63,501 nt of DNA, filler included, from Deltaproteobacteria bacterium (GCA_030698575.1; 8 parts of 8 records of this genome joined end to end with filler, not necessarily neighbours in it), one strand, 5' to 3'; numbered from the whole stretch's first letter, positions 1 through 63,501 are shown. The notes: generated from the letters alone by a model not told the origin. Numbers and translations are program-made.

Positions 1-231
1 TACCCGCCCGATCGGGTGATCGCCGAGTTGCGGAGATGCGCCGGGACGCAGTTCGATCCGGAAGTCGTGGCCTGCGCGATCGCACTCCTGGAGGAAGGCG
101 GCGAGGATTTCCTCCTCTCGCCGCCCCGGGACAATCTCTTCCAGTCCGATTCTGATTTCGAGGCGCTGCTGGTCGAGGCGCGCGCGGGGCACGACGTGGA
201 TCCACGAGCGGAGTGGCGCCAGGTCCGCTAG
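1..231 (+). CDS. C-terminal end of an HD-GYP domain protein (partial)
   Basis: ELRRCAGTQFDPEVV matches the typical HD-GYP C-terminal motif; 5' truncated by the window edge. Confidence 0.7.
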   Translation, partial: YPPDRVIAELRRCAGTQFDPEVVACAIALLEEGGEDFLLSPPRDNLFQSDSDFEALLVEARAGHDVDPRAEWRQVR

Positions 232-1478
232 CGGTACCGTCGAAGGTAGGAGAGATCCCGATCCTGGGTGTTCTTCGCGCCGACGAGGATGACGCGGTAG
301 CGCCCGCCTTCGGCCTGGCAGCAGTAGATCCTCCCCTTCCCGGCAAATCCAAGCTCGAAGATGTTTCCGTGCTCCAGCCCCCCGACCTTTCGCCGCATCG
401 GAAGGTTGTCATCGCGGTCGTTCAGGCGCTTCAAGACCTCCTCCGCCCGCAGCATGGCGTCGTCGTCGCCCAGGTTGATGATATCCGAAACCACCCTGCT
501 CTCGAATTCGAGATTCTTGTAGAGGGTCCGAAGGCGCCTGTCGAGGAGTTCGGCGTCCCGCGCTCGTCCCTTGGGAACCGGCTTGCCCTCCCGGCGCTGG
601 ATGCTCGCGCTGAGCTCCTCGATCTTCGCCTCGTGGATTTTCTTGTCCGCCCTTGCATCTTCCAGCTTCTGCTCGAGCCGTTCGAGCTCCTTTTCGAGCT
701 CGCCCGCGTCTTCCCAGGTCCAGCCGCCCAGGCGCTGCTCGAGCCGGGCCTTCTCACTTTCGAGCGCGCGGATCTGCGTGACACGCTCGCTTGCGTGCCG
801 CGACGCCTCGTCGAGCTTCGTTGTGACGCGCTTGAGCTCCGTCTCGATTCGCGCGACTCGTTCGGCGCTCTCACGATCGAGGCGCTCGGCGATCTCGAGC
901 TTTTCCTGTTCCGTGCGAAGAACGAACCGCCTGGCGTGGACCCAAAGGATCTGCAGGAGCAGGAAGAGGTAGATGACGAGGATTCCGTTGGCGAGCCAGG
1001 TGTTGTTTCGGATCGAGACCCAGGTATCGACCGTGAGCCCCTCGCGCAGAATCTCGTAGTTCTCCCTGGCGACCTCCGCGCGGGGACGCGGGTGAAGGGC
1101 CGCGGGCGGCAGCGCCGAAGGGGCGGCCCGGGGATCGGCGAGGGGATCGGCGAGGCCGTTCGGGGGAAACCATTCCCGGAGTCTGGGGTAGATCGTGACC
1201 CCGCCGGTGGTCTGAACGGTCACGCGCAGTTCGAGGCCGAGCCCCACAAGCCTCCGGATCCAGCCCTGATCTAATGCGAGCTTGGTCCGCGCGTTGACGA
1301 GCTCAGTGTAACTTGCCTCCCCTGAAAGCAATTCTTCCGGATCGACGAGGATTGCCTGCCGGACGTCGACGGACACCTCACGGGTGATCAGGGCTTCGCC
1401 GCCCTTCAGGCTGAAGATGTAGAGGAAGACGAACGCCAGGATGGCGCCGGTGATGAAGCGGAAGGAGAACTCTCTCAT
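228..1478 (-). CDS. Membrane-anchored coiled-coil protein with a possible C-terminal RelE/HigB-like domain
   Basis: Two hydrophobic segments, a long E/K/R-rich heptad region, and C-terminal IFELGF..GRIY..RVILVGAKNTQDRDL. Confidence 0.6.
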   Translation of the reverse strand: MREFSFRFITGAILAFVFLYIFSLKGGEALITREVSVDVRQAILVDPEELLSGEASYTELVNARTKLALDQGWIRRLVGLGLELRVTVQTTGGVTIYPRLREWFPPNGLADPLADPRAAPSALPPAALHPRPRAEVARENYEILREGLTVDTWVSIRNNTWLANGILVIYLFLLLQILWVHARRFVLRTEQEKLEIAERLDRESAERVARIETELKRVTTKLDEASRHASERVTQIRALESEKARLEQRLGGWTWEDAGELEKELERLEQKLEDARADKKIHEAKIEELSASIQRREGKPVPKGRARDAELLDRRLRTLYKNLEFESRVVSDIINLGDDDAMLRAEEVLKRLNDRDDNLPMRRKVGGLEHGNIFELGFAGKGRIYCCQAEGGRYRVILVGAKNTQDRDLSYLRRYR

Positions 1479-1558
1479 CGATGCGCCGCCGTCGGTGTCT
1501 CGCCGCTGCGATGGGGCAAAATGCCCTCTGCCGGAACGAGTCCTTCATGATAAAACGC

Positions 1559-1586
1559 TTGACTTAGTTTCACCATCCCGTAACAT
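1559..1586 (+). promoter_or_regulatory. Candidate sigma70 promoter for csp
   Basis: TTGACT-N16-TAACAT. Confidence 0.4.
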
Positions 1587-1799
1587 CGGTGCTATCAGAA
1601 ACTCGTTTCAAGGTTTGATCTCCCCATGTGTATCAGTGTGCTATAAAAGGCCGTTCTCCGAAGCTCTTTTCGGGGGCGGCCTTTATGTTTCTGCAGCCAG
1701 GTGAGCGAGACGGAAGTTGCACGTGGGTTGGCATGGGGACCCGGAGGGGTAGGGGCGAGCGCGTCGCCGCCTAGGGACACTGAAGAAGGAGAAATTTTT

Positions 1800-2000
1800 A
1801 TGCCGAACGGTACCGTGAAGTGGTTCAACGAGAAGAAGGGCTATGGCTTCATTACGCAGGAGTCGGGCGAGGACGTCTTCGTTCACTTCACTGCGATAGC
1901 CGCCGAAGGATTCAAGACCCTTGCTGAGGGAGATAGTGTCCAGTTCGACGTCATTCAGGGGTCGAAGGGGCCCCAGGCGGCGAACGTTTCGAAGGTCTGA
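1800..2000 (+). CDS. csp: Cold-shock protein (CspA family)
   Basis: GTVKWFN..KGYGFI..DVFVHF RNP1/RNP2 motifs; RBS AAGGAG before ATG 1800. Confidence 0.97.
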
Positions 2001-2062
2001 TCTCGTTCGGATTGAAACCATTATTTTCGAACGCGGCGCTCCTCGGCGCGGCGTTCATCTCC

Positions 2063-2089
2063 GCCCCGGCTTCGCCGGGGCTTTTTTTT
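2063..2089 (+). terminator. Intrinsic terminator
   Basis: GCCCCGGC-TTC-GCCGGGGC followed by T8. Confidence 0.85.
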
Positions 2090-2099
2090 CCTCAACGAA

Positions 2100-3908
2100 T
2101 CAGGCGACGGGATCTTCCGCGTCTCCCGAAAATTCTTCCAGTTCCTCCGGAAGCGTCGCTGGAACCCGGAGCGTGCGGCCTTCGCGCGCGACTACCTGGC
2201 CTGGAGGCGCCCCGTGGAGCTTGCGGACGTGGCTCAGGCGCGTGACCGTCACATCGGCCTGCCGTTCATCTCTCGCGCCGCTGAAATAGGCGGCAGCGCG
2301 CGCCGCCGCCGCCAGGATCCGCTCGGGCGGCTCCGTCGATCGCGCGCAACGAAGGAGCACGTGCGCGCCGGGCACGCTACGCGCGTGCAGCCAGATATCC
2401 GAGGGCTTTCCAATCCGCGTGACCAGCCGGTCGTTGTCGCGGCCGTGCCGGCCTACGAGCATCTCCCAACCCTCGAGCATGAAGCGGCGCGGTTTCGGAT
2501 CCGGCGGAATCCGCCCCTTGGCGGGATTCCGTCCGGGGCGAATCTGTTTTTCGGGGCGTCCGGTCCTCGCCTTCGCGGAAATGCTCTCGCTGATCGCTTC
2601 CAGCGTCTCCACCTCCCCCGCCTGCGCGGCCTGGAGCGCCTGCTCCCGGAGAAATCGCATTTCGATCTCGCCCCGCGCAATCAAGCCCTCGATGATGGAG
2701 ACGGCCCGCTTCGCCTTGCGGGCACGTAGATAGAGCCGTTCGGCGTTCGCTGCAAGACTGCGCGCGGGGTCGAGTTCGATCCGCAGGGTGGCGCCCCCGG
2801 CATCGAAGGCGTCCACGACTTCGATTGCCTCGAGGCCGCGGCGGCGGGCGTCCGGTTGGGTGAGCAGGAGATCAGCCTGCCGGCGCCACCGTTCGCCTCG
2901 CTTCGCCTCGGCCAGATCCGATCGTTGGCGGTCGAGCTTCAGCTCGCGGTGATCGATGAGCCGCGTGAGCGCCCGTAAGGTGCGCCCGCGATGCGTTTCG
3001 AGCGCCTGCGCCGCGCCCTCTGAGCCGGCGAGATCGTCGAGGGCGCCGGATAGACTCTTGACGGGTGATCCTTCCTGGCCGGTGGCGGGGAGGGGGAAGG
3101 GAAGAAGCACGGCCGGGGCGCCGTCTGCGGCGCCCGGGAGCAGGCGCGGGTTGCAGGGCCGGGCGAGCAGGGCGCGGAAGGCCGTGAGGAGCGCTTCCGC
3201 ACCGGCCTCGTCGACCCCACCAGCCAGCGACTCCGCCGGCAAGCCTGACTGCGCGATGGCTTCCGCGGCAAGGTGGCGACCGACGCCCTCGAAAAGCCGT
3301 GAGAGGAGGCGCCCCGGATCCCGGACTGCCCGGCGGCCGTCGGATGCGCCAAGGCGCTCGATGCCGCTGATGACTTCGTCCGCCGAGGCGCGCTCGGGAT
3401 CGAGGCGCCCATCGAGCCGGGGGAGGCGGTAGGCCGCTCCCGTGGTCAGATCGCGGCGCGCGGCAGGCAGCGGGCGAAGGACGCCGAGGATTCGCGTTTC
3501 GTCACCGTTCTCCGCGCAGAGAATCACGGTTGAGGCGTGGCCGGTCAGCTCGACGGCGAGGACAGCTCGGTCGGTCTTCGCCCCGCGCCGCGCCCCGAAC
3601 CGGAGGTGAACCACCGGGACGTCATGTTCCGCGACCGCTTCCTCGAATGCGCGCCCCTCGAGATGCTTGCGCGCGAGCATGCAAAAGGGGGGCGGGAAGG
3701 CCGGGTTCTGATCCCGTCGTGTGGTGAGGTGAACGCGCGCGTTCCGTGCGCCGGCGCTTGCCAGCAGCCGCTGCTCGCCCGCCGTACCGCGAAGGATCAG
3801 AACCAGCGTGTCGGGATGGGGCAGGTGAACTCGCCGGACGATCGCGCCGTGAAGCGCCCCGGTGATCTCTCGCGCGATCTCGTGTCGCAGCGGCCGGTCG
3901 AGAATCAC
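2100..3908 (-). CDS. rqcH: NFACT/FbpA family ribosome quality control protein (RqcH/Rqc2)
   Basis: PPPFCMLARKHLEG, NAERLY, VGRHGRDNDRL, DIWLHARSVPGAHV, AAYFS motifs. Confidence 0.9.
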   Translation of the reverse strand: MILDRPLRHEIAREITGALHGAIVRRVHLPHPDTLVLILRGTAGEQRLLASAGARNARVHLTTRRDQNPAFPPPFCMLARKHLEGRAFEEAVAEHDVPVVHLRFGARRGAKTDRAVLAVELTGHASTVILCAENGDETRILGVLRPLPAARRDLTTGAAYRLPRLDGRLDPERASADEVISGIERLGASDGRRAVRDPGRLLSRLFEGVGRHLAAEAIAQSGLPAESLAGGVDEAGAEALLTAFRALLARPCNPRLLPGAADGAPAVLLPFPLPATGQEGSPVKSLSGALDDLAGSEGAAQALETHRGRTLRALTRLIDHRELKLDRQRSDLAEAKRGERWRRQADLLLTQPDARRRGLEAIEVVDAFDAGGATLRIELDPARSLAANAERLYLRARKAKRAVSIIEGLIARGEIEMRFLREQALQAAQAGEVETLEAISESISAKARTGRPEKQIRPGRNPAKGRIPPDPKPRRFMLEGWEMLVGRHGRDNDRLVTRIGKPSDIWLHARSVPGAHVLLRCARSTEPPERILAAAARAAAYFSGARDERQADVTVTRLSHVRKLHGAPPGQVVAREGRTLRVPATLPEELEEFSGDAEDPVA

Positions 3909-4015
3909 GTGAAGCTCCGCAACTTGCTCCTCCGGAGGAGGCGCTGTTAATCTCCGCGGTTCCGGCCGTGGCGCTCATGGGGCGCCGCGGGCTCGGGATA
4001 TTCGGAGGTCCGCGT

Positions 4016-5122
4016 TTGACAATCGTCTTCTACGTGAGCGGCCACGGCTTCGGCCACGCGGTGCGTATCGCCGAGGTGATTCGCACCATCCTTGCACGAG
4101 AGCCGCGGGCGCGCATTCACGTCCGGAGCAGCGCGCCCGGCTGGCTCTTTCCCGTTGACGAGCGCCTGAGCCGGGCCGACGTCCGGCTCGATGTCGGCGT
4201 GGTGCAGCAGAACAGCCTGACGCTCGATCCCGCGGCCACGCTCGCCGGGATGAGCGCCATACTCGGGGACACCGAATCGATCCTCGCGCGGGAGTCCGCC
4301 GCGCTCCGCGACCTTGATTGCCGGGCCGTCGTGGGCGACATTCCGCCGCTCGCCTTCGCGGCGGCCGCGCGCGCGTCAGTGCCCTCGGCGGCGATCGCCA
4401 ACTTCTCCTGGGACTGGATCTACCGCGCCTACCTGCCCGCCGCACCCGCCTTCGGGTCGTTGATCGAAACGATGGCGCGCCAGTACGGGCAGGCTTCCAT
4501 TCTCCTGAGACTCCCGTTTCACGGCGATCTCTCGGCCTTTTCCCGGCATCGCGACATCCCCCTCATCGCCCGCCGCGCCGCGCTGCCGAAGGCGGAACTG
4601 CGGCGGGGGCTTGCGCTCGACGATCGGCCGGCCGCGCTCCTCTCCTTTGGCGGCTTCGGCCTGGCCGATCTTCCCGTGGCCCGAATGGCGCGCGAGAGCC
4701 CCGGCTGGCAGTTCCTGGCGCCCTGGAGGCCCGATGGGGAACTTCCGGCGAACCTGCGCTGCCTCGACGGGCGGAAGGTGAACCACGAGGACCTCGTGGC
4801 CGCTGTCGACGTGGTGGTGACGAAGCCGGGCTACGGGATCGTGGCGGAGTGCCTCGCCAACGGCGCCCGGGTTCTTTATACGTCGCGAGGGGATTTTCCG
4901 GAGTACCCCGTGCTCGTCGGGGCGCTGGAGCGCCACGCAACCGCGCGCTACGTGGCGCCGGAGGCATTGCTCGGGGGGCGCATCAGCGGGGAGCTTGACG
5001 CGCTGCTGGCGGCTGGGGAGCGCGCCGCGCCGCTGGACCCGGGCGCCTTCGAGGGGGCGCGGGTCGCGGCGGAGATCATCCTGGAGATGGCCGGCGGGTC
5101 ACTCAGCGCTTCCGGGCCGTGA
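4016..5122 (+). CDS. GT-B glycosyltransferase (resembles the L-arabinokinase N-terminal domain)
   Basis: YVSGHGFGHAVR, NFSWDWIY, VVTKPGYGIVAEC; TTG start after GGAGG. Confidence 0.8.
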   Translation: MTIVFYVSGHGFGHAVRIAEVIRTILAREPRARIHVRSSAPGWLFPVDERLSRADVRLDVGVVQQNSLTLDPAATLAGMSAILGDTESILARESAALRDLDCRAVVGDIPPLAFAAAARASVPSAAIANFSWDWIYRAYLPAAPAFGSLIETMARQYGQASILLRLPFHGDLSAFSRHRDIPLIARRAALPKAELRRGLALDDRPAALLSFGGFGLADLPVARMARESPGWQFLAPWRPDGELPANLRCLDGRKVNHEDLVAAVDVVVTKPGYGIVAECLANGARVLYTSRGDFPEYPVLVGALERHATARYVAPEALLGGRISGELDALLAAGERAAPLDPGAFEGARVAAEIILEMAGGSLSASGP

Positions 5123-5966
5123 CGACCAGGTAGGTGCTCTCCGCCTTTCGCGCGCGGGCGCCGCCGCGCAGGATTTCCCTGAGCGCGGTGTTCTTGCTTT
5201 CTGAAGTGCTTCCGAGAATGACCGACTCGCCGTCGCGGACCTCGATCTGCGTGGTGGCCTCCGTGAAGCGGATGCTCGCGCCATGCTCGCCGAGGTTGCG
5301 CATCCACGGCGTGATCTCGAGAAGGATGCGATCCTCGCCGATGGTTCGCGGATGCACGGCGAGGCCGGTGTCGACCGAGACCCATTCGGTCGAGACGATG
5401 GTGTGGCCGTGGCCCGCCGCGTAGTGATGGAACGCGTTCGTGAAGGGAATTTCCTGTCCGGTCGAGATCTCGGCCGTACCGTCGTTCATCACGAGAACCG
5501 TCTGTCGGGTGGTTCCCTGTTCCCGCCGATCCGTCGCGCCCGCCGTGGCGAGCGCAGTGAGCCCGCTGCCGGGGACTGGGGCCGGGATCGTCCCGATCTG
5601 CCAGCCCGAATCACGGTAGGCCCAGTCCACTCGCGCGTGTATCGCGCGCAGATCACGATCGGTCATGCTCTCGACGGTTACCTCGATGTTGCTCTGGCGG
5701 ACGTCCTGGGAAGCCAGCACGGATTTTGCCTGGGAGATCCCTTCGGCATTGTCGATGATGACGATCGAGTTGGTTCGTGAGTCGACCGATGCGCGCCCCT
5801 CCGGCGAGAGGGCGGCCGTGACGGAAGGGAGAAGTTCTTCGGCCACACGGCTCTTCATCTTGTAGATGAAGACTTCGCGGTCGCCGGCAGCCAGAGCGTC
5901 GATGGCAGCGAGGCAGAGAATGAGACCCAGGGCCGCCGAAAGCCCGGTTCGTGCGTTGATCTTCAT
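5103..5966 (-). CDS. Short secretin-like protein (NolW/N3 domain plus partial secretin domain)
   Basis: Signal peptide, SVDSRTNSIVIID N-domain motif, TGLAVHPR and TTQIEVRDGESVILG. Confidence 0.75.
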   Translation of the reverse strand: MKINARTGLSAALGLILCLAAIDALAAGDREVFIYKMKSRVAEELLPSVTAALSPEGRASVDSRTNSIVIIDNAEGISQAKSVLASQDVRQSNIEVTVESMTDRDLRAIHARVDWAYRDSGWQIGTIPAPVPGSGLTALATAGATDRREQGTTRQTVLVMNDGTAEISTGQEIPFTNAFHHYAAGHGHTIVSTEWVSVDTGLAVHPRTIGEDRILLEITPWMRNLGEHGASIRFTEATTQIEVRDGESVILGSTSESKNTALREILRGGARARKAESTYLVVTARKR

Positions 5967-5968
5967 GA

Positions 5969-8383
5969 CTATCCTCCCGAGGGGCCAGAGGTTCGCGCGG
6001 GCTTCATGATCCTCGCCTCCGCGAATCGCGCCGCCTGCTCCTTTACCCATCCTTCGAGCTCCCGGATGAGCTCGTGGTCTTTCCCGACGAGGGCCGCTCG
6101 AAGCGCGCGCCATCGCTCGGCGGACGTCGCCCGGGCGCCCTCCAGGTCCCTGAGCAATCCCGACTCCGGGGCGCCGTCCACGGCCGCGAGCCGGTTGATC
6201 CAGAGCCGCTCCTTCCAGTAGGCCGAATCCCAGTCGAGGATCAAGCCCGCCGTTTCAGCTCCCCAGCGGCGCACCATCGCCCGCCACATCGACCGGTCAG
6301 CGTCGTAGGCCTCCGGATTCCAGAGGTAGTCGGCGAGGGTCATCGCCTTGGCCAGAAAGCGCCCTCCGGTCGAGCCGTTGAAATAGAACTCCCCTTCGAA
6401 GCTCGAGGCGGGCAAATCTTCAGCCTCGATGAAAAAAGGTTCGAAAAGGCTGGCCTTCGCGGCGCGGTCTGGGCTCCCCGCATAGTGAGGGCTCAGCTCC
6501 AGCTCCCAGACGGAATTGTCCCAGAGAATGAGCGGCCGCCCGCCGACCGTGTCGGCGAAGCCCGCGGCGCTCGTCCCGTCGACGATGCGGGATCGCACGG
6601 TCGGCCCGGTCCAGGCCAGGACCACGTCCGGGGGGAGTTCCCGCCCGAGCGCCGTCATGTAGGCGTCCGCTTCAGCGCCCCCCCTCTCGCGGAATTGGTC
6701 ATTGTACCAGGGGGGAACGATCACCAGCATCGCGCCCTGGCTGGCGCGGACCCTCTGCCGGACCTGATCGATGAGCCAGAGGTGCGCCGCTGCGAGCGAA
6801 GGAAAGCGCGCGCGATCATGGGCATCGTCGAGATGGTAGGCGAAGGGGTTCTCGACGGTCGCGGGGAGGAAATCGTCGAGGCAGAGCATGACGATGCGTG
6901 CTCCCGCCTCGAGGCTCTGATCGATTTCAGACAGGAGAATGTCCACGTCCTCCTTCCGGCTGATCTGGAAGGTGTCGGTGATCCCGGACTCGGAGCGCTG
7001 GGCGTAGGGGTTCAGAAGTATGCCGAGCTGGTAGAGCTGTGTCTCCATCGCCCGCTCGCCGATATCCTCGAGAAGCGCGCGGTAGAGTCGGGGGGGCTCC
7101 CACCAGCGCGGCGTGCGCAGCGGGTAGTTCAGGTAGAGGCGATTGAGCTTCAGGCCCACCATCCAGCGAGAGGCGCTGAGAATCGAGCGTGCGCCGAGTA
7201 TCCCGGGCTCCCAGGCGGCGAGCGAGCGGCCCCTGAAGGCCGGCCAGTCGGTTCCGTCCACGGCGCGAAGCGCGGCGCCGCCTTCATCCGCCGGGCGCAG
7301 GAGCTGTCGCAGGGTCTCGAGCGCGTAGATCGCACCGGGGCCGTCGGCGCCGGCGGCCTCGATGGACAGGCCGCGCGGTTCGAGGGTGCGCGATCGCAAG
7401 GCATAGCCTTCCGGCCCCAGCCGGAGCGCCGCGGCGGCCGTGGCAGCCAGCACCGCCGGGACTTTCCCGTCGGCCCGGGCGAACCTGAGCGTTGCGTCGC
7501 AGCCGGCAGGCGCCTCTCCTTTGCTGCCGGGCGTGATCAGCACGGCGCCGAGCTCGCGAAGCCTCTCTTCGAACTCCGCGACGCGCGCGGCGAAGCCGGC
7601 CGGCGGGGGTTCGGGTGCGTGAAGGCAGAGTCGCCTGATGGCGAGCGACGGCCCGTGCTCGGCAAGATTCCGGGGAGTCGGCACGACACGGCCCAGCGCG
7701 TCGTCGTCAAGTGCGCGATAAGGCGCGATGCGCTCTTCGAGCGTGAGGTTGCGGGCGCTATAGCTGAAGCGGACATCGTCGATCTCTACGATGCCCGGGC
7801 CGGCAAGCGTGAAGCGCACGCGGGCGAAAGTCGCGCCGGACGGCGCCTCATCGCCGGCGGGGTTCTCGTAGCTCGAGACGAATCCGGCCCGGCGCCAGGC
7901 GGATGTGCCCGCGCTCTTCAGAAAAGCGAGCGGGTAGGGGCGATCTCCGGACAGGCCGGCGATCGGCCGGCGTTGCGCGTCGAGCCACTCGACGCGCACG
8001 CGAAAGCGCTCCGCCATCGTTCCGCTCGCGGGGCGAGGCGTGGTGGTGAATCGCAGCGCGGCCGAAAGCTCGTGGAGGCCGGGAAGCACCGGCACCTCGG
8101 TCGCGGCCTCGGCGTGGCCGCCGGCGTGGGCAGCCAGGCGCAGCGCGAATTGCCCCGCATGGGCTTCACGGTCGCTCACCCGCGCGCCCTCGATCCGCCA
8201 GCCCCGCGCACCGGCCTCGAAGCTTCCGTTGGCAAGAAGATTTCCGCGCTCGAAAGCCGCGCGCCGGAGGGCCAGAGAGGGTTCATCGCCGGTGTCGGCC
8301 GCCGCCGGCCGCTGCAGCGCGGCCGGTGCGAGACCGATCACCAGGAGCGCCAGGACGATGCGGCGCGGAATTCGGAATGTCAT
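5969..8383 (-). CDS. Secreted beta-N-acetylglucosaminidase-like protein (CBM-like + GH20b + GH84-like)
   Basis: NLLANGSFE, EGYAL..GAIYALETLRQL..DWPAF, MLCLDD catalytic pair, WTGPTV, LILWDN, ADYLWNPEAYD. Confidence 0.75.
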   Translation of the reverse strand: MTFRIPRRIVLALLVIGLAPAALQRPAAADTGDEPSLALRRAAFERGNLLANGSFEAGARGWRIEGARVSDREAHAGQFALRLAAHAGGHAEAATEVPVLPGLHELSAALRFTTTPRPASGTMAERFRVRVEWLDAQRRPIAGLSGDRPYPLAFLKSAGTSAWRRAGFVSSYENPAGDEAPSGATFARVRFTLAGPGIVEIDDVRFSYSARNLTLEERIAPYRALDDDALGRVVPTPRNLAEHGPSLAIRRLCLHAPEPPPAGFAARVAEFEERLRELGAVLITPGSKGEAPAGCDATLRFARADGKVPAVLAATAAAALRLGPEGYALRSRTLEPRGLSIEAAGADGPGAIYALETLRQLLRPADEGGAALRAVDGTDWPAFRGRSLAAWEPGILGARSILSASRWMVGLKLNRLYLNYPLRTPRWWEPPRLYRALLEDIGERAMETQLYQLGILLNPYAQRSESGITDTFQISRKEDVDILLSEIDQSLEAGARIVMLCLDDFLPATVENPFAYHLDDAHDRARFPSLAAAHLWLIDQVRQRVRASQGAMLVIVPPWYNDQFRERGGAEADAYMTALGRELPPDVVLAWTGPTVRSRIVDGTSAAGFADTVGGRPLILWDNSVWELELSPHYAGSPDRAAKASLFEPFFIEAEDLPASSFEGEFYFNGSTGGRFLAKAMTLADYLWNPEAYDADRSMWRAMVRRWGAETAGLILDWDSAYWKERLWINRLAAVDGAPESGLLRDLEGARATSAERWRALRAALVGKDHELIRELEGWVKEQAARFAEARIMKPARTSGPSGG

Positions 8384-8539
8384 GTCGGCCCTCTCTCCTC
8401 GAGCGGGTGTCACGGTTACTTCGGGCGCAAGAAGATGGATCGGCCATTAAAGCCGGCGACTTGACCTGGCCGCCGGCTGCGAAGAACCGGCAGATTCCTT
8501 GACGCTCGCGCGCGGGCGGTGCTAGGGTCCGCCTGCGCG

Positions 8540-8700
8540 CCCGCCGTGCTGAACCTCGGCGGCATCGCCAAGCTCACCTACCTTCCCGCCGGGAAGAGGC
8601 CGGAGGCCGTGATCACCTTCGATGTGGGGCCTGCCAACATGGTGATCGACGGCGTCGTCGAGCGGATCACCGCCGGGCGCGATCCGGGCGGTCGTTATGG
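8540..8700 (+). pseudogene. anmK: Internal fragment of anhydro-N-acetylmuramate kinase
   Basis: VLNLGGIAKLTYLP..FDVGPANMVIDG; only ~55 aa present. Confidence 0.6.
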
Positions 8701-8764
8701 GAAAGATCGTCCCGGGCGGGCGAGGAGTTCCGCGGGCCTGACGCACCGCGGGGGAGGTGCACCC

Positions 8765-9319
8765 TTGAATCGATCATCGAAACGCTTCGCGCGGCATGCG
8801 GGCGCAGGGCGCGGCGCCCTGTTCCTGATTGCCGCCGCAATGTTGCTCGGGACGCCGTCGGGCGGCCTGATGGCGCAGGCGCCGGATGTCGCCGACATTC
8901 GACTTGCGCTGCTTCCCTTCGCGGTCTCCGGCGCCCTCGAGTACGAGGGCGTGGGGCCGCTCGTTCCCGAGATGCTGGCTTCGCGGATGACGGACATGGG
9001 GCCTTTCCGGTTCATGGACACGGTTGCGATGCGAAAGGAGGGCGCCGCCAAGTCGGGAGCGCTCTCGCCTGACGATGCGGCGCGTTTGGCCAACCGCTTC
9101 GACGCCGACTTCGTCATCGCCGGCGCGATACGCCGGAGCGGAGGCGTCACGGTCCTGAGCGCGCAGCCCTACGCGCGGGACGGATCCGCTGCGGGCGAGC
9201 GGGTTGTGGTGCCGGTCATAACCGTCGAAGATGTCCTGTCGAAGATGGAGCCGCTTGCTGAGGGGCTGTCGGCGCGTCTCCGCCCCTCCCCGGACGAAGC
9301 CAAGCCTCCCAATCCCTGA
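8765..9319 (+). CDS. Secreted TolB-N/CsgG-like domain protein
   Basis: GGAGGT RBS plus TTG, signal peptide, LALLPF..EMLASR..ADFVIAGAI. Confidence 0.55.
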   Translation: MNRSSKRFARHAGAGRGALFLIAAAMLLGTPSGGLMAQAPDVADIRLALLPFAVSGALEYEGVGPLVPEMLASRMTDMGPFRFMDTVAMRKEGAAKSGALSPDDAARLANRFDADFVIAGAIRRSGGVTVLSAQPYARDGSAAGERVVVPVITVEDVLSKMEPLAEGLSARLRPSPDEAKPPNP

Positions 9320-9438
9320 AATGATCGATCAGGCGGAAGTTGAGATCCCGGACGGCCCCCGGTTGTTGACAAGGGCCGGGAGAGGTATAGTCAGCCGGCG
9401 ATCGACGACAATTCCGTCCACGGGGGAGCAGGGTGTCG

Positions 9439-9538
9439 NNNNNNNNNNNNNNNNNNNNNNNNNNNNNNNNNNNNNNNNNNNNTTAATTAATTAANNNNNN
9501 NNNNNNNNNNNNNNNNNNNNNNNNNNNNNNNNNNNNNN
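9439..9538. other. Artificial contig linker
   Basis: N44-TTAATTAATTAA-N44. Confidence 0.99.
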
Positions 9539-10008
9539 GCCGCGAGGATGCCGAAGCCCAGGTGTACCCAGGCCGCTGCCCAATCCATCCCGAGCCCTAC
9601 AGGAATGAGAAAGAGCATGTCCACTGCCTGCGGGGATGCTGCGTGGATTGCAAAGGGCACGTCGAAGATCCGGCCCGCATCGAGGAACAGACGTGGCAGC
9701 GCGAGGTGGTGGATGAGGGAATCGCGCGCCACGGGCGGCGCGAGCCCCAGGTAGAGAGGCGTGATCGTTGCGAGCGCCAGCATAGCGCCCAGCAGCGGGT
9801 GCGCGCGCAGCGCACCGGCGAGCGCGCGCCGTGAGGTTCGGGCAAGCGCGACGAGGGCGATGAATCCGCCGCCAATCAGGACCGACAGAAGGAGGAGCGC
9901 CGACCGATCGAGCGCCCCCAGCAGCCCCGCGCCGTAGAGCAGCACGCCGCCTAGCCAGAGCCACGCGGCGATCGCGAAGATCTCCCTGAAACCTCCCTGG
10001 GATCGCAT
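9539..10008 (-). CDS. Polytopic membrane protein, GT-C-like (3' truncated)
   Basis: Multiple TM helices; PPVARDSLIHHLALP loop motif. Confidence 0.6.
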
Positions 10009-12125
10009 TACGACTTCTCTCCCGCGCCGAGCGCCGCGAGGGCCCCGCGCCATCGCGCCCGGTCGCCCTCATTGCGGGCCCGGTCGATGGCCGCCTGGAG
10101 AGCGTCACGGGCGGCGCCGGGGCGTTGCTTCTTCTTCTCGAGCTCGTAGAGCTGGTAGTGGGGCTCCGGCGCCCCCGCGTGATTGCGTAGTGCGGATCTA
10201 ATCGTAGCTTCCGCCTCGGTCAGTCGGCCTAGGTGCATCTGGAGCTTCGCCAGGTTGAGCAGCAGCGAAGGCTCGGCCGGATCCAGCTCGGAAGCTCGCC
10301 GGTACAGCCTTTCCGCCTCCGTCCACCGACCGAAACCGCTATAAATCCCGGCAAGCTCGTTGGCCAGCACGGCATCGTCCGTCTTTAGACGCGAGGCCAG
10401 TTCGACGAGCACCAAGGCGTCCTGAGGACGCTTGCGAAGCTTCAGGATTCCGCCGGACGCCGCGAGAAGATAAGCATGATGGCGAGCCCCCTCCGGATCC
10501 TCCATGACGCCCCGAACCGAGAATTCCTTCCCCAGGAAACCTCTGAGATCCTCAAAATAGGAATCGACTTCAGCGCGCTCAAGATCGCCGACGGGATTTG
10601 GTTCAAATCGCCAGAGATACCGCCAGGGGCGTAGATACTGATAAACGTGCTGATCGAGCTCGCTCATCGGCTCCCAGAATACCGGCGACTTCCCGAGATT
10701 CTCGCGAAGAAGCACCTGGAAATAAGCATCCCAACGCTCAGTCTCTTCCGTGCGTTCTGGCACAACGATCCGCGGGAATCGCTTGGATGTCACCGGCGTA
10801 AAGTGTTCGGGTTCCAGTAGATCACTGACGAGCAGGATCGTTACGTCGGGCCTCATCCCTTCGACATCTTGGAGATAGCGGAAAGGAAACCACTGAGATG
10901 TGACCAGAACGAGAGCGTTGGGGGGAAGGGGCAGGAGATTCGCCTCGGCCGCCGAGCGGCCACCACCGTGCGCGCGGGCCCCCACCCAAGGTAACGCGTG
11001 GCCGACCTGACTCGCGATGGCCACGACGAGGAGGATCGTAACAAGCACTCGCGCGCGACGTGGCTGGAGCAGCCTGCTATCGATCAGCCCCGCCATCCCG
11101 ACGCCAGCCCAAAGCATGAAGAACCAGAAGGTCGGCAAGTACGCATCCGGGATCGTCCATATCCGAAGAAAGAAGAGAAGGTTCCCGAGACAGAACAGGA
11201 GCGTGAACGTCGCAAGCCCCGGCGCACGTCGGAACGCGAGTAGGAGTCCAAGGAGGCCAAAGACCCATCCCGTTGCGGTCAGTTCACTGTCGAGATTTCG
11301 CGCGAAGACCTTGACATACGGCCACCAGAACTTTCCTGTCGCAAAGAGAATTTCGGAATCCTTGCGATCTGAGACGTGGCTCCAAAACCTCACAAGGGTG
11401 TCGGGGTCACCCCAGTTGAACGTGGGCTCCGTCGCTGCCCGTATCGGCAGGTAGAGGTACACCGAGGCACCCAGGACCGCGAAGAGCAGGATCCAGGCGA
11501 GGGTTCTTGGAAGCCGCACCCATGGAACGCCCTTGAGCACGATGAAGACGAGCGCCGGCGCGAAGAAGATCGCGGTCCCGTGTATCCCCCCTGAAAGGCC
11601 GAATAGCAGAGATCCGCCCAGGAGCCAGCGCGTGTCCCCGGTCTCTTCCCAGCGCAGCGCGAGCGCCACGAGAAGCGCGACGGTGAGAACAAACGGAGCG
11701 TACACCTCGGTCTGGGTAGCGTAGGACCAATAGGTGGGCGCTAGTGCCAGGAGCGTCGCGCATCCTAGCCCAACGATCTGGCCCGACCTGGCCTGCCCCC
11801 CCATCCGCACGTGGAGCCTGGCCACCGACCAAGCGAGCAGGGCGGCGGCCGCCACGGCGCAGACCGCCGAGAAGAGATTCAATCGTACCGCGATCGAGCC
11901 TAGAGGGATTAGCGAGAAGAGTTTCCCCAGCAAGGCGTACGTGGGGGTCCCCGGCGGGTGCGCTATGCCGAGGGTGTACGCAACGGTCACCAGTTCGGGC
12001 GTGTCACTCCACCCGATCGTCGGCCGGAGCGTAAGCGAGTAGATGGCGGCCAGACCGGCCGCCCAAACGCCCAGCTGTTGCCCGCCCCCACTCCCCCTCA
12101 TCCTCACATTCCCCGACAGGTGCAT
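10008..12125 (-). CDS. DUF2723/TMEM260-like GT-C glycosyltransferase with C-terminal TPRs
   Basis: DTPELVT..LGIAHPPGTPTY, TEVY, YLYLPIRA..NWGDP; TPR-like C-terminus. Confidence 0.85.
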   Translation of the reverse strand: MHLSGNVRMRGSGGGQQLGVWAAGLAAIYSLTLRPTIGWSDTPELVTVAYTLGIAHPPGTPTYALLGKLFSLIPLGSIAVRLNLFSAVCAVAAAALLAWSVARLHVRMGGQARSGQIVGLGCATLLALAPTYWSYATQTEVYAPFVLTVALLVALALRWEETGDTRWLLGGSLLFGLSGGIHGTAIFFAPALVFIVLKGVPWVRLPRTLAWILLFAVLGASVYLYLPIRAATEPTFNWGDPDTLVRFWSHVSDRKDSEILFATGKFWWPYVKVFARNLDSELTATGWVFGLLGLLLAFRRAPGLATFTLLFCLGNLLFFLRIWTIPDAYLPTFWFFMLWAGVGMAGLIDSRLLQPRRARVLVTILLVVAIASQVGHALPWVGARAHGGGRSAAEANLLPLPPNALVLVTSQWFPFRYLQDVEGMRPDVTILLVSDLLEPEHFTPVTSKRFPRIVVPERTEETERWDAYFQVLLRENLGKSPVFWEPMSELDQHVYQYLRPWRYLWRFEPNPVGDLERAEVDSYFEDLRGFLGKEFSVRGVMEDPEGARHHAYLLAASGGILKLRKRPQDALVLVELASRLKTDDAVLANELAGIYSGFGRWTEAERLYRRASELDPAEPSLLLNLAKLQMHLGRLTEAEATIRSALRNHAGAPEPHYQLYELEKKKQRPGAARDALQAAIDRARNEGDRARWRGALAALGAGEKS

Positions 12126-12232
12126 GTCCGGGTCTCATCGGCGAATGCTCGACAAACTGAAGCGGGGTCCGGACACCGCCCGGACCCCGCCTCCAGCACC
12201 ACCCGGTCTGCCCCGCAGGGGCAAATCAGGTG

Positions 12233-12634
12233 CTAGGTGCTCACGTCGTTGGTAGTGTTCACGGGCTCCCTCGAAGTCTCATGCACTTCCCAGATGTCCG
12301 TCGTAGCGTCGCCATCGATATTGGCGCTGCACGTCCCCGTGAACGTAGTGGCCGCGTACGTGAATTGCGCGGCGATGTTCGAGTAGTACTTCGGGACCGC
12401 GCTCGGCGTGAAGCCGGCGTTTGAGAGCGTGCCGTAGGTGTTCTGCTCAGCGAAATACGCCTGCTCGGCCGTGTACACCGTGGAAAGGAGCTCCTTCGCC
12501 TCGCTCTGCTTCGACTTCGCCTGGAAGCGGAGGAAGTTCGGGATCGCGATCGCCGCGAGGATGCCGATGATGGCCACCACGATCATGAGCTCGATGAGGG
12601 TAAAGCCCTTCCTGTTGCGCAGATTCCTGATCAT
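12233..12634 (-). CDS. pilA: Type IVa major pilin
   Basis: [26 protein letters not shown] prepilin motif. Confidence 0.95.
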
Positions 12635-12738
12635 CTCAGCCTCTCCTATTGAAGATTTGGGGCGATCCTTCTTGCTGCGGCCTTGCCGGCTGTCCTGTGG
12701 ATCGGCCCGATATGTTCCGGAAGCCTTGTGCGCGGCCG

Positions 12739-12838
12739 NNNNNNNNNNNNNNNNNNNNNNNNNNNNNNNNNNNNNNNNNNNNTTAATTAATTAANNNNNN
12801 NNNNNNNNNNNNNNNNNNNNNNNNNNNNNNNNNNNNNN
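12739..12838. other. Artificial contig linker
   Basis: N44-TTAATTAATTAA-N44. Confidence 0.99.
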
Positions 12839-13616
12839 GAACGGCCCCGGGCTCGTCGGCTCGCTTCTGGTCGGAGTTTCCTTCGCGAAGGCCTTCGCCT
12901 ACGTGCGGGGGATACCGCTCGTGGGGGTCAACCACCACGAGGGCCACCTGGCGGCCATCTACCTCGACAGCGGTGAGCCACCCTATCCGCATGTGGCGCT
13001 GCTGGTCTCGGGCGGCGACACGAGCCTCTACCGCGTCGAAGCGTTCGGGAACTACCGGCTCCTGGGCCGCACGCGGGACGACGCGGCGGGCGAGGCCTTC
13101 GACAAGGTCGCCAAGATGCTCGGACTGGCCTACCCGGGCGGCGCGCTCATCGAGCGGCTGGCGGCGGAGGGCGACCCTGAAGCCGTGCGCTTTCCCCGGC
13201 CCCATCTGAAGTCGGGGGATCTCCAGTTCTCCTTCAGCGGCCTGAAGACGGCCGTAGCGAACCATCTCGCCCGGCTCGAGAGCCCGCCCGAGGGAGAGGC
13301 GCTGCGCGACGTGTGCGCGAGTTTCCAGGCCGCCGCGATCGAGGTCCTTGTCGAGAAGACGGCGCGTGCAGCCCGGGAAGTCGGAACGGATTGCGTGCTC
13401 GTGGCCGGCGGTGTGGCGGCCAACCGGACCCTCCGCGGGCGCATGGCGGCCCGGCTCGAGGAGGTGGGCGCCCGCCTCGTCTGCCCCCCTCTCTCCCTCT
13501 GCACCGACAACGCGGCCATGATTGCCGCTGCGGGAACACGGCGGCTCCTCCGGGGCGAGCGGCACGGACTCGACCTCGGTGCTCACTCCCGCCTCTCGCT
13601 GGACGGCTCGGCGTGA
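12839..13616 (+). CDS. tsaD: tRNA N6-adenosine threonylcarbamoyltransferase (5' truncated)
   Basis: PGLVGSLLVG, VNHHEGH, TRDDAAGEAFDKVA, FSFSGLKT, GGVAAN, CTDNAAMIA. Confidence 0.95.
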
Positions 13617-14503
13617 GCGAGGGTGACCGGCGATCCGCGCGCCGCCCTCCTTCCGACAGCTCCGCCCGGAGCCTTCTCGAACGTCACGGCATCCGCCCCA
13701 GCCGGCGAAAGGGGCAGAGCTTCCTCATCCAGCCCGACATCGCGCGGCGCATCGCTCTGGCCGCCGAGATCCCGCCCGGGGCCACGGTCATCGAGATCGG
13801 GTCGGGCCTCGGAATCCTGACGCGCGCCATGGCGCCCCTCTGCCGCCGGCTGCTCGCCGTCGAGATCGATTCTCGGCTGGTGCGCGTGCTCTCGGAGGAG
13901 GGATCGCTGCCGCCGAACGTGGAGGTCATCGAAGGCGACGCTCTTGAAACGGACCTGGGCGCGATGGCGCGGCGGTGGCGCGCGCCTGCCCTCGTCGTGT
14001 CAAACCTTCCCTACGCCGCGTCGACGCCCTTGCTCTTCCGGCTTCTCGAAGCCGGACCCGTGATCCAGCGCTGGGTGCTGATGCTCCAGCGCGAGGTGGC
14101 CGAACGCATCCTGGCGGCGCCGGGGAGCAAGGTCTATGGAGCTTTGACGGTCCCTCTCCAGCTCTTCACCGACGTTGAGCGGCTCTTTTCCGTGGGACGC
14201 ATGAATTTCCATCCCCGTCCCGATGTCGATTCCGTCGTTCTGCGCTTCGATGTCCGGCCGCCGGAGGCATCCGGCGTGACCGACCCGGCGCTTCTGCGCG
14301 CCGTCGTCCGGGCGGCCTTCGGTCGCCGGCGGAAGACCCTGGCAAACGCCCTCGCGCCGCTTGTGGGCGAGGGCGGGAGCGCCCTCCTGGAAGAGGCCGG
14401 GATCGATCCGCGGGCGCGGGGCGAAACGCTCGCACCCGGGGATTTCGCCCGGCTGGCAAACGCGCTCCACCGGGCCGGCCTTGAGGCTGTCCGGGGCGCG
14501 TGA
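13613..14503 (+). CDS. rsmA: 16S rRNA adenine dimethyltransferase
   Basis: KGQSFL, IEIGSGLG, VSNLPY, MLQREVAERI, RRKTLAN. Confidence 0.95.
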   Translation: MSEGDRRSARRPPSDSSARSLLERHGIRPSRRKGQSFLIQPDIARRIALAAEIPPGATVIEIGSGLGILTRAMAPLCRRLLAVEIDSRLVRVLSEEGSLPPNVEVIEGDALETDLGAMARRWRAPALVVSNLPYAASTPLLFRLLEAGPVIQRWVLMLQREVAERILAAPGSKVYGALTVPLQLFTDVERLFSVGRMNFHPRPDVDSVVLRFDVRPPEASGVTDPALLRAVVRAAFGRRRKTLANALAPLVGEGGSALLEEAGIDPRARGETLAPGDFARLANALHRAGLEAVRGA

Positions 14504-15204
14504 TAGATAGGAAAGCCGGTCCGACCCGGAACCGGCGCAACCCGCGGGGCCGTCGCTTGGACAAGCCGCGTTATATCGTGGTGGAGGGACCCATCGGCGT
14601 CGGCAAAACGACGCTCGTCGAGATGCTCATCAAGGAGCTCGATGCCCTCCCGGTGTACGAGGCGGTCGAGCAGAACCCCTTCCTCGAGAAATTCTACGAA
14701 GACCGGGTCAAGTACGCCTTCCAGACCCAGCTCTTTTTCCTGCTCTCCCGTTACCAGCAGCAGCGCGAGATCAACCAGCCCGAGCTGTTCCGGCGCACCG
14801 TAGTCTCCGACTACCTCTTCGCCAAGGATCGGATCTTCGCCTTCTTGAACCTCTCGGACGACGAGCTTTCACTCTACGAGCAGGTTTTCCGGATGCTCGA
14901 CGCCCAGATTCCCCGCCCCGACCTGGTCATCTACATGCAGGCGTCTTCCGACGTGCTCGAAGAGCGCATCGCGCTTCGCGGCAAGTTCTTCGAGCGACAC
15001 ATCACCCGCGAGTACCTCGACGCGCTTTCCGAGGCGTACGCCAACTTCTTCTTCCACTACGCCGACAGCCCGCTCCTGACCATCAACACGAGCGAGATCG
15101 ATTTTGTGAAGCACCCTGAGGATTTCGCGCTGCTGGTCAAGGAGATAAAGGCGCTGAAGCGGGGGGCGAAGAGCTTCGTCCCCCAGGCTGGGCGAAAACG
15201 CTAG
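14500..15204 (+). CDS. Deoxynucleoside kinase (start may be TTG 14557)
   Basis: VEGPIGVGKTT, NPFLEKFY, FQTQLFFLLSR, KDRIFA. Confidence 0.92.
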   Translation: MIDRKAGPTRNRRNPRGRRLDKPRYIVVEGPIGVGKTTLVEMLIKELDALPVYEAVEQNPFLEKFYEDRVKYAFQTQLFFLLSRYQQQREINQPELFRRTVVSDYLFAKDRIFAFLNLSDDELSLYEQVFRMLDAQIPRPDLVIYMQASSDVLEERIALRGKFFERHITREYLDALSEAYANFFFHYADSPLLTINTSEIDFVKHPEDFALLVKEIKALKRGAKSFVPQAGRKR

Positions 15205-15214
15205 CGCCCGGTTC

Positions 15215-16225
15215 CTAGAACTCCTCGGGGCGGAGCTGGCGCACCTTGACGCCCGCCTCGTGGAGGAGCTGGATGGCGGTGTTCTGGAGCGTGTAGGCGG
15301 AGCCGTATATCAGCTCGCTGAGTCCCGCGTTGATGATCATCTTCGTGCAGAGAAGGCATGAGGAGTAGGTCGTGAAGATGATGGCGTCCTTCACGCTGGT
15401 TCCGTGATAGGCGGCCTGCGTGATGGCGTTCTCCTCGGCGTGCGAGCAGAGGCATTCAGAAAGGTTCGCGCCCGTGGCGCCGAGAGCCTGGCACCGGGGG
15501 CACCCCCCCTCATTGCAGTTCTTCGTTCCCCGCGGCGTGCCGTTGTACCCGGTCGAGATGATCCGCTTGTCCTTCACGATTACCGCGCCCACTTTCCGCT
15601 TCACGCAGTTCGAGCGCGACGCCACTACCTTGGCGATGGACATGCAGTACTCATCCCAACCGGGTCGCCTAAAATTTCCGATGAGTTTCGACACGAGGGC
15701 CGCCGAGTCGGCCTCGAACTCCGATATCGTCCCGTCGTTCACGAGCACGTAGTCGGCCATCTCCTCGACGCTCCGGATTTGCTGAGCATTGGCGTCCTCG
15801 GAGCCCGCCTCACGAGCATCGAGCGCCTTGAATGCCTCCCAGACGTCCGGATCCCCCTCGCGCGCCCGCGCTTTCAGGCGCTCGAAGCGGAGTTCCGTCG
15901 ATGCCTCGACCCGCAGCAGCGTGAAACTGCCGAACCGCCGGAGCGCCTCGACTTCGGCCGGGTGCCGGATGGAGTCGATGACGTGATTGCGGTCCCGGTC
16001 GAGCTTGGCAATCACCCGCTCGGCGAGGACGGCGGTGCCTTCCTTCGCACGCAGTTCGGTGCCAATGCGAATCAGATTCTCCCGGGTAACAGGGACGTTC
16101 CGGGCGGCCAGCTCTTCGCGGATTTCGTCGGAGAGCGAGTGGAAGACGAAGCTCCGCACCTTCAGGAAGTCCGCCAGCACTCCTTTTCCCGAACCATTCG
16201 GTCCCGTGAGGCCGATGACTATCAT
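15215..16225 (-). CDS. P-loop NMP-kinase-like domain fused to dCMP deaminase
   Basis: GLTGPNGSGKG Walker A; RPGWDEY..SRSNC..STGYNGTP..HAEENAI..SCLLC. Confidence 0.88.
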   Translation of the reverse strand: MIVIGLTGPNGSGKGVLADFLKVRSFVFHSLSDEIREELAARNVPVTRENLIRIGTELRAKEGTAVLAERVIAKLDRDRNHVIDSIRHPAEVEALRRFGSFTLLRVEASTELRFERLKARAREGDPDVWEAFKALDAREAGSEDANAQQIRSVEEMADYVLVNDGTISEFEADSAALVSKLIGNFRRPGWDEYCMSIAKVVASRSNCVKRKVGAVIVKDKRIISTGYNGTPRGTKNCNEGGCPRCQALGATGANLSECLCSHAEENAITQAAYHGTSVKDAIIFTTYSSCLLCTKMIINAGLSELIYGSAYTLQNTAIQLLHEAGVKVRQLRPEEF

Positions 16226-16456
16226 CGTGTCTCCTCCGTGGGCTCGGCCGCGATGGGCGGCCGGGCGCCAGCGACACCTTGCCACGCCGAAGCGCCGCCG
16301 CGCAACGCCCTTGGCCTCCCCCGCCGGTCGCCCGGACGGCGCGACCGGGACAGTCCCGCCCCGGCACGGGCACCTGACGCCGGGGGGACAGTCCCTGGGT
16401 CGCGCGCCCAACGCGAGACCCCCGGCCTTGCGGACCGGGGGTCGAGGAAACGCGAG

Positions 16457-16556
16457 NNNNNNNNNNNNNNNNNNNNNNNNNNNNNNNNNNNNNNNNNNNN
16501 TTAATTAATTAANNNNNNNNNNNNNNNNNNNNNNNNNNNNNNNNNNNNNNNNNNNN
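16457..16556. other. Artificial contig linker
   Basis: N44-TTAATTAATTAA-N44. Confidence 0.99.
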
Positions 16557-16587
16557 CCTCTCCCGGTCGGGAGGAGGACCCATGGGG

Positions 16588-16703
16588 GGTGATCACGATG
16601 ACCGATCCAGGTGATCACGATGCCGATCTAGGTGATCATGATGGTCCGATCTAGGTGATCACGATGCTCCGATCCAGGTGATCACGATGGAGCGAAACGC
16701 GCA
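16588..16703. mobile_element. IS21-family terminal end with multiple internal repeats
   Basis: Five GGTGATCA(C/T)GATG copies at 16588, 16610, 16631, 16654 and 16677, ending GAAACGCGCA (terminal CA); lies at a contig edge. Confidence 0.75.
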
Positions 16704-16730
16704 GGACCGGGCGTGGGATGATGTTTACGG

Positions 16731-16895
16731 CCCAGTTCAATTTGATAGGGGAAATTGCAGAATCGAACCCTCGTCCGAACGTAGAGAATGTTTCGATCTT
16801 AGGTACATTCCCTCCACCTAGTTGAGACAGTCGGGAAAATTCCCCGATCGGCGAGCCTGGCGGACAGAATCCGTCAGGCTCGTTGCCTTTTCTTC
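16731..16895 (+). repeat. Structured dispersed repeat, copy A (5' part lost next to the IS21 end)
   Basis: CCCAGTTC..TAGGGGA..AGAGAATGTTTCGATC..TTCCCTCCACC plus two hairpins shared with copies B-F. Confidence 0.75.
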
Positions 16896-17123
16896 TATTG
16901 CTTCCACTACTTGACGCAGTCCTGATCTTCCAGACAAGTTCGGACTTGCCAGCTGTCCCGGGGGTCGGTGAACTCGATCGGCATGCAGGGGAGCCCTGGC
17001 ACGATATCGGCCTCGCCGAACCTGCTGAACTGTGATCGATGTATTCGAAGGCGGTGTGTGATTGGCTAGGGGTGGAAAAAGGTGAATGATCTCGAGCTAG
17101 ATGAGCCCTCGGAAACGAGGGGT

Positions 17124-17158
17124 TTGACAGAGGAATTTAGTATGACATATTGTCATAC
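17124..17158 (+). promoter_or_regulatory. TA operon promoter with palindromic operator
   Basis: TTGACA at 17124; perfect inverted repeat GTATGACA-TAT-TGTCATAC at 17140-17158. Confidence 0.7.
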
Positions 17159-17170
17159 CGGAGGCAACGC

Positions 17171-17413
17171 ATGGCCAGATCCAAAGTCGCCGTCACGCTC
17201 GAAGCCGAGACGCTCAACAAGCTGGATCGGCTTGTCCGGAAGAAGAGATTTCGCAGTCGGAGCCAGGCTATCCAGGAAGCCGTGGAGGAGAAGCTCGATC
17301 GCGTGGAACAGAGCAGCCTCGCGCGCGAGTGCGCGAAGCTCGATCCGAATTTCGAGAAGTCACTGGCGGAGGAAGGGATGTCCGAGGACGTGGGCTCGTG
17401 GCCCGAATACTGA
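17171..17413 (+). CDS. Ribbon-helix-helix (CopG/MazE-like) antitoxin
   Basis: [21 protein letters not shown]; overlaps the toxin start. Confidence 0.88.
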
Positions 17414-17736
17414 GGGGAGAAATTCGCTGGGCCGACCTTAACCCGACACGCGGCCGGGAGCAGGCAGGCCAGCGGCCGGTGCTGATCCTGAGTCAGGACG
17501 TCTTCAACGAGCGCTCGGGAACCGTCATCGCCATGGCCCTGACGAGCCAGCCGCAGCGCGCAGGATTTCCGCTGACCCTGGAGCTGGAATCAAGAGGTCT
17601 TCCCAAACGCTCGTGGGTCAAGATCAGCCAGATTCGAACGTTGTCTATTGAACGCATCGGAAAACGCTTGGGGCGAGCCTCCGCGGAAGATATGGGTCAA
17701 GTTATACAAGGCCTGAACGAGATCGTCGGCGCCTGA
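17398..17736 (+). CDS. mazF: PemK/MazF family endoribonuclease toxin
   Basis: [35 protein letters not shown]. Confidence 0.93.
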
Positions 17737-17751
17737 CCGAGGCTCGCGGGC

Positions 17752-17910
17752 GAGAGAATTCTCGATCCCGGGTCCATTCCCTCCACCAATCTGAACCTCG
17801 CGGAAGTTCTCCGCGCGACGAGTCCGCCAGTGATGACTTGGCGGGCTCGTTTTATATGCCCAGTTTCCACCTTTATTTCGGGATGGCGGTGCGGCGGGCA
17901 GAATCCTCGC
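17752..17910 (+). repeat. Structured dispersed repeat, copy B (3' half)
   Basis: GAGAATTCTCGATCCCGGGTCCATTCCCTCCACCA, two hairpins, and a tail nearly identical to copy D. Confidence 0.8.
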
Positions 17911-17950
17911 GGAGTCCCGTGAGGTTTCGAGAGCAGCCGTAGCGGCCGAG

Positions 17951-18304
17951 CTAAGGCACCGAGTGATCTTTCCCATGAATCAGGACCACGAGGCTGGGCC
18001 GCCAATCCTTCCATAGCTTGGTCAGGACAATCCAGAAGAGGCGGTCGGCCCGGCGGATCTGTGGGCGTTTCACATTCCTTTGAAAAACGAGGAGTTGTTG
18101 GCGGAGGGCGACGATCTCAAGAAGGGGCTCGGAACGGTCCCGGCCGAGGTCCCGCAGGAGGGTAAGAAGAAGACGGAGGAAGGACATCGGCGGCTGCCCG
18201 AGTGAGCGGTGCCATCGTGGGCGGCAGAAAGTCGGGAAGCATGCGTTCCGACTGTGATAATCTCAAGCTGGCCTGAGGCCGACGAATTCTTTGCGCTCCA
18301 CAGG
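17951..18304 (-). mobile_element. Truncated IS: left end plus N-terminus of an rve integrase-core (IS3/IS481-like) transposase
   Basis: LLEIVALRQQLLVFQR..RPQIRRADRLFWIVL..W; CCTGTGGAGCGCAAAGAATTC end on the minus strand at ~18303. Confidence 0.7.
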
Positions 18305-18323
18305 GCTGGGCCAAGGGGGACAG

Positions 18324-18869
18324 ATGGCCAAGAAATGCTTGAAATGTGGCTATGAAAGGCAAGCCTCCGATATATCGCCAGATTATGAATGCCCTGGCTG
18401 TGGTGTTATTTATGCGAAAGTAGAATCGGCTCGTGGGCCAAAGCACTTGCATGAAGTTGAGTCCATGACAGTGGGGGAAGACCCAACCGAGTGGGGCTCG
18501 ATACGGTGGCTTTCTGCGATAACTGCGTTCTATATCGTTGCATTTATGCTGAAAATGGGCGAACCGGACAAGCTGTGGTGGTGGCTGATAGCCCTCGTAT
18601 TTTTTGGCTGGCTTTACTCTCCGTTTCTACTGCTCATAAACTTCAGTATGGAAAACAAAAAAGACTCTTCCGCGCTGCGCGTCGTGTTCGTAGCAATGCT
18701 TTTCAATTCGGTTTCCGGCCTCTATCTGTCGTATGAAGCATTTGTCGTATCAAGAACCGACGCAGGCGGTGCAATGATGTTTGGCGTATTGCCAATGTAC
18801 CAACTCGTCATTTCTGCCATCGGAATCGCGGTTGCAAAAGGACAGGCGACAAGGCCCGGATCCACCTGA
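18324..18869 (+). CDS. Zinc-ribbon plus multi-TM hypothetical protein (AT-richer than host)
   Basis: CLKC..CPGC N-terminus and about four TM segments; GGGGGA RBS. Confidence 0.75.
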   Translation: MAKKCLKCGYERQASDISPDYECPGCGVIYAKVESARGPKHLHEVESMTVGEDPTEWGSIRWLSAITAFYIVAFMLKMGEPDKLWWWLIALVFFGWLYSPFLLLINFSMENKKDSSALRVVFVAMLFNSVSGLYLSYEAFVVSRTDAGGAMMFGVLPMYQLVISAIGIAVAKGQATRPGST

Positions 18870-19140
18870 CCTGTGGGTGGCGAATTCCAATTTGTGGCTG
18901 AAAACGAGCGATTCGGCCGGGTTGCTCTGGGGCGCCGTTTGGAACCCAGTTCGGTTCAGTAGGGGAGTCTCGGTATCGAGTCCAAGTCCAAACAGCAGAG
19001 AATGTTTCGATCCCGGGCCCGTTCCCTTCACCAATCCGACCATCGCGGAAACCCTCCGCGCAACGAGCCCGCCAGGCAAGTTCTGGCAAGCTCGTTTTCT
19101 ATGCCCAGTTTCGTATGATTGGCAATTCGCCGTGCACAGG
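18870..19140 (+). repeat. Structured dispersed repeat, copy C (most complete; MITE-like with terminal inverted repeats)
   Basis: Left CCTGTGGGTGGCGAATTCCAA; right TTGGCAATTCGCCGTGCACAGG. Confidence 0.85.
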
Positions 19141-19297
19141 TAGAATGCTCAACACCGCGCCGGCCGGTCTGGAGGCCTCGGGCTGTCCGGAACCGTCGCG
19201 TCCAACGAAGGTCACGATGAATGCCGAGCGACGCGCCCTGTGCGAACACACGATTTTGAAGAGCGCTTCGTCGGCAGGCCCGGCACGGACAGTCGTA

Positions 19298-19759
19298 TCA
19301 GGGCTGAACCGTGCCGTCGGGGCTGACCGAAAAACTCAATGCCGGGTGGCCGTCGACCTGGATGACGCGCGTGAGCTGGACGCCATTTGCCGACAAGCCC
19401 CGGGTCACCAAGGGTTCCCGGCCGGGATCGATGTCGCAAAGCGCGATGTCGTACAGCATGACCCATTGTCGCTCGCCGGCCGACACCGCCTCGAGGCGGG
19501 CTGCAAGGCGGCGTCCTTCGATCGGTTCCAAACTCACGGACGGACCCCAACTCGTGTACAGGACCAGATCAGACACCGCGTAGGAATGAATACAGTGGGT
19601 CCAGTTGGGATCGGAGGATCCGGACGCTTCGTTCTGCTGGACATATTCGAACGATACGGCGACTTCCCTCGCCGCTCCGGGAGGCTGCCCATTGCAGCTC
19701 CAGGCTGCGGCAATCACCCCCAAAACGGCAATTGATCCGACAAGACGGTATGGTCTCAT
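19298..19759 (-). CDS. Hypothetical lipoprotein
   Basis: MRPYRLVGSIAVLGVIAAAWSC lipoprotein-type signal. Confidence 0.65.
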   Translation of the reverse strand: MRPYRLVGSIAVLGVIAAAWSCNGQPPGAAREVAVSFEYVQQNEASGSSDPNWTHCIHSYAVSDLVLYTSWGPSVSLEPIEGRRLAARLEAVSAGERQWVMLYDIALCDIDPGREPLVTRGLSANGVQLTRVIQVDGHPALSFSVSPDGTVQP

Positions 19760-19829
19760 GGTTCGGGCGCTCCCTGACGTTCGAGCCCGGCGGCGGGCTA
19801 ATCGCTTCCGCGAAGCATACAAGAACGAA

Positions 19830-20116
19830 CTGTGGCTGGCGAATTGCAATTTCTGACTGAACATCAGCGAATCGGTCGGGTTTCTCCGGCACGAGGCTTG
19901 GAACCTAGTTCCTTTTGGTAGGGGATTGTTGGTATCGAAGCAAAGTCCGAAGACAGCGAGAGTTTCGGACCCAGGTACGTTCCCTCCACCATGACCGAGC
20001 GAGACGCGCGTCTCGCAGAACTTCGAGCCCGTCGGACAGCCTCCGGCGGGCTCGCTTTCTATGCCCAGTTTCCGCCTTTATTTCGGGATGGCGGTGCGGC
20101 GGGCGGGATCCGCGCG
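19830..20116 (+). repeat. Structured dispersed repeat, copy D
   Basis: CTGTGGCTGGCGAATTGCAATTT..GTCCGAA..TTTCGGAC..TTCCCTCCACCA plus hairpins. Confidence 0.85.
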
Positions 20117-20301
20117 TGACTATTGCGAGTTGCTAATTGCGCCGACATCGGGAGGCGCGGGTGATAGTTCCACCTTCTCGCCTGACGATTCTCCACCGAA
20201 ATGGCTTGCCCTGAGCATACAAGCTTGAATTTCGTTCGCGCCGGGGACCTGTGATCGCGAGTATCGAGGCGACCTGGTCCCCGTCGAAAAGAAGTAGATG
20301 A

Positions 20302-20420
20302 TTGACGCGGAGGCTATCGCCGGCTACTGTACGTCATCTGATTGGTGCGTCCGACCCGGGCGCGCAGACGTACCGGAGACCAAATAAAGAGGGACCTGGC
20401 GCGTGTTCAGGTTCCTTTTA
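20302..20420 (+). promoter_or_regulatory. Promoter plus terminator-ended leader, copy 1
   Basis: TTGACG-N17-TACTGT; AGGGACCTG..CAGGTTCCTTTT. Confidence 0.65.
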
Positions 20421-20610
20421 TTCGTTGGGCGCGGTTCGCCGGGAAGAGCGCGGGAGGGGACCGTGCCAAGATAGGAACGGGATTGGGGCCAGCCTCGTGA
20501 ACGGGGATGGCCCCGACTCTTTATGAACTAAGCCGCACCATCCCGCACGGATGTTCTGGCATGTCGAACGACAACGTCCGTCCTTGAGCGCGCGCGCGGC
20601 TGGAGGGACT

Positions 20611-22905
20611 ATGAACCAGGTGACGACCGAGGGAGCGATCCGAAGAATTGCCGTGCTTGGCAACCACATGCCGCGGCAATGCGGGATCGCCACTTTCACG
20701 ACCGATCTGAGCAACGCGATCGCTTCCGAGTTCTCGGATTTGGATTGCTTCGTGCTGGCGATGAACGACTCCGGGACGCATCACGTCTACCCGTCCCGGG
20801 TTCGTTTCGAGGTTACTGAAAAGGATATCGCGGCGTACCGGCGGGCGGCGGACTTCTTGAACGTCAACACGGTTGACGTTGTGAGCGTGCAGCACGAGTA
20901 TGGAATCTTCGGTGGGAAAGCCGGCAGTCACGTCCTGGCGCTGCTGCGCGAGCTGCGGATGCCGATCGTGACGACGCTCCACACGATCCTAGGCGAGCCC
21001 AATTTACTGCAGCGACAAGCGATGGATGAGCTCTGTGAGCTCTCGGAACGCCTCGTCGTCATGAGCGCGCACGGGGCGGCGCTTCTTCGTGAGATTCACG
21101 GTGTTCCGGAGCACAAGATCGACCTGATTCCCCATGGCATTCCGAGCGTACCCTTCGAGAGCGGCAGTAAGGACAAACTCGGGGTCGAAGGCAAATCGGT
21201 CATTCTCACTCTCGGACTCCTCTCGCCGGACAAGGGGATCGAGCACGTCATCGATGCGCTCCCCGAGATCCTCGCGCGCTGCCCGGACACGGTCTACATC
21301 GTGTTGGGCGCCACCCATCCACATGTCAAGGAGCGTCACGGGGAGACCTACCGGCTCATGCTCGAGAACCGCGCCAAGAGCCTCGGCGTGGACTCCAGCA
21401 TGATCTTCCACAATCGTTTTGTGAGTCCGGATGAGCTCGCAGAGTTTCTCTCCGCCGCGGACATCTACATCACGCCCTATCTCCAACCGGATCAAATCAC
21501 ATCCGGAACGCTGGCCTACGCGGTGGGATCTGGCAGGGCCGTGATCTCGACTCCGTACCTGTACGCGCGCGAGTTACTCGCCGAGGGGCGCGGGATACTC
21601 GTTCCATGGAGAGACCCACAGGCTATCGCACGGGAGGTCATCGGCCTCCTTTGCAATGATGCCAAGCGGTTCGCCCTCCGCGAGCGCGCGGCGGCCCATG
21701 GCCGCGACATGCTGTGGCCTGCGGTCGCGCGCCGGTACGTGCAGAGTTTCGAGCAGGCGCGCGCCGAGCACGACGACCGCCGACGCACGTCCTTCCAGGC
21801 AAAGACGCTTGCGAAACGGCCCGCCGGGCTACCGGAGATCAATCTGGAGCACCTCCGCCTCATGACCGATGATACCGGCGTGCTGCAGCATGCGCTTTTC
21901 AGTATTCCACACTACGCCGAGGGCTATTGCCTCGATGACAACGCTCGCGCAGTACTCTTGATGGCGCTCGTCGAGGACGACGGCCTGGAGGACTTCAAGG
22001 CTGTGCGTGCGCTGGCGTCGCGCTACCTCGCCTTCGTGAGCCATGCTTTCAACGAGAAGACTGGACGGTTCCGAAACTTCCTGTCGTACTCCCGCCGATG
22101 GACGGAAAAGTGCGGATCGGAAGACAGCCATGGGCGCGCGCTCTGGGCATTGGGTGCGGTCGTCGGCCGCTCCAGCGATCCGGGAAGGCAGAGTCTTGGT
22201 GGCGATCTTTTCCATGCCGCATTGCCGGCGATCTCGAACTTCACGAGCCCGCGCGCGTGGGCATACGCGCTCCTGGGGATCGACGAATACCTTCGGGCCT
22301 TCGAGGGCGACAGCAACGTGCAGACGGTCCACAAGGTGCTCGCGGAGCGCCTCCTGGACCTCTTCCGGCGGTCAAGCGGGGACGATTGGCCGTGGTTCGA
22401 AGATCGCGTCACCTATTGCAACGCGCGGTTGTCACAAGCGCTCATCGTGTCGGGTTCCTGGCTCGATAACGAGGAAATGACAGCCGCTGGTATGCGATCG
22501 CTCGAATGGCTGGCCTCGATCCAGAGGTCGAAGGACAGCTACTTCGCCCCGATCGGTTCAAATGGCTTCTACAAGCGAGGTGAGCCGATCGCTTTGTTCG
22601 ACCAGCAACCCGTGGAGGCCTGTGGGATGGTCTCCGCCTGTCTCGATGCGTACCGCATGACGGAGGACAAACGCTGGTCCGAGCACGCGCGCCGCGCATT
22701 CAATTGGTTCCTCGGGCAGAACAATTTGCAACAATCGCTCTACGACGCGTCGACGGGTGGATGCCGTGACGGCCTACATCCCGATCGCACAAATGAGAAC
22801 CAGGGTGCGGAATCAACGCTGTCCTTCTTGCTCGCTCTTCTCGAAATGCGCTCGGCCGATCGCCCCGACGTGGCCAAGCCCGGTTCCCTGGAGCTCAGAT
22901 CATGA
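20611..22905 (+). CDS. GT4 glycosyltransferase fused to a six-hairpin glycosidase-like domain
   Basis: PRQCGIATFT, QHEYGIFGG, DKGIE, SGTLAYA; YCLDDNARA, FDQQP, NENQGAESTL. Confidence 0.9.
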   Translation: MNQVTTEGAIRRIAVLGNHMPRQCGIATFTTDLSNAIASEFSDLDCFVLAMNDSGTHHVYPSRVRFEVTEKDIAAYRRAADFLNVNTVDVVSVQHEYGIFGGKAGSHVLALLRELRMPIVTTLHTILGEPNLLQRQAMDELCELSERLVVMSAHGAALLREIHGVPEHKIDLIPHGIPSVPFESGSKDKLGVEGKSVILTLGLLSPDKGIEHVIDALPEILARCPDTVYIVLGATHPHVKERHGETYRLMLENRAKSLGVDSSMIFHNRFVSPDELAEFLSAADIYITPYLQPDQITSGTLAYAVGSGRAVISTPYLYARELLAEGRGILVPWRDPQAIAREVIGLLCNDAKRFALRERAAAHGRDMLWPAVARRYVQSFEQARAEHDDRRRTSFQAKTLAKRPAGLPEINLEHLRLMTDDTGVLQHALFSIPHYAEGYCLDDNARAVLLMALVEDDGLEDFKAVRALASRYLAFVSHAFNEKTGRFRNFLSYSRRWTEKCGSEDSHGRALWALGAVVGRSSDPGRQSLGGDLFHAALPAISNFTSPRAWAYALLGIDEYLRAFEGDSNVQTVHKVLAERLLDLFRRSSGDDWPWFEDRVTYCNARLSQALIVSGSWLDNEEMTAAGMRSLEWLASIQRSKDSYFAPIGSNGFYKRGEPIALFDQQPVEACGMVSACLDAYRMTEDKRWSEHARRAFNWFLGQNNLQQSLYDASTGGCRDGLHPDRTNENQGAESTLSFLLALLEMRSADRPDVAKPGSLELRS

Positions 22906-23855
22906 CGTCGAACAACGGATTCGAGGAACTTTTTCATCGACATGAGAAAAATCCGATCCTGACAGCCGCGGACTGGCCCTATCCGGTTCATACCGTCTTC
23001 AATGCCGGGGCCACGCGGCTCGACGACGGCACGACGCTGCTACTGTGCAGGGTCGAGGATCGCCGGGGCCATTCGCACCTGTGTGCCGCGCGATCGGCCA
23101 ACGGCGTCGACGGCTGGGTCATCGACAGGGAGCCGACGCTTCGGCCCGATATGAAGAACTACCCCGAGGAGATTTGGGGGATCGAGGACCCGCGAATCAC
23201 GTATGTTAACGAGCTTGGCAAGTACGCTATTGCGTATACGGCCTTCAGCCGGGGAGGGCCGGGCGTCGCGCTGGCGCTCACCGAGGACTTCCTGCATTTC
23301 GAACGCTGCGGACTGATCATGCAGCCCGAGGACAAGGACGCGGCCCTGCTCCCGCGCCGCATCGACGGGAATTTCGCGCTCATTCACCGTCCAGTGACGG
23401 ACTCGGGCGCGCACATCTGGATCTCGTACTCTCCGGATCTTCGAAATTGGGGAGGTCATAAACTGGTTCTGCAGGCCCGCCGGGGGGCCTGGTGGGACGC
23501 GAACAGGGTGGGGCTCTCTCCACCCTTGATCGAAACGCCCCGGGGGTGGCTGATGCTCTATCACGGCGTTCGTCAAACGCCGGGTGGGTGCCTGTATCGC
23601 CTCGGAGTCGCGTTGCTCGACCTGAACAAGCCGGAGCAATGCCTCCTGCGCGGCGAGCCGTGGATCTTCGGCCCCGAGGCCCCCTATGAGCGAAACGGAG
23701 ACGTTGGAGACGTCACATTCCCATGCGGTTACACGCTGGGTGACGACGGTGATCGAATCAATCTCTACTACGGCGCGGCTGACACCAGCGTGGCGCTTGC
23801 GACTGGGAGCATCCGCCAGCTGCTCAACTGGCTCGATGAGCACGGGATCGCGTAG
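22902..23855 (+). CDS. GH130 family glycosidase/phosphorylase
   Basis: VFNAGA, GIEDPRIT, DKDAAL, LIHRP, YYGAADT. Confidence 0.92.
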   Translation: MTSNNGFEELFHRHEKNPILTAADWPYPVHTVFNAGATRLDDGTTLLLCRVEDRRGHSHLCAARSANGVDGWVIDREPTLRPDMKNYPEEIWGIEDPRITYVNELGKYAIAYTAFSRGGPGVALALTEDFLHFERCGLIMQPEDKDAALLPRRIDGNFALIHRPVTDSGAHIWISYSPDLRNWGGHKLVLQARRGAWWDANRVGLSPPLIETPRGWLMLYHGVRQTPGGCLYRLGVALLDLNKPEQCLLRGEPWIFGPEAPYERNGDVGDVTFPCGYTLGDDGDRINLYYGAADTSVALATGSIRQLLNWLDEHGIA

Positions 23856-23889
23856 GCGCGGACACAACGCGGAGTCGGATTCATTGGAA

Positions 23890-24283
23890 CCTGTGGGTGG
23901 CGAATTACAATTTGTGGTTGATAAACAGCAATGCTTCCGGATTGTCCCGGAGGCCGTTCTGTCCGCCGCTTCCCCGCCATGAGGGCCCTGTTCGTCCTGC
24001 GGGGACACCTGCTGACGACGATCGCCAGGCACCTTCGCCCAGGTGGCAGGCGGGGTGGCCGCGCTCTCTCAGCTCCCGACGGCGGTGCCACTAGCAATTC
24101 GCTATACACACCTACGCGCCGCTCTCGCATCCGTTCGTTGAACGGCTGATCGGGACCACGCGCCGGGAGTTCCTGGACCACACATTATTCTGGAATGCGA
24201 GAGATTTGGAGAGGAAGCTGGGCGACTTCAAGGAGTATTATAATGAGGATCGCGTGAACGCGGCCCTCGGAGGCGACATTCCG
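23890..24283 (+). mobile_element. Internally deleted rve integrase-core IS remnant (its left end equals the repeat-family end, copy E)
   Basis: CCTGTGGGTGGCGAATTACAATTT end; N-terminal HLLTTIARHLRPGG (from 23979); C-terminal PYAPLSHPFVERLIGTTRREFLDHTLFWN..YYN (24110-24283). Confidence 0.75.
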
Positions 24284-24309
24284 CGTCCCGCGGCATTTAC
24301 GTGAATCGC

Positions 24310-25140
24310 TCAGTTCGCCTTCGCTTCGGCGGGAACGGGCACGTTGAGTCTGGCCAGTTCGGCGTTGATGACCTTGGCGAACTCCTCGAAGGGTTTCGCC
24401 CCGACAACGAGGCGCCCGTTGATGAAGAAACTCGGCGTCCCGGTTGCCTGGAACGACTGAGCTTCGGCCTTGTCCGCGTCGATAACTTTCTTGTTTTCGA
24501 GATCGAGAAGGTCTGCCTGAAATCTCTCCATATCCAGACCCAACTCCTGCGCATAGGTCTGCAGGTTTTCCTGCTTGAGGGCCTTCTGGTTGGCGAATAG
24601 TTTGTCGTGGTATTCCCAGAACTTATCCTGCTTGTGCGCCGCCAGTGCAGCCATGTGAGCGAGGGGCGCGTCCGCGTGGAAGTCCAGAGGATTGTGTTTC
24701 CAGGCGATCCGGACTTTGTCGCCGTAGATCTCCTCGACTTTTTTCAGGGTCGGACCGACCCTTGAGCAGAACGGACACTGGAAATCAGAGAACTCGGCGA
24801 TGGTAATGGGCGCGTTGGTCGGCCCTTTGGAAGGAGCCCCCGTGGTATTCACCTTGTAGACCCGATTGAGATCGGGGCCGGGGCGCGCTGGTTGCGCAGG
24901 CTGAGCCGCCACTTGTTCCACCTTGGCGGAGACCTGGCCGACCCGATTCTCAATTTGGGCTAACCGGGTATCCAGGGTGGTCTGGATCCGGCTGATCTCT
25001 CGCCAGTTCGAGAAAGAAATAATCAGCAACAACACGACCCCTGCCATGATGGCCGCGCGTAGTCCTTGGCCGCCCTGCTTGCCTGCTGGCTGTGGGGCCG
25101 CGCTCTCCTGTTTGTGCCCTTCCTTCCGATTTGCTGCCAT
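24310..25140 (-). CDS. DsbA family thioredoxin-fold protein
   Basis: EFSDFQCPFC, GTPSFFING, N-terminal TM. Confidence 0.92.
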   Translation of the reverse strand: MAANRKEGHKQESAAPQPAGKQGGQGLRAAIMAGVVLLLIISFSNWREISRIQTTLDTRLAQIENRVGQVSAKVEQVAAQPAQPARPGPDLNRVYKVNTTGAPSKGPTNAPITIAEFSDFQCPFCSRVGPTLKKVEEIYGDKVRIAWKHNPLDFHADAPLAHMAALAAHKQDKFWEYHDKLFANQKALKQENLQTYAQELGLDMERFQADLLDLENKKVIDADKAEAQSFQATGTPSFFINGRLVVGAKPFEEFAKVINAELARLNVPVPAEAKAN

Positions 25141-25208
25141 TCTTAGGCTACCTCCTCGTCAACGCATCTATCATACAGGAAACACCGGGGTTGTGTTCGA
25201 TTCCGCAT

Positions 25209-25563
25209 ATGGGCGGCGAATTGCAACTTCGTACCAGAAAACAGGTGTTTTGGAAAATTTGCCTGGTGGTGGTGACCGACACCAAGTCCGAGAAAAGAGA
25301 GGGTTTCGATCCAAGGTCCGTTCCCTCCGCGAAAACTCGACTTCGAACCCCAGTCCGAATCCCGAGAATCGCTTTCTCGGAGGGGGATTCTCTGAGAGCC
25401 TTTCGACGTCTGGTGTTCCCGCCACCATTTGAAACATCGCGGAAGTTCTCCGCGCGACGAGCCCTCCAGGCAATGCCTGGCGGGCCCGTTTTCTATGCTT
25501 TGTGGCTGGCGAATTCTACTTTACGGCTGAAAATGAACGATTCGGCTGGGTTTCTCGACAGGG
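25209..25563 (+). repeat. Structured dispersed repeat, copies F and G in tandem
   Basis: GGCGGCGAATTGCAA..GTTTCGATCC..TTCCCTCC..CCCGCCACCA, CGCGGAAGTTCTCCGCG hairpin, terminator-like hairpin; a new left end TGTGGCTGGCGAATT starts at 25501. Confidence 0.75.
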
Positions 25564-25637
25564 TTTTCTGCCTTGCGCTTCTCCGCTAGGAAGGACTTTG
25601 CGGTGGGTATTCGAGATACTGAAGCCAGCGTGAAGAA

Positions 25638-25904
25638 CTAGACGCCATACACAGGTGGCCCCAACGCTTTATCGCCAATAGCGAACACCGTATTAGTGGT
25701 CAGCTTGGTGACGTTATGGGCGGCCCGCCCTTCGGCGTCCTCCACAAGGTCAAACTCCACGCTCTCACCCTTGGCAAGCGACTTGAAGCCGTAACCATGG
25801 ATTTCGGAGTAGTGGACGAAAAGGTCCCTCTCTCCATTCCCTGGCGTGATGAGCCCGAAGCCCATGGTATCGTTGAACCACCTTACCGTTCCGATGAAAC
25901 GCAT
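25638..25904 (-). CDS. csp: Cold-shock protein with C-terminal extension
   Basis: GTVRWFN..GFGLI..DLFVHYS. Confidence 0.9.
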   Translation of the reverse strand: MRFIGTVRWFNDTMGFGLITPGNGERDLFVHYSEIHGYGFKSLAKGESVEFDLVEDAEGRAAHNVTKLTTNTVFAIGDKALGPPVYGV

Positions 25905-26045
25905 CGCGGTACTCCCATCATTGGTTTTCTAGGGGGTCTTCTCTAGTGTGCGGAAACGCCATTCTGCCGTTCCCAAGCTAATCGCAGATTCTGATCCCTG
26001 GACGGCATGTGATGACGCGTCCCCCCCAGTTCTCATCCCTCAAAA

Positions 26046-26175
26046 TACAGAAAGGGACCGGCCTCCGAGCCAGGTCCCTTTTCGTTCTCTGGTGCGGCAG
26101 CACGCTTAACCATAAGAACCGGCACGCCATTTATCGCTTGCGGTGATAAGTAGCCCGTTCCTCGCTGTGCGTCAA
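26046..26175 (-). promoter_or_regulatory. Promoter plus terminator-ended leader, copy 2
   Basis: Minus strand TTGACG-N17-TACTTA; GCTGCCGCACCAGAGAACGAAAAGGGACCTGGCTCGGAGGCCGGTCCCTTT. Confidence 0.7.
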
Positions 26176-26198
26176 TGTTCATCTCGCCGAGGGGAGGC

Positions 26199-26260
26199 GT
26201 GCGCATGGCGAATTCCAAATTTGCGCCTGAAGACATGCATTTGAGCAGGGTTGCTCCGGA
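26199..26260 (+). repeat. Structured repeat, left-end fragment (copy H)
   Basis: TGGCGAATTCCAAATTT..CTGAA..GGGTTGCTCCGG. Confidence 0.55.
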
Positions 26261-26400
26261 CTGCGGCGTGCCCTACGCTTTCCTTGGCGCCTGATTAGGA
26301 ATTCGCCATGGACCGGGCGCCGGCCTACTGGGACCCGATTGACCCAGATTTGAAAATCGTCAATGATTTCGTAGCAGGCGGATTCCTGGAGGTGGACGGT

Positions 26401-26652
26401 ATGGAAAAGCTTTCGTTCGTCGCCCTGACCGTGCTGCTGCTGAATCTGCCCTTCGGTTACTGGCGCGCAGGATCGCCCAAGTTTTCACGAAGCTGGTTTC
26501 TCGCCATACATATTCCCATCCCTTTCGTCATCCTGTTGCGCATAACAAGCGGACTCGGGTGGCAGCTGGTCAGCTTTCCCGTCGTGGTGGGCGCATTCTT
26601 CGTGGGGCAGTTACTGGGTGGCCAGATTCGAATGTGGCGCATGGGCAACTAG
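26401..26652 (+). CDS. Small conserved hypothetical membrane protein
   Basis: LNLPFGYWRA..KFS..WFLAIH; GGAGG RBS. Confidence 0.75.
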   Translation: MEKLSFVALTVLLLNLPFGYWRAGSPKFSRSWFLAIHIPIPFVILLRITSGLGWQLVSFPVVVGAFFVGQLLGGQIRMWRMGN

Positions 26653-26780
26653 ACACGAAGGACTCGGAGGACCGAGGAGGACACGTCGGGCGCTCATTGT
26701 GAGCGCGAGGTCCGAATGCGAAAATCCCTCATAACCTCAGCTCGGCCTATAACTTACCTAAGAACAAGAGAGTCGGCTCT

Positions 26781-27275
26781 ATGAAGCCAGCGGACACACA
26801 GGGGACCCCAGCCGATGCGCGCGCCCCAGCCGCGGAATCGGGGACTGAAGTCCTGACCGATGGCATCCTCCTCACTTTCAAGTTCGTGGAGACCCATCTG
26901 ATCGGAGAAGAGCGCCGCTTCTACAAGGAGCTGAAGCCGGGCGAGTACATCCCTCTTGAAAGCCTCATGCCGATCTGGGAAGCCCTGGTCGAGAGAATTC
27001 CGAAGGAGCTGAAGGCGGCGATCAAGGGAATGATCTTCCGCACCAAGAGCCTTCTGGCCGAGACGGGCGTACGGAGGCCTGCCGATGCCATGCGCGTCTC
27101 GAACGTGCTCTACCAGACGTTCAACCGCGGGCCGCGGCTAGGCGGGGTCGAGGCCGTTCTTCGCGCCTTCGGCGCCCGGGCCGTGCGCATCGAGCATCTG
27201 ACCCCCTGCCAGCGCCGGGGAGAGCGCTACTGCCGCTACCGGGGACGGTGGTCGGGCGTTAAACAATCGGCCTGA
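26781..27275 (+). CDS. Hypothetical protein with V4R-like C-terminus
   Basis: C-terminal CQRRGERYCRY..W. Confidence 0.5.
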   Translation: MKPADTQGTPADARAPAAESGTEVLTDGILLTFKFVETHLIGEERRFYKELKPGEYIPLESLMPIWEALVERIPKELKAAIKGMIFRTKSLLAETGVRRPADAMRVSNVLYQTFNRGPRLGGVEAVLRAFGARAVRIEHLTPCQRRGERYCRYRGRWSGVKQSA

Positions 27276-27342
27276 CCCCGACCGATCTCCCTCGAATCAC
27301 CCGAGCTGCCTGGATCCCCGGTTATCCGAAGCGCGCCGAGCA

Positions 27343-27369
27343 ATAAGTCAATAAGTCACGCCTGACCCC
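27343..27369. repeat. 27-bp dispersed REP-like repeat, copy 1
   Basis: ATAAGTCAATAAGTCACGCCTGACCCC, identical at 55277-55303. Confidence 0.8.
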
Positions 27370-28438
27370 GGATGAAAAGCAGGAAGCCCACAACGATCAA
27401 GACAGGCAGCAGGCGCCAAGGCTGCGGGATGGCTGGAACCTCGATCGGATTCTGTGTCAGTGTCTCGTTCTCGAAGAAGCTCCAAATCTCGATGGCGGTT
27501 TCGATGTCGTGGTTCTGCTTGCCGAAGATCTGTTCGATCTCCGGCGTGGCCTGGTGGCTGATGCTCGACGTGAGGTGGCCGGCCCCGTTGACCCTGTAGA
27601 ACGCCACCCGCTTTCCCCCGATCCCGCCTGTGTATAGATCGAACTCGACTACGCCGCCGTCGTTCGGATCCAGGTCCGGAAAGACGGTGTGCTGCGGCAT
27701 CGGAGTCGTCCCCAGCAAGCTCCGCCAGTAGTCGCGGGTCTGCTCCGCCGAGAGAACGCTCCCACGGTTTCCGATCACCTGCCCGCCTCCCCAGGGCATG
27801 TACACGTCGGCCGTACTGTTCATGATGAGCAGTGACGGGCGGTTGACGGGTAGCGGCACGCACTCGCTGTTCACGGGTTGATTGGCCACGATCCCGGCCA
27901 CCGCCGCGATCCGGTCCGACAGCTCGAAGGCGAGCCGATAGGACATCATCCCCCCGTTCGAGGGCCCCGTCGCGTAAACGCGCAGCGCGTCGATGTTGAA
28001 GTTCACCTCCATCCAATCGACTAGCGCACCGATAAAACCAACGTCGTCCGCGCCCGTCTCGGATACTCCCGCGTCGTTCCGGCAGTCGTTCCAATTGAAC
28101 TCGCCCATCGGTCCCGACAGGCCGGTCCCCGGAACGGTGCCGTTCGGCGCAACGATGATGAACTTGTGAGTGTCGGCGAGGCCGGCGAACCGGCTGAGGG
28201 CTCCGACCGTGACGTCGTCCTTGCTTCGACCGCCTCCGTGGAGAACCAGCAGGAGGGGGACGTGTGACGCCGGCAGGCCGAAGGGGAGGTAATAGTTGAA
28301 GTAGCGGGTCACGCCGGCGTGCTGCAGCGTGACGTTCTCCACGAGCGTTCCAAACTGGGCGAGAGCGGTCCTGGGAAGCAGGAGGGCGCCGGCGAACACA
28401 AGAGCCAGCGCGGGCATGAGGCGAGTCACAGCGGACAC
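27356..28438 (-). CDS. LpqC/PHB-depolymerase-like secreted esterase with C-terminal sorting signal
   Basis: LVLHGGG, DDVGFI, YATGPSNGGMM nucleophile elbow, AGH; C-terminal VPAI plus TM. Confidence 0.85.
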   Translation of the reverse strand: MSAVTRLMPALALVFAGALLLPRTALAQFGTLVENVTLQHAGVTRYFNYYLPFGLPASHVPLLLVLHGGGRSKDDVTVGALSRFAGLADTHKFIIVAPNGTVPGTGLSGPMGEFNWNDCRNDAGVSETGADDVGFIGALVDWMEVNFNIDALRVYATGPSNGGMMSYRLAFELSDRIAAVAGIVANQPVNSECVPLPVNRPSLLIMNSTADVYMPWGGGQVIGNRGSVLSAEQTRDYWRSLLGTTPMPQHTVFPDLDPNDGGVVEFDLYTGGIGGKRVAFYRVNGAGHLTSSISHQATPEIEQIFGKQNHDIETAIEIWSFFENETLTQNPIEVPAIPQPWRLLPVLIVVGFLLFIRGQA

Positions 28439-28614
28439 TCCAGGAACTCCGGGGACGGAGTCAGTCCGGGGAGGGGTATTCTATACCGATGGACTCGCTG
28501 AACGCCATTGATTTCAATGAAGTAGCAGAGCCCCACAGCGAACAGGGGGGAGACGATAAAGGCCTATGGGGGTTGAGTTTCGGGGCTTCGGGGCGCGCCC
28601 GGCAGCTATTTTTA

Positions 28615-28735
28615 TTGACGCGCCTGAAGCAGCATGCTACAAACCGGGCCTAGCAAGAGGCGCGCCGCTCGATTTGGCACGCTGCCGTACCAGTGAACGA
28701 TAAAGGGACCTGGCTCGGATGCAGGTTCCTTTTTG
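28615..28735 (+). promoter_or_regulatory. Promoter plus terminator-ended leader, copy 3
   Basis: TTGACG-N17-TACAAA; GCTGCCGTACCAGTGAACGATAAAGGGACCTGGCTCGGATGCAGGTTCCTTTTT. Confidence 0.7.
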
Positions 28736-28890
28736 TTTGTCAGGGGTGGTAGCCGGAGAGCGCGTGCCGGGGGATGGGCGTCGATGACGCGTCATAACCC
28801 GCCGTACGCGGGGCACAATCCGCGAATAACTTGTAGTCGGTAGGTACGGCATTGCCGGGCCCCGACCACATGAACGATGGGAGTACCGCA

Positions 28891-29103
28891 ATGCGTTCCA
28901 CCGGAACGGTTAAGTGGTTCAACGATAGCAAGGGCTTCGGTTTCATTACGCCGGAGAACGGAGAGAAGGATCTGTTTGTTCACCACTCCGCGATCCAGGC
29001 AGAGGGCTTCAAGTCACTCACCGAAGGCGAGCGAGTGGAGTTCGACGTCGTGCAGGGCCAGAAGGGCCCCGCCGCCGAGAACGTGGTCAAGCTGGATCGC
29101 TAG
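28891..29103 (+). CDS. csp: Cold-shock protein (CspA family)
   Basis: [24 protein letters not shown]. Confidence 0.97.
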
Positions 29104-29133
29104 TAGCACGTTTGCCAGCGACGAAAGAACAGC

Positions 29134-29173
29134 GGGGGCCACTCCTCGGAAATCGGGGTGGCCCCGTTTTTTT
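29134..29173 (+). terminator. Intrinsic terminator
   Basis: GGGGCCACTCC..GGGGTGGCCCC followed by T7. Confidence 0.75.
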
Positions 29174-29288
29174 CTGAAGGATCCGCAGGCCAAGCCATCT
29201 ATTCAAGTTCCCGCATTCCGTTTTCAGCGATTTGCCCCCCAGAAACGCCGGGTCGGGTCGGGGTAGTTCCGTACAAACAGGAGAATTC

Positions 29289-30320
29289 ATGCCCGTGATC
29301 GGCAGCCGCACCGAGGATCGCCACCTGGCCGAGCATTGGAGGAAGATCGTCGTTCCCTATCGTGGCGCCGACACCGGCCGAAGCGTCGTGCAACTCGCGA
29401 CGACGGTATGCTTCTTCGCAGCCTCGTGGGCCGCGATGCTCTGGAGCATGGATGTCAGCTACCTGCTCACCCTCCTGTTCGCTCTGCCGGCCTCGGGGTT
29501 TCTGATTCGCCTCTTCATGATCCAGCACGATTGCGGGCATGGATCCTACTTCCAGCATCGACGCGCGCGAGACTGGGTCGGTTTCTGCATCGGGGTGATT
29601 ACCTTGATCCCCTACCGGTACTGGCGGAGGACGCACGCCCACCACCACGCGCATTCGGGGAACCTTGACTTCAAGAGCTTCGGCGACATTACGACTAAAA
29701 CGGTGCGCGAGTACCAGGAGTTGCCTCGACGCCGCAAGCTTGCCTATCGCCTCTACAGGCACCCGATCATCCTGCTTGGCATCGGCCCCACTTATCAGTT
29801 CGTGTTCAAGCACAGGTACCCCTGGGACATGCCTCGCACGTGGAAGAAAGAGTGGGGGAGTGTCTGGTGGACGAATCTATGCCTGGCGGGAATCGTCGTA
29901 CTGATGGCCCAGACGATCGGGCTTCAGCGGTTTCTGCTGATTCAGGTGCCTGTGACGCTAATGACGTGTACGATCGGGGTCTGGCTCTTCTACGTGCAGC
30001 ACCAGTTCGACAATACGTACTGGCGCCGGCAGCCCAATTGGAACTTCTTTGATGCGGTCCTCCAGGGGAGCTCGCACCTGGTCCTGCCGAAGCCGCTCCA
30101 GTGGATCACCGCCAGCATCGGGCTCCACCACGTGCACCACCTGAGCAGCATGATTCCGAACTACAAGCTCCAGGAATGTCTCGATTCCTGTCAGTCGCTC
30201 CAGGCAGCCACGCGGGTGAGAATCAAGGATACGTGGAAACTCCTCCGGCTCACTCTGTGGAATGAAGAGACAGGCCGGCTCGTCACCTTCGGGGATCTCC
30301 AGCAAAACCGATCGATCTAG
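29289..30320 (+). CDS. Membrane fatty acid desaturase
   Basis: Histidine boxes HDCGH, HAHHH and HHVHH. Confidence 0.93.
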   Translation: MPVIGSRTEDRHLAEHWRKIVVPYRGADTGRSVVQLATTVCFFAASWAAMLWSMDVSYLLTLLFALPASGFLIRLFMIQHDCGHGSYFQHRRARDWVGFCIGVITLIPYRYWRRTHAHHHAHSGNLDFKSFGDITTKTVREYQELPRRRKLAYRLYRHPIILLGIGPTYQFVFKHRYPWDMPRTWKKEWGSVWWTNLCLAGIVVLMAQTIGLQRFLLIQVPVTLMTCTIGVWLFYVQHQFDNTYWRRQPNWNFFDAVLQGSSHLVLPKPLQWITASIGLHHVHHLSSMIPNYKLQECLDSCQSLQAATRVRIKDTWKLLRLTLWNEETGRLVTFGDLQQNRSI

Positions 30321-30326
30321 ACACCA

Positions 30327-31565
30327 TCACCGACCCGTCGATCGAAGTCCCTGCCTCTTGAAGAAACCTTCAAAACTGATGCCGGCGACCTCCTCTGCCA
30401 CGGCACGCAAGCTCGCGGCAGAAAGCTCCTCGTCCTTCTGGACGAGCACGCGCACGACATCGTCGAGGCTCTTCGCACCGTTGGTTGCTTCGCTAATCTC
30501 GCTGTCCAGTAAGCCCAATATCTTCACTGCGCGCGACGTCACGTGCCCGTTAGCTTCGCCGGCCGTCAAGGATCCGGCCCCTCGGCCCTCGCGCGCCAGC
30601 CTGGCCATCGCTCGCTTGTAGCGCGCCTGGCCGATAGTTTTCGAGCGCACCAGCAGCTCGAGCCCGTAGCGCTCCGCCAGGCCCTCGACGATCCAGTCAT
30701 CCTGGGGAGAGGCGCCCGGCGGGAGAACGGTGTGAAGCAGCTCGTGCAGGAGTGGGCTTGTGGTGTCGGGGGTGAGGAGCGGACGGTTCGCGTGAATGTA
30801 CATCGAGGCGGGACCCGAAAGGCCGCCGCGCCACATCGGGTCCTCGGCGCCGACCACGAGAAGGCGGGGCGACGACTTGCCCAGGATGTCGCGCAGCTCG
30901 GGGAGTGTCCATCGGAGCATGGCGAGGATATCGAGCCTGCGAAGGCCGTGGCCCACGGGGGCGGCAATCGTCACGCGTGTCCCGGCCACTGTTTCCCGAA
31001 CGACTCCGATTCGCGACCCGGCGATGATCCACCCCGTAGGCCGCACGAAGCCGCGCTCGGGATTCTTGAGCAGGTAACGGCCGTTCTTCGTGGCGGGGTA
31101 GCGGGTGACGGCGGTCCACCCTTCCGGCACGCGCAGGCGGAGATAGGCCCGGGAACGGGCCCTCCGTCGCGTGGTTGCGCTTGCCGGCGGAATGAGGTTG
31201 TCTCCCCGGAAGATCGCCCAGTTCGCCGCGCAGCGAGCGTCGTAGCTCCGGGCGTCCCGAAGGCGATCGATCCGGAACGTGTATCGAAGCACGCCCCCTT
31301 TCCTCGGCGGCTTCCACTCGACGAAATCCTCTCCCTGCTCGATCGTGCCGTCTCCCTTGAAGTCGCGGTGGCGTTCCGGATCAATGGTGAAGCGGAGAGA
31401 GCGCAGAAAGTTATCGGGCTGGACCACGTGCACTGCGACCGCCGCCTCACGTTTCGTGGGAATGATGCGAGCGCTGTAGGAAACGTCATAGACCGGCTCC
31501 GCCCCGCACGTTGTGGCGGTCAGCAGGATGAAGATTCCCAGCCAGCATACCGCTTTGCGTTTCAC
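30327..31565 (-). CDS. Secreted gluzincin (M61-like) metallopeptidase
   Basis: Signal peptide; HELLH..WIVEGLAE. Confidence 0.65.
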   Translation of the reverse strand: MKRKAVCWLGIFILLTATTCGAEPVYDVSYSARIIPTKREAAVAVHVVQPDNFLRSLRFTIDPERHRDFKGDGTIEQGEDFVEWKPPRKGGVLRYTFRIDRLRDARSYDARCAANWAIFRGDNLIPPASATTRRRARSRAYLRLRVPEGWTAVTRYPATKNGRYLLKNPERGFVRPTGWIIAGSRIGVVRETVAGTRVTIAAPVGHGLRRLDILAMLRWTLPELRDILGKSSPRLLVVGAEDPMWRGGLSGPASMYIHANRPLLTPDTTSPLLHELLHTVLPPGASPQDDWIVEGLAERYGLELLVRSKTIGQARYKRAMARLAREGRGAGSLTAGEANGHVTSRAVKILGLLDSEISEATNGAKSLDDVVRVLVQKDEELSAASLRAVAEEVAGISFEGFFKRQGLRSTGR

Positions 31566-32530
31566 TCCATCTCCTTTGCACTCGATGCAATCTCACGGCC
31601 AAGCGCCACGCGCTCGGCGCGTGATCGCTTGGTGGCCGCCTCGCGATCGACTGCCTTGAGTCTGGGCAGGAGCCCCGCGCGGTTGGCGATCTGCACGGCG
31701 AGGCCTGGCCTCGCATTGAGCTCCAGGATCATCGGCCCCTGGTTGGCGTCGACCACAACGTCGGCCCCGATGTAGCCGAGGCCGGTCTCATCGCCGGCCG
31801 CGACCGCGATGTCGAGCACCTTCTCGAAACTCGGAATCTCGCGGCCAATAAGGGTCTCACCGGTGTCCGGGTGATTCCTGATGTGCCGGTTCGCCAGCAC
31901 CGCATGAACGATTCTCCCGCTGCTCAGATCGACACCGGCCCCGACGGCGCCCTGGTGCAGGTTGGCCCGCCCGCCGGACTGGCGGGTGGGAAGCCGGGTC
32001 ATCGCCATGACCGGGACGCCGCGATACAGGATCACGCGGACGTCGGGCACCCCGTCGGATGCAATGGCGGCGAATTCCGGATGCACGTTGAGCTTTTCCT
32101 CGAGGATCGCCGCGTCGGGCTGTCCGCCGAGCGAGTAGAGGCCCGAGAGGATGCTCGATGCATGTTGGATCAGCCACGGCAGCGTCACCGTTCGTCCTCC
32201 GGGCCTGAGAAAGCGATCCCGGTCCCTCGCGAGCACGACGACGATGCCGTTTCCCATGGCGCCGCTTGCCGGCTTGAGGACGAAGTTCGAAACACTTTCC
32301 ATGGCGGCTCCGAGCTGGCGGAGTTCGAAGTGATGGCGCGCAACGGCGAGAAGGCGTGGCGCCGGGATCCCGGCCGCCTCGCAAATGCGCTTGGTGATGA
32401 TCTTGTCGTCCACCGTTTTGTAGAGACGGCGCGGATTCCAGTGCAGGGTGTATTCCGCGTTGCGGCGGTTGATTCCGAGCACGCCCCGGCGGCGCAGTTC
32501 CTTGAGAATCCTTACCGGCAGAACGCTCAC
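31562..32530 (-). CDS. Alpha-L-glutamate ligase-like ATP-grasp protein
   Basis: GINRRN, VDDK, FVLKP, RANLHQGA, LELNARPGL..Q.AN. Confidence 0.9.
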   Translation of the reverse strand: MSVLPVRILKELRRRGVLGINRRNAEYTLHWNPRRLYKTVDDKIITKRICEAAGIPAPRLLAVARHHFELRQLGAAMESVSNFVLKPASGAMGNGIVVVLARDRDRFLRPGGRTVTLPWLIQHASSILSGLYSLGGQPDAAILEEKLNVHPEFAAIASDGVPDVRVILYRGVPVMAMTRLPTRQSGGRANLHQGAVGAGVDLSSGRIVHAVLANRHIRNHPDTGETLIGREIPSFEKVLDIAVAAGDETGLGYIGADVVVDANQGPMILELNARPGLAVQIANRAGLLPRLKAVDREAATKRSRAERVALGREIASSAKEME

Positions 32531-34101
32531 TGGCGTTCCCCTTCTGCCAGCCCGCGGAAGCGAATCAGATCCGAGAGGCGGTATCCCGTATAGCCGCCGA
32601 TCCAGACGAGCGTGCCTATTACGACGAACACCAGCTCGGGGAAGCTGAACATGATGTGCTGGGCGCCCACGCTCTGAAATATGCCGTACACCGCCACGGC
32701 GGCAGAGACCGACCAGCCCGCTTTCACGAGCACCGCCCTCGTGCCTTCTTCCTCCAGGGTTACGGAAACGCGTTCGATGAGCATCGTGAGGATCACCATC
32801 GGAAGCAGCACACCGCCGAAGAAATCACGTGTGTCGGCGCCCCTGCCCAGGAGCGCGAGGCCAGTGACCAGAAGCACCACGAAGCAGAGAAGGATCGCAA
32901 GGCGCGGCACGAGCAGCAGGCGCAGACGGTCGAGACCGATGCGGCCCAGCAGCCCGATCGCGATCACGGCGCCCACGATGGCCAGCCCGGGGAGAAGAGC
33001 GGTGGTGCGGAGCGCCAGCGCGATCAGCACGGGCATGAAGGTCCCGAACGTAGGAACGCCGATCACGTTTCGGAAGATTGCGACCATGAGCGCCCCGAGC
33101 GGCAGGAGGAGCAGTGCGCGCAGCGCGGACTGCGTTTCCACGGGGAGCCGGTAGAGTGAGAGGCGGGCAAGGAGCGGGTCGGCCGGCACCATCATCGCGT
33201 AGAGTTCTTCGGGCCGCAGATGCTCCCGCAGCCCTCGCCAGCGGTGACCCACGGCCTCGACTCCCGTCGCCTCGACGAGCACGAAGTCCCCGCGCCGAAG
33301 CACCACGGTGGAAGCCGGCGCACTTCCCATCTGGGCATCGTTCGGGGCGAGGGGCACCCAAAGATCGCCAAGCCAGGCTTCGGCCCAGAGGACGGGCCTC
33401 GGGTCGGAACCTTCTCGAAGCTGGAGTCCGCCGACCGGGCGCGCCGGGATGCCCGCGGCGCGGAGAAGGGCGACGAGGAGCCGGATGCGTCCCTCCGGAC
33501 GCCCCTCGCGCGCAGCGAGTGTCAGGAGTGCGTCCTCGCTACCGTGGTTGGTCTTACCCACCTCGTCTGTGACGAATCCAAAGAGCAGGCGGAGCCGCGC
33601 GGCGGGCTCGGCGGCCGGGGCGAGCGTCTCGAGCAGGGCCTTCACTTCAGGTGAGGCCGCGGGAAAGTCCGTGCTCTCTCTCCCGTACTGGGAAACTATC
33701 TCGGCAGGGGGCGGCGGCAGGAGCCCTTCCGGGATCTCGACGGGCGGCGCTTTGGTCAGGTCCACCCGGAATCCGTAGAGGAGGTTGTGAACTCCGCGAA
33801 GGCGGCCGCTCCAGATACCGGTGCGCTGATAGCCTTCCGTACGAATCGCGAAGAGGAGACGATCAGGAGAGTTCGACTCGTCGAAGATCACCTGCCGCGC
33901 ACTCGTGGTCGGCAGCCCGGCCCTGACGCTCCCCCGGGAATTACCGCGCGCCGTGACCGACAGCTCCACTCGCCAGGGCCCGGCAGAATCAGAGGGCGTC
34001 ACAGGCAGCGCGAGCAGCACCGACTTCCAAAGGAAGACGGCGAGCCCGAAGATCACCACCACCGTTCCGACAATGACTGGTCCGCGTCCGAACATTCCCA
34101 T
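32527..34101 (-). CDS. Inactive transglutaminase plus 7TM (UUP1-family) membrane protein
   Basis: LLRAAGIPAR without the catalytic Cys; RNVIGVPTFGTFMPVLIAL, LLLVPRL, PMVILTMLIER, GYRLSDL.RF. Confidence 0.88.
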   Translation of the reverse strand: MGMFGRGPVIVGTVVVIFGLAVFLWKSVLLALPVTPSDSAGPWRVELSVTARGNSRGSVRAGLPTTSARQVIFDESNSPDRLLFAIRTEGYQRTGIWSGRLRGVHNLLYGFRVDLTKAPPVEIPEGLLPPPPAEIVSQYGRESTDFPAASPEVKALLETLAPAAEPAARLRLLFGFVTDEVGKTNHGSEDALLTLAAREGRPEGRIRLLVALLRAAGIPARPVGGLQLREGSDPRPVLWAEAWLGDLWVPLAPNDAQMGSAPASTVVLRRGDFVLVEATGVEAVGHRWRGLREHLRPEELYAMMVPADPLLARLSLYRLPVETQSALRALLLLPLGALMVAIFRNVIGVPTFGTFMPVLIALALRTTALLPGLAIVGAVIAIGLLGRIGLDRLRLLLVPRLAILLCFVVLLVTGLALLGRGADTRDFFGGVLLPMVILTMLIERVSVTLEEEGTRAVLVKAGWSVSAAVAVYGIFQSVGAQHIMFSFPELVFVVIGTLVWIGGYTGYRLSDLIRFRGLAEGERQ

Positions 34102-34119
34102 CTTTGATCTTTCTCCGTG

Positions 34120-35331
34120 CTACTCGGGACGCGCGTCGATCTCGAATGGCTCGTCCAGCGCATCGTCGGGCTCCGCGCCCTGAATGGGAAAGGTGGCGGG
34201 CTGGTTGGTGTCCACGCCCACATAGAAGGCCGCGAATCCCGGCATGACCACCTGGTTTACCGCCATCCCCAGCACCGTGCCGGCGTACGGGGTCACGACC
34301 TCCGTGCTCTCGTTCGAAATGGGATCGGTCACGTGGCCGAGCACCTGTCCCGCCTGCACGTGGTCGCCGAGTTTGGCAGTCGCCAGAAAGATGCCTCCGT
34401 CGTTGGCCCTCACCCAGTGCCAGTTATAGAAAATCTGCTGGCCGCGGATGGCGCGAGGCTTTTCTTTCGACATGCCCTGATTGGCCAGCAGATTCCGGAC
34501 CCCTTCGACGCCGCGCCGGACTTCCTGCTCGCGGAGTTCCATCGGCTCACCCGCCTCGTAGGTAAGGGCCGGGACCCCGGCGTCCACCGCCGCGCGTCTC
34601 AGGACGCCCGGCGTGCCCAGATTGTGAACGACCGTCTTGGATCCGAAACCGATAGCGAAGGAATAGACTTCGGGACGCGAGAGATCGGCGCGGACCTGGG
34701 GCAGATTGCGGCGGTGAAAGGAACCGGTATGGAAGTCCACCAGCAAGCCGCATTTCCTGATGACGCGCTCGAATAGCTGATGCGCGATGCGGGAGGCGGA
34801 GCTGCCGTTCGGGTTTCCGGGGAAATGACGGTTCAGATCGCGGCGGTCGGGCAGATAGCGCGAGGATCGGCGAAAGCCATGCATGTTGGCCATGGGCACT
34901 CCGATGATCGTGCCGGCGAGATCCTTCGGATCCATCTCGTCCAGGGCGCGCCGCACGATCTCGACGCCGTTGATCTCGTCGCCGTGAATGCCGGCCGTGA
35001 GGCAGAGGGTGGGCCCGGTGCGGACGCCGCGCAGAACGACAACGGGGGTGGAGACCGAATGCCCGGCGAAGGTCTCCCCGATGCCGAGGTAGAGCACGCG
35101 TCGTTCGCCGGGCTGGATGTGACCGTCGACGAGCTCGAGAGGCCCCCAGGGCTCGGGATCTGCTGCGTTGAGGGGGGCGATCAGGCAGAGGGTGACCGAG
35201 AAAAAAACACAAGCCGCCGCGGCATAAAGCCGCGGACGGGAGCTTGAGGCCAGGCGTTCGAGAGCCCCGCGCGCCCTTGAGGCGACGACTTCGGAGCCCT
35301 CCCTGGTATCTGGATTGTGCGACCGGCCCAT
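34120..35331 (-). CDS. Succinylglutamate desuccinylase/aspartoacylase (M14-like) family protein; start uncertain
   Basis: AGIHGDEING, RDLNRHFPG, DFHTG, YEAGE. Confidence 0.88.
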   Translation of the reverse strand: MGRSHNPDTREGSEVVASRARGALERLASSSRPRLYAAAACVFFSVTLCLIAPLNAADPEPWGPLELVDGHIQPGERRVLYLGIGETFAGHSVSTPVVVLRGVRTGPTLCLTAGIHGDEINGVEIVRRALDEMDPKDLAGTIIGVPMANMHGFRRSSRYLPDRRDLNRHFPGNPNGSSASRIAHQLFERVIRKCGLLVDFHTGSFHRRNLPQVRADLSRPEVYSFAIGFGSKTVVHNLGTPGVLRRAAVDAGVPALTYEAGEPMELREQEVRRGVEGVRNLLANQGMSKEKPRAIRGQQIFYNWHWVRANDGGIFLATAKLGDHVQAGQVLGHVTDPISNESTEVVTPYAGTVLGMAVNQVVMPGFAAFYVGVDTNQPATFPIQGAEPDDALDEPFEIDARPE

Positions 35332-35452
35332 TGGGGGGCACACATTAGCATATTCCGGGCGGTTTTCTCGTTCTTGCCGGTGCGCGGGGCGGGGCGGGCG
35401 GGTCCCAGGACCGGGGTGCCCCAACCTGGGGTGCCCGACAAGGCCGCCACGG

Positions 35453-35674
35453 CTACTTCATCTCACGGTCCTGCTTCAGGCGTTCCTTCTTGATGATCTC
35501 GCCGAGCGTTCGGGAGGCCATCCGCCAGAAAAGGAGGCCAAGGACGAGGGGGGATCCGACGGCGAGCAGGAGCGTCATCGTGACGCTGTCGGTCAGCCTC
35601 CAGAGCGCGAAGGCCCCGCATGCCCAGAGCACGAAAGCCAGGAAACTCCACCGCATCTTTGCCTCCATGACCAT
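35453..35674 (-). CDS. Small 2-TM hypothetical protein
   Basis: Two hydrophobic helices and a charged tail. Confidence 0.5.
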   Translation of the reverse strand: MVMEAKMRWSFLAFVLWACGAFALWRLTDSVTMTLLLAVGSPLVLGLLFWRMASRTLGEIIKKERLKQDREMK

Positions 35675-35873
35675 CGCCGCCTCAGAGACGGCGATATGCC
35701 CGCGTCGCTTGCCGCTGATCCTTGATCTTACGACCGCCCCGCGTCAAGCTGTGGTTACATGACCTTTTCGCCTCTCGTTCATCTTCTATCGTTGCCGCAG
35801 CGCAAGTGGGGTCAGACCCGCTAGCGCGAGCTGAAATCCTGAAAGCGACCACCGTCCGCGTGAGGGAGACTTC

Positions 35874-37088
35874 ATGACCCAGCTTCCCGATGATCCCTGG
35901 AAGGGCTGCGACCCGTTCGATCCCGCTTTTCGGGACGACCCTTACCCGGGCCTGCGACGCCTCCGCGAGATCGACCCGGTGAACGAGACGCCGGTGGGAA
36001 TCTGGCGGCTGCTGCGGTACGCCGACGTGCAGCGGCTGCTGGGAGATGTGCGCTGCGGCGTGCGGACGACCGATGGCATTCTGCCCGGCGTGGACGAATC
36101 CCTTCAGGGGCAGCGCCTCTTCATGCTCCAGCAGGACCCTCCCAATCACGCCCGGCTCCGGCGGCTGGTGAGCCATGCCTTCACGCCGCGGGCGCTCTCC
36201 GCCTGGCGTGAGGAGATTGATCGCGTGGTCGAGGAGTGCCTCGATCGGGCGGCGAAGCGCGGCGAGATGGACGTCATCCGGGATCTGGCGCTGCCCGTCC
36301 CCGCGACTGTCATTTGCTGGATCCTCGGCGTGCCGGTCGAGGACCGCGATCGCTTCACGGAATGGACCTCGCAAGCCACGCTCGGCCTCGCCGCGCCGAT
36401 TCTCCCGCCCGAGATGCTCGAACAGGCCCGCGCGGCGGGTGAGAAGCTGCTCGAGTACTTCAGCGGGCTCATCGCCGAGCGCAGGGCCGAGCCCCGGGAC
36501 GATCTCCTGAGCGCGCTCATCCGCGCTGAAGAGGAAGGCGACAAGCTCTCCTTCGAGGAGTTGCAGTCGCAGGCCACCGGGCTCCTGATCGCGGGTTTCG
36601 AGACGACGATCGGCCTCATCGGGAACGGGGTGCGAGCACTCATCCAGCACCCGGATCAGGCGGAGAAGCTGCGCGCCAGGCCCGAACTCATCGGAAGCGC
36701 CGTCAAGGAGTGCCTTCGTTTTGACGGGCCCATCGTGCTCACCGTGCGCATCCTGCACGAGGACGCTGGGTTCGGGGACAAGATGATTCCCAAGAACAGC
36801 ATGGTCTGGGCCATGCTGGCCTCGGCGAACCGCGATCCCGAAGTATTCGCCGAGCCCGATCGATTCGACATCGAGCGCGATGCCTCCGATCACGTCGCTT
36901 TCGGTGGAGGCGCGCACTTCTGCCTCGGACACCGCCTCGCGACAATGGAGGGCGAGGCGGCCATAGGCGGTCTCGTGCGCCGATTTCGCGATCTGCGCCT
37001 GCGGTCCGAGACGGTGGAATGGGGTGCGTCCCTGTTTCGGGTTCCGGGGAGCCTGCCGATTACCTTTTCAGAGAGCGGTTCGTCTTGA
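35874..37088 (+). CDS. Cytochrome P450
   Basis: DPPNH.RLR, AGFETT, ECLR, FGGGAHFCLG. Confidence 0.96.
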   Translation: MTQLPDDPWKGCDPFDPAFRDDPYPGLRRLREIDPVNETPVGIWRLLRYADVQRLLGDVRCGVRTTDGILPGVDESLQGQRLFMLQQDPPNHARLRRLVSHAFTPRALSAWREEIDRVVEECLDRAAKRGEMDVIRDLALPVPATVICWILGVPVEDRDRFTEWTSQATLGLAAPILPPEMLEQARAAGEKLLEYFSGLIAERRAEPRDDLLSALIRAEEEGDKLSFEELQSQATGLLIAGFETTIGLIGNGVRALIQHPDQAEKLRARPELIGSAVKECLRFDGPIVLTVRILHEDAGFGDKMIPKNSMVWAMLASANRDPEVFAEPDRFDIERDASDHVAFGGGAHFCLGHRLATMEGEAAIGGLVRRFRDLRLRSETVEWGASLFRVPGSLPITFSESGSS

Positions 37089-37810
37089 GTTCCCGGGGCG
37101 CCGCTGTCCTCCTGACCTGCCTCCTGACGGTGACGTTGCCTCTGGCGGGTCTGGCAGGCGAGGCGACGCATGTCGTCACCGGCTCGGCGCCGCTTATGGT
37201 TTCCGCGTCAGGCCTGGCGCCTTCCGGGGGCAGGTTCCTGGTGGCGGCGCGCGGCATGCGGGATCCCCGTTTTTCGGAGACGGTCATCCTTCTCGTCGTG
37301 CATGACGAGAATGGGACCATGGGCCTTGTCATCAACCGCCCCACGAAGGTTCCGCTTTCGAAGGCGCTCCCCCAGATCAGCTGGCCCGACGACCCGCCGC
37401 GATATCTCTTTCTCGGCGGACCGGTGATCCCGCAGGGCGTCTCTTTCCTTCTACGTTCCCGGGAGACGCCCGAGCCCGCGCTGAGAATTCTCGACGGCGT
37501 TTTCCACAGCGGAAGTCCGGCGCTCCTGGCGGAAACCGCAGCCGGGAAGGCGCCGGGGACCGAGTTTCGCGTCTTCGCCGGCCACGCGGGATGGGCGCCC
37601 GGGCAGCTCGACGGCGAGCTGAAGCGGGGAGACTGGCGGGTCCTCGAAGCGCAGGCGGAGGACGTCTTTCACGAGCCGCCTTCGGAGATCTGGCAGGAGC
37701 TTGTTCAGAGAGCGGAAGGCGAGTGGGTGCGACTGCACGGCTGCGGGCCCGCAACCACTTGCAGCCGCCCCGGCGGATCTGCAACTGTCCTCGCGCGACG
37801 AATTCGATGA
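37085..37810 (+). CDS. YqgE/AlgH family protein with signal peptide
   Basis: DPRFSETVI, MGLVINRP, GGPV, GHAGWAPGQLDGE. Confidence 0.88.
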   Translation: MSSRGAAVLLTCLLTVTLPLAGLAGEATHVVTGSAPLMVSASGLAPSGGRFLVAARGMRDPRFSETVILLVVHDENGTMGLVINRPTKVPLSKALPQISWPDDPPRYLFLGGPVIPQGVSFLLRSRETPEPALRILDGVFHSGSPALLAETAAGKAPGTEFRVFAGHAGWAPGQLDGELKRGDWRVLEAQAEDVFHEPPSEIWQELVQRAEGEWVRLHGCGPATTCSRPGGSATVLARRIR

Positions 37811-38394
37811 TATACCAGCGCCGATGAAACCATCAGGATGAAAAGCACGACCCCCTTGACGCCCAGCGCGGGCACGACGCCCGCCGGCGCGTCGATCTGC
37901 ACCGACGCGGCGTTGGCAGCCGGATCGATGTTGTTCTCCGCGGGAAAGCCCTGATGCACCTCCGCCACGTCCAGTTGCCAGTCCACCCCTGACGCTGAAT
38001 CCAGCGTTCCGAGATCGTAAGTCACTTCGTAGAGCTGCGTTGTCGTGACGCTCCCAAAGCCCGACACGGCCGAGGGATTCCCCTCGAAGCCCGACAGAAA
38101 GCCCAGGCCCGAAAGATCGGCGCTGGTGGCGAAGCTGATCTCGCCCGCGTCGATCATCTTGAGGCTGATGTAGCCGGAGATGGTGTGCTGGGTGTCCATC
38201 GTCACGCGGAAGGTGAGCGCGGTGTCGGCGGGTGACGGCGTGACCACGACAGTTCCGTCACTCTCTTGCACGCCGGAGGCCAGCGTGCCCGAAGCGTCGC
38301 CGATGACCTCGACCCGGATGCCGATGAGCGCGTTCGCGGCGCCGGGGGAAAGGGCGCCGCCTACGGTGAGCAGTATGAGGAGAGCGTAGCGCAT
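37705..38394 (-). CDS. Secreted protein with IPTL-CTERM-like anchor
   Basis: Signal peptide ending ANA; C-terminal VPALG, TM, RIRR. Confidence 0.6.
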   Translation of the reverse strand: MRYALLILLTVGGALSPGAANALIGIRVEVIGDASGTLASGVQESDGTVVVTPSPADTALTFRVTMDTQHTISGYISLKMIDAGEISFATSADLSGLGFLSGFEGNPSAVSGFGSVTTTQLYEVTYDLGTLDSASGVDWQLDVAEVHQGFPAENNIDPAANAASVQIDAPAGVVPALGVKGVVLFILMVSSALVYHRIRRARTVADPPGRLQVVAGPQPCSRTHSPSAL

Positions 38395-38539
38395 GATCTT
38401 CCGGATTCTAGCAGAAGAGGCGGAAATCGGGGCTTCTGGAGGCTCCACGCTCGTTCAATGATGAAGTTGACCTGTATCTCCTGATGACCGATGCTATCAC
38501 GGCGGCAGGACCATAAACGCTCGAGGGGAGGGGACTCGC

Positions 38540-39136
38540 ATGAAAAGAATCGCTGTGATCGCGGCCATCCTGGCCATCCTGGCCGGCTGCATGACCGAGA
38601 CGGCCCGGTTCAAGCCAGTGGAGGTTGCGGCAGTTGGCGCAACGAAAGTGGACGCACGGGCAATCGGCCTGCTGCCGCTCAAGGACGACAGACCCAATCA
38701 AAAAGCGGGGCACATCGGTGGTCTTCGCATCAAGGCCGATGACGCCGCGCTCGCCCACGTCGGGGGCACCCTCGCGAAGATGCTCGTCGAGAGGGGGTTC
38801 CGGGTAGTTGAGACGACCGGCGATCAGAGCGAGCCCGGCCCCCTGCAACTGCCGGGCGGCGCAATCAAGACCATCGCCCCAGTGCTCCAGGCGATGAAGA
38901 TTTCGACCGCCGACGCGATCCTGTTCACCGCGGTAAGCGACGTCGATCTCGCCGTTACCGTGTATGACGTCGGCGGGAAAGCGATCTACGCCCGCAAGGC
39001 GCACGGCGAGAACAAGGGGCGTCTCTGGGTCTCCATGAACTACGGGAAGAAAAGCGCGAACGCGATGTCCATGGCCGTCGATGACGCACTCCTGCAGATC
39101 TGCGAGGACCCGGAGTTCCTGGCCGCATTGCAGTAG
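38540..39136 (+). CDS. Hypothetical lipoprotein
   Basis: LAGC lipobox. Confidence 0.75.
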   Translation: MKRIAVIAAILAILAGCMTETARFKPVEVAAVGATKVDARAIGLLPLKDDRPNQKAGHIGGLRIKADDAALAHVGGTLAKMLVERGFRVVETTGDQSEPGPLQLPGGAIKTIAPVLQAMKISTADAILFTAVSDVDLAVTVYDVGGKAIYARKAHGENKGRLWVSMNYGKKSANAMSMAVDDALLQICEDPEFLAALQ

Positions 39137-39208
39137 ATCGGCTGCCTGCCATCGACTACCGGAGGCGGGTGAGGCGTTGTCAGAGCGCCGGGCCCGGGGA
39201 GGACGACG

Positions 39209-39622
39209 GTGCGCCTGTTGTTACGACTGCCGCTTTCGATCTGTCTGATTTTGGCCCAGACGGGCTGCGCCACCATCGTGAGCGGAACGCACGAGGACCT
39301 CGACATCCGATCGCTTCCTCCGCAAGCCAGCGTACGGATAGATGGCAGACCCGTTGGCGAGACGCCGCTCTCCATCGAAGTCGGCAGGGGTGACGAGCAC
39401 GAGGTTGCCTTCCACAAGCAGGGCTACCTCGACGATGTGCGCATGACGCGCAAGGCCTTCAACTGGTGGTTCGCGGGGAATATCCTGTTTGGCGGCATCG
39501 TGGGGATCATCATCGACATGATGGGCGGGGCTGCATACAAGGTCGACCCGAACCCGATCGACGTCACGCTCATCGAGGCCCCCCAGACGAGTCCCGCCGT
39601 CCCTGCAGCCGAAGCTCAATAA
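39209..39622 (+). CDS. PEGA-domain lipoprotein
   Basis: TGCATIVSG, S.PPQASVRIDG..GETP, GNILFGGIVG. Confidence 0.8.
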   Translation: MRLLLRLPLSICLILAQTGCATIVSGTHEDLDIRSLPPQASVRIDGRPVGETPLSIEVGRGDEHEVAFHKQGYLDDVRMTRKAFNWWFAGNILFGGIVGIIIDMMGGAAYKVDPNPIDVTLIEAPQTSPAVPAAEAQ

Positions 39623-39672
39623 GCAGCCGCACTGACCTGCTTTGAGAATAATCGCCTGTGCGAGGCCGGATC

Positions 39673-39851
39673 ATGAGAACGGTCTTCGTTCTGATCCATC
39701 AGCTCATCAGGTTCGCATTTCACGCGGTTGCTTGCTTCCTCCTTGCATTCGGGCTCGCGGCCCTGCCGGCGGCGATCTCCTTCCGGAAGCTCTATCCCGA
39801 AGGGCTGGACGCCCGGTTCCTGACGCTCGCTGACGGATGGATCGAGATGGG
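39673..39851 (+). CDS. Hypothetical membrane protein (3' truncated)
   Basis: Hydrophobic ORF running into the linker. Confidence 0.35.
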
Positions 39852-39951
39852 NNNNNNNNNNNNNNNNNNNNNNNNNNNNNNNNNNNNNNNNNNNNTTAAT
39901 TAATTAANNNNNNNNNNNNNNNNNNNNNNNNNNNNNNNNNNNNNNNNNNNN
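39852..39951. other. Artificial contig linker
   Basis: N44-TTAATTAATTAA-N44. Confidence 0.99.
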
Positions 39952-41262
39952 TGTATTTCCCCACGCATGCCGATTGATATAGTCGAGTACTCCTCGGTGA
40001 AACGCGTCCTCGCCCACCCACATTTCAACCATGTGCAGGATGGTCTTGCCCTTCTCGTACGCGAGCATGAGGTCTTCCTCGATGTCGTCGGGCGAATCGA
40101 CCGTCTTACGTATCGCGCTCGATGAAGGGCGCGCGTCTCCAACCATTATGTTCTGCGAACCCTGCACCTCACTCACCTCGATGTTGTACTCGGGGAAAAG
40201 ACCGTTGCAGATCTTGTCGCCCAGCCAGTCGGCGAACGATTCGTTGAGCCACAGGTCGTCCCACCACGACATGGTCACAAGATCGCCGAACCACATGTGG
40301 GCGAACTCGTGCGTCGTGACGCGCGCGAGCGTGCGTCGTTGGCTCACGCTCGCCGTCTCGCTGTCCAGGAGTAGTAGCCCGTCCTTGTAGGTGACGGCAC
40401 CGGGATTCTCCATGGCCCCCGGCCAGTACTCCGGAACCGCAATAAGATCGAGCTTCTTGTACGGATAGGCCCGTCCGAACCACTTCTCTAGGGCTCCGAG
40501 TGCTTTGGGGGCTACCTGCACCGCCAGCCCCGTAAGATGTTTCTGTCCCTGCGTACAGTAGACGCGTCCGGGCACCGACATACCGGTGATCTCGACCGAC
40601 TCTAACGGACCTGCCGCAATCGCGAGCAGATACGACGGCATCGGTGGCGTCCTCTCGAACACCACGGTCTTATGGCCGTCGGCCCGGGTTTCCGTCGCGA
40701 CGGGCGTGTTCGTAACGATCTCCTGGTCCTCCGGGATCCGAATCGTCATCTGCCACTCAATCTTGTAGCCCGGTTCATCCCAGCACGGGAAGGCCTTGCG
40801 CGCGTCGACGGCTTCGAACTGCGTGAAGAGATAGCCGATACCGCCCTCGGTAATCCGGTAGAGACCCACGGCCTTGGTGTTGTAGTCCTTGGCGAATGCA
40901 ATTTCCAACGCATAGTCGCCGGGCGCAAGATCGACGGACGCACGCGCGGTGACAAATCCACCATCGCGCAACTCGCACTCGAGCGGAATCGCGTCTCCGT
41001 CGCCGCCGGTCAACCGGGCACTCTCGATGGTCATTTCCTCGGCGTGGAATTCGAGCTCCCGCGTGGGCTTGGCTACGCGTACATCTATGCGCACCGAACC
41101 CCTGTAATCCTTGCTTGTAGCGTCGATATCGAGAGACACCGCCTCGAACGCAGGTGACACGGCTGAGTCGAGGCGTCCGTTGGTGTCGGCGCACGCGACG
41201 GGGGCGCCGAAAATGAGGAAGAGCAGAGACAACCGGGCGGCCATACGTACTAACCTGGTCAT
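39952..41262 (-). CDS. M1 family aminopeptidase (3' truncated)
   Basis: TQFE..ARKAFPCWDEP, GAMEN, HEFAH..WLNES, AYEKG. Confidence 0.95.
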
Positions 41263-41921
41263 GTGGCTTCTCCTTACGCGTGAACGGCCGCATTCGGGAA
41301 TGACCTGGGGCAGAGACATCCCTGCGGCCGAAAAACTCGGTTACAATCGGCGGGAATATAGCACACAGCCCAGTACGCTGAGCTCGGCCGATTGGTTGCC
41401 TGAAAATGATGCATTTGCATTATTGAAGGGGCCGCCAGTCGTGGGCATAGTAAGTACGTGGGCGGCATCCGCCCGCTCGATCACCCTGTTCCTCGGGAAG
41501 GAGGTGGGGGGTAACCGGCCAAACCCGGCGGTGGAGCGCGATGTTTTGGCGGCTCTGCACCCGGGAAAGTTCGCATTCGTCGGGATGCGGTGGTGGTGTG
41601 GAAGTCCAGGCGCTCGCGTACGCGATCCTCCGCGGCGCGAGACGATGAATGTGGCTTTGCTACGCGACGAACCTTACTGACTTTTACCAAACGTGGGTGG
41701 TCACGGCCGAAAGACCGAAACGCAAACTTCTTGGGCAGGCATGCGGCTTCATATTTATCGCGGACAGCTACCCTTGCGAAGCGCCAGAGACCCCACTCAA
41801 TCCCCGGAGTCTCTGGCGCACCTCTTTTTGTGAACCACGCCTACGCGACTCATGTGCGAGCACTTGACGTTGGGAGATGCACATTCGGAGACTCCGTGCT
41901 ATGCTCCATCCGGAGGGACGC

Positions 41922-42593
41922 ATGGACAACTCACCGACCGGCCGCGGGAGTGACCCCGATATGCTGCGCGGCTGGGTACCACACTGGGTCGACCTGCTGG
42001 GCATGCCGGTCTGGGTGACTGGCGCCGACGGCAATGTCGCCTTCATCAATTCCCGCGCCGAAGAACTTCTCGGCAAGCCCGCGCAATCGTGTCTGGGGCA
42101 TCCCTGCTACGAGGCAGTGGGTGGCCTCTCGCTCGATGGTTCGCCGTTTTGCACGCCGAATTGCCCAGTGCATCGACTCGCCGCAGGTGGGCGTGAGATA
42201 GAGCCCTATCCCCTGCGAATACCGAAGTCAGGCAAGCGCGACGAGATATTGCGCGTTGTGGTTATTGTCTCGCGACCACCCGGCCAGGACGGGGGGAGTT
42301 TCGTGCATTGCATTGTCGACGACGCACGGCACGAACGTTTCAAGAACTACCTCGACAAAGTGGTGGCGCGCTCGCGCAAGCCGGCGGAGCTCTCGCTCGA
42401 CGCTTTCGCGCTCACGCGGCGTGAGCGCGAAGTGCTGCGGCTGCTCGCAGAAGACGAATCGCTGCACTCGATAGCGCACCGCTTCAACCTGTCGTACGCG
42501 ACGGTGCGCAACCATTCTCAGCACATCCTCAAGAAACTGCGGGTGCACTCCATTCTCGAGGCCATCGCCCTCTATCTCCTCATCGAGGACTAA
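41922..42593 (+). CDS. PAS-domain LuxR-type transcriptional regulator
   Basis: INSRAEELLG PAS segment; LTRREREVL..TVRNH..ILKKL HTH. Confidence 0.88.
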   Translation: MDNSPTGRGSDPDMLRGWVPHWVDLLGMPVWVTGADGNVAFINSRAEELLGKPAQSCLGHPCYEAVGGLSLDGSPFCTPNCPVHRLAAGGREIEPYPLRIPKSGKRDEILRVVVIVSRPPGQDGGSFVHCIVDDARHERFKNYLDKVVARSRKPAELSLDAFALTRREREVLRLLAEDESLHSIAHRFNLSYATVRNHSQHILKKLRVHSILEAIALYLLIED

Positions 42594-42618
42594 CCCGGCC
42601 CGCGTCAGGCTGCCCGCA

Positions 42619-43697
42619 TTACACCTCTTCGAAGGCCGCTGTAAAGTGCCGCAGGAACGGCGGGTTGTTGGTGATGCGCAGGCCCCGCATCGCCGCGCGC
42701 TGATCGAGGAGTTCGCCGCACGCTTCCAGAACGTAGTCGATGTGGCTTTGCGTGTACACGCGCCTCGGAATCGCGAGTCGAACGAGTTCCACGGGCGGGG
42801 CGGCGTGGCCCCCGCCCCCGAACATCACACTGCCGATCTCCACCGCGCGGATGCCGGCATGACGATACAACGCCACCACCAGCGCCTGCCCGGGAAACTG
42901 CGCGGGCGGGATGTGCGGGCAGAAAGATCCGGCATCGATATATATCGCGTGTCCGCCTGGCGGCTCGACGATGGCGTAACCCATCTTGAGCAGCTTCTCG
43001 CCGAGATACTCGGTCGAGCGGAGCCGGTATTGAAGGTAGTCCTCGTGCACGACCTCCTGGAAGCCCTGGGCCATTGCCTCGAGGTCGCGCCCGGCCAGAC
43101 CGCCGTAAGTGACGAATCCCTCGGTGAGAATCAGCAGGGCGTCCGCGCGCTGCGCGAGTTCTTCGTCCTTGAGTAACAGGACGCCACCAATATTTACGAG
43201 TCCATCTTTCTTCGCGCTGATCGTCGCTCCGTCGGCGAGGTCAAACATGTCGCGAACGATCTCCCTCACGCTTCGGTCGGCCTGGCCCGGTTCGCGTCGT
43301 TTGATGAAATAGGCGTTTTCCGCAAAACGGCACGCGTCCAGAAAAAATGGAATCCGGTGGCGATCGCAGACCCGTCGAACCGCGCGTAGATTCTCCAGGC
43401 TCACCGGTTGTCCGCCGCCCGAGTTGTTCGTAATGGTAACCATCACCAGGGGCACATGATCGCGCCCCACGCGTTCGATGAGTTCCTCGAGCTTGCGGAT
43501 GTCCATGTTGCCCTTGAACGGGTGACGCAGAGATGGCTGCTTCCCTTCGTCTATCACCAGGTCCCCCGCCTGCGCGCCCGAGTGCTCGATGTTGGCGCGC
43601 GTCGTGTCGAAGTGGTTGTTGTTGGGCACGACCTGTCCCGGTCCGCCCACGAGCTCGAACAGAATCCTCTCCGCGGCCCGGCCCTGGTGCGTCGGGA
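42619..43697 (-). CDS. tnaA: Tryptophanase (5' truncated)
   Basis: THQGRAAE, HFDTTRAN, SAKKD PLP lysine, FLRHFTA (Trpase-type rather than TPL-type). Confidence 0.88.
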
Positions 43698-43797
43698 NNN
43701 NNNNNNNNNNNNNNNNNNNNNNNNNNNNNNNNNNNNNNNNNTTAATTAATTAANNNNNNNNNNNNNNNNNNNNNNNNNNNNNNNNNNNNNNNNNNNN
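43698..43797. other. Artificial contig linker
   Basis: N44-TTAATTAATTAA-N44. Confidence 0.99.
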
Positions 43798-43798
43798 G

Positions 43799-44536
43799 AT
43801 GCTGCGCCCCTATCCGGCCGTGCTGCAGAAGCTGTTCGATCAGAATTTCGGATCCGGCCGCATCCAGGTAATGAACTTCGGGATTATAGGCTACTCGAGC
43901 TTTCACGGGCTCCGAGTCCTGCGGCGCGAGGTGCTCGCCTACGATCCCGATTACGTCATCATCCGCTTTGGCTGGAACGATCTGCTGGCGTCGCCGACGG
44001 GGAAATCCTTCGCCAGTGTGCACAACCCTTGGCTGGAACGGCTGGAGGATCTCGCCTACAGGAGCCGCCTCTTTGCCCTCCTCATGTACCGCGGCGTGCC
44101 TTTGGGGCAGACGGGCATGCGGACAGAAGGTGATGGCGGCGGGCCCGTCCCGTGGGTGACGGAGGTAGAGTACGCCTGGAACCTTTCGCGCATGATCGAC
44201 CTGGCCCGCGCGCACGGGGCGATACCGATTCTCCTCGACGCCCCGGCGGCGCCCATCACCCCGGAGATGCGCGCGAACAAGTTGTTCATCGCCTCGACCG
44301 GATTTGAATCATTCGAACAATACCTCGCTGCGCACGATCGCTACCAGGTGATCACGGAGCGTGTGGCCGCCGAAAAGGATGTCCAGTTCCTGCGAACCGC
44401 GCCGTCGCCGGAGGAGGCGCCGAAGTACTTCACGGCCTTTGACATCCCCCATCCGAACCAGGCGGGGCAGGATCGCATCGCCTATCGCCTCAACGCGGAA
44501 TTGACGCCGACGCTGGTCAGGAAGATGCGGCGTTGA
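43799..44536 (+). CDS. SGNH/GDSL hydrolase paralog 1 (5' truncated)
   Basis: NFGIIGYSS, FGWND, DIPHP. Confidence 0.85.
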   Translation: MLRPYPAVLQKLFDQNFGSGRIQVMNFGIIGYSSFHGLRVLRREVLAYDPDYVIIRFGWNDLLASPTGKSFASVHNPWLERLEDLAYRSRLFALLMYRGVPLGQTGMRTEGDGGGPVPWVTEVEYAWNLSRMIDLARAHGAIPILLDAPAAPITPEMRANKLFIASTGFESFEQYLAAHDRYQVITERVAAEKDVQFLRTAPSPEEAPKYFTAFDIPHPNQAGQDRIAYRLNAELTPTLVRKMRR

Positions 44537-44559
44537 GGGGGCGAGGGGGTCCATGCGCC

Positions 44560-44588
44560 TTGACGGAAACAGCCCCTTCGACTATAAA
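44560..44588 (+). promoter_or_regulatory. sigma70 promoter of tRNA-Gly
   Basis: TTGACG-N17-TATAAA. Confidence 0.7.
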
Positions 44589-44603
44589 GATCGCCGGAAT
44601 TGC

Positions 44604-44678
44604 GCGGGTGTAACTCAGTGGTAGAGTGCGACCTTGCCAAGGTCGATGTCGTGGGTTCGACTCCCATCACCCGCTCCA
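44604..44678 (+). tRNA. tRNA-Gly (GCC)
   Basis: Cloverleaf, anticodon GCC, GTTCGA T-loop, encoded CCA. Confidence 0.97.
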
Positions 44679-44768
44679 TTAGAAGCGAGCCCTGGCCGGG
44701 AGGCCGGGGCTCGTGATTCCGGGCCGGCGCGGGGCGGGACCGCGGCGCATACGGAAAGGGCGAAGCGC

Positions 44769-45842
44769 TTGAGGAAAGTCGGAAAATCGCTCATCAGCCT
44801 CGTCGTCACGTTGCTGATTCTGGAGGCTGTCGTCCGGACGACGGACGTTGAAACCCGAATCTTCGGCGACCCCTACGGCAAGGTATTGACGATGCTGACC
44901 TACATCGTGCCGGACGCCTACCTGCAGTGGCGGGGTCGGAAGTTCATGCCGATGGCGACATTCGAGGAGAAACTGAATACGCGAGGGTTCCGCGCCCCCG
45001 AGGTGATCCCGCCCAAGCCGCCCGGCGTGAAGCGGATCGCGGTGCTGGGCGATTCGGCCTCCTTCGGGATCGTGGCGGTCGCTGTCGGGCACTTCGCGAC
45101 CCCGCTCCCCTACGCAAGCATCCTCCAGGACATCTTCGATCAGGAACTGGGGACGGGGCGGGTTGAGGTTCTGAACTTCGCCATGATCGGCTACAGCACC
45201 TTCCAGGGGATCCGGGTGCTCAAGCGCGAAGTGCTTCCCATCGAGCCCGATATCGTCGTGATCCGCTTCGGATGGAACGATCACATGACGTCGTCGCTCC
45301 AGCGCTCCTACGCGGTCCCCCGTCCGCTGTGGAAGGAAAAGCTCCAGGATCTCTTCTTCAAGAGCCGGTTCCTGACCCTGCTCACCTATAGAGGCCTGCC
45401 GATGGATCTGATGCGAAAGGAGCAGATCTATTACGCGCCGGGCCCGAACCCTATCGTCTGGGTCAAGCGGGAGGATTACGCTTACCATCTTTCGCGCATG
45501 ATCGACATCGCCCGCGAGCACGGCGCCCGCGCCATTCTGCTCGATGCGCGGCCGGCGCCGATCACGCCCGAGATCCTGAAAGACCAGCTCTTCGTCGACG
45601 CGACGGGGTACGAAACGCTCGATCAGCTCCTTGCTGCCCACGCGAGCTATCAGGAGATCGCCGCCCGCGTGGCCCGCGAGAAGGGCGTTCCTTTCGTCCG
45701 CACCGACGCCCCTCCGGACCAGGCCGCCCGCAACTTCAGCCCCGTCGACATCGCGCATCCCTCCGCCGAGGGGCACAAGTGGATAGCTCACAGGATCCAC
45801 GACGAGATTGCGGATATGGTCACGGCGAACACCTCCCCGTGA
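44769..45842 (+). CDS. SGNH/GDSL hydrolase paralog 2
   Basis: N-terminal TM, GDS, FGWND, DIAHP. Confidence 0.88.
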   Translation: MRKVGKSLISLVVTLLILEAVVRTTDVETRIFGDPYGKVLTMLTYIVPDAYLQWRGRKFMPMATFEEKLNTRGFRAPEVIPPKPPGVKRIAVLGDSASFGIVAVAVGHFATPLPYASILQDIFDQELGTGRVEVLNFAMIGYSTFQGIRVLKREVLPIEPDIVVIRFGWNDHMTSSLQRSYAVPRPLWKEKLQDLFFKSRFLTLLTYRGLPMDLMRKEQIYYAPGPNPIVWVKREDYAYHLSRMIDIAREHGARAILLDARPAPITPEILKDQLFVDATGYETLDQLLAAHASYQEIAARVAREKGVPFVRTDAPPDQAARNFSPVDIAHPSAEGHKWIAHRIHDEIADMVTANTSP

Positions 45843-46906
45843 CCGCGCGCAGACTGCTCAAGGCGCTGATCAGCCTCTCGCTGACCCTCCTGCTTGTCGA
45901 GGGGGCTGTCCGTCTCACGGACTTCGACAAGCAGATTCTGGGTGATCCTTTCAAGGACGGGCCGCTTCTCTTCCAGATGTACCTTCCCGACAGCTTCCTG
46001 CAGTGGCGCAACCGTCCGGGTTTGTACCTGGAATGGTCGGGCGTCACGCTCAACGACCGGGGCTACCGGGGGCCGGACGTGAAGACCGTCAAGCGGGAGG
46101 GGGTGCGGCGCATCGCCGTGGTGGGCGACTCTTGCACCTTCGGCGTGATCTCCATCCGGAGAGCGGCCTTCGAGATGCCCCGGAGCTATGCGGAGCTGCT
46201 TCAGGACGTTCTCGATCGGGAGGCAGGGCCCGGACGGTACGAGGTGCTCAATTACGGCGTGATGGGCTACACGACCTACCACGGGCTCAGGCTTCTCCGC
46301 CGGCAGGTGATCCATGACGACCCGGATTACCTGGTCATCCGTTTCGGCTGGAACGACCACCTCGCCTCGGCCGCCTTACGACCCTTCTCGAGCGTGACGA
46401 ACCCCTGGCTGGAGAAGCTGGAGGATCTCGCCTACGGAAGCCGGCTCTACGCGCTGCTCCGTTACGAGAGAATGCCCGCCGAGGCTGTGACGCGGGGCGG
46501 AAGCTGGGTGCCCTCCGCAACCCCCATCGTCCAGGTTACCCCCGAGGCCTATGCCCGGCACCTCTCGCGCATGATCGATATCGGCCGTGCCCACGGAACT
46601 CGCCCCATCCTGCTCGACGCGCCTCCCGCGCCGCTTTCGCCGGAAATCCTCGCCGACAAGCAGTTCCTCAAGGGAACGGGGTACAACAGCTACGACAGAC
46701 TGATTGAAGTGCATGCGATGTATCAGGCGATCGCGGCTCGCGTGGCGACGGAGAAAGGGGTGCCGTTCGTTCGCACGGAGGCGCCCCCCGGCGAGGCCCC
46801 GCGCTACTTCAGCCGGTACGATATCGCGCACCCGAACGCCGAGGGACACGCGCGGATAGCGAAGTTCCTCCACGAGAAAATTCGCGCCATGGAGGAGGGG
46901 GAGTAA
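45839..46906 (+). CDS. SGNH/GDSL hydrolase paralog 3
   Basis: N-terminal TM, GDSCTFG, FGWND, DIAHP. Confidence 0.88.
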   Translation: MTARRLLKALISLSLTLLLVEGAVRLTDFDKQILGDPFKDGPLLFQMYLPDSFLQWRNRPGLYLEWSGVTLNDRGYRGPDVKTVKREGVRRIAVVGDSCTFGVISIRRAAFEMPRSYAELLQDVLDREAGPGRYEVLNYGVMGYTTYHGLRLLRRQVIHDDPDYLVIRFGWNDHLASAALRPFSSVTNPWLEKLEDLAYGSRLYALLRYERMPAEAVTRGGSWVPSATPIVQVTPEAYARHLSRMIDIGRAHGTRPILLDAPPAPLSPEILADKQFLKGTGYNSYDRLIEVHAMYQAIAARVATEKGVPFVRTEAPPGEAPRYFSRYDIAHPNAEGHARIAKFLHEKIRAMEEGE

Positions 46907-46921
46907 GGGGCTGGCGCCCTG

Positions 46922-46951
46922 TTGACGGCCCCGCAGGGCGACCCCTATACT
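46922..46951 (+). promoter_or_regulatory. sigma70 promoter of tRNA-Cys
   Basis: TTGACG-N18-TATACT. Confidence 0.65.
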
Positions 46952-46969
46952 CGTCGCGCTTGATCTTTC

Positions 46970-47044
46970 GGCGGCGTAGCCAAGTGGTAAGGCAAGGGTC
47001 TGCAAAACCCTCATGCACCGGTTCAAATCCGGTCGCCGCCTCCA
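46970..47044 (+). tRNA. tRNA-Cys (GCA)
   Basis: Cloverleaf, anticodon GCA, encoded CCA. Confidence 0.97.
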
Positions 47045-47393
47045 AATTCGCGCCTTCCGGCCAGAGGGCCCTACGAGAGCAGGATCCCGTCTCCGGCGCC
47101 TGACGGGCGCCACCCGCTTCCCGGCCCGTGGGAGCGGCGCCCACGCCGCACCTTCCTCCACCACCGAGAGAAGGGCTTGAGCGCCACCGGCCGCGCGCCG
47201 ATAGACAGAGGCTCGAACGCGCCGGGGCAGGGCGGTGCGGGCAGGCGCGCGGAGGCGCTTTTCCTTATTGAGGGCGCGGGTTTACAAGCACCCACCGTTT
47301 CGATAGAGTGCTCTTTCGCCCCCGCGCGCGCCGTAGAGGGGCCTTGAAGCGGCCTCGAAACAGGGCCTCGAAACAGAAGGACGCAGGGGAGTC

Positions 47394-48281
47394 ATGGCCG
47401 AGCCAGCCACCGGGGACGGGCGGATCCTTCGCGCGGTCAACCTCTTCTATGAAGAGAACCCCTTTCCCGGCTTTGATCCGAACAAGTACCGGACCCGCGA
47501 GGACCTGGACCGCCAGGCCAGCTGGTGGGCGCACAAGCTCGACGCCGAGATCCCCTTCGACGCCGACGTGCTCGATGCCGGGTGCGGGACCGGGCAGCTT
47601 GCCTGCTTCCTCGGGTTGAAGGGCCGCCGCGTGATGGGCGTCGACTATTCCCAGCACTCGCTTGATCTGGCCGCTACGGTGCGCGACCGACTGCATCTCG
47701 ACACGGTCCACTTTCAGCGCGAGAACCTGCTCGAGCTGAGCCTGCCGGACAGGTCGTTCGACTACGTCTTCTGCAACGGGGTGCTTCATCACACGAGCGA
47801 TCCCTACGGTGGATTCAAGGATCTCGTGCGCATCACCCGGCCGGGCGGGTTCGTGATCATCGGGCTCTACAACAAGTTCGGGCGCCTCATGCTCCACGTG
47901 CGGCGGCGGGTTGTGCGGCTGCAGATGAAGTTCGACAAAAACGCGCGGGACAAGGCGCTCGAGAAGCAGCTCGTGAAGCTCGAGGATGATTCAGAGAAGC
48001 GGCGCACCTGGTGGGCCGATCAGTACGAGCACCCGCACGAGAGCGTGCACACGGTGGATGAGACCCTCGATTGGTTCCGCCGCAACGGCGTGAAATACGT
48101 CAGCTCCTTTCCGAAGGCGGAGCTGTTCTCCTCCTCCGAAGTGGAGAAGATCTTTCGGCCCCGTCGTTCGAACCGCCTGTTCAGCAGCCGTGCGGCCCAT
48201 CTCCTGGTTCAGCTCGCCTGGATAGTGACGCAGAACGGCGGCGGCGGTTACTACGTGATGGTGGGACAGAGGACGGAATAG
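47394..48281 (+). CDS. Class I SAM-dependent methyltransferase
   Basis: VLDAGCGTG, FDYVFCNGVLHH, DQYEHPHE. Confidence 0.92.
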   Translation: MAEPATGDGRILRAVNLFYEENPFPGFDPNKYRTREDLDRQASWWAHKLDAEIPFDADVLDAGCGTGQLACFLGLKGRRVMGVDYSQHSLDLAATVRDRLHLDTVHFQRENLLELSLPDRSFDYVFCNGVLHHTSDPYGGFKDLVRITRPGGFVIIGLYNKFGRLMLHVRRRVVRLQMKFDKNARDKALEKQLVKLEDDSEKRRTWWADQYEHPHESVHTVDETLDWFRRNGVKYVSSFPKAELFSSSEVEKIFRPRRSNRLFSSRAAHLLVQLAWIVTQNGGGGYYVMVGQRTE

Positions 48282-48286
48282 AACCC

Positions 48287-50023
48287 ATGGATGTGCTCGG
48301 GATCTCAGCTTTCTACCATGACGCGGCGGCCTGCCTCCTGCGGGACGGCGAGATCGTAGCCGCAGCTTCAGAAGAGCGCTTCACCCGCAAGAAGCACGAT
48401 GCCGACTTCCCCGAGAACGCCATCAAGTACGTGCTGCAGGAGGGGAGGGTTCGCGCGGACGATCTCGCGTACGTCGGTTTCTACGAGAAGCCCTTCGTCA
48501 AGTTCAAGCGCATTCTCTTCACGCACCTCGCCTGCTTCCCGATGTCGCTCAAGCCTTTCCTGAAGGCCATTCCCTCCTGGCTCCAGGAGAAGCTGCTCAT
48601 TCCGAGCATCATCCGGCAGAACCTCGGTTACGAGGGAGAGGTGCTCATGATCGAGCACCATCTGTCCCACGCGGCCTCGGCCTACCTCCTGTCGCCTTTC
48701 CGCGAGGCGGCCATTCTCACGGTCGACGGCGTGGGCGAGTGGTCGACGGCGACCTACGGAAGGGGCAAGGACAACGCGATCGATCTCTTCAAGGAGATTC
48801 GCTTTCCACACTCGCTCGGACTGCTCTACTCGGCCTTCACCTACTACCTGGGTTTCACCGTCAACAGCGCCGAGTACAAGGTCATGGGGCTGGCGCCCTA
48901 CGGCGAGCCCCGCTACGTCGATCAAATTTACAAGCTCATCGAGGTGCGCGACGACGGCAGCTTCCACCTCGACATGCGCTACTTCAACTACCTGAGCGGC
49001 CTGACCATGACGAACCGCAAGTTCGACGAGCTGTTCGGCGGGCCGCCGCGCGCTGCCGAGGGCGCTATGGAGCAGCGCCACAAGGATCTCGCCGCGAGCG
49101 TGCAACGGGTGACCGAGGACGTGATGCTCCGGATGGCCAATCATCTCGGCCGCGTGACGGGAAGCCGGAACCTCTGCCTGGCGGGGGGTGTGGCGCTGAA
49201 CTGCGTGGCCAACGGACGGATACTGAGGGAAGGGCCCTTCGACGAGCTGTTCGTCCAGCCGGCCGCCGGCGACGCCGGGGGCGCCATTGGCGTCGCAAGC
49301 TACATCTACCACACGCTTCTCGAGAACAAGCGCAGCTTTGTCATGCGCCACGCCTTCACCGGCCCGGGCTACAACGACGAAGAGGTGCGAAGCTTCCTCG
49401 ATCTGAACGAGATTCCCTACGTCCCGCTCGAGCGAGACGAGCTGCTGCGCCGCGTTGCCCAGCTCATCGCAGATCAGCAGGTGGTGGGGTGGTTCCAGGG
49501 GCGCATGGAGTTCGGGCCGCGTGCCCTGGGCAACCGCAGCATCCTGGCCGACCCGCGCAATGCCGAGAACCGTGACCGGGTGAATCTGAAGATAAAGTTC
49601 CGTGAGAGCTTCCGCCCCTTTGCGCCGGCGATCCTGAAGGAGCGGTGCAAGGAGTACTTCGAACTCGATTCGGAGAGCCCCTTCATGCTCCTCGTGGCCC
49701 AGGTCCGCCCGGACCACCGGGTCATTCCCTCGGTGACGCATGTGGACGGCTCGGCGCGCGTGCAGACGGTGGACCGCGAGTCGAACCCGCTCTTCTACGA
49801 TCTCATCCAGGCGTTCGATGCCATCACGGGCGTGCCGGTCCTGATCAATACCTCGTTCAACGTGCGAGGCGAGCCGATCGTCTGCACGCCGGCGGATGCC
49901 TATCGCTGCTTCGTGGAGACGGGGATGGACGTCCTCGTGCTCGGAAATTTTTTTCTCGACAAGAGCAAGGATCTGCCCCGGATCGCTTCGATCGACTGGG
50001 ACAGGCCCTTTCAACCGGATTGA
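48287..50023 (+). CDS. NodU/CmcH-family O-carbamoyltransferase
   Basis: GISAFYHDAAA, EHHLSHAASA, EYKVMGLAPYG, GPRALGNRSILADPR, FRPFAP, NTSFN. Confidence 0.95.
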   Translation: MDVLGISAFYHDAAACLLRDGEIVAAASEERFTRKKHDADFPENAIKYVLQEGRVRADDLAYVGFYEKPFVKFKRILFTHLACFPMSLKPFLKAIPSWLQEKLLIPSIIRQNLGYEGEVLMIEHHLSHAASAYLLSPFREAAILTVDGVGEWSTATYGRGKDNAIDLFKEIRFPHSLGLLYSAFTYYLGFTVNSAEYKVMGLAPYGEPRYVDQIYKLIEVRDDGSFHLDMRYFNYLSGLTMTNRKFDELFGGPPRAAEGAMEQRHKDLAASVQRVTEDVMLRMANHLGRVTGSRNLCLAGGVALNCVANGRILREGPFDELFVQPAAGDAGGAIGVASYIYHTLLENKRSFVMRHAFTGPGYNDEEVRSFLDLNEIPYVPLERDELLRRVAQLIADQQVVGWFQGRMEFGPRALGNRSILADPRNAENRDRVNLKIKFRESFRPFAPAILKERCKEYFELDSESPFMLLVAQVRPDHRVIPSVTHVDGSARVQTVDRESNPLFYDLIQAFDAITGVPVLINTSFNVRGEPIVCTPADAYRCFVETGMDVLVLGNFFLDKSKDLPRIASIDWDRPFQPD

Positions 50024-50027
50024 TCCG

Positions 50028-50264
50028 ATGGCGCTGTGGAAATCCATCAAGTCAGGCTGGATGGCCTTCGCCCACAAGCTGGGGAAGATCAATACGGCCA
50101 TCCTTCTCTCGATCGTCTATTTCGTGACGCTCGGCCCGATCTCCCTGGGCGCGCGCGTGCTCATCGGCGATCTGCTCGGGATTCGCGCGAAGGAAGGAGA
50201 GTCTTTCGCGTCGCCACCGGAGAACGTGACGGTCACGATGGAGAGGGCGCACAAACAGTTCTGA
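50028..50264 (+). CDS. SxtJ-family small membrane protein
   Basis: WMAFAHKLG.IN..ILL..YF..LGPI..D.L; ends KQF. Confidence 0.8.
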   Translation: MALWKSIKSGWMAFAHKLGKINTAILLSIVYFVTLGPISLGARVLIGDLLGIRAKEGESFASPPENVTVTMERAHKQF

Positions 50265-50354
50265 GGCGGCGCGTCGCGGTGGGGCCGGTTGCCGTGCAGC
50301 CGGCCGCCCGGGCGCCGAGATGAATAACGCCGGGGGACGGTTCCAGGAGGCAGT

Positions 50355-50525
50355 ATGGGAAAGCTGAGAAATGCGGGCAGGCTGATGAAGGATCTGGCCG
50401 AGTTCATGAAAGAGGACAAGCTCTGGTGGCTCTCGCCCGTCATCATCGTCCTCGTCGTGCTCGGCGTGTTCATCGTTTTCGTGCAGGGATCGGCCCTGGC
50501 GCCGCTGATTTACGCCATGTTCTAG
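50355..50525 (+). CDS. DUF5989/SxtK-like small membrane protein (absent from the ORF track)
   Basis: KLWWLSPVII..QGSALAPLIYAMF; GGAGG RBS. Confidence 0.85.
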   Translation: MGKLRNAGRLMKDLAEFMKEDKLWWLSPVIIVLVVLGVFIVFVQGSALAPLIYAMF

Positions 50526-50625
50526 GACCGCCTGTTCCAGGACGGACATGCTCTGGTTCAGTGGTGTCCCGGGTTGGCGGTGCGCCGGCCCGGCGAGATG
50601 CGGGGCCGGGGACGCCGGGGGAACG

Positions 50626-51360
50626 ATGGGTCCTGTGCGTCGGATGCCTGTGCGTCGGATGATCGATGCGTGGCGCCGGATCGGCGACCTTCTGGACGCC
50701 ACGCTCGCGGGGCCGCACCCGGCCCGGCGGTACCTGGTGCTCGCTCTCGCCGTGGCGATCATGTGGTGGCTCTATGTGCCGCTGCACGAGCTTGCTCACG
50801 CGGGCGGCTGCGTGTCCTGCGGCGGCGAGGTGCGGCGCATGACGCTTGCACCGGCCTACGGGGGCAGCATCGCCGCCCGCCACTTTGCCTGGATCGACGA
50901 CGATACTCCCTATGCGGGCCAGCTGGCCGACTTCACGACTGGCAACTCGGATCTCTGCTACCTCTGGCTCGTGCTCGCTCCCTATCTTGCGACGCCGCTG
51001 GCGCGGCCGCTGTTCCGGAGGGCGGGACGCGGCGGCGCTCCGATCGCCTTCGCTGCGGGGGCGATCCTCGCATCGGCGCCGCTGGTGAGCATCCCGGGCG
51101 ACTTCTACGAAGCCGCCTCGATTGTCGTGACGCGGGTGGCCGCATCCGCGCTCCCGAATGTCGACGCGCTTCGGAGCGACGATCTTCCGGCGCTCGTGAC
51201 GCGCCTGGCGTCGCCCGGGGCGGGCACCACGCCCGCGGACTGGGCGCTGGTGGCGGGCGCGGCGCTTCTCGGCGCCCTAGCTGCGCTCGCGCTCACGACG
51301 TTCGCGATCCCGGCGCCGGATGTGGCGCACAGGGAGAACGAGAGCGCTGGACATCGATAG
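50626..51360 (+). CDS. Membrane protein with HExxH motif (M50-like)
   Basis: YVPLHELAH, LAPY, PGDFYE, multiple TMs. Confidence 0.6.
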   Translation: MGPVRRMPVRRMIDAWRRIGDLLDATLAGPHPARRYLVLALAVAIMWWLYVPLHELAHAGGCVSCGGEVRRMTLAPAYGGSIAARHFAWIDDDTPYAGQLADFTTGNSDLCYLWLVLAPYLATPLARPLFRRAGRGGAPIAFAAGAILASAPLVSIPGDFYEAASIVVTRVAASALPNVDALRSDDLPALVTRLASPGAGTTPADWALVAGAALLGALAALALTTFAIPAPDVAHRENESAGHR

Positions 51361-51414
51361 GGGTGTTCGATAGCGTTGGCGCTGCCCGCCTTGGCGGGTA
51401 GCCGATTCTATTCA

Positions 51415-51502
51415 GCCAGGGTGGCGGAACTGGTAGACGCAGGAGACTTAAAATCTCCCGGGCCGAAAGCTCTTCCGGGTTCGAATCCCGGCTCTGGCAC
51501 CA
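51415..51502 (+). tRNA. tRNA-Leu (TAA)
   Basis: Cloverleaf with long variable arm, anticodon TAA, encoded CCA. Confidence 0.96.
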
Positions 51503-51795
51503 AATCTTTCCATCTCGATCCTTCCATTGCGGAAGCACCCTCCAGCGGATTGACCCCGTGCAAGCGGCGCTGAATCGCGCTGCGAGCCCCGTTCACGCGT
51601 TCTTCCGGGGCTCGGGGCTCAGCTTTTACGGGCTGCACGCGATCCTTCCCCACATGACGACCGGTCGATCGAAATTGGCCAATTGACAATTGCCCGGGAA
51701 TGGTGTTTTTTGTGGCGTCTGCTCCGGGCGGCGCGCCTGCGCCGCGCTTGGCGGCTGCCTGCAACGCTATTCCTAATGACGATGGGGGATCTGCA

Positions 51796-52311
51796 ATGAG
51801 CATGCTGGAGAATTCACGGATGGGGCGGGGCCTGGCGATGGGTCTTGGCGCCGTCAGTCTGACCCTGCTCCTGGCCTGTGGCGGCGGGACCGAGCCGACC
51901 GGTGAGACGGTGGTCGAAGAGGATGTCGTGGTCGAGGAGTCGGCTCCCGCGCCTGACGCCGCTCCGGCCGGGGAAGCCGCTGCGCCGACCGCCGCCGCGG
52001 GTGGCGCCGGCAACGCCGATCAGGGGAAGGCCATCTACGCCACCTACTGCGGCGCCTGCCACGGCACGGGCGGCACGGGCGACGGACCGGCCGCCGCGAC
52101 GCTCACGACCAAGCCGCGCAATCACACGGACGGCGCGTTCATGAACGCCCTGCCCAATGAAGAGATCTTCAAGGCCATCAAGGAAGGGGGCGCGTCCGTC
52201 GGGAAGTCGAACCTGATGCCGGCCTGGGGCGCCACGCTGAACGACGCGCAGATCCAGGACGTGGTCGCCTTTGTTCGCTCTCTGGCGGTCCCGCCCTACC
52301 AGGGTCAGTAA
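51796..52311 (+). CDS. Monoheme cytochrome c lipoprotein
   Basis: LLAC lipobox, CGACH, MPAW. Confidence 0.92.
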   Translation: MSMLENSRMGRGLAMGLGAVSLTLLLACGGGTEPTGETVVEEDVVVEESAPAPDAAPAGEAAAPTAAAGGAGNADQGKAIYATYCGACHGTGGTGDGPAAATLTTKPRNHTDGAFMNALPNEEIFKAIKEGGASVGKSNLMPAWGATLNDAQIQDVVAFVRSLAVPPYQGQ

Positions 52312-52339
52312 TCGCGAACTGGAACCGTAGAAATGGAAT

Positions 52340-52374
52340 GAGGCTCCGGAGAATTCTCCGGAGCCTCTTTTTTT
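52340..52374 (+). terminator. Intrinsic terminator
   Basis: GAGGCTCCGGAGAATTCTCCGGAGCCTC followed by T7. Confidence 0.88.
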
Positions 52375-52417
52375 GCGCGCCGCTGGCCGGCGGACCATTC
52401 CTGCCGGGCCGGGCGGT

Positions 52418-52636
52418 TCAGCCGATCGTCGAGCCGCCGTCCACGACCATGATGTGGCCCGTCACGTAGCTGGATGCGTCGGACGCCAGATAGAGCGCCG
52501 CCCCGGCGATCTCATCCGGCTGGCCGTGCCTGCCCAGGGGGATCATCTTGAGCGCCTCCTGGTAGATCTCGGGGGTGTTGATCAGCGCGCTCGCGAAGGC
52601 CGTCTCGATGAGCCCCGGCGCGATGCAGTTCACCCG
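52418..52636 (-). CDS. SDR oxidoreductase C-terminus (partial)
   Basis: RVNCIAPGLIET..PLGRHGQP..YLASDASSYVTG..VDGG. Confidence 0.9.
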   Translation of the reverse strand, partial: RVNCIAPGLIETAFASALINTPEIYQEALKMIPLGRHGQPDEIAGAALYLASDASSYVTGHIMVVDGGSTIG

Positions 52637-52736
52637 NNNNNNNNNNNNNNNNNNNNNNNNNNNNNNNNNNNNNNNNNNNNTTAATTAATTAANNNNNNNN
52701 NNNNNNNNNNNNNNNNNNNNNNNNNNNNNNNNNNNN
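52637..52736. other. Artificial contig linker
   Basis: N44-TTAATTAATTAA-N44. Confidence 0.99.
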
Positions 52737-52737
52737 G

Positions 52738-53229
52738 CTCTACCGGGCGATGAAGGCCCGCGGGAAGACGGTCGACGAAGTCATGCGGATTTGCATCGAG
52801 GCGGCGGATGACTTCTTCGCCGGGTTTCCGCCGGCAGTTCTTCGTCTCGCCGGAAAGCTGGCCGACGGCCGGCTCGCGCGGAATGCGATGAAGAACCAGG
52901 CCGACCGATCGAAGGCCCGGCGGCATCCCGAAGACTTTGTCTATGAGGTTCGTGAAGGGGGCGGTGACGACCTGGTCCTCGAGTTCACGGAGTGCGCGGT
53001 GAACAAGCTCTACGAGGCGCAGCAAGTGGAAGAGCTGAAGCCTTTCTGCAATTTCTTCGACGTCGTTTACAGCCGGCGGATGGGGCTTGGCCTCGACGCC
53101 CACGAGACCATCGGACAGGGCTGCAACGTCTGCCGCCTTCGGTACAAGCGCGGGCGCGAGACGCGCGTTCCCGAGCGGCTCGTGTCGCTCCTTCCGCCCG
53201 TGCAGGGCGATGGGAAAGGAAGCGCATGA
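52738..53229 (+). CDS. L-2-amino-thiazoline-4-carboxylate hydrolase-like protein (5' truncated)
   Basis: FTECAV..FCNFFD..TIGQGCNVC Cys pattern. Confidence 0.7.
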   Translation, partial: LYRAMKARGKTVDEVMRICIEAADDFFAGFPPAVLRLAGKLADGRLARNAMKNQADRSKARRHPEDFVYEVREGGGDDLVLEFTECAVNKLYEAQQVEELKPFCNFFDVVYSRRMGLGLDAHETIGQGCNVCRLRYKRGRETRVPERLVSLLPPVQGDGKGSA

Positions 53230-53654
53230 ACGCCAAACCGAAAGTCCTTGCGTTCGCGGGCAGCACCCGCGGCGATTCGTTCAACAAAAAACTCGTGCGC
53301 ATCGCTGCCCGGGGCGCCGAGAAGGCCGGAGCGACTTGCACGGTGATCGATCTTCGAGATTTCCCGATGCCGATCTACGATGGGGATCTCGAGGCCGCCG
53401 AGGGACTCCCGAAGCACGCGAAGCGTCTGAGAGATCTGCTCATCTCCCCGGGCGGGCTGGGCGGGCTCCGCGGCCTTGTTCACCTGAGGGCGATCCTGGG
53501 TAACATCGGTTGCCTGGTCGTTCCCGATCAGTTCGCCCTGCGGGGCGCCCACAAGGCTTTCGATGAATCGGGCGAGCTGGCCGACCCGAAGCAGGCGGCC
53601 CAGGCTGAGCAGATCGGCGCTGTCGTGGCGGAAATGGCCGGCAAACTCGGGTAA
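53226..53654 (+). pseudogene. NADPH-dependent FMN reductase with an in-frame internal deletion
   Basis: GSTRGDSFNKKL and SPGGLGGLRG are present, but the ASPEYN..LKNAIDW..GK segment is missing. Confidence 0.7.
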
Positions 53655-53778
53655 GCGGAGGACGTTCCCCAGGCGACGCAGGACAGTTGCGAGCGGGTCC
53701 TAAAACAAATAGATTACCCGCGCAATCGAGTGGTACCCTGCGGTGTAGGCCAGGTTGACCTTCGTGAAAGGAGGGATC

Positions 53779-54030
53779 ATGAAGTTTCTAAAACTGTTTG
53801 GGGTGTTGATGCTGGGGTTGACACTTCTCGCGCCGATCTCCTGCGGCGGTGGTGACGACAAGGGCGCCTTCGAGCAGGCCGGCGAGCAGCTCGATGAGGC
53901 GGTTCAGGACGCAACGGAGGCGGCCCAGGATGCCGCCGAGGGCGCGACGGACGCGGCGGATGAGGCGATGGATAACGCGCAGGAAGCCGTCGATGAAGCC
54001 CAGGAAGACATGGACGACGCCACAGAGTAG
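53779..54030 (+). CDS. Small acidic lipoprotein
   Basis: Signal peptide ending ISC; D/E/A-rich repeats. Confidence 0.75.
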   Translation: MKFLKLFGVLMLGLTLLAPISCGGGDDKGAFEQAGEQLDEAVQDATEAAQDAAEGATDAADEAMDNAQEAVDEAQEDMDDATE

Positions 54031-54128
54031 ACGATGCTTATCAGATGACGCCTCTGGCAGACGACGGCCTGGCCTCCGCGCCAGGCCGTCGTTGCTCCGG
54101 CCCCGACTTCCCGCCGCGCACGTGACAC

Positions 54129-55259
54129 ATGGCACCCCACATGTTCTTGTTGACTCCTCTGCCAACGACCCTTTCAAGCCGAAGACGCGCTCTCTTCAGG
54201 ATTCTGGTGGCCCTCCTGTCGACTTGCCTGACGCTTCTCATCATCGAGGGAGCGCTCAGGGTGCGTCATGGCGGTCTCACGAGTGCTCCTCCCGGGCACT
54301 ACGCGGGCATGGCGCTCGAGATTCTCCGCTCGAGCTACCCGGCGACTTACGATCCGCTTCTCGGTTACAAGCCCGAACCCGGCGCGGCAGGGCGTGAGAA
54401 CCCCTGGAAGACCACCGTCACGATCACGGAGGACGGCTTCCGGAGCAACGGCCGCGGCACCCCGCCGACAGGCGGACCTCCAGTCGTTGCCGTGGGAGAC
54501 TCCTTCACATTCGGGGATGAGGTGAGCGACGGCGAGACCTGGCCGGCTTACCTCGAGCAGGCGCTCGGGCGGCCGGTCCTAAACGCAGGCGTGTTCGGCT
54601 ACGGGCTCGATCAGGCGGTCCTGCGCGCGGAGGCGATCGTCGAAACGACCCGACCGGCGATCCTCATCGTCAGTATCACGCCCGACGACATCGCTCGCTG
54701 CGAGTACTCCTACCGCTTTGCCTGGAAGCCTTACTTCGATCTCGCAGGCGGCGATCTGGTGTTGCGGAACATCCCGGTGCCGGTCCCGGGCACACCGGCG
54801 GGCGGCGACAGGCTGTTCCCGACCCTGCTTCGGCGGAGCCACCTGGTGAGCATGGTCGTGCGGGAGCTGGATCCGGACCGCTGGGCGATTCCGGAATCGA
54901 TCCGCGTTCACGACGACGGGCTGGAGGTGTCGAAACGCCTGCTCGACCGGATCGCCGGGTTTGGGCGCGAGCGCGGCGTGCGGGTCGTGTTCATGGCGCA
55001 GTGGGCGCCGGGGCCGGACTACCGCAAGGCGCGCGCGCTGGTTGCGCACGCCCGGGAGGCGGGCATCGAGGCCCTCGATCTGGAGCGGCCCCTCAATCGC
55101 ATGCTGCCGCCAAATCTTGACGAGGTGGCCCGTTGGGGCCGTTTGTTCAACGTGGACGAGGAGGGCGGGCGACTCCGAATCGGGCACAAGAATCCGCAAG
55201 GCAACAAGGCGGTCGCGGAGATCCTCGCGGAGCACCTGGGGGCGCCGACCAACCGATAA
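54129..55259 (+). CDS. SGNH/GDSL-like membrane-anchored protein
   Basis: YDPLLG, GDSFTFG, NAGVFGYGLDQ, GH.N..GN. Confidence 0.85.
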   Translation: MAPHMFLLTPLPTTLSSRRRALFRILVALLSTCLTLLIIEGALRVRHGGLTSAPPGHYAGMALEILRSSYPATYDPLLGYKPEPGAAGRENPWKTTVTITEDGFRSNGRGTPPTGGPPVVAVGDSFTFGDEVSDGETWPAYLEQALGRPVLNAGVFGYGLDQAVLRAEAIVETTRPAILIVSITPDDIARCEYSYRFAWKPYFDLAGGDLVLRNIPVPVPGTPAGGDRLFPTLLRRSHLVSMVVRELDPDRWAIPESIRVHDDGLEVSKRLLDRIAGFGRERGVRVVFMAQWAPGPDYRKARALVAHAREAGIEALDLERPLNRMLPPNLDEVARWGRLFNVDEEGGRLRIGHKNPQGNKAVAEILAEHLGAPTNR

Positions 55260-55276
55260 GTGCGGACCCGGAAGCG

Positions 55277-55303
55277 ATAAGTCAATAAGTCACGCCTGAC
55301 CCC
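55277..55303. repeat. 27-bp dispersed REP-like repeat, copy 2
   Basis: Identical to 27343-27369; followed by CCCCATT iterations. Confidence 0.8.
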
Positions 55304-55413
55304 ATTCCCCAGACCCCATTCCCCATTCCGGCGCCTGGTTCCAATCTTCGGGCATCGGTGCGATGATGGTGCGGACAACGGCTGAAGTCTTCCACCCTGG
55401 AGGGTAAAACCCG

Positions 55414-55869
55414 GTGAAAAGAAACACCTTGTCATTCGTCGTCGTTCTGTTCGCATTCGCAGTATTGCTTGCCCCGGGGCGGAGCTGGGGGGAGAGCACG
55501 CCCTGGGATCAGTCGGGGGTGACGGTTGTGGCGACCTCGTTCGTCGAGGCCGTGAAAAAGGTCGAAGCCGAGCTGGAGGCGGACACAGAAGGCGCCGACG
55601 TGGTGGCCACTCGGAAACGACTCGCTCTCATCGGCGACGTGAAACGCCTGCGTGAGGCTGCTGGCGCGCTCGCCGCCGATCTAGAGAATGGGCAGGGCTA
55701 CGAGGAGACCCTGCCGCGCTACAAGACCCTGCAGGAGATTCGCGAGACCGCGGCACGCCAGGGGCGGATGATCCTGGATCCGGAGTCACCGAGCGCGAGC
55801 ATCGTTGCCGCCCGTAAGCTTCTCGTCGAGCTTTCGGCCTACTACCACGACGAGCCGAAATTTCCCTGA
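55414..55869 (+). CDS. Secreted helical hypothetical protein
   Basis: Signal peptide; WDQ..V motif; GAGGG RBS. Confidence 0.65.
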   Translation: MKRNTLSFVVVLFAFAVLLAPGRSWGESTPWDQSGVTVVATSFVEAVKKVEAELEADTEGADVVATRKRLALIGDVKRLREAAGALAADLENGQGYEETLPRYKTLQEIRETAARQGRMILDPESPSASIVAARKLLVELSAYYHDEPKFP

Positions 55870-55878
55870 GCCCCCGCC

Positions 55879-57048
55879 ATGAAGCATCCACCTCACATTG
55901 CCTTGCTCCAGCGGATCCTCGGCTACATCGAGACGAAGACGTTCGAGATGGAGGAGCGGGAAAGCGCCGTCCCGGTGGCGCGCTACACTGACGAGGCCTG
56001 TCATCGGGGCGAGGTTGAATCGCTCTTCAGGCGCCACCCGATTGCAATCGCGCATGCGGGACAGATCCCCGAGCCGGGAGGCTGCCTCGCACACGATCTC
56101 CTCGGGGTCCCGCTGTTTCTGGTGCGCGACGAGGGGGGCACGCTCAGGGCCTTCCTGAACGTCTGCCGCCACCGGGGGAACCGCCTCGTCGATACAGCGG
56201 CCGACGGCAAGGCCTGCCGCATGAAGTCGCTCGTCTGCCGCTATCACAACTGGACCTACGCGCTCGACGGCGCCCTCCGGCATGTTCCCCTGCAGGAAGA
56301 AGCTTTCCCCAATCTCGATCGCGCCGCGCGCGGCCTGGTGGCGCTGCCGGTTGAAGTGCGGCACGGGCTCGTCTGGGTCGTGCCCGATCCGCGGGGAACG
56401 ATCGACCTCGACGCGCATCTGGCCGGCATCGGGGTTGATCTCGATGTCTTCGGGATGAACGAGCAGGTCTTCTACCAGCAGCGCGCCACGCGCGTGCGCA
56501 CGAACTGGAAGCTCATCATCGACGGCTTCCTCGAGGGCTATCACATCCGGCGGCTTCATAGCGCCACCGTCGCGCCCTTTTTCACCGACGGTCTGGCGGC
56601 GGGTGATCGGGTGGGGCGCAACCTCCGCTTCGCCGTCGCAAGACGGGAGATCGCCGAGATCATCGGCCAGCCGGAGGACACCTGGGACGATCGCCGGCAC
56701 GTCTCCTTCGCCTACTTCCTCTTTCCGAACACCATCATGGTATTCCACCCCGACTACACGAGTCACCTGGGGATGTTCCCCCAGGGCACCGACGAGACGG
56801 TCTTCGTCCACACGATGGTCATTCCATGCGCGCCGCGCACCGAGGAGGAAGACCGGCACTGGCAGCGCTCTTTCGAGCTGATCGAGGGGGGCGTCTTTCA
56901 GAAAGAGGATCTACGGACGGCCGAGGCCATCCAGGCAGGTCTTCGCTCGGGTGCGAACGAGGCGCTCACGCTCGGGCGGGTCGAATATCCCATCCGCTGG
57001 TTCCACGCGATTCTCGACGAGGCGATGGGCGAGGCCGATCGGGAGTAA
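55879..57048 (+). CDS. Rieske non-heme iron oxygenase alpha subunit
   Basis: CRHRG..CRYHNW; NWK..EGYH..LH; ED. Confidence 0.93.
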   Translation: MKHPPHIALLQRILGYIETKTFEMEERESAVPVARYTDEACHRGEVESLFRRHPIAIAHAGQIPEPGGCLAHDLLGVPLFLVRDEGGTLRAFLNVCRHRGNRLVDTAADGKACRMKSLVCRYHNWTYALDGALRHVPLQEEAFPNLDRAARGLVALPVEVRHGLVWVVPDPRGTIDLDAHLAGIGVDLDVFGMNEQVFYQQRATRVRTNWKLIIDGFLEGYHIRRLHSATVAPFFTDGLAAGDRVGRNLRFAVARREIAEIIGQPEDTWDDRRHVSFAYFLFPNTIMVFHPDYTSHLGMFPQGTDETVFVHTMVIPCAPRTEEEDRHWQRSFELIEGGVFQKEDLRTAEAIQAGLRSGANEALTLGRVEYPIRWFHAILDEAMGEADRE

Positions 57049-57066
57049 GACGGGGGTGCGGAACGC

Positions 57067-58266
57067 TCAGGCGCGATTGTCCGGGCGGTCGACTTCCAGG
57101 GAGAGGAGGGCGGGATTTTCGCTCTTCACGCCCGCAAGGCCGTACTGCTTCGGGCCGATATACTTCATGTTGCAACAGCCGCTGCACCCGGCGTAGATGC
57201 GGTCGCGCTTGATGTCGCGCCGGAATTGCCGGAATCCCTCACCGTTCCAGATGTCGGGCACCATCTGCTCCCGCGAGTTTCCCGTGCGGAAATAGGGGCA
57301 GATGGTGTAACGCCCTTCGGCTGTCATCCCCATTCTCGCCCAGGCGCCTTCGCAGGTGTACTCCTTGGTGGTCAGCGCGCGGTCGTCGGTATAGTGCCGG
57401 ACGAACTCGTCGATGGGGAGGTTCGCGGGCGTCGTGCGGATCTGCAGGCCCAGCTTCTTCTCGAGTTCGTAACACTTGATGAGCTGCTTCCGAAGAAACG
57501 CGGGATCGACGCCCTCGGGCCTCGCCTGCGGAATCTCGATGTTGCTCGTCTCGGGATTGCTGATGAGCGTCGCGGAATGTCCGACGAGGTCGTGCTCGGC
57601 CATGAAGTTCACGAGATCGACGCCCAGGTCCTTCGCCAGGTACATGAAGTCAACCATCTCGTGAACCGTGTCGCGGGTGACGCACAGCTTGAGGTTGAAC
57701 TTGGGGAAGGTCTTCCGGGCCTCGCGGCGCAGGAGCACCATCTGTCGCACAGCCTCGACGGTCTTCTTCCAGCTGCCGGGCCGCTGAACCACCTCGTCGT
57801 GGCGCTTCTCGTCACCCTCCATGCTCACGCCGACGAGCACGAGACCGTTTTGCCAGAAGCGGCGCGGCGCCAGGTCGATATAGAGCTGCGCGATCTTCTC
57901 GTCGATCAGCACGCCGTTCGTGATGATGTGGGTGCGGTGGTCGCGGCTGGCGTATCGGATGATCTCGGGGAAATCCTTGCGGACGAGAGTCTCGCCGCCC
58001 GAAAAGGTGATCAGCCGCCGGCTGGGAAAGCTGTCGATGACCTTCTTGATCTCTTCGGTCGTGAAGCTCTGGACGGGGCCGACGGTCTCGACTTTCCCTT
58101 CGATGATGTCAAGGTACTGGCAGAACTTGCAGCGCAGGTTGCAGTGGTAGGTAACCTCGAGGAACATGTGAACGGGGGCAAATGCCCACCCGCTCCTGAA
58201 CAGGGCCTTGGGGACGGCGCCATTGAGCCAGACGATGCGCTCGAACAGTTTGCTCAGATGGAACAT
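57067..58266 (-). CDS. Radical SAM/SPASM domain protein
   Basis: CNLRCKFC, SGGE, C-terminal C..ICP..CSGCC. Confidence 0.92.
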   Translation of the reverse strand: MFHLSKLFERIVWLNGAVPKALFRSGWAFAPVHMFLEVTYHCNLRCKFCQYLDIIEGKVETVGPVQSFTTEEIKKVIDSFPSRRLITFSGGETLVRKDFPEIIRYASRDHRTHIITNGVLIDEKIAQLYIDLAPRRFWQNGLVLVGVSMEGDEKRHDEVVQRPGSWKKTVEAVRQMVLLRREARKTFPKFNLKLCVTRDTVHEMVDFMYLAKDLGVDLVNFMAEHDLVGHSATLISNPETSNIEIPQARPEGVDPAFLRKQLIKCYELEKKLGLQIRTTPANLPIDEFVRHYTDDRALTTKEYTCEGAWARMGMTAEGRYTICPYFRTGNSREQMVPDIWNGEGFRQFRRDIKRDRIYAGCSGCCNMKYIGPKQYGLAGVKSENPALLSLEVDRPDNRA

Positions 58267-58497
58267 GCCGCGACTCTCCCAGCCCTTCCAGGCTCATTCC
58301 AGCCCCCCGGCTCCAGGGGATTTTATATCAGATTTGCAAGCCGCGGGACAGGGGCCTCCCGAGGGCGGGCGCCGCCCCGAGGCATGTTTCCGGCCGGGTG
58401 ACAATTTTTGTCATCGACGGTGGCGCCACCTTTTACCTTCGGCGCGATGGTTCTTCGCCTTGACAGCGCCGGATGGCTCTGATAGACAATCAGGACG

Positions 58498-60397
<1,900 letters not shown>

Positions 60398-60447
60398 CCC
60401 CTTCGGACCCCGGCCTATCACCATCCCGGGGGAGATGTTAAAGCTGG

Positions 60448-60547
60448 NNNNNNNNNNNNNNNNNNNNNNNNNNNNNNNNNNNNNNNNNNNNTTAATTAAT
60501 TAANNNNNNNNNNNNNNNNNNNNNNNNNNNNNNNNNNNNNNNNNNNN
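60448..60547. other. Artificial contig linker
   Basis: N44-TTAATTAATTAA-N44. Confidence 0.99.
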
Positions 60548-60877
60548 ATCGAGGCGATCGAGCACGCTTTCCCGTTCCGCGTGGCGCGCTATGCGTTGCG
60601 GCGGGGCACGGGCGGGCGCGGAAAGTGGCGGGGCGGGGACGGCGTGGTGCGCGAGTACGAGACGCGCGTGCCGACCGAGGTTACGCGCGTAACCGAGCGG
60701 CGGCTCCGCGCGCCCAGGGGACTCGGGAAGGGCGGGCCCGGAAAGAAGGGTAAGAACGCGCTCCTGACGCCTGATGGCGAGCGGCGGCTGCCGGGGAAAG
60801 TCACCTTCGAGCTTCGTCCGGGCGAGCGACTTTCTATCCGCACACCGGGCGGCGGGGGCTGGTCATCGTCTTCTTGA
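60548..60877 (+). CDS. Hydantoinase B/oxoprolinase C-terminus (partial)
   Basis: EAIEHAFP..GGRGKWRGGDG..TPGGGGW. Confidence 0.88.
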   Translation: MEAIEHAFPFRVARYALRRGTGGRGKWRGGDGVVREYETRVPTEVTRVTERRLRAPRGLGKGGPGKKGKNALLTPDGERRLPGKVTFELRPGERLSIRTPGGGGWSSSS

Positions 60878-60945
60878 CATCGAGGAGGTAGCTGCGTAAG
60901 ATCGCGTTCCGGTATCCGACTTCCACCCTCGGAAGCAAGGCCGGG

Positions 60946-61743
60946 ATGAAAATCGCAGCCATTATTCCCGCACGGTATGGCTCTTCGCGTTTTCCCGGGA
61001 AACCTCTCTCCAAGCTTCACGGCCGATATCTGATACAGCACGTCGTCGATTGCGTCGAGCGTGCGCGATCGCAGGGTTTCATCGACGAAATCCTCGTGGC
61101 GACGGATGATCCCCGCATTGCCGGCGCGGCCGAAGACGCCGGTGCGCGCGCGGTGATGACGCGCGCCGATCACCCCACCGGGACCGATCGGCTTGCCGAA
61201 GCGGTGGATCACACCGATGCCGAGGTCGTGGTGAACGTCCAGGGCGACGAGCCGCTCATGCCCCCCGGGATGATCCGCGATCTTCTGGCCCCCTTCCGCG
61301 CCGACCGCGCCCTGCGGATGGGGAGCCTCAAGACGAAGCTCCCGGGTGCGGATGTGCTGCGCGATCCCAACCTCGGCAAGGTCGTCTGCGATAGCGAAGA
61401 TTTCGCCGTGACCTTCAGCCGCTACCCCCTCCCGGAGGTCCCGGGGAACGTTCGTTGCTTCAACCAGGGGCGTGTGGAGGAGATGGCGCGGGAGGGCTAT
61501 CTTGAGGTGTTCCGGACGGTAGGCATCTACGCCTACCGCCGTGATTTCTTGAAAGAATTCGCGAATTTGAAACCGACGCCCTTCGAGCAGCAGGAGCGGC
61601 TCGAGCAGCTCCGGGCGCTCGAGCACGGAGTCGCCGTGAAGGTCCCGACCACGGCCTACTTTTCGATCGAGGTCAACACACCGGCCGATCTCGCAATAGC
61701 CGAGGCGGCCATGGCGGAACATCGGAGCGCGCCCGGCACCTGA
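60946..61743 (+). CDS. kdsB: 3-deoxy-manno-octulosonate cytidylyltransferase
   Basis: IIPARYGSSRFPGKPL, GTDR, NVQGDEP, LEQLRALE. Confidence 0.95.
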   Translation: MKIAAIIPARYGSSRFPGKPLSKLHGRYLIQHVVDCVERARSQGFIDEILVATDDPRIAGAAEDAGARAVMTRADHPTGTDRLAEAVDHTDAEVVVNVQGDEPLMPPGMIRDLLAPFRADRALRMGSLKTKLPGADVLRDPNLGKVVCDSEDFAVTFSRYPLPEVPGNVRCFNQGRVEEMAREGYLEVFRTVGIYAYRRDFLKEFANLKPTPFEQQERLEQLRALEHGVAVKVPTTAYFSIEVNTPADLAIAEAAMAEHRSAPGT

Positions 61744-63426
<1,683 letters not shown>

Positions 63427-63440
63427 TGAGCTTCGCTCTT

Positions 63441-63479
63441 CCCTCACCCCCGACCCCTCTCCCGGAAGGCGAGGGGAGA
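63441..63479. repeat. REP-like palindromic element after pyrG
   Basis: CCCTCACCCCCGACCCCTCTCCC..GAGGGGAG. Confidence 0.4.
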
Positions 63480-63501
63480 TTCGACGTGCTGAGGCACGAG
63501 C

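Follow-up and report, generated by a model that had tools for sequence, protein, structure and literature searches.

We propose that the array of co-oriented repeats on contig C349 is probably an IS/MITE nest in a low-GC accessory island, in which one MITE lineage has captured the 3′ end of ssrA, the tmRNA gene, and that the array is no dedicated gene-capture system. The repeats are left ends or stunted copies of one IS, several of them with an ssrA end, and the array would therefore consist largely of ordinary transposon litter, with a single passenger that is unusual. The window, that is, the whole 63.5-kb stretch of DNA that was analyzed, consists of eight unlinked contigs with N/TTAATTAATTAA spacers between them. 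All eight repeats originally placed on its + strand were recovered there, both by repeat families and by sequence reading, and they are well beyond chance: TGGCGAATTNCAAYTT, with two mismatches at most, occurs six times in the window (18878, 19837, 23898, 25214, 25507, and 26206; all on the + strand and within the array), against a mean of 0.08 in 100 shuffles, none of which reached six. The GC content is 59.8% at 16557-30000 versus 65.4% genome-wide, and fragments of two transposase types lie in the surrounding 13 kb.

An IS481-like element and its short derivatives

Module 1 (TGTGG.TGGCGAATT.CAATTT), the first of the shared blocks, is the left inverted repeat of an IS481-like IS that measures 1,196 bp. 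In nhmmer searches of the whole genome, we found 18 left ends, on nine contigs, and 16 matches to the right inverted repeat; the left/right pairs measure 1,196 bp in two full copies and 115 to 226 bp in nine short ones. The autonomous IS, whose two intact copies (C458 and C242) lie outside the array contig and have GG on both sides, has the ends TGTGG...CCACA and a single gene, which encodes a 362-aa DDE (rve) transposase. In C458, C242, and C89, the transposase ORF lies 87 nt after module 1, and it matches rve, rve_3, and HTH_32. The single rve-type DDE transposase, the N-terminal HTH, the TG...CA termini, and the size of ~1.2 kb are shared with the IS481 family and the IS3 superfamily. Two NCBIfam families matched the transposase, IS481 best (NF033577) and then IS3, but because the NF033577 score of 107.9 bits is under the cut-off of 224, we name the element IS481-like only.

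The short copies are 115 to 270 bp long, carry no Pfam-matching ORF, and have terminal inverted repeats that match the autonomous IS of the same genome; many are intergenic, and some overlap gene ends. The original prediction regarded all eight repeats of the array as copies of one element, which needs amending: three of the eight (23892, 25501, and 26200) are plain deletion derivatives (MITEs), with IS ends only and with or without remnants of the transposase gene. The right inverted repeat closes these three (in degenerate form at 25501) and unit C, the only one of the units A to E in which it was seen, a restriction that counts against the nest. The further suggestion that the region is a hotspot of MITE/IS pile-up is supported by these right repeats, by the identity of the first block as an IS left inverted repeat, and by the two transposase fragments.

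It is true that no copies occur elsewhere in the window, but this says little because the window joins eight unlinked contigs, and 13 of the 18 left ends are on eight other contigs. A cluster of at least 4 of the 18 module 1 copies within 7.4 kb was obtained in 0 of 20,000 random placements; with the low GC content, the two transposase fragments, an inverted right-repeat remnant, and the lack of a recombinase on C349 and C576 in domain scans, this speaks for a nest. Orientation is uniform on each contig (6/6 on C349, 4/4 on C576, and 3/3 on C121), which random transposition does not predict and which counts against the nest. No consistent target-site duplication was found in the flanks of the 11 left/right pairs; since one could be shown for none of the copies, we infer the transposition of the units rather than demonstrate it.

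Organization of the array

Unit A (16706..16895, +) comprises an IS left-end tail and an ssrA-like segment whose CCACCT end is at 16819, followed by a hairpin and then the terminator (16849-16885); it corresponds to a full-unit model match at C349 157-337. It precedes an RHH (CopG-type) antitoxin gene (17173..17413, +; PF01402, E 1.1e-06, on 17150-17410) and a MazF/PemK toxin gene (17329..17736, +; PF02452, E 5.3e-31). Unit B (17750..17911, +) is devoid of an IS end; its ssrA-like core has its CCACCA end at 17788, and after a hairpin and the terminator (17820-17849) comes a 3′ extension that is also present in unit D (92% identity). Downstream lies a second rve-type IS remnant (17951..18300, −), which gave no match in a Pfam scan; its N-terminal transposase fragment (17951-18184) is 49% identical (33/68, E 3e-19) to the N terminus of the C121 rve transposase, and an inverted repeat, recognized by eye only, is likely near 18262-18300. 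The following 181-aa ORF (18324..18869, +), which opens with CxxC..CxxC and includes hydrophobic stretches, matches no Pfam or NCBIfam family. Its stop codon, earlier described as abutting the next copy, indeed ends 2 nt before unit C, and its last codons (..TCCACCTGA) resemble the CCA end of the core.

Unit C (18872..19138, +) is the only complete copy, with the left inverted repeat and IS left end from 18872 to ~18950, an ssrA-like segment ending in CACCA at 19033, a hairpin, a terminator (~19064-19094), and the right inverted repeat at 19117-19138. Between units C and D are a 153-aa ORF (19301..19759, −), which matches no Pfam family and has an N-terminal signal-like stretch ending in Cys, and a partial terminator-like remnant (19766..19830, +; repeat families, 79% each), the stretch after which recurs ~400 nt downstream. 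Unit D (19831..20116, +) has a left inverted repeat and an ssrA-like segment whose CCACCA end is at 19991, then a hairpin that differs in sequence, and last the terminator (20024-20054) with the 3′ extension; the unit is followed by a right inverted repeat remnant in the opposite orientation (20122..20154, −; nhmmer, C349 3598-3566, E 4.1e-05). Genes for a GT4 glycosyltransferase (784 aa) and a GH130 phosphorylase, identified with Pfam, occupy 20551..23855 (+); the GT4 query had no match at an E value of ≤1e-20 in two genomes of the same family.

MITE 1 (23892..24110, +; 219 bp) has left and right inverted repeats, the latter at C349 7507-7554 by nhmmer, and keeps the start of the transposase reading frame, followed by an internal deletion. 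It cuts off a C-terminal transposase fragment of the same IS family (24113..24304, +; 79% identity, 48/61, E 2e-32, to residues 273-333). On other contigs, in runs X1-X3, the sequence just before 24111-24113 differs and, in our own reading of 30 letters, appears to be transposase coding. A DsbA-like thioredoxin-fold gene (24310..25140, −; PF01323, E 5.4e-27) separates this fragment from unit E (25208..25500, +), in which a degenerate left inverted repeat is followed by core E1, ending in CCTCCGCG at 25331, and a longer ssrA-like fragment, E2, with its CCACCA end at 25427; a hairpin and the terminator complete the unit (full-unit model match, C349 8652-8943). MITE 2 (25501..25655, +) begins ~10 nt past the unit E terminator, and its right end, which is degenerate, extends over the final codons of the cold-shock protein gene (25638..25904, −; PF00313, E 5.8e-24; CSD at residues 4-66 of 87). 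Finally, MITE 3 (26200..26313, +; 115 bp) is formed by left and right inverted repeats only, and the ATG of the ORF at 26308-26652 lies inside its right repeat. The earlier naming of the RHH, MazF, GT4, GH130, DsbA, and CSD products is borne out by Pfam.

A tmRNA gene end within units A to E

In units A to E, the place of the transposase gene is taken by a degenerate version of the final ~40-110 nt of ssrA, after which come ssrA-type hairpins and a terminator. The GAGAATGTTTCGATCC..TTCCCTCCACCA block described earlier is indeed shared, in A to E only (16706, 17750, 18872, 19831, and 25208), and the first block, listed for all copies, is absent at 16731 and 17752. The original prediction named ssrA as a search target but did not recognize that its own second block is ssrA derived. 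The sole tmRNA gene of the genome (C498:3499-3858; ARAGORN; RF00023, 195 bits) and the array are on separate, unlinked contigs, between which no exact 40-nt end overlap was found. The full-unit model matches C498 at 3817-3930 (E 6e-25). The identity of unit C to ssrA rises from low to 88-91% at the CCA end, and 19025-19105 (81 nt) is 91% identical to the C498 DNA from the ssrA CCA onward; only in this unit C DNA after CCA is there a near-match to the resident gene. Compared with the resident 3′ end, the units have a common 5- to 6-nt indel, and the T-stem is missing its 5′ strand.

We consider it quite unlikely that the unit is a small RNA gene, with a promoter in the IS end, a tRNA-like 3′ domain, and transcript-ending hairpins, whose copies persist because the RNA or the terminator benefits the element or its neighbor genes. 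The terminator does covary, 5 of the 13 stem pairs having changed on both sides with pairing kept over 11 sequences, and hairpin 1 occupies the same place with different sequences in A, D, and metagenome copies. Such a gene would also fit the -10-like TNCAAT within the left inverted repeat, spanned by one promoter-like site (23884-23911), and the occurrence of the same terminator type after tRNA-Ala, tRNA-Glu, and ssrA in this genome. However, no Rfam family was assigned to the units (the best, ar14, reached 29.1 bits against a cut-off of 58.8), no functional tRNA or tmRNA was detected in them by ARAGORN, by Rfam (E up to 10), or by RF00023 on the whole genome, and, by our reading, the T-arm of the ssrA-like part cannot form. 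The terminators may have been retained as harmless or useful intergenic DNA.

Discussion

Under the IS/MITE nest that we favor, the IS would have given rise to two kinds of derivatives. The first would be short MITEs produced by internal deletion (23892, 25501, and 26200). In the second kind (units A, C, D, and E), the IS left end is retained over its initial ~58-80 nt, and the transposase gene would be replaced by a passenger, a nonfunctional pseudo-copy of the tmRNA gene 3′ end (T-loop to CCA), with a hairpin and terminator of the type trailing stable-RNA genes in this genome; unit B may represent the same kind after losing its IS part. We infer that an IS copy beside ssrA, or beside an ssrA fragment, took up that DNA. 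The loss of the transposase gene would then have left a MITE with a passenger, whose copies may have multiplied through transposition in trans as well as local rearrangement. The intervening genes would be resident or island genes that lie between insertions by happenstance.

Nonautonomous IS derivatives include "mobile insertion cassettes," in which passenger DNA lies between IS ends. Like MITEs, the elements described here match an autonomous IS of the same genome in their inverted repeats, measure 115 to 270 bp, lack a transposase, and are present in many dispersed copies. In contrast to MITEs, they carry a tmRNA gene 3′ end and terminator as the passenger, show no visible target-site duplications, and are strongly clustered and co-oriented. 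In a narrow literature search, we found no published account of a MITE carrying a passenger of this kind.

A possible, though clearly less probable, explanation is that small islands integrated successively into the ssrA 3′ end and that the units are the scars of their attachment sites, each integration leaving a co-oriented tmRNA gene 3′ fragment; the IS left end would be conserved DNA beside the attachment site or a later invader. Tandem ssrA-specific genomic islands are known in Dehalococcoides (McMurdie et al. 2009, PMC2764846; 2011, PMC3146451), where ssrA is followed downstream by co-oriented arrays of tmRNA gene 3′ fragments with a breakpoint in the T-loop, the accessory cargo is low in GC, and many islands lack an integrase. 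Here too, co-oriented tmRNA gene 3′ ends, with terminators, separate accessory genes in low-GC DNA, albeit with ssrA on a separate contig, there is extra similarity around each repeat, and the similarity to ssrA starts at the T-loop, just upstream of which is a conserved non-ssrA motif, GAGAGTG. Several junctions fall exactly at the CCA end: the identity of unit C to ssrA jumps there, E1 gives way to E2 there, one contig of run X1 joins A to C there, and CCACCATGACC is directly followed by the start of a MITE on C101 and by that of a different IS in L102. This resembles a recombination site rather than random decay, favoring ssrA islands and counting against the nest. The end of C498, 76 nt after ssrA, fits a variable site. 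Matches to large serine recombinases number 4 in the genome, and those to tyrosine recombinases 15; on C121, a serine recombinase with DUF2924 adjoins a left-end-plus-unit hybrid. Contigs of run X5 offer weak hints that the order of the TA and GT4-GH130 blocks differs (sides of 22-91 nt, 90% likeness).

Set against such islands, the indel and the absent T-stem strand give the units the look of element-type sites that have not recombined rather than of displaced host ends. The Dehalococcoides repeats differ from ours, which diverge from the resident ssrA end and are joined to the left end of an IS; intervals here are ~1-4 kb versus ~10-20 kb there, and no DsiB/CcrB-type integration module adjoins the array. 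The "islands" would be ~1 kb in size, often with a single gene; plain MITEs without an ssrA part are co-oriented as well; and domain scans found no recombinase on C349 or C576. Isolated units also occur in metagenomes, where the left-end-plus-core composite was present in four of the seven true hits among 120 loci, adjoining unrelated genes (radical SAM, Amt, and RluA-type). No second copy was found near these units, in up to 2 kb on each side, and no integrase domain was found among the larger ORFs scanned (41/72).

The same observations bear on the gene-capture array with new recombination sites that had been proposed originally. It is not supported as stated, given the lack of a recombinase on C349 and C576, the 0 attC-type box pairs, and the single units at unrelated metagenome loci with no second copy within up to 2 kb on each side and no integrase domain among the larger ORFs scanned. 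Gene capture may have taken place in another form, the second block being a tmRNA gene 3′ end, arrays of which are known scars of ssrA islands. An integron-like cassette array with noncanonical sites is very improbable and already contradicted, because its defining parts are absent. Co-oriented repeats do stand between single genes, as in attC arrays; however, RYYYAAC...GTTRRRY pairs, rightly said to be missing, number 0 on either strand of 16557-26400 (mean of 1.16 in 100 shuffles), and no whole-site palindrome is evident in the units by eye. None of the 15 PF00589 matches in the genome is on C349, the left boundary of which is a contig break, and no intI gene adjoining the array was found among them. 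Furthermore, the genes lie in both orientations, and the repeat is an IS end plus a tmRNA gene end.

More speculatively, and with little weight, the IS-borne tmRNA gene end might be a portable landing pad, a DDE transposon spreading an ssrA attachment-site mimic for secondary integration or insertion directly after CCA. Besides the IS family itself, its users would be site-specific recombinases (e.g., the DUF2924-serine module of C121). Between co-oriented units, accessory genes would then gather into a cassette-like array, to which a transposase and an ssrA-targeting recombinase would both have contributed.

Beyond this genome, copies are present in both same-family genomes (G001 and G002), in neither of which was ssrA found, and the left-end-plus-core composite also occurs in G002, which belongs to another genus; together with the metagenome loci, this dispersal favors the IS/MITE nest. 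At the start of C349, the left inverted repeat of unit A is interrupted by the end of an inserted element (16557..16705, +) with five GATCAYGATG-centered direct repeats of ~22 nt. It had been taken for an IS21 end, but its 22-nt repeats are subterminal, and a true istA/istB pair, on C576, has different ends. The GATCAYGATG repeat cluster is found only at the starts of C349 and C576, on the latter of which it borders directly on positions 49 to 1 of a left inverted repeat.

The array is made of IS ends, MITEs and tmRNA-gene ends

The repeats at the beginning of contig C349 (positions 16557-39851) are real, but the cassette system that the original prediction saw in them is largely a misreading. 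What had been taken for about eight co-oriented copies of one element resolves into insertion sequence (IS) ends, MITEs and copies of a tmRNA-gene end, and this correction is the main value of the analysis. A direct-repeat search recovered the shared blocks at the named places, and the block TGGCGAATTNCAAYTT, allowing up to 2 mismatches, occurs at six sites in the window, between 18878 and 26206, all of them on the + strand as proposed (the mean over 100 shuffled sequences was 0.08, with none reaching 6). The RHH, MazF, GT4, GH130, DsbA and CSD genes named as cargo were all matched in Pfam. The IS21 end supposed to lie at the contig start was not confirmed: the true istA/istB pair, located on contig C576, has different ends. 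Because the 63.5-kb window consists of eight unlinked contigs from a bin of 653 contigs and 4.13 Mb, set end to end with 100 nt of N and TTAATTAATTAA between them, the rest of it is uninformative on the neighborhood of the array.

The first block belongs to an insertion sequence with short deletion derivatives

An iterated nhmmer search over the genome found the first ~58 nt of the repeats in 18 copies on nine contigs (five on C349, four on C576, three on C121 and one on each of six others). A sixth, degenerate left end on C349, at 25208, was caught by the full-unit model and a mismatch pattern search. In the copies on C458, C242 and C89, whose flanks align in register, an ORF starting MKHLFILLGHLLTTIARLLG begins after 87 nt. 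Its 362-aa product carries HTH_32, rve and rve_3 domains, and its best NCBIfam match is IS481, which at 107.9 bits does not reach the cut-off of 224, with IS3 next. The transposase stop codon overlaps a right inverted repeat ending in GATTAGCAATTCGCCATGCACA, of which nhmmer detected 16 in the genome. Left and right ends delimit 1,196 bp in the two intact IS copies, whose transposases are 82.6% identical in protein, and 115-226 bp in nine short copies. These data identify the first block as an IS end, and the segments at 23892-24110, 25501-25655 and 26200-26313 (MITEs 1 to 3) are deletion derivatives of the IS.

MITE 1 still contains the start of the transposase frame, and the stretch directly after it, 24113-24301, codes for residues 273-333 of a same-family transposase (79% identity). 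Just upstream of 24113, contigs from three sequencing runs carry other sequence, which by our reading of 30 letters would be transposase-coding; we take this to mean that an older transposase copy was cut at that point. A second rve-type transposase N-terminus lies on the minus strand at 17951-18184 (49% identity to the C121 transposase), and nhmmer places a right-end remnant in inverted orientation at about 20122-20154. No target-site duplications were found at the flanks of left/right pairs. A hairpin precedes the left end in four to five copies; insertion behind terminators as a general rule was rejected by folding energy, which for the 48 nt preceding each of 29 left ends averaged -13.0 kcal/mol versus -13.8 for 400 random genome pieces (one-sided p 0.90). 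GC skew is positive on the IS strand in seven of nine contigs, but the values are tiny and carry no information on IS orientation.

The final codons of csp run into the right end of MITE 2 (25638-25655), and the ORF at 26308-26652 has its ATG within the right repeat of MITE 3 (26300-26313), so these insertions may have remodeled gene ends. A promoter-like site at 19119-19146 (10 of 12 matches) combines a TTGGCA box in the right inverted repeat of unit C with TAGAAT in the flank, directed outward toward a region with a minus-strand ORF.

The second block derives from the end of a tmRNA gene

The core block ends in TTCCCTCCACCA and looks like a tRNA acceptor end. The sole tmRNA gene of the genome lies on contig C498 (3499-3858; tag ANDNYALAA; RF00023, 195 bits), which ends 76 nt past ssrA, just beyond the terminator; panC, panD, a DUF502 gene and a methyltransferase gene lie upstream. 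From the CCA through the terminator, unit C (18872) is 91% identical to this ssrA over 81 nt, and the full-unit profile matches C498 at 3817-3930 (E 6e-25), identifying the second block as a tmRNA-gene end. Upstream of the CCA the likeness is weaker; it starts at the T-loop (TTCGAT), before which the units conserve a GAGA(A/G)TG motif absent from ssrA. Relative to ssrA, the units have a common 5-6-nt indel and are missing the 5' strand of the T-stem, so they are not functional. ARAGORN called no gene in the units, nor in the 10 related loci given to it, RF00023 run over the genome detected no unit, and Rfam gave nothing meaningful in the array at E up to 10; at gathering thresholds it returned only three ordinary tRNAs from the whole window.

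In units A, C and D (16706, 18872 and 19831), ~60 nt further upstream align loosely with the last ~110 nt of ssrA, and E2, in unit E (25208), is a longer, less deleted ssrA-like fragment. Mean pairwise identity is 0.86 in the core versus 0.79 in the repeat tip, but the metagenome copies in this comparison had been picked by a core-internal pattern, so the difference is no usable sign that the core is the best-conserved segment. The first hairpin after the CCA keeps its place among copies while varying in sequence, and 5 of the 13 terminator pairs are kept through changes on both sides (n=11 sequences). The terminator type of ssrA and the units (GAGCCCGCCAG..CTGGCGGGCTC) also follows tRNA-Ala(GGC) (C326:4963-5112, minus strand) and tRNA-Glu(CTC) (C573:4211-4355, minus strand). 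The motif has no more than five sites genome-wide and thus represents the local style of stable-RNA terminator.

Composite units recur in another genus and, singly, in metagenomes

Units C, D and E, and A judging by its tail, join ~58-80 nt of the IS left end, up to about the transposase start codon, to the ssrA-like segment. A good right inverted repeat is present in unit C only (19117-19138), while unit B (17750) is without the IS part and begins 14 nt past the MazF stop codon. The object can be described either as a MITE whose passenger is a tmRNA-gene end or as repeats of a tmRNA-gene end to which an IS end is fused.

Among the 40 relatives searched, matches were confined to two genomes of the same family; one of them, G002, belongs to another genus and also carries the composite of left end plus core, its contig being the single locus recovered with the strict core pattern over species genomes. 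In these two relatives we found neither an ssrA nor a match to the GT4 gene. A loose pattern retrieved at least 120 metagenome loci, and seven of the matches listed were true by nhmmer; four of these seven (L103, L072, L105 and L106) carry a shorter composite of ~190 nt. The neighbors of the metagenome composites are unrelated genes. No integrase domain was found in the 41 larger ORFs of the 72 listed at these loci, and nhmmer detected no second unit within up to 2 kb on each side.

At locus L106, the left end of the unit begins 8 nt past the terminator of a ~250-nt stretch (1580-1830) with a perfect T-arm and an acceptor-CCA at its end (GCGGGTTCAAATCCCGCCCCCGCTACCA). This stretch has weak matches to two models, group I intron (42.3 bits, where 50 is the cut-off) and tmRNA (19.8 bits); ARAGORN called no gene in it.

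A probable nest of IS copies and MITEs, with tandem islands at ssrA as the rival

We infer how the array was built from these features, and the reading that we hold to be the likelier one is an IS/MITE nest, with a single lineage of MITEs that would have taken up ssrA 3' DNA as a passenger. It is favored by the intact copies of the IS, by plain MITEs lying in the same array and orientation, by unit C with both of its ends, by the single occurrence of units at unrelated loci and by the absence of an integrase. No recombinase domain was found in the ORFs of C349 and C576, none of the genome's matches to tyrosine recombinases (15) and large serine recombinases (4, among them ones on C121, C105 and C606) falls on either contig, and attC-type box pairs numbered 0 versus 1.16 in shuffles. 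Against the nest stand the lack of visible target duplications, the co-orientation, which it does not explain, and several junctions placed right at the CCA end of the core. Unit C switches there to ssrA-like DNA, E1 gives way to E2, and unit A is joined to unit C in a contig of sequencing run X1. The left end of unit C follows a sequence ending in TCCACCTGACC, and two further elements, a MITE on C101 and a different IS in locus L102, begin after CCACCATGACC. The contigs of the sequencing runs are short unitigs; joints with sides of <30 nt and uncovered parts were excluded as evidence. The accumulation of junctions suggests that mobile elements of more than one kind break preferentially at the short CCA-end sequence.

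These junctions would fit attachment-site scars of tandem islands at ssrA, an explanation that we regard as rather unlikely. A cave metagenome gives weak hints in the same direction, from short joints at 90% likeness, that the toxin-antitoxin and GT4-GH130 blocks may stand in another order there. As described in two reports (PMC2764846, PMC3146451), the ssrA locus of Dehalococcoides holds up to 11 ssrA-end repeats with a non-ssrA motif just upstream, and its islands insert at the T-loop and carry serine recombinase modules, 15 of them being without any module. Measured against that description, the tmRNA-gene 3' repeats of C349 are alike in starting their likeness at the T-loop and in the non-ssrA motif before it. 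Two findings count against the island reading: these repeats do not match the ssrA end of the genome itself, and the array has no integration module next to it. Were the array contiguous with ssrA, it would extend the Dehalococcoides type of tandem ssrA island locus to another lineage.

On the preferred reading of an IS/MITE nest, a MITE lineage with a tmRNA-gene 3' end and terminator as passenger is unusual, and more than one genus of a groundwater lineage, itself poorly sampled, has retained it. Such MITE-borne tmRNA-gene ends could account for ssrA-like attachment sites distant from ssrA.

Genomic context of the array

GC content is 59.8% at 16557-30000, 65.2% in the remainder of the contig and 65.4% in the genome. 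Contig C576 holds four further left ends, all on one strand, plus transposase fragments, among DsbA/DsbB, Na+/H+ exchanger and DUF411 genes. Four to five direct repeats of ~22 nt (CCGATCYAGGTGATCAYGATG) occur at 16602-16690 and on C576 (locus L171) at 60-147, and nowhere else in the genome; they lie at the end of a mobile element. The starts of C576 and C349 are the two ends of this one element with its subterminal 22-nt repeats, which adjoins left-repeat positions 49 to 1 on C576 and the tail of unit A on C349. C576, reversed, therefore most likely lies just left of C349, which would give a nest of ~20 kb holding 10-11 copies in one orientation. No exact 40-nt end overlaps exist among C349, C576 and C498. 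The likewise MITE-rich C576 contains, at 545-1635, a second DsbA-like gene, overlapped by the DsbB gene and echoing the DsbA gene at 24310-25140 of the array.

On contig C121 (locus L172), two copies of a conserved ~66-nt stretch (840-905 and 9755-9820; 80% identity), each followed by hairpins, precede two DUF2924 genes, and Rfam has no match to them with E as high as 0.01. An IS left end at 9667 is fused to the second copy, which is similar in its 5' part to the 5' part of the units and diverges from them at ..GAGA(T/G)TGGTT. A 527-aa large serine recombinase follows the second DUF2924 gene, the genes of the two places lying at 1652-2239 and 10557-12664, and between an rve-type IS and this serine-recombinase module lies a 1,810-aa RHS-repeat protein with TSP3 repeats (3893-9322).
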